Below the pieces are notes generated by a model. The model made no database searches and was not told the DNA's origin. It was given only the letters and a program-made list of their open reading frames with translations. The position numbers and the translations under genes are program-made. DNA of 32,000 nt from Pyrobaculum calidifontis JCM 11548 (GTDB taxonomy: Archaea; Thermoproteota; Thermoprotei; Thermoproteales; Thermoproteaceae), in contig NC_009073.1 in NCBI RefSeq assembly GCF_000015805.1, positions 210,001 through 242,000 on the forward strand, given 5' to 3'. Shown one piece after another: positions 1 through 32,000 of the stretch. How positions within the stretch are numbered: the stretch's first letter is position 1; each line of letters starts with the position of its first letter.

Positions 1-43
1 GCTCCTCTACGTCTCCCTGGAGGGCCAATATGCCAATTTTCAT
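1..43 (-). CDS. pdxT: PLP synthase glutaminase subunit PdxT, first 14 codons only (gene continues beyond the window start)
   Basis: The ATG at 43-41 overlaps the pdxS TGA stop (ATGA overlap). The reverse complement of 1-43 reads [14 protein letters not shown], a typical PdxT N-terminus, and the pdxS-pdxT order is as expected. Confidence 0.6.
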
Positions 44-1050
44 ACTCCGCGGGTCTGGAGGAGCTCCTCCGGCTTCAGCGCCCTTATGTCTATACCCATC
101 ATTGACGCCTTTTCGCTCACCATCTTCTGCGCCTCGGCCACCGCCTCGGGGTCGTCCCAATACGCCGTGGCCAAGACTATGGCTTCGGCCCTCCTCTCGG
201 GGTCTTGGCTCTTGAATATGCCCGAGCCCACGAAGACGCCGTCTGCCCCCAGCCACATCATAAACGCCGCGTCCGCCGGCGTGGCTATGCCCCCAGCCGC
301 GAAGGTGATGACTGGCACTCTCCCCATGTCCGCCGTCAGCTTCACGACCTCGAGGGGGACTTGGCACCGCCTGGCGTAGTCCCTGAGGTACTCCTCGTCG
401 TCTCTATGCGCCGTAAGGTCCCTCACCGCGCCGTATATGGCCTTGAAGTGCTTCACTGCCTCAGCCACGTTCCCCGTCCCCGCCTCCCCCTTGCTCCTAA
501 TCATTGACGCACCCTCAGAGATCCTCCTCAGCGCCTCGCACAGCTCCCTCGCCCCGTTTACAAAGGGCGTCTTAAACAGCCATTTGTTAATGTGGTGTTG
601 CTCATCCACGGGAGTCAAGACCTCCGACTCGTCTATCAGGTCGACGCCTATCTGCTCCAAGAGGACGGCCTCGTAGAAGTGGCCAATCCTCACCTTGGCC
701 GAGACGGGGATAGTTATGGCGTCCATCACCTCCTCAATTATCTTTAGGTCGGCCATTCTGGCCACGCCTCCGGCCTTCCTAACGTCGTAGGGCAACTTGT
801 CGAGCACCATGACTCCCACTGCCCCGGCCTCCTCAGCCACTTGTGCCTGCTCCACGTTTGTAACATCCATGATAACCCCCCTCCTGAGCATTGCGATAAA
901 GCCCAACTTGACCAGGGGAGTCCCCACCGCCAAGGGCACCTCCGCCGGGTGCCTAAAGCCGGCCTCCCTCAGCCTATCCCTCGCCTCCGCCAGCCTGTAG
1001 AAGAAGTCCCTAATCTTTTCCAATTCCACCACAGCGGGGACAATTGACAT
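40..1050 (-). CDS. pdxS: Pyridoxal 5'-phosphate synthase lyase subunit PdxS
   Basis: The 336-aa ORF carries PdxS/SNZ-family segments: [67 protein letters not shown]-like tttttatagg on the minus strand lies about 20-26 nt upstream of ATG 1050. Confidence 0.95.
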
Positions 1051-1101
1051 ATGTGAACAATGTGCGCCCTATAAAAACGTTATCGCGCCGCGGAGCCCGC
1101 A

Positions 1102-1183
1102 GATTCCCTCCCCATTCCGGGGGGACATCTCCACGGGCCCCAGGGCCATCGGCGGCGGATTCCCTCCCCTTTCTGGGGGGACA
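1102..1183 (+). repeat. Tandem imperfect direct repeat: two 26-nt units (1102-1127 and 1158-1183) with a 56-nt period, each able to form a C-rich/G-rich hairpin
   Basis: Unit 1 is gattccctccccattccggggggaca and unit 2 is gattccctcccctttctggggggaca, identical at 24 of 26 positions. Each folds as CCUCCCC / 5-nt loop / GGGGGG (6 bp including one G-U), which works better on the plus-strand transcript. The repeat sits in the intergenic space between pdxS and ORF 1280. Confidence 0.6.
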
Positions 1184-1279
1184 CATCCGCCTACCTCACA
1201 CATAAGAACTTTGCTCATCTTTAAAAGCCTTGTGATAGACTTCGTAGACGAGAGTGGGGCAAAGTCCTTCTGACACTGC

Positions 1280-1609
1280 GTGGCGCTTGGGGCTGTGGCG
1301 TTTCAGCCGTGGCCCGGCGTGTCCCACCTAGAGCTGGGCAGACACCTCGTAGAGTGCATTAAGAAGATGTTGCGCGTAGGCGGGGAGCTGAAGTGGCGCG
1401 ACGTGGTTAGGAGGGGTAGGCCGGAGGCCATCCTCGCCCTCATTCAAGCCGCGGCTGAGGTGAGGTACACAGCGTTCCACTACACGGGTGAGGCAAAGCT
1501 GGCGGCTAGGCTGGAGGAGCTCGTCCGGGGGGCCGACCTAGTGGTGTTGGACAACCAGCTGTTGCCCAGGGGCCTTAAGGTCGGAGTTAAAACGGTCGAG
1601 CGCGACTGA
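1280..1609 (+). CDS. Hypothetical protein (109 aa from GTG 1280; alternative ATG at 1367)
   Basis: The ORF has host-like codon usage (AGG/GAG/AAG rich) and no competing ORF. I recognised no family motif. A TATA-like ctttaaaagcc lies at 1219-1229. Confidence 0.35.
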   Translation: MALGAVAFQPWPGVSHLELGRHLVECIKKMLRVGGELKWRDVVRRGRPEAILALIQAAAEVRYTAFHYTGEAKLAARLEELVRGADLVVLDNQLLPRGLKVGVKTVERD

Positions 1610-1625
1610 CACCGTGCAGGCGGGG

Positions 1626-2966
1626 CTAGGAGTCTAGCAGGGTGCCCATGATGTTGAGGGGCCGGAAGACGTAGTCCTTTAGGTAGTGGGTGTAACTAGC
1701 TCTGTGAATGCCTAAGATGTAAGAGACACCGGCATTTGCGTCGGTTACCACAGTGGAGACGTAGTTGGCTTTTCCTCCATATACCTGGAAGCCGAAGCCA
1801 ACGTGAAGTCGTTTTATCAGCTCTGAGTAGGGATAACCCAGCTTATTGATAATGCCTCCCACAGGCCAGCCTCCCACGTGGATGCTTCCGCTTACGTCTA
1901 TTAAGGGCTCATTAACGAGCATGTCGACCCATCTTAGCATATTTGCATCACCGCCCTTTCCGTCTATCCCTTGTAAATACCTACTCTCGCTTATCTGGGT
2001 AGAGCTGAAGATCTCTGCTGGCAGATTGCCCACGGACCTCAGGGCGATGCTCCCGTTTTCAAAACCAAGGTTGAGTAGGTATAAGTCTGCTCTCTCGTCA
2101 ACTACTCCGCATGTGTTTAAATCGTAGACGTCGTATACTATGTACCTCCAAATAGTTGAATAGAACATTATTGCAGCTGACTCGTCTAAGCCCTTAAAGA
2201 TATATGTTCTGCCGCCCTCTATGTTGAGGTTGCCAGTACTCCAGCTCTGTTCGCCAGTTATCCTCATCTGTGTTCCAAAGCCCAGCGACAAGCCCCCGTA
2301 TACGTTAAACTTGAGGGCGCTTCCGTTGACAATGTAAGAGAAGTCTATATACTCTCCAAATGCTTTGCTTGACGTGTCCCTCAACGCCACTGCGGGGACG
2401 TAGTTGCTTAAGTTAATGTCCGAAACGTAAACTACTTTCGCCTCTGGGCATGTTGCGAAGTACGAAGACTTGTTCTGCTTCTTCTGCTGTCCGTGGATTT
2501 TGTACTTTTTGTTCTTAAGCTTGGGCTTAGCGACGATGTCGGCGTAGGGGAGGAACTCAGCTGTGAGCGAGGTTGGAAGCACTGCGAAGAGGGTGTTCTC
2601 GGTCTCTAGGGGCTGGTCCCTCTCCTTTAGCCAGTCCCTCCACCTGTCTACGCGCTCTTTTACTCGCTTCTTGTCGAGCTCCAGCCTCCCCCCGCGTATG
2701 GCCACTTCCTCCACCTCGCCGTCGGGCTCCCATAGGAGGAAGGCCGTGAAGTCCACGGGGTTATCTGCCTCGTCTACGAACTCTAGGACTACCTTGTCGT
2801 CTGAGGGCTCCTCCGCCAAGGCCTCGAACCAGGCGCTCTTCTCTCTCACGGGGCTACTGTCCGCCGCCTCGCCTCCTTCTGTTAAGAGCTTCCACGCCAA
2901 GCCCCCACCCACGGCGGCAGATAGGCCCAGGATACCCCAGGTGAGGAATTTTCTTCTCGTAACCAT
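1626..2966 (-). CDS. Secreted or membrane-anchored hypothetical protein with a twin-arginine (Tat) signal, 446 aa
   Basis: The N-terminus MVTRRKFLTWGILGLSAAVGGGLAWKLL matches the Tat consensus (T-R-R-x-F-L) followed by a hydrophobic segment. The remainder is beta-rich (G/S/N/Y-rich) with no motif I recognise. The C-terminal two thirds has clearly lower GC than the neighbouring genes. Confidence 0.7.
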   Translation of the reverse strand: MVTRRKFLTWGILGLSAAVGGGLAWKLLTEGGEAADSSPVREKSAWFEALAEEPSDDKVVLEFVDEADNPVDFTAFLLWEPDGEVEEVAIRGGRLELDKKRVKERVDRWRDWLKERDQPLETENTLFAVLPTSLTAEFLPYADIVAKPKLKNKKYKIHGQQKKQNKSSYFATCPEAKVVYVSDINLSNYVPAVALRDTSSKAFGEYIDFSYIVNGSALKFNVYGGLSLGFGTQMRITGEQSWSTGNLNIEGGRTYIFKGLDESAAIMFYSTIWRYIVYDVYDLNTCGVVDERADLYLLNLGFENGSIALRSVGNLPAEIFSSTQISESRYLQGIDGKGGDANMLRWVDMLVNEPLIDVSGSIHVGGWPVGGIINKLGYPYSELIKRLHVGFGFQVYGGKANYVSTVVTDANAGVSYILGIHRASYTHYLKDYVFRPLNIMGTLLDS

Positions 2967-3074
2967 AGGTCACTTTCTGTAGCGTTTTTTTTCTTTCGTT
3001 GTACAATTGCCTAAAGAATTTTTGGTTGTTGCCTAAATTTGCTGTGGGGCTCAGGTGCGGGGAGTAGTTATGTT

Positions 3075-3088
3075 AAAAGTTTATATAT
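3075..3088 (+). promoter_or_regulatory. BRE/TATA element of the aEF-2 gene (leaderless transcript)
   Basis: The sequence is aaaagtttatatat. The TATA core is centred about 24-25 nt upstream of ATG 3108. Confidence 0.6.
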
Positions 3089-3107
3089 GTGTGGGTGTGG
3101 GGGGCTC

Positions 3108-5330
3108 ATGTCGTCTGCTGTCAGGATTGTGGAGAAGCAGTTGGATGAGATTCTGGCTATTGCGAGGAACCCGGCGCAGATTAGGAACGCGGGCACTTTG
3201 GCGCATGTGGACCACGGGAAGACCACAACCACCGACTCTCTGCTCATGGGTGCTGGCCTTCTGTCGCCTAAGGTGGCGGGTAAGGCCTTGGCGATGGACT
3301 ACGTGCCTATTGAGCAGTTGCGCCAGATGACGGTTAAGGCGGCTAACATCTCGCTGTACTTCGAGTATGGGGGTAAGCCCTACTTGATCAACTTCGTCGA
3401 TACGCCGGGCCACGTGGACTTCACTGGCCACGTCACTAGGTCGCTGAGGGTCATGGATGGGGGGCTTGTGGTAGTGGACGCCGTGGAGGGGGTTATGACG
3501 CAGACGGAGACTGTGGTGAGGCAGGCTCTGGAGGAGTACGTGAGGCCTGTCCTCTTTATAAATAAGATCGACCGCCTTATCAAGGAGCTCAGGCTCTCGC
3601 CTCAGGAGATACAGCAGCGGATATTGTCAATTGTCAAAGACTTCAACGCGTTGATCGACATGTTTGCCCCGCCTGAGTTTAAAGACAAGTGGAAGATTGA
3701 CCCCGGGAAGGGCCAGATGGCGATGGGCTCGGCGTTGCACAAGTGGGGCATCACGATCCCCATGGCGCAGAAGGCTGGGATTAAGTTCAGCAACATTGTG
3801 GACGCCTATGAGAAGGGCTATGTGGACAAGCTTGCTGAGGAGTTCCCCTTGTACAAGACCCTCCTCACTATGATCATTGAGCACGTGCCTCCGCCGAACG
3901 TGGCGCAGAAGTATAGAATTCCCAGGCTTTGGCGCGGCGACTTGAACAGCGAGGTGGGCAAGGCCCTCCTCGAGGCTGATCCAAACGGCCCCACAGTCAT
4001 CGCGGTGAGCAAGGTTAACAAGGACCCGCACGCCGGCTTAATTGCCACGGGCCGCGTCTTCTCTGGCACAATTAGGGAGGGCGACGAGATCTACATAATT
4101 GGCAGGAAGATGAAGAAGAAGGTTCTCCAGACCTACATCTACATGGGCCCCACGAGGATCATCGTCCCCTATATGCCCGCGGGCAACATAGTGGCGCTCA
4201 TGGGCGTAGACGAGGCGAGGGCAGGCGACACCCTCGTCACGCCCTCTCTCGCGGATATACCGCCCTTCGAGAGGATGAGGTACATATCTGAGCCCGTGGT
4301 GACCGTGGCTATCGAGCCCAAGAACCCCGCCGAGTTGGCCCGCCTCGTCGAGGCTTTGAAGGACTTGGTAATCGAAGACCCCACCCTCGACCTCAAGATT
4401 GACCAGGAGACTGGGCAAATACTCCTATCGGGCGTTGGCACCCTCCACTTGGAGATAGCAACGTGGTTGCTCAAGGAGAGGACTAAGGTTGAGTTCTCAG
4501 TGTCGCCGCCGTTGATACGCTTCAGAGAAACGGTGAGAGAGAGGTCGCAGGTCTGGGAGGGCAAGTCGCCGAATAAGCACAACCGCCTCTACTTCTACGT
4601 CGAGCCCCTCGACGAGACCACCGTCGAGCTGATCGCCACGAGGGAGATCACAGAGGAGCAAGACCCCAGGGAGAGGGCGAAGATCCTCAGAGAGAAGGCC
4701 GGCTGGGACACAGACGAGGCCAGGGGAGTCTGGGCCATCGACGACAGGTACTTCAACGTAATTGTGGACAAGACCACCGGTATCCAGTACTTGAGAGAGA
4801 TTAGGGACTACATCATACAGGGCTTTAGGTGGGCCATGGAGGCCGGGCCGCTGGCGCAGGAGCCCATAAGAGGCGTAAAAGTCGTCTTGGTGGACGCGGT
4901 GGTGCACGAAGACCCTGCCCACCGCGGACCGGCGCAGATTATGCCGGCGACAAAGAACGCCATCTTCGCCGCCTTCCTCTCCGCCAGGCCCACTATATTG
5001 GAGCCGCTGGTTAGGCTAGACATCAAGGTGGCCCCCGACTATATCGGCGCGGTTACGTCTGTGATAAACAAGCACAGGGGTAAAATCCTCGACATGACGC
5101 AGCAGGAGTACATGGCGTTTCTAAGGGCCGAACTGCCCGTGTTGGAGTCTTTCACAATAAGCGACGAGCTCCGCGCCGCTGCGGCTGGGAAGATCTTCTG
5201 GTCAATGCAGTTCTCCAGGTGGGCGCCGTACCCAGAGTCCATGCTCGCGGACTTCGTAAAACAGCTCCGGAAGAAGAAGGGGCTGAAGGAGGAGATACCG
5301 AAGCCCACGGACTTCGTTGAGGCTTTTTAG
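3108..5330 (+). CDS. fusA: Translation elongation factor aEF-2 (740 aa)
   Basis: GTPase motifs are AHVDHGKTT, DTPGHVDF and NKIDR. The diphthamide-region motif is VHEDPAHRG. The start is set at ATG 3108 (MSSAVRIVEKQLDEI...) because of the TATA spacing; the ORF-track start at TTG 3039 adds a non-homologous extension. Confidence 0.95.
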   Translation: MSSAVRIVEKQLDEILAIARNPAQIRNAGTLAHVDHGKTTTTDSLLMGAGLLSPKVAGKALAMDYVPIEQLRQMTVKAANISLYFEYGGKPYLINFVDTPGHVDFTGHVTRSLRVMDGGLVVVDAVEGVMTQTETVVRQALEEYVRPVLFINKIDRLIKELRLSPQEIQQRILSIVKDFNALIDMFAPPEFKDKWKIDPGKGQMAMGSALHKWGITIPMAQKAGIKFSNIVDAYEKGYVDKLAEEFPLYKTLLTMIIEHVPPPNVAQKYRIPRLWRGDLNSEVGKALLEADPNGPTVIAVSKVNKDPHAGLIATGRVFSGTIREGDEIYIIGRKMKKKVLQTYIYMGPTRIIVPYMPAGNIVALMGVDEARAGDTLVTPSLADIPPFERMRYISEPVVTVAIEPKNPAELARLVEALKDLVIEDPTLDLKIDQETGQILLSGVGTLHLEIATWLLKERTKVEFSVSPPLIRFRETVRERSQVWEGKSPNKHNRLYFYVEPLDETTVELIATREITEEQDPRERAKILREKAGWDTDEARGVWAIDDRYFNVIVDKTTGIQYLREIRDYIIQGFRWAMEAGPLAQEPIRGVKVVLVDAVVHEDPAHRGPAQIMPATKNAIFAAFLSARPTILEPLVRLDIKVAPDYIGAVTSVINKHRGKILDMTQQEYMAFLRAELPVLESFTISDELRAAAAGKIFWSMQFSRWAPYPESMLADFVKQLRKKKGLKEEIPKPTDFVEAF

Positions 5331-5380
5331 TCAGCTTAGAAACACCTCTTCACCTCTCGCGTCACGGCCGTTTCATCACC
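5331..5380 (-). ncRNA. C/D box sRNA (2'-O-methylation guide), canonical dual-guide architecture
   Basis: The minus strand reads G-GUGAUGA(C)-AACGGCCGUGAC(12 nt)-GCGA(D')-GAG-GUGAAGA(C')-GGUGUUUCUAAG(12 nt)-CUGA(D). The 12-nt guide spacing is exact on both halves. The gene is intergenic, and its D box starts 1 nt after the aEF-2 stop codon on the opposite strand. AT-rich TATA-like sequence lies upstream at 5394-5412. Confidence 0.8.
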
Positions 5381-5422
5381 CTTTTGGCAGAACTGTTTTA
5401 AATAGAAATTTTTTGTTATGCC

Positions 5423-6436
5423 ATGTCAATAAGGGCCTTATTGGCAACGCTCATAGTCGTCGCCGTGTTGATAGTGGCCTTTTTGGCTCTTCAATCCCTT
5501 CAACAGCCGCCAAAGAGGCTTGTCATCGTCGGCCCGGCTGGGATCAGCGACTTGGGGAAGGCGCTTGCGAAAAAGTTCAGCGAGAAGTACGGCGTCAACG
5601 CCACCTTTGTGCCCCTGGGCGGCGCGGTGGAGATGGTGAACGAGCTTGTGCGCGCCAAGGACAACCCGCCTTGGGACGTGGCCATCGGTGTGCCGGAGTT
5701 CTACTACACCGTGCTCATCGAACAGGGGGTCTTGTACTGCCCTGGGCTAAAGGTGGAGGGCGTCCCGGCAGAGGAGTTTTGGGACCCCCACGGCTGTGTA
5801 TACCCCCTGGACAAGTCATACATAGGCATTGTCTACAACGAGTCCGCCTTGGCCAAGCTCGGCCTACCGCCGCCGCAGACCCTCGACGACTTGTTAAAGC
5901 CTGAGTACAAGGGGCTTATCGCCTATCCCAACCCCGTGCAGTCGGGGACGGGCCTCGCCGTCTTGTCGTGGATTATGTCTGTCAAGGGCGAGGAGGAGGG
6001 ATGGCGCTTCTTGAAGCAGCTCGCCGGGCAAATAGCCAAGGTGGGGTACCCCAGCGGCTTTACCTCGCTAAGGAACGCCCTGAAGAGGGGGGACGTGGTC
6101 ATTGCCCTCTCCTGGTACAGCCACGCCATTGACCCAGGCACGCCTCATATGAGGGCCGCCACGTACAGTGCGTTTTTGTACAGAGAGGGGGTGGCTGTGT
6201 TGAAGAACGCCAAGAACCGCGACCTCGCTGTGGAGTTTGTAAAATTTGCCTTGAGCAAGGAGGGGCAGGACTTGGTCGATCCCTACAACTATATGTTGCC
6301 AGTCCGCCCAGACGCCGTGGTGGAAAACAACAAGGGGTTGCCCCAGCCTCAGACAGTTGTGGTGTACAACCCCGCCCTGGGGTCTAAGGCCGACGAGTGG
6401 AGACTTAGATGGCAGAGAGAGATAGCCTCCGGGTAA
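5423..6436 (+). CDS. ABC transporter substrate-binding protein (family-1 SBP, thiamine/Fe3+-binding-protein-like), N-terminally membrane anchored
   Basis: The 337-aa ORF has an N-terminal hydrophobic anchor (LLATLIVVAVLIVAFLAL). Its overall pattern resembles TbpA/FbpA-type binding proteins, and a fused two-domain permease follows. TATA gttttaaatag lies about 22 nt upstream of ATG 5423. Confidence 0.75.
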   Translation: MSIRALLATLIVVAVLIVAFLALQSLQQPPKRLVIVGPAGISDLGKALAKKFSEKYGVNATFVPLGGAVEMVNELVRAKDNPPWDVAIGVPEFYYTVLIEQGVLYCPGLKVEGVPAEEFWDPHGCVYPLDKSYIGIVYNESALAKLGLPPPQTLDDLLKPEYKGLIAYPNPVQSGTGLAVLSWIMSVKGEEEGWRFLKQLAGQIAKVGYPSGFTSLRNALKRGDVVIALSWYSHAIDPGTPHMRAATYSAFLYREGVAVLKNAKNRDLAVEFVKFALSKEGQDLVDPYNYMLPVRPDAVVENNKGLPQPQTVVVYNPALGSKADEWRLRWQREIASG

Positions 6437-7833
6437 TCCCACTCCTTTTTTTGACGGCTTTTCTCGCCCCGTACCTCATCCTACTCGCCAGATACGGCAT
6501 AGCGTTTGCGGTAGACGAGTACACGCTCTGGGTTTTTTTCTTTACGCTCGCCCAGGCGTTGGCCTCGGCGGCCTTCTCAGTGGTGGCCGGGCTAGCCCTA
6601 CTTCCCATATACGTGAGGGCGCCCGCCTTGAAGCCCGTGGTCATGGTGCCCTTCTTTGCCCCCGCCCTTTCCACTGTGGATGCGCTTATCCGCATGTTGG
6701 GCGACGTGATGTACAGCCCCTGGGGCATAGTCATTGCCCACGTGGTCTACTACGCGCCATACGCGGCCCTTCTGATGGAGTCAAATCTGCGCTCGATCCC
6801 CGCCGACATTTTAGACGCGGCGGAGATATACGCCAGACGCCTCTCGACGAAGGCCAGGGTCATCTTCACAGAGCTGAAGCCCTCCCTGGCCTACTCCTTT
6901 TACACAATCTTCGTGTTTAGCTTTCTCACATTTACCACGCCTCTCCTCCTCGGCGGACGCTATCCAACGCTAGAGCTCTTGGTCTACCTATACGCCACCT
7001 CCTTTGCCTCAACTCAGCTTGTGTCAACCGTGGTCTTGATCACGCTCCTCTCCTCCCTAGCCCTCGCACTTCCCTTCTTCAAGTTGCCCACGTTGCCGCC
7101 AGCCGAGCCCTCGCCGCGGGCACCGAAGCTGGGCCTCCCCGCCGTGTTGCCCTCTCTGCCCCTCGCCCTCTTCTACCTAGCGCTGGCGGCCTACCTAGTC
7201 CTCCCAGCGGCGTCTCCCAGGGGGCTAGAGGGGGCGTGGACGCCGTTGGTCAACAGCCTACTAGTGGCGCTGGCATCCTCCGCAATTTCGCTGGCCCTCG
7301 CAGTGTCCTTCCTCTTCTCGGACGTAGTGGGCTCCAGACTGCCTGCGGTCTCCTACGTCGCCGCCATTTCGCTTTCGAAGAGCCTCTTCGCAATAGGCTT
7401 CTTCCACCTGGCCCAGCCCCTCTACGGCACTCTGCCAATCCTCCTCGTGGCCCACGTGTTCGTAATCACGCCCCTCGTCTACTCCATCGTCAAGCCGGCC
7501 TTTGAGAAAATTAGGCAAGACGCCAGAGAGGCCTGCCTACTCTACCTAGGGCCAGTCAGATGTGTGGCTAGGATTCTCTCGGAGGCTCTGGGCCCCACAA
7601 TTGTCCAGGCGTGGCTCGTGGCCCTCGCCTCGTCGATATCTGAGACAACGCTCGCCTTCATCTTGACCACCGGCGCCGCCTCCACGCTGTCGGCGGAGGC
7701 CGCCAGGCTTTTGACCTCGCGGGCCCCCGACCTAATTGAGACAGGGCACTTCTACTCCTCGCTTATGGCAGTCATCGTCTTGGCGACTCTGGCCCTCTCA
7801 AGGCTTGTAAAAACCAAGCCCTACGCCTTCTGA
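6409..7833 (+). CDS. ABC transporter permease, fused two-domain type (ThiP/FbpB-like)
   Basis: The 474-aa ORF is very hydrophobic, with roughly 12 TM segments by eye. Its start overlaps the SBP gene by 28 nt, which suggests an operon. Confidence 0.8.
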   Translation: MAERDSLRVIPLLFLTAFLAPYLILLARYGIAFAVDEYTLWVFFFTLAQALASAAFSVVAGLALLPIYVRAPALKPVVMVPFFAPALSTVDALIRMLGDVMYSPWGIVIAHVVYYAPYAALLMESNLRSIPADILDAAEIYARRLSTKARVIFTELKPSLAYSFYTIFVFSFLTFTTPLLLGGRYPTLELLVYLYATSFASTQLVSTVVLITLLSSLALALPFFKLPTLPPAEPSPRAPKLGLPAVLPSLPLALFYLALAAYLVLPAASPRGLEGAWTPLVNSLLVALASSAISLALAVSFLFSDVVGSRLPAVSYVAAISLSKSLFAIGFFHLAQPLYGTLPILLVAHVFVITPLVYSIVKPAFEKIRQDAREACLLYLGPVRCVARILSEALGPTIVQAWLVALASSISETTLAFILTTGAASTLSAEAARLLTSRAPDLIETGHFYSSLMAVIVLATLALSRLVKTKPYAF

Positions 7834-8747
7834 GGAAAGCAGACCCCCTTGGAGACCTTAAAGCGTATAGTGGACGAGGCCGGGGGCTTGGCCAAGATGA
7901 GCCGCACGGCGGCTTCGCCCACCACTGCCACTACCTCGTATCTCCCAGCCCTGTACCACACGCCGACGACCTTCCCCTCGAGCGGGCCCTCCTCCTCTAC
8001 GTCCCAGGGGCGGAAGTAGAGGTATCCACACGGCGCCTTTAACACGTTGGAGTAGCCCAAGAGCTTGGCCACGTGGGGAGAGGGCGGGTTTTCAAAAAGC
8101 TCAACCGCCTTTCCCTCGGCCGCCACTTTGCCCCCCATGACCACCACCACCCGCTCCGAGATGTAGGTGGCCTCCTCGAAGTCGTGTGTGACGTACAGCA
8201 CGGTCCTCCCCCTCGCCACCTCGTATATGTAGGGCAGAAGCTCGTTTTTAAGAGGCGCGTCGAGGGCCGTGAGCGGCTCGTCTAAGAGGAGCACCTCGGG
8301 CTCCACCACGAGGGCCCTCGCCAGCGCAACCCTCTGCTGTTGTCCCCGGCTAAGCTCCGAGGGGTACCTCCCCTCAAGCCCCCCAAGCCCAACTTTCTCA
8401 AGGACGTGCCTCGCCTTCTCAAACGCCTCGCTCTTCCTCACGCCGCGGGAGAGGAGGGGCTCAGCCACGTTTTCCAACACGGTTAGAGAGGGGAAGAGGG
8501 CTGGGCTTTGAAACACGACCCCCACCCCCCTGGCCCATGGCGGCTTGCAGGTGACGTCTTTCCCGCCTATGTAGACCCGCCCCTTGTCAGGCCTGAGGAG
8601 CCCCGCCACTATCCTCAAAAGCGTGGACTTGCCGCTCCCCGAGGGGCCTAAGACGGCGACGCGGCCCCCCCTCTCTACCTCTAGGTCAATGGGGCCGAGG
8701 AAAAATCCGCCGAGCCGCTTCTCGACGCCTCTAAGCGATATGGCCAT
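7821..8747 (-). CDS. ABC transporter ATP-binding protein (CysA/PotA/FbpC/ThiQ-like, with a C-terminal regulatory extension)
   Basis: Motifs are Walker A GPSGSGKST, signature LSRGQQQRVALARA, Walker B LLLDEPLTALD and H-loop VTHD. The start is set at ATG 8747 (MAISLRGVEK...), which overlaps the stop of the upstream gene (TAATG). The gene is convergent with the permease gene and overlaps it by 13 nt. Confidence 0.9.
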   Translation of the reverse strand: MAISLRGVEKRLGGFFLGPIDLEVERGGRVAVLGPSGSGKSTLLRIVAGLLRPDKGRVYIGGKDVTCKPPWARGVGVVFQSPALFPSLTVLENVAEPLLSRGVRKSEAFEKARHVLEKVGLGGLEGRYPSELSRGQQQRVALARALVVEPEVLLLDEPLTALDAPLKNELLPYIYEVARGRTVLYVTHDFEEATYISERVVVVMGGKVAAEGKAVELFENPPSPHVAKLLGYSNVLKAPCGYLYFRPWDVEEEGPLEGKVVGVWYRAGRYEVVAVVGEAAVRLILAKPPASSTIRFKVSKGVCFPQKA

Positions 8748-9328
8748 TACTTCTTTACGGCCCTCACCCGGAGGATCCCAGGCGCCGTGATTACCTCCTT
8801 GACCTCGTATCCCAAGTCCTCTAAGAAGCAACGGGCGCCCGCGGCGGTGGCCTTCACGCTCTCTACCCCGTACCCAACTCCCACGGCGTCTACGACGAGC
8901 TCGTCCCCAGAGGCCTTTACGTCAAACCTCTTGGCGGGTATCACCTTTGAGAAGTAGGGGACTAGGGAAAGCGCCGAGTCCAAACCGCCGTATACGGCCT
9001 TTATGTAGCTCGCCAACATCTTCCCGGCCTCACACCACGCCTTTTCCACTACCTCAGGGTTCTCTTTGTACATGTCGGCGACCATTTTGTCCAAAAGGCG
9101 TCCGGGCACTGGCACCACCTCCAGCTCCACCATGACCTTGTAAAACTCCGCAATTTCTCTAATCTGCTGGACTTTAAAGCCCTGTTGCACCAGCTCTAGG
9201 CCCGTGGCCAGTATCTGGTTCGCCAGGGCGTACTGCGTCATGCCGAGGGACTCGGCCACGGCGGCTAGGCGCTCTGCGACATCTTTAGCCACAGCTATAT
9301 TCACCCGGTCCTTCTTCTGCTGATTCAC
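8747..9328 (-). CDS. Ribbon-helix-helix (CopG/MetJ-like) domain protein with an uncharacterised C-terminal domain of about 140 aa
   Basis: The N-terminus RVNIAVAKDVAERLAAVAESLGMTQYALANQIL has a beta-strand/helix/helix pattern typical of RHH DNA-binding domains. The start is GTG 9328, with TATA-like cttattaaatttta centred about 25 nt upstream. The stop overlaps the ATG of the ABC ATPase. Confidence 0.7.
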   Translation of the reverse strand: MNQQKKDRVNIAVAKDVAERLAAVAESLGMTQYALANQILATGLELVQQGFKVQQIREIAEFYKVMVELEVVPVPGRLLDKMVADMYKENPEVVEKAWCEAGKMLASYIKAVYGGLDSALSLVPYFSKVIPAKRFDVKASGDELVVDAVGVGYGVESVKATAAGARCFLEDLGYEVKEVITAPGILRVRAVKK

Positions 9329-9429
9329 ATGTTAAAAATCGGGCGCCTTATTAAATTTTATGTCTATTATGCCATAGGTGTAGTCACAGAGATATACAAA
9401 GGGGATATATAGGAGGCGTATATTAACAT

Positions 9430-10479
9430 GTGCGCCTAAGAGCCAAGTACCTTCTGGTGGGGGATTTGGAACTTGTGGAAAACGGCGTAGTGGAAGTGGA
9501 CGACCAAGGCGTGGTAGTAGGCGTGGGGAAGTACACCGGGGGCGTCGCCGCCGATTTGGGAAACGTGGTGCTAATGCCCCAGCTCCTCAACGCCCACGTC
9601 CACGTGCTAGACGCAGCTATGGCGGACCGCGACGACTTGTACATAGACGACCTCGTGGGGTGGCCCCACGGCGCGAAGTACCACGTGGTTAAGACCCTCG
9701 TGCGCAGGAGAAGACACATCCCCCTCCTAAGGGCCGTGGCTAGGCGCATGAGGGGCTACGGCGTTGGATGCGCCGTGGTCTACGCCGAATACGCCGCGAG
9801 AGACGTCGAGGAGGTATTTCGCGGGGAGGGGATAGAGGCGTTAGTGTTTCAAGAGGCCCACGGGGACTTCCCCGACTACCCCCACGTCCAAGTGGCGTCC
9901 CCAGTGGACCACCCCGTGGACTACCTGAGAGAGCTCAGGAGGAGGTACGCGTTGGTGTCTACCCACGTCTCAGAGACAGAGGACTGCCACGAGGCGGGCG
10001 ACTTGGCCCTGACGCTGGAGGCCCTAGACGCAGACGTCCTCGTCCACCTAGTCCACGTCACGCCGGAGGAGGCGGCGGCAATTCCGCCGAGCAAGACCGT
10101 GGTGGTGAACCCAAGGGCAAACGCTTACTTCGTGGGCAAAGTGGCCCCCATCCCACTGCTCCTACACCTCAAGCCCCTCCTCGGCACAGACAACGTCTTC
10201 ATGAACGAGCCAGACCCATGGGCCGAGATGAAGTTTCTCCACGCCTACTCCGCGGCGGCGGGCTGGGGACTTGGAGAGAGGGAAATATTGTCCATGGCCA
10301 CTGTGTGGGGTTGGGAAAAGCTCAAGTGCCCCCCGCCCATAGAGGTTGGGCAGAAAATGCGTGCCCTCGCCGTGGCCGCGCCCTACGCCGGGGACAAGGT
10401 GTTGAAGTACCTCGTGAAAAGGGTCTCTCACCGGGACTTAGTGGCCTTCGTGGAGGGGACTAGGATTCTGCCTGTTTAA
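9430..10479 (+). CDS. Metal-dependent amidohydrolase family protein (chlorohydrolase/deaminase-like)
   Basis: The 349-aa ORF has the HxH metal motif (LLNAHVHVLD) near the N-terminus, later His/Asp residues (STHVSE, VHLVHV, GTDN), and an N-terminal beta-sandwich-like lead-in (YLLVGD...). The start is GTG 9430, with TATA ggatatatagg about 22 nt upstream. Confidence 0.8.
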   Translation: MRLRAKYLLVGDLELVENGVVEVDDQGVVVGVGKYTGGVAADLGNVVLMPQLLNAHVHVLDAAMADRDDLYIDDLVGWPHGAKYHVVKTLVRRRRHIPLLRAVARRMRGYGVGCAVVYAEYAARDVEEVFRGEGIEALVFQEAHGDFPDYPHVQVASPVDHPVDYLRELRRRYALVSTHVSETEDCHEAGDLALTLEALDADVLVHLVHVTPEEAAAIPPSKTVVVNPRANAYFVGKVAPIPLLLHLKPLLGTDNVFMNEPDPWAEMKFLHAYSAAAGWGLGEREILSMATVWGWEKLKCPPPIEVGQKMRALAVAAPYAGDKVLKYLVKRVSHRDLVAFVEGTRILPV

Positions 10480-10654
10480 ACCTCTTGTGCAAGAGGGGGG
10501 CCGCGACGCCTAGGGAAATCGCGGCGAGGGATATCGCCGCGTCTCTTGCGTTGACTAAGGGGTCCAGCGACGGGGCTGTGAGAAGGCTTAGCAAAATCAA
10601 GGAGCCGAGGGAGATGGCCAAGGCGCTTAGCAGGTAGACGAAGGCTCTGTTCAT
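10460..10654 (-). CDS. Small hypothetical membrane protein (64 aa, two hydrophobic helices)
   Basis: The sequence is MNRAFVYLLSALAISLGSLILLSLL...ISLAAISLGVAAPLL. A TATA-like ctaataaatagg on the minus strand is centred about 24 nt upstream of ATG 10654. The gene is divergent from the ABC-2 ATPase gene. Support is limited to the ORF plus the promoter spacing. Confidence 0.4.
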   Translation of the reverse strand: MNRAFVYLLSALAISLGSLILLSLLTAPSLDPLVNARDAAISLAAISLGVAAPLLHKRFKQAES

Positions 10655-10721
10655 GGCAGAGGGCACATGCCCCTATTTATTAGTTTCGGAAAAGCTTATA
10701 TTCCAGCTCGGCGTCGCCGTT

Positions 10722-11606
10722 GTGATAGTGTGCGAAAACCTCGGACGGAGATACGGCGACTTCTGGGCCCTCAGGGGAGTCACCTTTGAGGTGGGGAAGG
10801 GAGTTGTAGCGGGGGTGCTGGGGCCCAACGGCGCTGGGAAGACCACCCTCGTCAGAATACTCACCACGGAGCTCATGCCGTCGGAGGGGCGCGCCCTCGT
10901 GGCGGGACTCGACGTGGTAAAAGAGGCGGAGAAGGTGAGGCGAGTAATCGCCGCGGTGCCCCAGGAGGCTAGGCCAATAGACTTCTTAACCCCCTACGAG
11001 TTTGTGTACAGCTACCTACTCCTCAGGGGGTACCCCAGGCGGGAGGCGAAGAGGAGGGCGGAGGATGCCCTCAAGACGTTTGGCCTCTGGGAGGTGCGGG
11101 GTAGAGAGATAGACACGCTGTCTGGGGGCATGAAGCGCAGAGTCCTCGTGGCCTCGGTGTTCGCCGCCGATGTGGACGTGGTGTTTCTCGACGAGCCGAC
11201 CACGGGCCTCGACGTGTACTCCCGGCGCATGGTGTGGAACGCCGTCTCTGAGATGAAGAGGCGCGGCGTCACCGTCCTACTTACGACGCACTACGTGGAG
11301 GAGGCAGCGGCGCTAAGCGACGTGGTCGTGGTAATAAACAGGGGCAGAGTAGTGGACATCGCGCCGCCGGGGGCTCTTGTGGAAAAAGTGCCAGGCCGCT
11401 ACGTCGTAGAGGTGTATGGAACCGACGGCGCCGTGGCGGAGAGCAGGGCTAGGATAAAGATCGGCGACAGGGTGCTGTACTACGTGGACAGCCCGCCCCC
11501 GCTTGCCGAGCCTAGGGGGGCAAAGATCGTGGTTAGGCCAAAGTCGCTCGAGGACTACATATTGATAAACGTGGGAGAGGTAGAGGAGGACTATGAAGAC
11601 GATTAA
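10722..11606 (+). CDS. ABC-2 type (DrrA/CcmA-like) transporter ATP-binding protein
   Basis: Motifs are Walker A GPNGAGKTT, signature LSGGMKRRV, Walker B VVFLDEPTTGLD and H-loop TTHY. The start is placed at GTG 10722 because TATA cttatatt is centred about 24 nt upstream. The ORF-track start at ATG 10653 is an alternative. Confidence 0.9.
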   Translation: MIVCENLGRRYGDFWALRGVTFEVGKGVVAGVLGPNGAGKTTLVRILTTELMPSEGRALVAGLDVVKEAEKVRRVIAAVPQEARPIDFLTPYEFVYSYLLLRGYPRREAKRRAEDALKTFGLWEVRGREIDTLSGGMKRRVLVASVFAADVDVVFLDEPTTGLDVYSRRMVWNAVSEMKRRGVTVLLTTHYVEEAAALSDVVVVINRGRVVDIAPPGALVEKVPGRYVVEVYGTDGAVAESRARIKIGDRVLYYVDSPPPLAEPRGAKIVVRPKSLEDYILINVGEVEEDYEDD

Positions 11607-12318
11607 AGACGCACTGGTCATAGCTTGGATCAACGGCTGGATAGCGGCCACGAGGGGCTGGATATGGGTAGTGGCCAGCTCCGTCAGCCCGTTGTCCTTC
11701 CTCGTCCTCTTGGCCATATACGGCGGCGTAGAGGGGCTCCTGTGGGGAGTGCTGGGGAGCCTGGTCTGGACCATCGCCTCCAACGGCATCTCGCTCATGG
11801 GAGACGCCACGTACTACCGCCTGGGCATCAAGTACCAGTCCATGCTTACCGCGGCGCCGGTGTCGCCCGTTGGATACGCCATCGGCCTCGCGCTAAGCGC
11901 CTTCGTCTTTGCCACCCCCACGCTGGCCTTTTACATAGCCGTAATCTTATGGCTGGGCGTCCCGCTGGCCAGCCCCGTGGCGGCGTACGCCTTGGTCACG
12001 CTCTGGCTGGCCTCCGCCGGCCTTGGCTTCACGCTGTCCAGCTTCATAAGACACATGAGATATGCCTGGGCCCTCCCCCAGATACTCACCGCCGTGTTCA
12101 CCGTGGGAGCCCCAGTCTACTACCCCGCCACCGTCTTGCCCACGCCCTACCTAGGCGTAGTGGTGCCCACAGGCGCCGCGGGGGTATTGCTCCAAGCCGC
12201 CACAGGCCTGGCCAACTACTCCGCAGACCTACAAGCCGCGGCCGCTGTTGCCCTAGCCCTGCAGAGCGTCTTGGGGCTATACCTATTGGCAAAAGTAGCC
12301 AGGTGGAGACAACAGTAG
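11593..12318 (+). CDS. ABC-2 type transporter permease
   Basis: The 241-aa hydrophobic ORF has about 6 TM segments. It overlaps the upstream ATPase gene by 14 nt. Confidence 0.85.
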   Translation: MKTIKDALVIAWINGWIAATRGWIWVVASSVSPLSFLVLLAIYGGVEGLLWGVLGSLVWTIASNGISLMGDATYYRLGIKYQSMLTAAPVSPVGYAIGLALSAFVFATPTLAFYIAVILWLGVPLASPVAAYALVTLWLASAGLGFTLSSFIRHMRYAWALPQILTAVFTVGAPVYYPATVLPTPYLGVVVPTGAAGVLLQAATGLANYSADLQAAAAVALALQSVLGLYLLAKVARWRQQ

Positions 12319-12413
12319 TACATTATACCCGCCTCCTTTCGCCGCCCCGGGCGCCTCCCCGGCGATGTGCCAAAGACCTGGCTACATTTCGACTAGCCCT
12401 ACTTATCGACGAG

Positions 12414-12764
12414 TTAGATGTAGACCGGCGGGACGCCGCCGGACTCTGCAACAACCTCGACTTCCACGCCTATGTAGTACGACTTGACAGTTACTTTCAC
12501 ATATGGGGGATTTACCGCGGCCTTTACCTTTTCCAAGAGGTCCACGGCCAGTTCCTCGTGGAGGATCTCTCTTCCCCTGTAGGAGTCCACCATCTTTTTG
12601 AACTCCTCGATGGCGAGGACGGCGCCGCGGGGTATGTACTCCACAGAGACCTCAAACGAGTCCACTGTCTTGCTGATTGGGCACACAGACTCGCCCCTAG
12701 TCTTGAGGCGCACGAGGCTCGGAGACTTGGAGACCTTGAGCATGGCCGAGAGATATCCCGGCAT
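12414..12764 (-). CDS. queF-L: QueF-like T-fold protein (crenarchaeal QueF-L type, archaeosine-pathway amidinotransferase candidate)
   Basis: The 116-aa ORF has a catalytic-Cys segment ESVCPISKTVDSFEVSVEYIP (compare QueF LCPVTGQPDF...YIP). It also has a QueF-motif-like EEFKKMVDSYRGREILHEE (compare ESKSLKLYLFSFRNHGIFHE). It is single-domain and lacks an NADPH-binding extension. An alternative start is ATG 12743 (MLKVSK...). Confidence 0.65.
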   Translation of the reverse strand: MPGYLSAMLKVSKSPSLVRLKTRGESVCPISKTVDSFEVSVEYIPRGAVLAIEEFKKMVDSYRGREILHEELAVDLLEKVKAAVNPPYVKVTVKSYYIGVEVEVVAESGGVPPVYI

Positions 12765-12792
12765 ATTTAAGGCAACCTTATAAAAGAGAGGT

Positions 12793-14394
12793 GTGGCCTG
12801 GGCCGTGTGCGTAGTGGAGAAGTGGAGGGAGGACCCCTTCTACGGCGCCGTGGCGGTGGTCAAGGCGGAGGGGTATGTGGTTGGGGATTTCACCGGGGGG
12901 ATCCACGGGGCCTTTAGAGACTACGTAGAGCTGCCGCCCGGCGTGTACACGGTAGGCGGCGAGGAGTGCGCAATAGAGCCGCTCTCCTACCCCTGGCACT
13001 TCTCTGTGCCCTACATGGCGGCGAGGTGGGGCGACGTGGTGGAGCTACGGATATACGCCACGGAGGAGCTCGAGGTGCCAGGCGGCTTCGTGGCCAAGCT
13101 GGCCGACGTGGGGCCCTTCTCTGTCTACCTGGCGGCGACGCGGGGCGCCTCCTATGTTGTAAAGTGTTGCGGCAGGTCGAGGAGGTTCAAGGCGCCGCAC
13201 CCCGGCGAGGCCCCCCGCCTCTCTGCCCTCTACGAGGTTTTGCCAGACAGAGCGGGCCCCGGGCGTGGGTGCAGAGATCTCTCTAAGCAGTTCTGCGGCG
13301 GCACGTTGAAGGACGTGGCGGAGCTGGCGGCGGGGGCCGTGGATTTCGCAGATGGGCTCTACCTCCACCCCATATACCCCGCCATGTCTTACCACAGATA
13401 CGACGTGGTGAACCACTTCGACGTAGACGAGAGAGTGGGCGGCTGGGCGGCCTTCTACGCGCTTAAGGAGGCCTTGTCCAAGGTGGGGATGGGCCTCGTC
13501 TTAGACCTCGTCTTATACCACGTGGCTCCCCGAAGCCCGCTCTTCCCCGACGGGCCCTTTGTTATAAAAAGCGCGGAGGGGGCGAGGCTTGTGAAAAAAC
13601 TTGTCGAAATTCTGCCGCGGGAGGCGTTGCGCGGCGTCTTCTCCGGAGAGCCTCCCTACGAGACTTTTCTAAAGGTGTGGCTCATGCCTAGGCTGGATTA
13701 CACGCGGCGCGAGGCCGTGGAGTACGCCAGGCGGGTGGTGGAGTTCTGGGCCCCACATGTCGACGGGTTTAGGCTAGACGTGGCTCACGGCATTCCGCCC
13801 GAGGCGTGGCGAGCGGCGCTGGAGCCCGCCCGAGGCCGGTACGTCTTTGGAGAACACGTGGGCAACCCCGCACCCTTCTACCACGTAATCAGGGGGTTCA
13901 CGGCCTACTTCTTGTACCACCACGGGGTCAAGCGCCTCGGGGAGGGCGTTGAGGAAGTTGCGAGAGGCGTCAACCGCTACCTGGCTCTGACGCCCCCCTC
14001 GGCGGTTCCCCACATGAACCTCTTCTTAGAAAACCACGACTTAGACAGAGCGGCCTCCTTCCTAAGCCCCGACGCCGTGGTCATGGGCTACGCCCTCATA
14101 TACTCACTGCCCGGAGTCCCCTCAGTCTACATGGGAGGCGAATGCGGCGAGGTGGGACGCGCCGAAGATCACACAAATAGGAGACCCTTCCCCGGCTGCG
14201 GCGGCCATCCGTTGAAGAGCTTTCTCGCCAAGCTCTTCGCCGCGAGGAAGAGGCTGGGCCTCTCCGCGGGGCCTGCATACGCCTACACAAGGCGGGGGAG
14301 ACTGGTGCTGTGGAGGGGAGACGTGGAAGTGGAGGTGGAGAGGGGGCGGGCCGTGTTTACAAGCCCCGGGGGCTCCTTGGAAATCTTTATATAG
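12793..14394 (+). CDS. GH13 family alpha-amylase/neopullulanase-like glycoside hydrolase, cytoplasmic (no signal peptide)
   Basis: The conserved GH13 regions are present: I LVLDLVLYHVA, II VDGFRLDVAHG (nucleophile Asp), III VFGEHVG (acid/base Glu), IV FLENHDLDR. An N-terminal domain of about 170 aa precedes the catalytic barrel. The start is GTG 12793. Confidence 0.9.
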   Translation: MAWAVCVVEKWREDPFYGAVAVVKAEGYVVGDFTGGIHGAFRDYVELPPGVYTVGGEECAIEPLSYPWHFSVPYMAARWGDVVELRIYATEELEVPGGFVAKLADVGPFSVYLAATRGASYVVKCCGRSRRFKAPHPGEAPRLSALYEVLPDRAGPGRGCRDLSKQFCGGTLKDVAELAAGAVDFADGLYLHPIYPAMSYHRYDVVNHFDVDERVGGWAAFYALKEALSKVGMGLVLDLVLYHVAPRSPLFPDGPFVIKSAEGARLVKKLVEILPREALRGVFSGEPPYETFLKVWLMPRLDYTRREAVEYARRVVEFWAPHVDGFRLDVAHGIPPEAWRAALEPARGRYVFGEHVGNPAPFYHVIRGFTAYFLYHHGVKRLGEGVEEVARGVNRYLALTPPSAVPHMNLFLENHDLDRAASFLSPDAVVMGYALIYSLPGVPSVYMGGECGEVGRAEDHTNRRPFPGCGGHPLKSFLAKLFAARKRLGLSAGPAYAYTRRGRLVLWRGDVEVEVERGRAVFTSPGGSLEIFI

Positions 14395-14411
14395 GCGGCG
14401 TGTGTGGCTAT

Positions 14412-15554
14412 ATGGATTTGGGGTTTAGGGGAGTAACGGCGATATATGGGAGGCCCGGCGTTGGGAAAACCACCTTGGCCATGAGGATGGCCCATGAGCG
14501 TTTGCAGAGGGGCGAGAGAGTGCTCTGGGTGTCGCTGTACGAGGACAAGGAGACGTTTCACAAGAACGCCTCTCTCCTGGGCTACGACTTGTCTAAGGCG
14601 GACTTCTGGGACTTCGTCTTCGTCAGAACAGACGCCATGTTAAACCAGATAGTGTCCGCCGTGAGCCAAGAGGCCTACGGCCTAGTGGTAGTGGACTCCA
14701 TGTCGTCGGTGTTGGAGGGCGCCCAGGCGAGGGAGTACTTAATCAACGCCGTGTACAGAGTCTTCAAGCCCGCGGGCGTGGACTTGGTGGCGATAGCCGA
14801 GGAGGAGTCGGCCACCCCCTTGGACTACGTAGTCGACAACTTGCTCCGCCTAGAGATGAGGCTGGCGAATGGGGTCACCGAGCGGCGCATGTACGTGGTC
14901 AAGTCCCGCGGCCGCCGGGCTGGGTACTACGTGGAGTTTGACATTCTTGAGGGCAGGGGGCTCGTCTTCATAGACGAGTTGCCCAAGCCGGCCGCTAGGG
15001 GCGGCTTTGAGGCTTGGAGCGACGCCGTCTCCCAGGCCGTGGGGCCCATTAAAGGCGGGTGCGCGTACCTCTTCCTAGGCGGCGCGTTGACCCCACTCTT
15101 GGCCAAGGCCGCCGCAGACTTGTCTAAGGCGGGGCTGAAGGTGTTGTACAGAGTCCAGGGCAAAGACGCCGAGTCGGTGAGGCGCCTCGTAGAGAAGTTT
15201 GGGGGTAAGGCTGTTGTGCAACGCGCTGCGCCTCGGCCGCAGAGCTACTTTGCCCACGTCATGTCTCTCTACGAGTCGCTCAACGAGACTGGGGCAGACG
15301 TAGTTGTGTCAGACGGCGTGGACTTGGAGTTCCTCCTCTATGGTAAAAAGGCCCTTGACATAAACCTGCACGAGGTCCAGGAGCTGAGGGGGCTTGGGGT
15401 AGCGTTGTTGATTGGGATGAGCAGAGACAGGGGGCTGAGACATGCGGCAGACGCAGTGGTGTCCATACGAGGTGGGGAGGCCGTGGCTCACACGCCGGAG
15501 GGTCGGCGGATCTGCAAAGTGGAGCACGCCCCAGAGCCGGCCCTGGCCTGCTAG
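14412..15554 (+). CDS. KaiC/RadA-like RecA-superfamily ATPase with a degenerate C-terminal second domain (380 aa)
   Basis: The N-terminal half has Walker A GRPGVGKTT and Walker B-like LVVVDS. The C-terminal half has the same beta/alpha rhythm but lacks a P-loop (FLGGALTP). TATA ctttatatagg is centred about 22 nt upstream of ATG 14412. The ORF-track start at 14310 overlaps the GH13 gene. Confidence 0.85.
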   Translation: MDLGFRGVTAIYGRPGVGKTTLAMRMAHERLQRGERVLWVSLYEDKETFHKNASLLGYDLSKADFWDFVFVRTDAMLNQIVSAVSQEAYGLVVVDSMSSVLEGAQAREYLINAVYRVFKPAGVDLVAIAEEESATPLDYVVDNLLRLEMRLANGVTERRMYVVKSRGRRAGYYVEFDILEGRGLVFIDELPKPAARGGFEAWSDAVSQAVGPIKGGCAYLFLGGALTPLLAKAAADLSKAGLKVLYRVQGKDAESVRRLVEKFGGKAVVQRAAPRPQSYFAHVMSLYESLNETGADVVVSDGVDLEFLLYGKKALDINLHEVQELRGLGVALLIGMSRDRGLRHAADAVVSIRGGEAVAHTPEGRRICKVEHAPEPALAC

Positions 15555-15557
15555 CCC

Positions 15558-16745
15558 GTGTGCATTAGGGTAGAGGGGAGGGCGTATCTAAATGGGAGAT
15601 TTACAAGGGTGAGAATAGGCGGCGAGGATTGCAGAACTGTGCAATACTCCAACGACTTCTTGATTCTCCCCGGCATGGTGGACGTCCACGTGCACTTCAG
15701 AGACTGGGAGCTGGCGTACAAGGAGACGCTGGCGGGGGGCGCCGCCGCGGCGCTGGCAGGAGGCGTCGTGGCCGTAGGAGACATGCCTAACACCAGGCCG
15801 CACATAAGGACCGCCGAGCTGTACCAGAGGAGGCTGAGGGAGGGGGCCTCCCTCCCCATAATCTACAGACTGCACATGGGGGTCCCCGCGGACCTCGCAG
15901 AGCTCGACTTGGCGAAGCCCCGCACTGTGAAGATATACCCAGAGGACATAGCCCAATTCGGCTGGGCGCACGTGAAAAGCCTCCTGCAGAAGTGCGCCGA
16001 GTTGAACTGCGTCGCAGTGTTCCACTGCGAAGACCCCCAGCTCTTTAGAGACGGGGAGAGGCCTCCCGAGGCCGAGCGGCTGTGCGTCGAGAAAGTCCGC
16101 GCCCTGGCGGCGGAGACTGGTGCCAGAGTACACCTCACCCACGTCACATTGGCCGAGACTGTAGAGACGGCGAGGGGGTGGGCCACCGTAGACGTAACCC
16201 CCCACCACCTCTACCTCGACACAGAGAACTGTAGAGACAGGGGGCTGTGCCTAGTCAACCCACGCCTGAGGGCCCCCGACGCCAGGAAGAGGCTGCTCGC
16301 AGCGCTTGCGGCTGGTCTCGTGGACATGTATGCCACAGACCACGCCCCGCATACTCTCGCCGAGAAGGCGTCGGAGAACCCCCCGCCGGGGATCTGTAGC
16401 CTCGACGTGGCCCTCGGCCTACTACTAGCCCTCTGGAAGCGCGGCGTCTTGGCCTTGGGCGACGTGGTGCGCCTCTACTCCCACAGGCCCGCCCGCCTCC
16501 TCGGCGTAGACGTAGACCCGCTCGCAGGGACCTTCACCATTGTCAAGCTTGAGGAGTACACAGTCAAGGGCGAAGAGTTTGCGGGCACCTGCAAGTTTAC
16601 CCCCCTCGAGGGGCTCAAAGCGTTTGGCCGCGTAGTGGCCACAGCCGTGCGGGGGGTGGTGTACTTCAGAGACGGCGAGGCGAAGCCCCTCTGGCCTACC
16701 GCAGTCTCCCAGCCTCGAGGGACACCTCCTTCCACTTATCCCTAA
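15558..16745 (+). CDS. pyrC: Dihydroorotase
   Basis: Evidence is the LPGMVDVHVHFRD metal-binding HxH motif, then GGVVAV.DMPNT, FHCED, and ATDHAPH (catalytic Asp). The start is GTG 15558, 3 nt after the stop of the KaiC-like gene. Confidence 0.9.
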   Translation: MCIRVEGRAYLNGRFTRVRIGGEDCRTVQYSNDFLILPGMVDVHVHFRDWELAYKETLAGGAAAALAGGVVAVGDMPNTRPHIRTAELYQRRLREGASLPIIYRLHMGVPADLAELDLAKPRTVKIYPEDIAQFGWAHVKSLLQKCAELNCVAVFHCEDPQLFRDGERPPEAERLCVEKVRALAAETGARVHLTHVTLAETVETARGWATVDVTPHHLYLDTENCRDRGLCLVNPRLRAPDARKRLLAALAAGLVDMYATDHAPHTLAEKASENPPPGICSLDVALGLLLALWKRGVLALGDVVRLYSHRPARLLGVDVDPLAGTFTIVKLEEYTVKGEEFAGTCKFTPLEGLKAFGRVVATAVRGVVYFRDGEAKPLWPTAVSQPRGTPPSTYP

Positions 16746-17172
16746 GGCGCCCCATTATGCTTGGCTCAATGTCTAAGGCCAGCGAGATGTCGACGAGGCG
16801 CTGGTAGCGCGCCGCCACGTCGCGGTACCACCCAAGCACCTTCCTATCGCCGCTCCTCATCTTCTCGTGGAGCCTCTCCATCTCCTCGAGCAGGGCCTCG
16901 GCCATCTTCTCAACGACGGCCTTCGCCAGCGGTCTCACCTCCTTGTACTGCGCCTCGCCCAGCTCAACCACGGCCACCTCGAACATGGGCCCCCTGCCCT
17001 CCTCCTCCCACCTCCTTATCACGTTCCTCTTAACTGCGTCAACCGCCTTGGCCACTTTGTCCCGCGGAGCCCAGACGAGGAAGACCCCCTCCAAAAGCTC
17101 AAGCCCATCCACCATTCTGCCAAGCCTCTTCACTAGCTCCCTGCTGTCAGATTTGACTAATACCAAGAACAC
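16696..17172 (-). CDS. Hypothetical protein (158 aa), N-terminal beta-alpha-beta module followed by a helical region
   Basis: The ORF has host-like codon usage and a GTG start at 17172. An AT-rich TATA-like element is centred 21 nt upstream. I recognised no family motif. Its 3' end overlaps the pyrC 3' end by 50 nt (convergent). Confidence 0.55.
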   Translation of the reverse strand: MFLVLVKSDSRELVKRLGRMVDGLELLEGVFLVWAPRDKVAKAVDAVKRNVIRRWEEEGRGPMFEVAVVELGEAQYKEVRPLAKAVVEKMAEALLEEMERLHEKMRSGDRKVLGWYRDVAARYQRLVDISLALDIEPSIMGRLRDKWKEVSLEAGRLR

Positions 17173-17186
17173 TTGGGGCAGAAGAC

Positions 17187-17199
17187 ATATAATTTTAAG
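17187..17199. promoter_or_regulatory. AT-rich TATA-like element placed symmetrically between a minus-strand gene and a plus-strand C/D sRNA (possible bidirectional promoter)
   Basis: The sequence is atataattttaag, centred at about 17193. That is 21 nt from GTG 17172 on the minus strand and 21 nt from the C box at 17214 on the plus strand. Confidence 0.4.
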
Positions 17200-17213
17200 T
17201 GTGATAGGCGGCG

Positions 17214-17263
17214 GTGATGAATTCGGCAGGAGTTGAAAGGTGACTTAACTTAGCCCTACCTGA
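17214..17263 (+). ncRNA. C/D box sRNA candidate
   Basis: The plus strand reads GUGAUGA(C)-AUUCGGCAGGAG(12 nt)-UUGA(D')-AAG-GUGACUU(degenerate C')-AACUUAGCCCUAC(13 nt)-CUGA(D). It is intergenic, with a TATA-like element about 21 nt upstream. Weak points are the degenerate C' box and the absence of a terminal stem. Confidence 0.55.
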
Positions 17264-17292
17264 TATTATACAGGTATTATCGACGACGGTAA

Positions 17293-17307
17293 ACTGAAAC
17301 TTTCAGT
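17293..17307. promoter_or_regulatory. 15-bp perfect palindrome upstream of the TATA box of the TGT-like gene (candidate operator)
   Basis: The sequence is actgaaa-c-tttcagt, with 7-bp arms. It ends 17 nt before TATA ttatataaa (17324-17332). Confidence 0.3.
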
Positions 17308-17351
17308 CAACCCCCAGGGCCTGTTATATAAACCCATTAGACAAAATAGAG

Positions 17352-18272
17352 GTGAAAATCGCCTTGGGCACCCCCCTCAGCGCTGTGCCAAAGCCCTGGC
17401 TATACTTCGACGTCCCAGCCCTAATTATCAACGCGCTGGAGGCCAAGAGGCGCAACCCCCGCCTAGCGCTGGGGTACGAGGGAGAGCTCTGGCTAGACTC
17501 CGGGGGCTTCCAAGTGCTGAGAAAGGGCCTTCAACTCGCCGTGGAGGAGGTGGCCGAGGTGTATAGGCAGGTGGAGGCCCAGTACTACCTCTCTCTAGAC
17601 GTCCCGCCCTCCCCCACCGACCCGCCAGACGTGGCGGAGAAGAAGTTTGAGAAGACTTACCGAAACTGGGTGCGGCTCTCGAGGGCTGTGGAGGGGGTTG
17701 TTCCAGTGCTCCACGTCTACCGCGACGAGGGGCTCTTCCTCAAGTACCTGAGGCGGTACCTAGACGCCCCCGTCTTAGCCATAGGAGGCGCAGTGCCCTA
17801 CGTATTAATCACGAGGGGGGTGCCGCGGGGGTCCAGGGAGTACGCCTTGAGGCTGATAAAAACGGCGAGAGAGGAGTTCAAGGGCAAGCTCCACGTCCTT
17901 GGGCTGGGCAGCCCCTCAGTCACGCCGATACTTGAGGCGCTCGGCGTAGACAGCACTGACACATCCACTTGGCGAGTCAAGGCGGCCTACGGCAAAGTCA
18001 TACTCCCAGGCGGCGGCGAGAGGCACGTCACTGGGAGAAAGGTGAACTTCGGCCCGAAGAAGGCCCTCGAAGAGGAGCTGGAGGAGCTACGCGCCTTCTT
18101 GGCCCAGACAGGCTTCCCTGCCCTTACGCCGGACTTCAGCCAGCGCTTGGCGGAGTCTTTTGAGTACCGGGCCCTCGTCAATGCGTGGGTGGTGCTCCAC
18201 AGCCGCACGGCGCCTAGGTCCCCCGCCTTTAGGAAGCTGTACGCCGCGCTGGCGGCGCCGCATAGCGGCTAA
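17352..18272 (+). CDS. TGT-fold (tRNA-guanine transglycosylase superfamily) protein without zinc site or C-terminal RNA-binding domains; DpdA-like or split-ArcTGT-like
   Basis: The ordered TGT motifs are LWLDSGGFQVL, YYLSLDVPP, VLAIGGAVP, LHVLGLGSP and GVDSTDTSTW. The protein is 306 aa with zero Cys residues. The start is GTG 17352, with TATA ttatataaa centred 24 nt upstream. Confidence 0.85.
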   Translation: MKIALGTPLSAVPKPWLYFDVPALIINALEAKRRNPRLALGYEGELWLDSGGFQVLRKGLQLAVEEVAEVYRQVEAQYYLSLDVPPSPTDPPDVAEKKFEKTYRNWVRLSRAVEGVVPVLHVYRDEGLFLKYLRRYLDAPVLAIGGAVPYVLITRGVPRGSREYALRLIKTAREEFKGKLHVLGLGSPSVTPILEALGVDSTDTSTWRVKAAYGKVILPGGGERHVTGRKVNFGPKKALEEELEELRAFLAQTGFPALTPDFSQRLAESFEYRALVNAWVVLHSRTAPRSPAFRKLYAALAAPHSG

Positions 18273-18301
18273 ATTTATTAAGTGGGCAAAACACGGTGCC
18301 G

Positions 18302-18724
18302 ATGAAGTACAGGCTGATGGACGTCCTCGCCTGCCCCTACGACAAGACCTTCCCCCTAAGGCTGGTGGTCTTAAAGAGGCGGGAGTACCCCGAGCGGCAG
18401 TACACATGGCCCCGCAAGCCATTCTGCGAGGAGTACTGCGCCTACCGCGACTTAAAGATAAAGGACCACCCAAAGCCAGACACACTGCCCTGCGAGGAGT
18501 GCCACAAGTGGGAAATTGAGGCGGGGGTCATATACTGCCCCACCTGCGGGAGGTGGTACCCCATAATAGAGGAGATCCCCAGGATGTTGCCAGACGAGTT
18601 GCGCAACGAGAAGGAGGAGCTGGAGTTCCTCCGCTCAGTGGCAGAGGACTTGAAGAAGGCGGCGCCAGACATCGCCGAGAAGATACTACAACAGGGAAAG
18701 CCCTTCAACCTATCCACAAAGTAG
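18302..18724 (+). CDS. Trm112-like zinc-ribbon protein, expanded (140 aa) with a Cys-rich insert and a helical C-terminal tail
   Basis: The N-terminus is MKYRLMDVLACP, and the C-terminal half-ribbon is VIYCPTCGRWYPIIEEIPRMLPDE (Trm112/DUF343 signature). The insert carries CEEYC and CEEC. TATA-like aaatttattaag is centred about 25 nt upstream of ATG 18302. GTG 18296 is an alternative start. Confidence 0.75.
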   Translation: MKYRLMDVLACPYDKTFPLRLVVLKRREYPERQYTWPRKPFCEEYCAYRDLKIKDHPKPDTLPCEECHKWEIEAGVIYCPTCGRWYPIIEEIPRMLPDELRNEKEELEFLRSVAEDLKKAAPDIAEKILQQGKPFNLSTK

Positions 18725-18760
18725 CTTTCAATAAATTAAATACTGGGAGCAGTTTTACAC

Positions 18761-19177
18761 ATGCTCCCAGAGCTTAGCGACTTGGATCTTGAGAATCCGT
18801 CCTTCTCTGCCTCTGGGCCTGCGGAGTATACGGTCTCCTTTGGCAGACCCTGCAAGGTAGGTGCAAACGTCCGCGTGGATTCCCTGCTCTTTGCCTGGCC
18901 CCGCGTCTTCTCTAGGGCACTTGTGGCTGTCTACAGGTGCGAGGAGTTTTGGCCGCACTACGATGTGAAGACGCGCGCCGTGTCTGTGGGCAAGTCCATC
19001 TACGTAATGGTGGACTCCGTGGCCCGCCACGCCGAGCAGGACGCGGAGACTGTGCCACTGGAAGAGGGCCCACTATGGCGCTACGTGGCCAAAATAGGAG
19101 GAGCTGCGTTGTGTAAAACGTTAAGGGAAGTATTGCACATTGAGGCTAAGTGTAAAATGTATGGGAGGCTTTATTAG
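18761..19177 (+). CDS. Hypothetical protein (138 aa)
   Basis: ATG 18761 is preceded by the AT-rich box tttcaataaattaaatac, centred about 26 nt upstream. I recognised no motif. Third-position GC is somewhat lower than in neighbouring genes. The gene overlaps the sod stop by 4 nt (convergent). Confidence 0.5.
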   Translation: MLPELSDLDLENPSFSASGPAEYTVSFGRPCKVGANVRVDSLLFAWPRVFSRALVAVYRCEEFWPHYDVKTRAVSVGKSIYVMVDSVARHAEQDAETVPLEEGPLWRYVAKIGGAALCKTLREVLHIEAKCKMYGRLY

Positions 19178-19803
19178 ACCTTTGTTATTTTGCCGTTTAG
19201 CGCGTCTTCGAGCCTCTTCTCTACGTCGTCCCAGTTGACTACGTTCCACCAGTTGTCGACGTATGACCCTCTGTCGTTCTTGTATTGCAGATAGTAGGCG
19301 TGCTCCCACACATCAAGCGCCAGTAACACTTGAGCATTTGCGATGTGCATTAGGTTGTGCTTCTCGATTTGTACGACAAGAAGTTGCCCTGTCTTGGGCT
19401 CGTATATCAGGAGGGCCCACCCCACGCCTTCTACGTTTTTAGCGGCTTGGCTAAACTCCTCTTTGAATTTCTCAAAGGAGCCGAAGAACTGGTTTATTAA
19501 GTCGGCGGTGCGGCCTCCCGGCTTTCCGCCGCCTTTGCCATGGGGCGCCATGTTTGGCCAGAAGATGCTGTGGAGTAGGTGCCCGTTTAAGTGGAAGGAG
19601 AGGTCTCTCAGCACTGCCTTGATGTCTATCTGGGCCTCTCCCTTCCTGAATTTCTCAAGTTTTTCGAGGGCAGCGTTTGCCCCATTGACGTAGCCCTGGT
19701 GGTGTTTCTGGTGGTGTAGTTTCATTATCTCCTCGGCGATGTAGGGCTCGAGGGCGTTGTATGCGTATGGGAGTGGTGGTAGTTCATATTTTTTAACTTG
19801 CAT
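19174..19803 (-). CDS. sod: Fe/Mn superoxide dismutase
   Basis: The N-terminus is YELPPLPYAYNALEPYI...HHQKHH, and the C-terminus is DVWEHAYYLQYKN. Both are canonical Fe/Mn-SOD signatures. TATA cgtttaaatgag lies about 24 nt upstream. Confidence 0.95.
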   Translation of the reverse strand: MQVKKYELPPLPYAYNALEPYIAEEIMKLHHQKHHQGYVNGANAALEKLEKFRKGEAQIDIKAVLRDLSFHLNGHLLHSIFWPNMAPHGKGGGKPGGRTADLINQFFGSFEKFKEEFSQAAKNVEGVGWALLIYEPKTGQLLVVQIEKHNLMHIANAQVLLALDVWEHAYYLQYKNDRGSYVDNWWNVVNWDDVEKRLEDALNGKITKV

Positions 19804-19845
19804 GACACCCCCCTCGTTTGTCTCATTTAAACGTTTCTAACGCCG

Positions 19846-20616
19846 CTAGTCGGCGGTGAGGGTCTTCTCAACGACTATCGCCCCCAGGGCCGTTGCGGTC
19901 GCCGCAAAGATGAGCACGGCTGCAAAGTGGCTGGGGGGTGGGACGGCGCCGTAGACGAGTGCGCTTCGTCCAATTTCTGTGAGGTAGGTGAGGGGGTTGG
20001 CGTCGCTTATTGCCTGTAGCCAAGTGGGGAAGAACTGTCTTGGGAATAGGGCTGTGGATGTGAACATTAGCGGCATGGTTATGAAGTTCATGACGACGCC
20101 TGGGGCTTGTACATCTGCGGTGTTCGCGGTTAGTGCTGTGAAGAGGGAGGCGAACCCCACGCCGGCGGCCACAAGCGCCACTAGCCACTCGGCTAGGGCA
20201 ATGGCGTTTACCGTGTACTGGACCCCCAGCACTGCGCCGAGGAGGAGTATCACAGGGGCGGCCAGTAGGCCTCTTGTAACGGCGCCAAGCGCCTTTGCCA
20301 AGTGGATTGCAGCCTTTGGAGTAGGGGTTACGAGTATTCTCTTTAGGTAGCCCACCCGCTTGTCGAACACGAGGCTCATCGAGGCGAACATCCCCGTGCT
20401 CATCATCAAGATGGAGATCATGCCGGGCAACATGTAGGCCAGGTAGTTGTCTACGCCGAAGTACTGCCTGAGGAATGCGCTGGGCATGCCCGCGAGGCTG
20501 TTGCCGAAGAAGAGAATCCACATGAGGGGCTGTGCCACTATCATTATCCACATGTATCTGCTTCTGACGAGCTTAAGCACCTCCCTCTTGTACAAGGCGT
20601 ATACCTCCCCTATCAT
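19846..20616 (-). CDS. ABC-2 type transporter permease
   Basis: The 256-aa hydrophobic ORF has about 6 TM segments. It overlaps the upstream ATPase gene by 4 nt. Confidence 0.85.
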   Translation of the reverse strand: MIGEVYALYKREVLKLVRSRYMWIMIVAQPLMWILFFGNSLAGMPSAFLRQYFGVDNYLAYMLPGMISILMMSTGMFASMSLVFDKRVGYLKRILVTPTPKAAIHLAKALGAVTRGLLAAPVILLLGAVLGVQYTVNAIALAEWLVALVAAGVGFASLFTALTANTADVQAPGVVMNFITMPLMFTSTALFPRQFFPTWLQAISDANPLTYLTEIGRSALVYGAVPPPSHFAAVLIFAATATALGAIVVEKTLTAD

Positions 20617-21563
20617 CTCCTCGCCCGCCTTATCCTCATGTACAACTGACGGATGTCCGTCTGCTCCCCCTCGATGGAGGCGCCTGTGAGATTTATGAAC
20701 ACTGTATCAAGACTGGCCTTCTTCACCTTGACGCTTTTGACGCCCTCTACCGCTTTAACGACCTCGGGGAGCACCTCCTCGGCGCCCCGCGTCTTTATGA
20801 CGATTCTCCCATCCACCGCAACAACTTCACCGAATTTGGACAGAGAGGCGACGTCGGGTCTCCCCGACACCTCTAGCTCAATTACGTCGACGCCGTACTT
20901 GGCCTTGAGCTCATCCGGCGTCCCCACTGCCACAATTCTCCCCCTGTTTATTATCGCCACCCTGTTGCAGAGGGCCTCCGCCTCCTCCATGTAGTGAGTG
21001 GTCAAGAGGACTGTGACTCCAAAGTCTCTGTTTATGCTTTTCACAACCTCCCAGAGCCCCACTCTAGCCCCCACGTCTAGGCCCACGGTGGGCTCGTCCA
21101 TGAAGAGCACCTCGGGCCCGTGGAGGAGGGCCATGGCCACCTCAAGCCTCTTCCTCATCCCAGTGGAGTACTTCCCCACGGGCCTCCCCGCCGCCTCCCA
21201 CAGCCCGAAGTACTTCAAGAGCTCCCCAGCCCTCTCCCTCCAGTCCCTTACCCCGACGAGCCTTGCCTGTATTTCTAAGTTCTCCCACGCGGTGAGCTCG
21301 TCGTCTACAATGACCTCAGAGGCAATCCACCCAATCCTCTTCTTCACTTCCCTCGCCTCTTTTACCACGTCGAAGCCGGCGACCCACGCCCGCCCCGAGG
21401 TGGGCCTAGTTAAGCCGGTCAATATTTTGATCGTGGTAGTCTTCCCAGCGCCGTTTGGCCCGAGGAGGCCGAAGACCTCGCCTTTTTCCACGTGGAAAGT
21501 CACTCCGTCCAGCGCCACGACGTCGCCGTACCTCTTCCTCAAGTCCTCCGCTCTTATTGCCAC
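20613..21563 (-). CDS. ABC-2 type (DrrA-like) transporter ATP-binding protein
   Basis: Motifs are Walker A GPNGAGKTT, signature YSTGMRKRLEVA, Walker B LFMDEPTVGLD and H-loop TTHY. The start is GTG 21563, with TATA aagtttatattc about 22 nt upstream. It is a paralogue of the ATPase at 10722-11606. Confidence 0.9.
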   Translation of the reverse strand: MAIRAEDLRKRYGDVVALDGVTFHVEKGEVFGLLGPNGAGKTTTIKILTGLTRPTSGRAWVAGFDVVKEAREVKKRIGWIASEVIVDDELTAWENLEIQARLVGVRDWRERAGELLKYFGLWEAAGRPVGKYSTGMRKRLEVAMALLHGPEVLFMDEPTVGLDVGARVGLWEVVKSINRDFGVTVLLTTHYMEEAEALCNRVAIINRGRIVAVGTPDELKAKYGVDVIELEVSGRPDVASLSKFGEVVAVDGRIVIKTRGAEEVLPEVVKAVEGVKSVKVKKASLDTVFINLTGASIEGEQTDIRQLYMRIRRARR

Positions 21564-21591
21564 ATCTTCCGATAGATCGGTGAATATAAAC

Positions 21592-22143
21592 TTATTTCAG
21601 CTTCGCCTGCCTTTTACTGCGCCTCCTCCTCTTTTCGCCGAGTTTAAAGTAGGCGTAGAAGCCGTAGACAAGGCCGCCGAATAGGGCCAGCCTCCCCATC
21701 CACGCCGCCAGAGCCACGGGGCCAATGCCCTGTGGCCTCACCACCATGGGGAAAACACCGACGTAGGGAATCGTCAACACCACCTTGCCCACTAGGTTGT
21801 TGCCCACTGGGGGCTCTCCCACCGCTTGGTCTGGGAGGTTGTTGTTGTCGCCCCAAGTCACCAAGCCGCAACTGCTACCAACTTGCTTGCTGTAGACTCT
21901 GTGTATAATCCAGCTGCCGGCCCACATGGGGTTCCGGGCCACGTATACCACTATGTCGCCTGGCGATGCTGTCTCACACGAGGCCCCCGCCAATATGACA
22001 AAGTCGCCGACTCTCAACGTGGGCTCCATAGAGTATGAAGACACCACGGCGATGGGCCACGCCACGCCGGTCGCTCTGGCGTAGGCCACTAAGGCCACCA
22101 CGATGGCTACGAACCAGATGAGGTCCTTAACCCACTCCCTCAC
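21592..22143 (-). CDS. Signal peptidase I, archaeal/eukaryal Sec11 (S26B) type
   Basis: An N-terminal TM segment is followed by SYSMEPTL (Ser nucleophile box), IIHRV (His box) and WGDNN (conserved GDNN box). There is a C-terminal TM segment and a basic tail. The start is GTG 22143. Confidence 0.85.
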   Translation of the reverse strand: MREWVKDLIWFVAIVVALVAYARATGVAWPIAVVSSYSMEPTLRVGDFVILAGASCETASPGDIVVYVARNPMWAGSWIIHRVYSKQVGSSCGLVTWGDNNNLPDQAVGEPPVGNNLVGKVVLTIPYVGVFPMVVRPQGIGPVALAAWMGRLALFGGLVYGFYAYFKLGEKRRRRSKRQAKLK

Positions 22144-22171
22144 GGACGGGCAGTTGCACCCATATTAAAGT

Positions 22172-23314
22172 TTAGAGCTGATAAAGGAGCTGGGCCAGCT
22201 CCTCTAGGTCTAGGGTCTTCGCCACGATTTGCCCCACTCTCTTCATCCCGGCCTTTTTGCCCCACTTAACCTCTATCCCGAGGCCTAGCTCTGGCACTAC
22301 CACGTCTACTTCAAAGCCGTCTCGCCAGTAGCCCACTCTGTGGCTTCTGGCGAAGTGCATGGCCACGGTTGCCTCTAAGAGCGCGGCCTCGTGCGGAATC
22401 TTCGCCCCGGTCCACTTGGCGGCGGCTTGGTAGACCAGTGGGTCTAATAGGTGGATTTTCCTAGGCTTCTTGTAGTCCTCGACCAAGCGGTAGGGGTCAA
22501 TGTAGTAGAGCTGGCGCAGGAGGTAGAGGGACTCCAATAGGTTGAGGTACGAGAAGGCTATCTTGTGCGACCGGAGCTCTGCCTCCTTGGCCAAGGCGTT
22601 GAGAGAGACGGGGCTAGGGGCCGTCTCTAAGACCGCCTTGAGGAGGCGCTTCGCGTACGCCTCGCTCCTCTTAAGCCTCGCCAAGTCGAAGGCGAGGGAG
22701 GAGATCACCACGTCGGCGGCGCCCCCGGGGTTGCCTGAGGTGGCGCAGTTTACCACGGCGGCGGGGTAGCCGCCGCATTTGAGGTAGAGCTCAAGCGCCT
22801 CGGCGAGCTCCGTCCTCCACGCCGTGGGGTCTGCCCCAGGCGGCACGCCTTGCACCTCGGCGAATTTTTTAAAAGAGAGCGGGTACATGACGTAGTCCCG
22901 CCCCCACCCCCTCCGGCCTGGGAAAGTCTCCACCTCCCTCTTGGCGTACATGCTCACCGAGCCTGTGGCAATTATCACGTCGTTTTGAAAGTGCCCCTGG
23001 TCGAGGTAGAACTTGAGGGCCCTGTACCACTCCCTGGGGTAAGTCACCTCGTCCAGGAGCACCAAGGCGCTTGAGACGCCCCACCTCTTCTTAAGTTTTA
23101 CAATCTCGCCGAGGACCTCCCCCAGCTCTCTGTGGTCAGCCGCCATTTCGCAGGTGTAGTAGAAAATAGTACGGGGATCTCTCCCGCCCTCCACGAGCTT
23201 TTTCACGAGCAACTTTAGCAGAGTCGTCTTGCCCACCTGCCGAGGGCCGAAGAGGAAGTGGAGCGCGGGGGGCTTCAGCGAGATTTCGTCAATGAGCTCG
23301 GGCCACCACTTCAC
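22172..23314 (-). CDS. AAA-type ATPase of the archaeal COG1373 class (N-terminal P-loop, C-terminal DUF4143/nuclease-like module)
   Basis: Walker A is GPRQVGKTT and Walker B is VLLDEV. The C-terminal GFEVDVVV...GIEVKWGKK resembles a PD-(D/E)xK-like core. The start is GTG 23314. Confidence 0.85.
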   Translation of the reverse strand: MKWWPELIDEISLKPPALHFLFGPRQVGKTTLLKLLVKKLVEGGRDPRTIFYYTCEMAADHRELGEVLGEIVKLKKRWGVSSALVLLDEVTYPREWYRALKFYLDQGHFQNDVIIATGSVSMYAKREVETFPGRRGWGRDYVMYPLSFKKFAEVQGVPPGADPTAWRTELAEALELYLKCGGYPAAVVNCATSGNPGGAADVVISSLAFDLARLKRSEAYAKRLLKAVLETAPSPVSLNALAKEAELRSHKIAFSYLNLLESLYLLRQLYYIDPYRLVEDYKKPRKIHLLDPLVYQAAAKWTGAKIPHEAALLEATVAMHFARSHRVGYWRDGFEVDVVVPELGLGIEVKWGKKAGMKRVGQIVAKTLDLEELAQLLYQL

Positions 23315-23387
23315 TGGCTGAGAAAGCCACTTAGCTATGTGGGGGTCGTCCTCAAGCCGCCCTCGCCACCAGGGGTTTAAAAATCCA

Positions 23388-23406
23388 TTGGAATTCAGAA
23401 TTCCAA
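23388..23406. promoter_or_regulatory. Perfect 9-bp-arm palindrome (candidate operator) between two TATA-like boxes, with a related second site at 23422-23433
   Basis: The palindrome is ttggaattc-a-gaattccaa, flanked by gtttaaaaatcc (23375-23386) and gtttaaaagc (23409-23418). A second palindrome, ttgga-ac-tccaa, reuses the TTGGAA half-site. The site lies upstream of the COG1373 ATPase gene and just downstream of the SPFH/wHTH operon. Confidence 0.45.
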
Positions 23407-23437
23407 ATGTTTAAAAGCTTGTTGGAACTCCAAAGTC

Positions 23438-23773
23438 CTAGAGGTCGTAGTACTCCACGTCTCCTCTCTTGATCCGCCTGACGGCTCCCCTCTCCACGAG
23501 GTATTCCAAGGCCTTTTCCACCTCGGCGGGGTCTGCCCCCAAGGCCGCTACAATATCTCTCGCGGCGAGGGGCCCCCTTGCCCTAATGAGCTCAAGCACG
23601 CGGGAGGCCAGCGGGGGCGGGCGCGAGGTGACGTAGCTGTACAGCCACAAGGCGGCTATGATAATTGCCGCGATTAGCCCCACTCTGGCGGCTAATGGGG
23701 CGATCCTCGGAAACGCCAGCGACGCCGCGGCGACGAATATCACCACCGCGAGGAGGGCCTCTAGGTACCTCAT
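23438..23773 (-). CDS. Membrane-tethered winged-helix protein (two N-terminal TM helices plus a C-terminal wHTH), 111 aa
   Basis: The hydrophobic segments are ALLAVVIFVAAASLAF and GLIAAIIIAALWLY. The following LELIRARGPLAARDIVAALGADPAEVEKALEYLVERGAVRRIKRG has a MarR/ArsR-like wHTH pattern. ATG 23773 overlaps the SPFH stop (ATGA). Confidence 0.7.
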   Translation of the reverse strand: MRYLEALLAVVIFVAAASLAFPRIAPLAARVGLIAAIIIAALWLYSYVTSRPPPLASRVLELIRARGPLAARDIVAALGADPAEVEKALEYLVERGAVRRIKRGDVEYYDL

Positions 23774-24765
23774 CTCAGCGGGATGACGGGCACCACTTGC
23801 CCCCCGCCCCCGCTTATGGCCACAATTTGGACGTTGCCGGCCTGCGCTATGTCGCGCAGGCCCATGAGGTAGATGTACAGCTCCGCAAGCCGCGCCGCCT
23901 CTGTGGCGTTGGCCCCCGCGGCCCTTATCAACATCTCAATGGCGGAGCGTGTGGCGTTTGCCACAAGGAGGATCTGCTGGGCCTGGGCCCTGGCCCTGGC
24001 CAGCGTGGCGTTGGCCTCGGCCATTGCGTTCAACACGACGCGGGTGTAGTTGGCCCTGGCGAGCTCCTCCACCCGCTGGCGCTCGAACTGGGCCCTGATG
24101 GCGTCCTGCTGGGCGGCTATCTTGCGGTTAATGGCGTCGGTAATCTGCTGAGGCAGGATAAAGTTTTGCACATTTACGTCGAGGATTTCCACGAGGCCCG
24201 CAACTGTGGGGTCAGACTCAATGGCCTCTCTATACTGTTGCTCTATCTGCCTCGCGATGACGTCCCGGTTCTCTATGAGGTAGTCCAGAGAGACCTTGGA
24301 GATGACGTCCCGGATCAGCTGCCGAGCCTTAGGCACTAAGACCTTGTCGTCGTAGTCAACCCCGGGAAACTTCTTCGCCAGCTCGTCGAAGCGGTCGGGG
24401 TTTATCTTGTACCGCACCACCATCTCCACGGTGACAGTCACGCCGTCCTTAGTGAGCACGGTGGGCGCGGCGAACTCGTACCGCCCGGCGCCGCGCTCCA
24501 CGGCCACAAACTCAATCACCTCGACGGCGTACGTGTCCTCAATCAAGTACGCCCACGGCGCCTTAAAGCCAAACGCAGGCCCCTTCACCGGCTTACTCAT
24601 AGTGCCAGTAACGGGGTCCACCACCACTGCCACGACGCCAGCTGGAAGAGTGTAGGCAGAGAGGGCGAGTAGTACAGAGGCTACCAAAAGGCCGAAGATA
24701 ACCACAGCCACAATAGCCGCCGCCCTCCTCGACGGACCCCTAACCTCAATAGGAATATGAGCCAT
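23770..24765 (-). CDS. SPFH/band-7 (stomatin/prohibitin/HflKC-like) membrane protein
   Basis: An N-terminal TM anchor is followed by the SPFH core (GFKAPWAYLIED..., LTKDGVTVTVEMVVRYKI) and an Ala/Gln/Arg-rich coiled-coil tail. TATA cttatataga lies about 22-28 nt upstream of ATG 24765. Confidence 0.9.
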   Translation of the reverse strand: MAHIPIEVRGPSRRAAAIVAVVIFGLLVASVLLALSAYTLPAGVVAVVVDPVTGTMSKPVKGPAFGFKAPWAYLIEDTYAVEVIEFVAVERGAGRYEFAAPTVLTKDGVTVTVEMVVRYKINPDRFDELAKKFPGVDYDDKVLVPKARQLIRDVISKVSLDYLIENRDVIARQIEQQYREAIESDPTVAGLVEILDVNVQNFILPQQITDAINRKIAAQQDAIRAQFERQRVEELARANYTRVVLNAMAEANATLARARAQAQQILLVANATRSAIEMLIRAAGANATEAARLAELYIYLMGLRDIAQAGNVQIVAISGGGGQVVPVIPLR

Positions 24766-25077
24766 ATCTGACTCTGACCACGTCTATATAAGCGTTGTCT
24801 TAGCAGGAAGCCACAGCCTATTTGCGGCGATCTGCGCCAGATACCCGGGGGGCAGGAAAATATGGCGATAGTCATTGGCCATGACGGATAGGCTTTTAGG
24901 CGTTACATGTGGGGAGTCGGTGGGCCAAGCGTCGGGCAAAACGCTAGGAATCTCCTTTCACTGCCCCTTGCTCTGTTGGCAACTCCCATGATTAAAATCA
25001 TATTCTTCGCCTACGCCTAAAAGCGGCAGTTCGATGGCAGAGGAGCCGCCGTACGGCGTTCGCGCATCAAGAGGCAT

Positions 25078-25686
25078 TTAGGGCTTGGCCACTCTTGCTA
25101 AGAAGACTTCTACGTTGTGAATCCGCTTGCGGTGGTGCTTATACATGGGCTTTATCTTGAGCACGGCCTTTTCTAAGACGTCGAGGCGGAAGCCCCACTT
25201 TTCCACCTGGGCCCTTATGTAGTCGAGGGTGGCCAGCTTGTGGATGGTGTACACCACGTCGGCCAGCTCCACTGCGCTACGGAGAAAAGCCACATCGGTG
25301 CCCCGCCCGCTCCAGATGCCGAAGGGCGGGTTTTGAAACGCCACGTCGAAGCGCCTCGCCAGCGGCGGAGCCGTGGCATCTGCGGCGAGGAAGTCCACGT
25401 CTAGCCCAAGGCCGGCCGCCGCCTGCCTCGCCACCTCCAGCGCCTCCACGTCGACCTCTACGCAGAGCACCCTCCTGGCCCCCATCGCCGCGGCGGCAAG
25501 CGCAAAACGGCCAGTGCCACAGCCAAGGTCCACGACCGAGTCCAACAAGCCGCGCATATACGCGTCCCACACGGCCGTCGCCACAATCGCCGCGTCTGTG
25601 GGATACTGCTCTAGGCGCAACTTAGGCCTCTTGAAGGTGGGCAACCTCTCGACGAATATCTCAAGCTCCCTTCTGCTTTGAAACAT
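25078..25686 (-). CDS. SAM-dependent N6-adenine-type RNA methyltransferase (COG2263 / METTL5-like)
   Basis: Motif I is VVDLGCGTGRFA and motif IV is FQNPPFG (the NPPF catalytic tetrad). The 202-aa size is typical of the family. Its start overlaps the 3' end of the upstream Nudix gene by 26 nt. Confidence 0.85.
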   Translation of the reverse strand: MFQSRRELEIFVERLPTFKRPKLRLEQYPTDAAIVATAVWDAYMRGLLDSVVDLGCGTGRFALAAAAMGARRVLCVEVDVEALEVARQAAAGLGLDVDFLAADATAPPLARRFDVAFQNPPFGIWSGRGTDVAFLRSAVELADVVYTIHKLATLDYIRAQVEKWGFRLDVLEKAVLKIKPMYKHHRKRIHNVEVFLARVAKP

Positions 25687-26101
25687 TGTACACAGCGCGG
25701 AGGTGTCTGTGGGCCTTAGCTAACACACGGCGCGAGCTGTCGTAGGTGAGCCTAGCCAAGGCCTTGTCAAAGGGGAGCCAGGCGTAGCCCACGTGCTCCC
25801 AGCTCAACTTCACCTCCTTCGTATGCGCCTTGGCGAGGAAAAAGATCACCTTCTTGCGCACCCTCCTGCCGCCCCGGTAGTACACGTACTCCACCTCCTC
25901 CCGGAAGCCCTCTACCAACTCCACGTCGAGGCCCGTCTCCTCCTTTACCTCCCTCAGCGCGGCCGCCTCGGGCGTCTCGCCGGGCTCGACGTTGCCCTTG
26001 GGGAAGTCCCAGTGGCCCGCGGGGTAGTGCAAGAGGAGGTACTCCGCTCCGCCCCCATCCCCGTAGTAGACCACGGCGCCTGCAGACACCTCGTCATACA
26101 T
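25661..26101 (-). CDS. Nudix hydrolase (146 aa)
   Basis: The Nudix box is GHWDFPKGNVEPGETPEAAALREVKEETGL. The start is set at ATG 26101 (MYDEVSAGAVVYY...), with the TATA centred 25-26 nt upstream. The longer ORF-track version (to 26410) runs antisense through the neighbouring ABC ATPase gene. Confidence 0.85.
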   Translation of the reverse strand: MYDEVSAGAVVYYGDGGGAEYLLLHYPAGHWDFPKGNVEPGETPEAAALREVKEETGLDVELVEGFREEVEYVYYRGGRRVRKKVIFFLAKAHTKEVKLSWEHVGYAWLPFDKALARLTYDSSRRVLAKAHRHLRAVYNVSKQKGA

Positions 26102-26121
26102 ACTCTCTTCCAGTGAGTCAC

Positions 26122-26131
26122 GTATATAAAA
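26122..26131. promoter_or_regulatory. Shared TATA element for two divergent leaderless genes
   Basis: The sequence gtatataaaa is centred at about 26126. That is 25 nt from ATG 26101 on the minus strand, and 18 nt from ATG 26144 or 24 nt from GTG 26150 on the plus strand. Confidence 0.5.
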
Positions 26132-26143
26132 CAGTTCGACGGC

Positions 26144-26815
26144 ATGCGCGTGGAGATCGTAGTCAAAGACGTGGTTAAGTACTACGGCGACTACCCCGCG
26201 CTCAGGGGGGTTACCCTCGAAGTTCCGCGCGGTGTGTGGCAGTGCCTCGTGGGGCCCTCTGGCAGCGGGAAGTCCACGCTCCTCCACATCATTGGAGGTG
26301 TGGACAAGCCCACCAAGGGGACTGTGGAAGTTGCGGGGGTGAGACTCAACGACCTCAACGACGACCAGCTGGCCGAGTTCCGGAACAAGAACATCGGCTT
26401 CGTCTTCCAAATGTTCTACCTAATCCCCAGGATGTCCATCCTCGAAAACGTGGAGCTCCCCCTAATCCTCCGCGGCGTCCCCAAGGCAAGGCGGAGGGAG
26501 GCGGCGCTTGAGGCGCTTAGGCTAGTCGGCCTCGGCCACATAGACCCAAGGCGCAGGCCCACCCAGCTCTCCGGCGGCGAGCAGCAGCGCGTGGCAATAG
26601 CCAGGGCCATTGTGACGCGGCCCCGCATACTGCTCGCCGACGAGCCCACGGGCAACTTAGACTCGGCCACCACCAAGGTCATAATGGACATCTTCACACA
26701 GCTGAAGAAGGAGCTGGGCATCACCATCGTCATGGTGACCCACAATCTAGAACTCTTGTCCTACTGCGACAGATACGCGAGAATGAGAGACGGGCGTATC
26801 GTGGAGCAGGGCTAG
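26144..26815 (+). CDS. ABC transporter ATP-binding protein, LolD/MacB/FtsE-like, with no adjacent permease
   Basis: Motifs are Walker A GPSGSGKST, signature LSGGEQQRVAIARA, Walker B LLADEPTGNLD and H-loop VTHN. Promoter spacing suggests the true start may be GTG 26150. Confidence 0.9.
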   Translation: MRVEIVVKDVVKYYGDYPALRGVTLEVPRGVWQCLVGPSGSGKSTLLHIIGGVDKPTKGTVEVAGVRLNDLNDDQLAEFRNKNIGFVFQMFYLIPRMSILENVELPLILRGVPKARRREAALEALRLVGLGHIDPRRRPTQLSGGEQQRVAIARAIVTRPRILLADEPTGNLDSATTKVIMDIFTQLKKELGITIVMVTHNLELLSYCDRYARMRDGRIVEQG

Positions 26816-27513
26816 TACACAAACACCACCTCCCTTGGGCAAAAGACGCGGGGCCACATCCCCCCTAGCCCGGCCGAGACGTACATGGCGGCGGCCCCCC
26901 TCTTGTACAGCCCGCAGGTGTAGCCAAAGGCGCTGTTGGTGAACACGGCGCCGCCCCAGGGGAGGCACCAATGGCCGCAGTGGGTGTGCCCCGCTAGGTA
27001 GAGCCCGCCCACGGCGCTGTGGAAGGCGTCGGGGGAGTGCACGAGGACGACGTCTGCGTCCTTCACCGCGGGGTAGGACCTGGGGTCCTCCCTCCAGTCC
27101 AGGCCAAATATGCGGAGAGACCCCACCTGCACCCAGTCGTCCCTCAACACGTGGACGCCCGCATCCTCCAAGGCCCTGATCCCAACGCTGAGGGGGATCC
27201 GCCTGGAGGCCCAGTGCTCGTGGTTGCCCAACACGGCGATTTTCGGCCCCCTTATCTGCCCCAAGGCCTCTACCACGGCCTGGAGGTCGCGAGTCCACTC
27301 GTCGTAGGTGTCGCCGCCGATGAGGACTAGGTCGTACTCCCCCAGCGCCGGCGCATGCCACTCCCCGTGTATGTGGAGGTCGGTGAGGAAGAGTACCCTC
27401 CTCCCAAGGCCCCAGTCTAGCTCAGTGGCCTTTATGCCAACTGCGCCTGCCCCAACTGCGAGGTAGGCCAGGGGAGCCGCGGCGAGGGATGCCAAGAGAG
27501 TCCTCCTCTTCAC
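26812..27513 (-). CDS. Calcineurin-like metallophosphoesterase with a Tat-type signal (YaeI-like)
   Basis: The N-terminus [20 protein letters not shown] is followed by the phosphoesterase motifs LTDLHIH, GGDTYD, GNHE and GHTH. GTG 27513 overlaps the thiDN stop (GTGA). Confidence 0.85.
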   Translation of the reverse strand: MKRRTLLASLAAAPLAYLAVGAGAVGIKATELDWGLGRRVLFLTDLHIHGEWHAPALGEYDLVLIGGDTYDEWTRDLQAVVEALGQIRGPKIAVLGNHEHWASRRIPLSVGIRALEDAGVHVLRDDWVQVGSLRIFGLDWREDPRSYPAVKDADVVLVHSPDAFHSAVGGLYLAGHTHCGHWCLPWGGAVFTNSAFGYTCGLYKRGAAAMYVSAGLGGMWPRVFCPREVVFVY

Positions 27514-28871
27514 GTGATTAACTTGAATAGTTTTTCTAAAACGTCTAGGGGGTCTCTCCCCAAGATGGTGATCATCGGCTCTTTGCCCCAGTCTCCCACG
27601 TCGACGATTAAGTCGGGCGCCCTCCCGCCGGTCTGCCTAAACGCCTCCTCCACAACCCACTGCATGGAGCCCCCCTCCCTAGCCTTCACCTCCTCCGGCT
27701 CGTTGCGCCTATCTACCACGGCCACCGCCATGCCCAAGGCCTTTGCCTTCTCCACAAGGCCCCAGTCTAGGCGGATGTTCATGGCGCTGCGAATCCGCGG
27801 GTCTTTCCCCATGGCGGCCAGTATCTTCCTAGCCACGTGGTCGCTGGCGCCGAAGGTGGGAGGCCCCGAGGGTCTCGCCTTGCCCATGTAGTTCACAATC
27901 CTCCCCGGCACAGCCGCCACGTCTCCGCGCCCAGAGGCGTACCTGGGGTCTATGGCGTAGCCTAAGTTGCTCTGCACCTCTGGTATGTACCTAGCCACCT
28001 CGGCCCCCCTCTCCTCAAGCGCCCTAAGCGCCGCAGACATGGCCTCGTAGGCCCTCCACCTCTCCGCCGGTATCTCCACCCACGCTGTGGAGTTGACGGC
28101 CCAGTGTCCCTTTCCCCTGGCCACACCGTACTTAATGGCTGTGGTAATTAGCTCCTTGGCCGTCTTAATGGCCTCCAGCGGGGCGAGCCCCTTTGCCAGC
28201 CCCGCGGCTATGGCCGCTGAGAAGGAGCAGCCAGTGCCGTGCGTCGCCCTGGAGTTTAGCCTAGGTGCCCTCAGCTCGTGGAACGTGCCCCCCACGTACA
28301 CCACGTCCACTGCCTCCGGCGCGTCCAAGTGGCCGCCTTTTACTACGACGACCTCGGCGCCCAGCTCCCTGTGTATATACTCAGCCGCCCTCTTGGCGTC
28401 CTCTACGGAGGATATCCGCATACCCGTCAGCCTCTCTGCCTCATACCTATTGGGCGTCACCACCTTTGCCACGGGGAGGAGCCTCTTGGCAAGCGCCTCC
28501 ATGGCGTCTTCGGCAATGAGGGGAGCCCCAGACTTTGCCACCATCACCGGGTCTACCACCAGGGGGAACCCCAGCTTGGAGACCGTGGCCGCCACCTCCT
28601 CTATAATCCCCCTAGTCCCCAGCATCCCAGTCTTTCCAGCGTCTATCCCCATGTCGTCCCACACCGCCATGATCTGCTCCCGGACGAGGCCGGGGTCGAG
28701 GCACTCAGCCCTCCTAACCTCGTAGGTGTTCTGTGCAGTGACGCAGGTCAGCGCAGTGGCCCCGTGGACACCCAACGCGGCGAAGGTTTTAACATCGGCG
28801 TGGACGCCAGCCCCACCCCCCGAGTCCAGGCCAGCTATGGTTATGGCCACCCTCCACATATAATCCACCAT
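27510..28871 (-). CDS. thiDN: Bifunctional HMP/HMP-P kinase and thiamine-phosphate synthase (ThiD-ThiN fusion)
   Basis: The N-terminal ThiD segment is [28 protein letters not shown]...[14 protein letters not shown]-terminal ThiN-type domain of about 180 aa follows. ATG 28859 ([10 protein letters not shown]...) is an alternative start that fits the TATA spacing better. Confidence 0.9.
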
Positions 28872-29091
28872 TGAACAGCCAATATAAAATTTATCTCAAG
28901 AAGCGATCCGTCTCGCGCCCTCCGCTCCTCCAAGGCTGACAGCAAAAAGCGATACGTCGCCGACAGCACGTGTACACTTCCTACCCCAATTGGAGTCCTA
29001 CGTATTTTGACCGCCGTTGTTTCACAAACAGAGCGGGCTGTATAGGTGCTTAAGTGGCAACTGCGGCCACTTTATAGAGGAGAGTTAGCCG

Positions 29092-29157
29092 GGGGAGGGT
29101 GATGAAAGGGCACTAAGGGGTTATCTGCCCGAACCCGGCTCTGCTGACCCCCTCCCC
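29092..29157 (+). ncRNA. C/D-box-like k-turn sRNA with an 8-bp G:C terminal stem; internal C'/D' boxes not recognisable
   Basis: The element reads GGGGAGG-GUGAUGA(C box, 29099-29105)...38 nt...CUGA(D box, 29144-29147)-CCCCCUCCCC. Positions 29092-29099 pair with 29150-29157. The interior has a 5-bp hairpin (GGGCA/UGCCC) where C'/D' would be. It lies in a 430-nt ORF-free gap. Confidence 0.5.
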
Positions 29158-29301
29158 TGAGATAAAAAGCTGTCTAGGTTTAAAAATTTTTCTCTTATCA
29201 ATTCCACCCCTCCTAACCTCTTGTGTCGAGATGGATAATCGACATCTTTGCGTTATCATAAGCGACGCCAATTAGCAACGGCTGCGGCTAAGTGGCTTTG
29301 G

Positions 29302-29775
29302 CTAGAGGATGCCGCAGTCGATGAGTCTCTTCAATATTCGGTAGGTGAGGCCCCAGATAACCCAGTCTCTGTGGACAAAGGCGTATCCCGAGATCCACTC
29401 CTCCTCAGAGAGCTCAGCCTTAGACACCCACCTCGCCTCCGCCACCTCGCGGGGGTTGGGCGCCACCTCTCCCTCCCACTCCGTGAAGATAAACGGCACG
29501 ACCTTCAGCCAAGGCGCGTTGCGGGGGCTGTGCGGCTCTAACACGCCCACTAGCCCCCTCGGCGTGACCCCCACCTCCTCCTGGACCTCGCGCACGGCGG
29601 TTCCGAGGAGGTCTTCGCCTGGCTTCCACCTCCCGCCAGGAAAGGCCACTTGCCCAGACCAGGGGTCGCCCGCCCTCTGCACGCGCTTAATCAAGAGCGT
29701 CTTTCCATCTCTCAGCAGGACACCCACCGCGGCCCACTCGGGCCCCCCGGCTGGCCACCTCTTCTCTAGGCACAT
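29302..29775 (-). CDS. Nudix hydrolase (157 aa; CoA-pyrophosphatase/MutT-like)
   Basis: The Nudix box is GGRWKPGEDLLGTAVREVQEEVGV. TATA cttataaact on the minus strand lies about 25-30 nt upstream of ATG 29775. Confidence 0.85.
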   Translation of the reverse strand: MCLEKRWPAGGPEWAAVGVLLRDGKTLLIKRVQRAGDPWSGQVAFPGGRWKPGEDLLGTAVREVQEEVGVTPRGLVGVLEPHSPRNAPWLKVVPFIFTEWEGEVAPNPREVAEARWVSKAELSEEEWISGYAFVHRDWVIWGLTYRILKRLIDCGIL

Positions 29776-29808
29776 TAAGATTTTTTACACGTGAGTTTAT
29801 AAGCTGTG

Positions 29809-29862
29809 GCGATGAGGACGACTTGCCCCCTATTGACCTGTGAGATCTATTCCGCGGTCTGA
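29809..29862 (+). ncRNA. Weak C/D box sRNA candidate abutting the aIF2-gamma stop codon on the opposite strand
   Basis: The plus strand reads GCGAUGA (C-like, 29809-29815; alternatively AUGAGGA at 29812-29818)...UUGA(D', 29833-29836)-CCU-GUGAGAU(C'-like)-CUAUUCCGCGGU(12 nt)-CUGA(D, 29859-29862). The C-to-D' spacing is 14-17 nt rather than 12, and there is no terminal stem. Confidence 0.35.
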
Positions 29863-29865
29863 GCC

Positions 29866-31092
29866 CTACTCTAGGGCCACCGTGCCGCCTCTGAGCACGC
29901 CGTAGTGAGTAACAATCCACCTAGTCTTTACCTGTCGAATGAGCACAGCCTTGGCTCCCTGCTCTGCGCATACAGCCTTCTTAAGGGCCACCGTGGCCAC
30001 GTCTTTTTTCACCGACTGCACCACGCCGAAGACCGTGGCGGGGCCGACGGCCACGAGCACAGTCTCGCCTTGCTTAATCGGCTCGGGCTTCTCGCCGCCC
30101 ATGCGGGGCATGGGCCTTGTCTCAATCTCCACGGCGGTCCACACGGGGGGCAGAGTGCCCGGCTTCCCAGCCACGGCGCCTGCCAACGCGTCGGCCTTGG
30201 TCAAGGCCGGGTCTAGGCCCGTCATTATCCCCACGAGGCCTCCCGGCCTCGCCTCCTCTACCTTGTGCCCGCTGTACTCAATGCTGAGGACCTTTGTGCG
30301 AATGGGCTGGTAGCCCTTCTCCAGCTTGAGGCCTGGCCTAATCTCAATCTCGTCGCCGACGCGGAGGACCCCCTGTAGCAGAGTGCCGCCTAGCACGCCT
30401 CCTCTGAGCTTCTCAGGCGGGGTGCCCGGGGGGTTGACGTTGAAGCTTCTGAGGACCGAGAACCTGGCGGGCTTCCCCGTCTCAGCCTCCCTCCTCGGTA
30501 TCTCCTTGGCGAGGTATGTGGCGAGGACGTCGATGTTCACCTTGTGGAGGGCCGAGATGGGCACCACCTTGGCCTTCTCGGCCCACGTCCCTCTGAGGAA
30601 CTCCCTTATCTGCTGATAGTTTTCAATGGCCTTCTCCCTCGTGACGAGGTCAATCTTGTTCTGCGCCACTACCATGTGCCGCACGCCGATTACGTCTAGC
30701 ACCGCGAAGTGCTCGGCCGTCTGGGGCTGGGGCACGGGCTGGGAGGCATCCACCACCATCACGGCGCCGTCCACCACCGCTGCGTCGGAGACCATGGTGG
30801 CCACTAGGACCTCGTGCCCCGGCACGTCGAGGAGGGATATCATTCTGACAAGCTTCGGCTCGTTGCCGTTGGGACACTTGCCGTCTTGGAGCAAGCCATC
30901 GCTGTAGTAGTACTCATCGCCGCAGTCGTATATGCCCACCTGGGCGTATCCGAGCTTTATCGTCATGGCCTTCTTGATCTCCTCGCTGTGCCTCATGACC
31001 CAGACTCCGGAGAGGGCGTAGGTGGTCTGCGTCTTGCCGTGGTCCACGTGGCCGGCGGTGGAGACAATGGCGTCGGGGTAGACGAAGGTCAT
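29866..31092 (-). CDS. eif2g: Translation initiation factor aIF2 gamma subunit
   Basis: GTPase motifs are GHVDHGKT, DVPGHEVL and QNKIDL. The domain II/III pattern matches aIF2-gamma over the full 408 aa. TATA gtatttaaagc lies about 24 nt upstream of ATG 31092. Confidence 0.95.
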   Translation of the reverse strand: MTFVYPDAIVSTAGHVDHGKTQTTYALSGVWVMRHSEEIKKAMTIKLGYAQVGIYDCGDEYYYSDGLLQDGKCPNGNEPKLVRMISLLDVPGHEVLVATMVSDAAVVDGAVMVVDASQPVPQPQTAEHFAVLDVIGVRHMVVAQNKIDLVTREKAIENYQQIREFLRGTWAEKAKVVPISALHKVNIDVLATYLAKEIPRREAETGKPARFSVLRSFNVNPPGTPPEKLRGGVLGGTLLQGVLRVGDEIEIRPGLKLEKGYQPIRTKVLSIEYSGHKVEEARPGGLVGIMTGLDPALTKADALAGAVAGKPGTLPPVWTAVEIETRPMPRMGGEKPEPIKQGETVLVAVGPATVFGVVQSVKKDVATVALKKAVCAEQGAKAVLIRQVKTRWIVTHYGVLRGGTVALE

Positions 31093-31159
31093 GACCCCCC
31101 TCTTACACCGCTTTAAATACTTATCTGGTTAATTTATATATAGGCGCGTTAGAGGAGAC

Positions 31160-32000
31160 GTGGCCGTCGTCCGGCTGGAGAAGTTGCGCAAAGTTTTTGA
31201 CAGAGTGGTGGCCCTGGACGACGTAGACCTCCAAGTGGGCGACGGCGAGATAGTGGCAGTCCTAGGCCCCTCCGGCTGCGGCAAGACGACGCTTCTCCGC
31301 CTGGTGGCCGGCCTCGACGAGCCCACCTCCGGCAGAATATACTTCGACGACAGAGACGTCACAGACCTCCCGCCGCAGAAGAGGGGGACCGCCCTGGTGC
31401 CTCAGACGTGGGCGCTGTGGCCCCACATGACAGTCTTTGAAAACGTGGCCTATGGGCTAAGGCTGAGGAAGCTGAGGCCAGAGGAGGTGGCGAAGAGGGT
31501 GAAGTCTGTGCTAGAGCTGGTGGGCCTCAGCGGGCTTGAGAAGAGGAAGCCCTTCCAGCTCTCCGGGGGGCAGCAGCAGAGGGTGGCGCTGGCGAGGGCC
31601 CTGGTGGTGCAGCCAGAGGTGCTCCTACTGGACGAGCCGCTGGCAAACCTCGACGCAAAGCTAAGGGTTGAGCTGAGGGAGGAGGTTAGGAAGATAGCCA
31701 AAAAGCTGTCTATAACCACGATATACGTCACACACGACCAAGAGGAGGCCATGGCGGTGGCCGACCGCGTCGCGGTGATGAACGCCGGCAGAATACTACA
31801 GGTGGGGAAGCCTGAGGAGGTTTACCACAGCCCTGCCCACTTCTTCGTCGCCACTTTTATAGGCCGCTCCAACGTCTTGAGAGGCCGCGTGGTCGAGAGG
31901 CGGGGAGAGGCCGCGGTAGTGGACGTGGGCTTCCCCCTGGCAGCCGTCGCAGTGGACAAGGCGGCCCCAGGCGAGGAGGTCCACGTAGTGTTTAGGCCCG
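31160..32000 (+). CDS. ABC transporter ATP-binding protein (MalK/PotA/CysA-like), 3'-truncated by the window end
   Basis: This open frame is not in the ORF track because no stop is reached. GTG 31160 gives VAVVRLEKLRKVFD.... Motifs are Walker A GPSGCGKTT, signature LSGGQQQRVALARA, Walker B LLLDEPLANLD and H-loop VTHD, followed by the start of a TOBE-like domain. TATA aatttatatatagg lies at 31131-31144. Confidence 0.9.
   Translation, partial: MAVVRLEKLRKVFDRVVALDDVDLQVGDGEIVAVLGPSGCGKTTLLRLVAGLDEPTSGRIYFDDRDVTDLPPQKRGTALVPQTWALWPHMTVFENVAYGLRLRKLRPEEVAKRVKSVLELVGLSGLEKRKPFQLSGGQQQRVALARALVVQPEVLLLDEPLANLDAKLRVELREEVRKIAKKLSITTIYVTHDQEEAMAVADRVAVMNAGRILQVGKPEEVYHSPAHFFVATFIGRSNVLRGRVVERRGEAAVVDVGFPLAAVAVDKAAPGEEVHVVFRP

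Follow-up and report, generated by a model that had tools for sequence, protein, structure and literature searches.

The window analysed here, a stretch of 32,000 nucleotides from Pyrobaculum calidifontis JCM 11548, encodes a 306-residue TGT-like protein, followed on the same strand by a gene for a Trm112-like protein, preceded by a divergently oriented gene and accompanied, 4.6 kb away, by a gene for a QueF-like protein (QueF-L; Table 1). As in the other Pyrobaculum loci, the TGT-like gene lies among housekeeping genes, and no ATPase, nuclease or methyltransferase partner was found for it either in the window or in those loci. The window likewise contains no dpd gene.

Table 1. Features of the window around the TGT-like gene.
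Feature	Position	Strand	Basis
Zinc-less single-domain TGT-fold transglycosylase, 306 aa (putative)	17352..18272	+	ORF, GTG start, phrog_887, AF2 model
TATA-like box TTATATAAA	17324..17332	+	~24–25 nt upstream of GTG start of TGT-like gene
QueF-like (QueF-L) archaeosine-type amidinotransferase	12414..12764	−	Pfam QueF E=4e-8
Trm112-family zinc-ribbon protein, 7 Cys	18296..18724	+	Pfam Trm112p
TATA-like box AAATTTATTAAG	18271..18282	+	~25 nt upstream of Trm112-like gene
158-aa protein, divergent to TGT-like gene	16696..17172	−	tblastn conservation

The first-pass annotation had read five TGT motifs in order along the 306-aa ORF, and all five were located by residue: LWLDSGGFQVL (46–56), YYLSLDVPP (78–86), VLAIGGAVP (141–149), LHVLGLGSP (180–188) and GVDSTDTSTW (198–207). 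Residues D49, D83, G145 and D203 are invariant in 23 diverse homologs, and D49 and D203 align with D95 and D249 of Pyrococcus horikoshii ArcTGT. The same annotation had described a protein with no cysteine, no CxCxxC zinc site and no C-terminal or PUA domains; it does contain 0 Cys and stops at residue 306, and Pfam gave no match to PUA or TGT_C in this protein or in the neighbouring genes of the window. The AF2 model (pLDDT 93.6) consists of one TGT barrel and a small helical C-terminal subdomain. Searching with the model in Foldseek, the best solved-structure match was ArcTGT (1iq8, E=8.6e-14) and the best viral structure was a rudivirus homolog (E=1.4e-18, TM 0.71/0.73). The Pfam TGT model scored 18.8 bits, below its gathering score of 26.3; judged from the phrog_887, family-profile and Foldseek matches together, the similarity to TGT enzymes is far beyond chance.

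The two TATA-like boxes were read as promoter elements from the spacing that is general to archaeal promoters; with an archaeon as host, scans for bacterial-type promoters and terminators were set aside. On this reading TTATATAAA may be a leaderless-type archaeal promoter of the TGT-like gene, and AAATTTATTAAG would give the Trm112-like gene a promoter of its own. The downstream ORF opens 23–29 nt past the stop codon of the TGT-like gene, and its true start is probably ATG 18302; homologs begin MKYRLMDVL. It matched Pfam Trm112p (PF03966) with 47 bits (cut-off 22, E=2.4e-12) and NCBIfam Trm112_arch with 45 bits, under the cut-off of 77. The predicted protein shares the Trm112p zinc-ribbon domain with the methyltransferase activator Trm112, but at 140–142 aa is longer than Trm112 (~60 aa): an insertion breaks the domain, and a helical C-terminal tail comes after it. 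The divergent 158-aa protein, for which Pfam, NCBIfam and PADLOC gave no significant family, is found by tblastn upstream on the opposite strand in eight Pyrobaculum-group loci and is a conserved neighbour in Pyrobaculum only.

The TGT-like protein belongs to a family of zinc-less proteins of ~300 aa that is conserved across the Thermoproteales and scattered through other Thermoproteota and the Njordarchaeota; in the Thermoproteales it is a vertically inherited core gene. Complete genomes with the gene include those of P. oguniense TE7 (CP003316), P. islandicum, P. neutrophilum, T. tenax, C. maquilingensis and Ignicoccus pacificus (CP006868). None of the 80 members examined contains CxCxxC; the median number of cysteines is 1, 33 of the 80 have none and no alignment column exceeds 11% Cys, so that the absence of the zinc site is a trait of the whole family and not of the window protein alone. 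Some longer matches were considered as fusions of TGT-like and DUF5591 (ArcS-like) domains, a reading that was rejected because Pfam finds only TGT in them.

A neighbour-joining tree of TGT catalytic domains (100 bootstraps, capped distances) set 55 of these minimal proteins apart from nine TgtA sequences with a bootstrap of 100 and a branch length of 0.88, and the viral STSV2 and SIRV2 proteins nested in a sister crenarchaeal clade. The tree thereby identifies the cellular family in which the viral enzymes of STSV and SIRV are nested. The first-pass annotation had also allowed that the ORF might group inside the housekeeping ArcTGT clade, and the tree places it outside. The equivalog model TIGR00432 for TgtA (EC 2.4.2.48) gave only 34.1 bits against a cut-off of 350 (E=9.7e-9), and aligned with residues 39–219 alone. 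The window protein and P. horikoshii ArcTGT (1IQ8) have the TIM-barrel fold and the catalytic and pocket residues in common, whereas the zinc subdomain and the C1, C2 and PUA domains of ArcTGT are all missing from the window protein. By these sequence comparisons the 306-aa protein is not an ArcTGT. Searching the window and 79 loci with a fragment of P. horikoshii ArcTGT (residues 85–270) returned nothing besides the TGT-like genes; a protein search with this fragment, which appears subject to a length or word limit, returned only partial TgtAs of ≤326 aa, none of them crenarchaeal.

The nearest characterised relatives are the proteins STSV2_15, SIRV2 gp13 and CAjan gp35, published as DpdA (PMC6884629, Supplementary Data 1), and by homology the 306-aa protein is a cellular member of this crenarchaeal-virus and phage DpdA-type family, as the first-pass annotation had proposed in one of its alternatives. 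The profile phrog_887 matched it over residues 39–285 (E=5.8e-24, 86 bits) and matched CAjan DpdA, SIRV2 gp13 and STSV2_15 with 323, 248 and 191 bits, respectively. In the other direction, a profile built from the archaeal family scored STSV2_15 at 272 bits, SIRV2 gp13 at 133 bits and CAjan DpdA at 54 bits. ArcTGT (1iq8) gave 59 bits (E=3e-15) with the same profile, so that in raw score it is about as close to the family as CAjan DpdA; the alignment with CAjan, however, spans positions 40–297 including the C-terminal subdomain, whereas that with ArcTGT ends at ~222.

The crenarchaeal-virus DpdA (STSV1/STSV2 gp15) is 38% identical to the window protein over 96% of its length, and the rudivirus DpdA (SIRV2 gp13/ORF310) shows full-length homology at ~27% identity; both, at 291 aa in STSV2 and 310 aa in SIRV2, have the same single-domain zinc-less architecture of ~300 aa. 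Escherichia phage CAjan gp35 (DpdA1 type, of 9g-like phages) has exactly the length of the window protein, 306 aa, lacks CxCxxC and, at ~26–28% identity, is homologous to the archaeal family through the C-terminal subdomain that follows the nucleophile, although it lacks two residues of the archaeal WRxKAAYGK motif, R208 and K210. There are also differences. Phage DpdA genes belong to preQ0-synthesis clusters, and genetics has shown that they act on DNA, CAjan DpdA being essential for 7-deazaguanine in the phage DNA. Unlike the genes of the crenarchaeal viruses, the window gene is chromosomal, vertically inherited and set amid housekeeping genes, and in place of the DUF5591 partner of STSV2 it has QueF-L as its pathway neighbour. 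STSV-2 DNA contains dCDG at a low level (149 per 10^6 nt) by a pathway that is unexplained, and its host has no G+ pathway.

The bacterial DpdA/DpdB system (Salmonella Montevideo, PDB 7UI4) combines a TGT-fold DNA transglycosylase with the ATPase that bacterial DpdA requires, and in relatives of the window gene the partners are HerA-like ATPases. These are, however, of HerA/FtsK type and not ParB-like as in bacterial dpd, and come with no dpdC–K set; 7UI4 itself matched the family profile weakly (21 bits, E=1.4e-3). Neither the bacterial DpdA models (Pfam PF23859, NCBIfam NF041059 and PADLOC) nor DpdA4 (Pfam PF20314), which is the DUF6610 protein of haloarchaeal viruses (PMC10516641), matched the 306-aa protein at E<=1. 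The lack of a bacterial DpdA match, the nearly equal scores of ArcTGT and CAjan and the low level of STSV-2 modification were counted against a role in DNA.

Family members stand in DNA-directed surroundings. In 18 loci, and in three arrangements, they adjoin a gene for a HerA-like ATPase, Vulcanisaeta and Caldivirga being among the lineages with such a neighbour. One locus (L115) has the order TGT-like gene, NurA, HerA; another (L057) has HerA, NurA, a PAPS-reductase-fold protein, DUF5591 and a TatD DNase; a third (L114) has a Vut_1 transporter, a DNA methyltransferase, HerA and NurA; and a further member (L109) lies in a restriction/defence island. DUF5591, the ArcS core, is the only partner in L064, L067, L072, L074 and L111–113, an arrangement comparable with the STSV2_15/16 gene pair, which thus recurs in cellular loci; it lies within 130 nt in four of them, all cellular (L064, L067, L072 and L074), and at 1.8–5.2 kb in L057, L062 and L077. 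These recurrent sets of TGT-like, HerA(–NurA) and DUF5591 genes have the look of uncharacterised systems for DNA modification or defence. Among element-like Pyrobaculum contigs, 63%-identical TGT-like copies stand beside a dUTPase and an Eco57I-type methyltransferase; contigs L117 and L118, considered as possibly viral, matched no catalogued virus at either the DNA or the protein level. In Pyrodictiaceae FolE lies ~4 kb from the TGT-like gene, and a radical-SAM neighbour there, considered as QueE or RaSEA, gave only generic radical-SAM matches and was assigned to neither.

The QueF-like gene upstream, to which the first-pass annotation had drawn attention, is real: its product matches Pfam QueF, carries the catalytic Cys in a GESVCPISK context and is 85–89% identical to Pyrobaculum homologs. 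Its link with the TGT-like gene is strengthened because the two are directly adjacent, 8–60 nt apart, in five Thermoproteus-group loci (L007, L009, L012, L014 and L015); the distance is 3–6 kb in Pyrobaculum, where no 7-deazaguanine synthesis or tailoring gene lies directly beside the TGT-like gene. The same complete genomes contain both genes, and homologs of QueF-L were found only in Pyrobaculum and Thermoproteus, by a word-index search of limited sensitivity beyond the Thermoproteaceae. QueF-L is a candidate for a later step of the same 7-deazaguanine pathway. In biochemical experiments the P. calidifontis protein acts on preQ0-tRNA, as a tRNA enzyme (PMC5485725). That this enzyme is the sole pathway-linked neighbour in Thermoproteaceae was, with the Pyrobaculum housekeeping context, counted against a role in DNA.

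The best explanation in our view, and one to which we give an even chance, is that the 306-aa gene encodes an active DpdA-type guanine/7-deazaguanine base-exchange enzyme that inserts preQ0 into DNA. We infer the enzymatic activity, the base and the target from homology, as well as the action of QueF-L on the product. The barrel retains the general acid (D49), the substrate aspartate (D83), the GGxxP pocket and the nucleophile (D203), and where ArcTGT has its zinc subdomain and tRNA-binding domains the protein has the small helical C-terminal subdomain that it shares with the viral DpdAs. By homology, D203 would attack C1′ of the target deoxyguanosine, guanine would depart and preQ0 from the host pathway would take its place, after which QueF-L may amidate the nitrile of the inserted base to give dG+. 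In the relatives, the HerA-like ATPase, sometimes with NurA, probably gives access to the DNA, in the way that DpdB serves bacterial DpdA.

A role in tRNA, or another RNA, is a serious rival, which we regard as possible but short of probable. The protein would then serve archaeosine synthesis as a guanine transglycosylase that inserts preQ0, which QueF-L converts to G+. It would be the functional ArcTGT of Thermoproteales or else an additional enzyme with a different site or RNA as its target. The proximity of a QueF-L active on preQ0-tRNA and its presence in the same genomes fit this reading well, as do inheritance as a core gene in a housekeeping neighbourhood, the ArcTGT-like catalytic and pocket residues and the identity of the best solved structure. 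It is harder to reconcile with a protein that has no ArcTGT element beyond the barrel, scores 34 of the 350 bits set for TgtA and is separated from TgtA with full bootstrap support. Among characterised proteins it is closest to viral DpdAs with a link to DNA, one of them from a virus that infects a host lacking the G+ pathway, and distant members lie beside HerA/NurA, nucleases and DNA methyltransferases. Indirectly, the literature wording ‘catalytic domains of arcTGT’ for ArcS-less Crenarchaeota implies multi-domain ArcTGTs there; the literature searched contains no statement on Pyrobaculum TgtA. Action on tRNA would make the enzyme the smallest tRNA-guanine transglycosylase known, working with neither zinc nor tRNA-binding domains.

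It is very unlikely that the protein is a TGT-like module without transglycosylase activity, such as a counterpart of the ArcS N-terminal domain that binds nucleic acid carrying preQ0 on behalf of a partner enzyme. That domain is TGT-like and at times separately encoded (PMC10516641), and in several loci a DUF5591 gene comes directly after a family member; these DUF5591 partners match NF040592 at positions 273–404 and NF053620 at 207–339, which is the core region and not the N-terminal domain. Nevertheless, both catalytic aspartates and the substrate-pocket positions are invariant in the family, the NCBIfam ArcS models NF040592 and NF053620 gave no match at E<=1, and no Thermoproteales member has a DUF5591 neighbour.

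Least probable of all, and largely refuted, is the proposal that the gene encodes the catalytic half of an ArcTGT that has been split, to which the Trm112-like protein brings the missing zinc or nucleic-acid-binding module: the close spacing and the seven-cysteine zinc-ribbon fold of the neighbour favour it, but the low TgtA score, the lack of a zinc site, the lack of any nearby PUA or C-domain gene and a complete zinc-less architecture seen also in stand-alone viral DpdAs leave it unsupported. The module idea is likewise unsupported: the adjacency is unstable and lineage-limited and the promoters appear to be separate. Across ten loci the spacing ranges from 1 to 2086 nt, with the genes on the same strand in five and on opposite strands in five, and the Trm112-like gene is near the TGT-like gene only in Pyrobaculum and Thermoproteus (Thermoproteaceae), being absent beside family members in Vulcanisaeta, Caldivirga, Pyrodictiaceae, Njordarchaeota and viruses. 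The Trm112-like gene is a mere neighbour of the transglycosylase and no demonstrated partner. Of the first-pass annotation, the DpdA-type kinship, the QueF-L link and the close 7-Cys ORF with its own TATA-like box are supported, and the split ArcTGT and the Trm112-like module are not.

With DNA base exchange as the preferred reading, a wider proposal can be made, tentatively and with more doubt than confidence: that the Thermoproteales constitutively place 7-deazaguanine (dPreQ0, and dG+ matured by QueF-L) in their own chromosomal DNA through a vertically inherited, core-genome enzyme of DpdA type. It might act as a self-mark or as DNA protection, copied by viruses through close homologs and coupled in related lineages to HerA–NurA in modification–restriction. 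Both bacterial dpd islands and viruses are known to put 7-deazaguanine into DNA, and the one literature mention found of DpdA in archaeal cells is a possible haloarchaeal host DpdA, in passing. If the proposal is true, it would add the first DNA hypermodification of this type in archaeal cells, and the HerA–NurA-coupled enzyme of related lineages would form an undescribed modification–restriction system. Throughout an entire order of hyperthermophiles, the 306-aa protein represents a well-conserved, chromosomally encoded counterpart of the DpdA of crenarchaeal viruses, and raises the question of dPreQ0 or dG+ in the genomic DNA of the cultivable P. calidifontis, P. aerophilum, T. tenax and V. 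distributa.

All five TGT motifs reported in the first-pass annotation were found, in the same order, in the 306-aa TGT-like ORF, which, as also claimed, contains no cysteine. Residues D49, S50, G51, G52, Q54, D83, G145, P149, H181, G184, S201 and D203 are invariant in 23 of 23 diverse homologs aligned. HMMER aligns D49 to D95 and D203 to D249 in the archaeosine tRNA enzyme ArcTGT (TgtA) from P. horikoshii, both ArcTGT residues being named as catalytic (PMC5699537), and the pocket GGAVP to ArcTGT GGVVP. General profiles suggest a weak TGT relationship, with 18.8 bits for Pfam TGT (under its cut-off of 26.3) and 34 bits for the TgtA equivalog TIGR00432 (versus a cut-off of 350); Pfam DpdA, DUF6610, NCBIfam DpdA, NCBIfam ArcS and all PADLOC models gave no match.

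An AlphaFold model made from the family alignment (pLDDT 93.6, pTM 0.92) was searched using Foldseek, which returned ArcTGT 1IQ8 (E=8.6e-14, TM 0.70 on the query) followed by other TGTs, and the TGT fold predicted by the model is not in doubt. Past the nucleophile strand, a small hairpin and four helices are modelled at the position of the ArcTGT zinc subdomain. Among 80 cellular family members (∼300-aa zinc-less TGT-like proteins) the median cysteine count is 1, with 0 in 33 and CxCxxC in none, and every column is at most 11% cysteine; to judge from these sequences, the missing zinc ligands are a property of the whole family.

In tblastn searches of phage and virus genomes, the window protein matched the Sulfolobus viruses STSV1, STSV2 and STSV4 (38% identity, 96% of the protein, E=2e-37), the rudiviruses SIRV1-11 and Beppu (∼27% identity, E=1e-7 to 1e-12), and phage CAjan and 9g-like phages (27.7% identity, residues 101-295, E=3e-3). 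The genes matched, STSV2_15 (YP_007348259), SIRV2 gp13 (NP_666547) and CAjan gp35 (YP_009196829), are each entered in Supplementary Data 1 of PMC6884629 as DpdA, the enzyme inserting 7-deazaguanine into DNA, and the presence of 7-deazaguanine in CAjan phage DNA requires CAjan DpdA (PMC6884629). STSV-2 DNA contains dCDG at 149 per 10^6 nt, its host is without a Q/G+ pathway, and STSV2_16, overlapping STSV2_15, is a DUF5591-only ‘ArcS2’ (PMC10516641).

The family profile scored 272 bits for STSV2_15, 133 for SIRV2 gp13 and 54 for CAjan DpdA (positions 40-297), 50 for an ArcTGT fragment and 59 for full-length 1IQ8 (both alignments stopping at position 222), and 21 for bacterial DpdA 7UI4. The window protein also matches phrog_887 of PHROGs (E=5.8e-24), which gives 323 bits for CAjan, 248 for SIRV2 and 191 for STSV2, and its top match among predicted viral structures was a rudivirus homolog (E=1.4e-18, TM 0.71/0.73 across both full lengths). 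CAjan DpdA, like the window protein, has 306 aa and lacks CxCxxC; the zinc-less 300-aa TGT is a layout already known from viral DpdA.

An NJ tree was built from 64 sequences (55 minimal proteins and nine TgtA catalytic domains; 324 columns, 100 bootstraps). All 55 minimal proteins were split from the nine TgtA domains (bootstrap 100, branch 0.88), and the objection foreseen in the first-pass annotation, a position inside ArcTGT, therefore fails. The Thermoproteales clade (bootstrap 81) branches internally in line with taxonomy; its sister (bootstrap 95) holds Ignisphaera and Acidilobaceae members together with STSV2, SIRV2 and a Sulfolobaceae chromosomal copy, these three grouping at bootstrap 99. 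In sequence, architecture and phylogeny the window protein conforms to viral DpdA (DpdA1-type, PHROG 887), with DpdA activity predicted; it departs from what defines TgtA, bacterial DpdA, DpdA4 and ArcS. The literature covered on DpdA and 7-deazaguanine catalogues viral proteins and discusses neither the chromosomal Thermoproteales clade nor its QueF-L link and HerA(-NurA)/DUF5591 gene sets; hence the window protein would be a new cellular, core-genome member of the DpdA group. The finding has the appeal of being directly testable in cultivable hyperthermophiles.

A word-indexed search returned 113 homologs of about 300-375 aa from Pyrobaculum, Thermoproteus, Vulcanisaeta, Caldivirga and a few others. 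Scanning one genome per species gave 120 loci, and the 79 kept span Thermoproteales broadly and come also from Pyrodictiaceae, Hyperthermus, Ignicoccus pacificus, Ignisphaera, Acidilobaceae, one Sulfolobaceae genome and Njordarchaeota. An exhaustive HMMER search at E<=1e-10 yielded 650 cluster representatives, of which 150 reached E<=1e-30; these best 150 were all single-domain proteins of roughly 260-400 aa.

Coordinates of the TGT-like gene, its neighbours and selected loci elsewhere
Feature	Position	Strand	Details
TGT-like ORF	17352-18272	+	GTG start, 306 aa, 0 cysteine
TATA-like box, TGT-like gene	∼25 nt upstream		sequence read
Trm112-like ORF	18296-18724; homologs start at ATG 18302	+	7 Cys, Trm112p domain E=2.4e-12
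TATA-like box, Trm112-like gene	∼25 nt upstream		sequence read
QueF-like gene	12414-12764	-	QueF-L catalytic cysteine
KaiC/RecA-superfamily ATPase	14310-15554	+	414 aa
Helical protein	16696-17172	-	158 aa, no family assignment
AAA_14/DUF4143 ATPase	22172-23314	-	
L057 divergent operon	3571-10837, Desulfurococcales MAG JALVFK010000130.1	opposite TGT-like gene	six genes
L115	588-8808, metagenomic contig		operon order TGT-like, NurA, HerA (DUF87), >1400-aa AAA protein
L114	2792-10872, metagenomic contig		TGT-like adjoins Vut_1 transporter, N6/N4 DNA methyltransferase, HerA, NurA, Cdc6-like gene
L109	5332-13294, MAG contig CAZHRF010000013.1		two tandem TGT-like genes, 389 and 392 aa

To survey gene context, all ORFs up to 6 kb from the TGT-like gene were clustered across the 79 loci. 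The QueF-like gene of the first-pass annotation is real, with its catalytic cysteine present; QueF-L lies 3.3-5.8 kb from the TGT-like gene in Pyrobaculum loci and 8-60 nt away in five Thermoproteus-group loci (four tandem, one convergent). A divergent HerA-family ATPase (Pfam DUF87 E=1e-36; 152-195 bits versus HerA cut-offs of 800-970) directly adjoins the TGT-like gene in 18 of 79 loci. Three gene orders occur: Vulcanisaeta has the two in tandem, Caldivirga has them convergent, and in some Desulfurococcales they diverge. The upstream HerA-like gene is split into 2-3 ORFs in Vulcanisaeta JCM drafts (L023, L025, L032, L040) and intact in other Vulcanisaeta loci; the breaks probably reflect frameshifts from assembly, not pseudogenes.

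In loci L064, L067, L072 and L074 the TGT-like gene is followed after ∼120 nt by a DUF5591-only gene, and on a Njordarchaeal contig the gap is 4 nt, the same order as in STSV2_15/16. The products of the L057 operon are a HerA-like ATPase (521 aa), NurA (392), a PAPS-reductase/ATP-PPase-fold protein (296), DUF5591 (200), an uncharacterised protein (279) and a TatD-family DNase (258); together they resemble a module, not described before, for modification or restriction of DNA through 7-deazaguanine. Sampling of distant members covered the long contigs L109, L114 and L115. Vut_1 of L114 we take to be the YhhQ family of preQ0 transporters. The L109 pair, flanked by an NgoFVII/PLD-family nuclease, an N6/N4 DNA methyltransferase and an AIPR abortive-infection protein, with the toxin-antitoxin genes VapB and TumE nearby, lies in a defence-island context.

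Separately, in Pyrodictiaceae/Hyperthermus loci (L045-L071) the TGT-like gene is preceded, at a distance of about 0.7-5.5 kb, by a conserved block encoding SPOUT-like, FolE (type I GTP cyclohydrolase), inorganic pyrophosphatase, ARMT1/DUF89-like, radical-SAM (∼255 aa) and small Cys-rich (∼130 aa) proteins. The route to preQ0 begins with FolE; the radical-SAM protein had no assignment to QueE or another named family.

We infer a mechanism, comprising exchange steps, base, DNA target and QueF-L maturation, in which the window protein most likely acts as other TGT-fold enzymes do: D203 would form a covalent glycosyl intermediate, guanine would depart and a 7-deazaguanine would enter in its place. 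The base is probably preQ0, since the pocket aligns with that of ArcTGT, and QueF-L could then yield dG+. That DNA is modified we hold to be an even prospect, favoured by the family tie to viral DpdAs, the absence of every tRNA-binding module, DUF5591-only partners without a PUA domain, recurrent pairing with HerA/NurA, nucleases and DNA methyltransferases, and the precedent of bacterial DpdA, which requires an ATPase. From the tRNA specificity of the PUA domain, the authors of PMC6884629 argue that DNA is an improbable substrate for canonical host ArcS.

Somewhat less probable, though a serious contender, is an enzyme serving the tRNA archaeosine pathway, with a tRNA or RNA target. QueF-L is experimentally a preQ0-tRNA amidinotransferase (PMC5485725), the Thermoproteus QueF-L and TGT-like genes look co-transcribed, and the TGT-like gene is core and vertically inherited, Pyrobaculum loci being without a restriction-type partner. 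An arcTGT homolog is reported for every archaeon that contains G+, and crenarchaeal arcTGT ‘catalytic domains’ are mentioned (PMC5485725); S. islandicus, the SIRV host, has its own Arc-TGT (PMC6884629). A non-catalytic, ArcS-N-like role for the window protein seems highly improbable, and a split ArcTGT with a Trm112-like partner more improbable still.

The 7-Cys Trm112-like ORF and its own TATA-like box, both proposed in the first-pass annotation, were confirmed, the ORF starting 23-29 nt past the TGT-like ORF. Among the 79 loci, the two genes are near each other only in 10 Pyrobaculum/Thermoproteus loci, at spacings of 1 to 2086 nt, on the same strand in five and on opposite strands in five; their proximity is local synteny, not an operon. 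The Trm112-like protein is unusually long (about 140 aa versus about 60), with a ∼50-residue insertion containing extra Cys interrupting the zinc ribbon and a C-terminal helical tail, and at 76-89% identity across Pyrobaculum and Thermoproteus is more conserved than the TGT-like protein.

The window as a whole is ordinary core genome (PdxS, EF-2, ABC transporters, SOD, signal peptidase) and contains no HerA-like gene. In 8 of 8 Pyrobaculum-group loci with flanking sequence, the gene for the 158-aa helical protein lies beside the TGT-like gene and diverges from it; weak homologs occur at 7-9 kb in three other Thermoproteales loci, and the two may be functionally linked. Nothing seen ties the TGT-like finding to the KaiC/RecA-superfamily ATPase, which is encoded between the QueF-L and TGT-like genes and is syntenic in Pyrobaculum, or to the AAA_14/DUF4143 ATPase farther downstream.

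Extra TGT-like copies occur on contigs 21 (L117, 24.5 kb) and 26 (L118, 21.5 kb) of Pyrobaculum MAG JBKBOT; they share 76% identity with one another and 63% with the window protein. Around them are many small ORFs with no recognised domain, a run of ∼180-aa proteins among these, and TFIIB, dUTPase/DCD and an Eco57I-type methyltransferase. Neither contig matched catalogued viruses in the phage collection, and each probably derives from a Thermoproteales virus or integrated element that is not yet catalogued.
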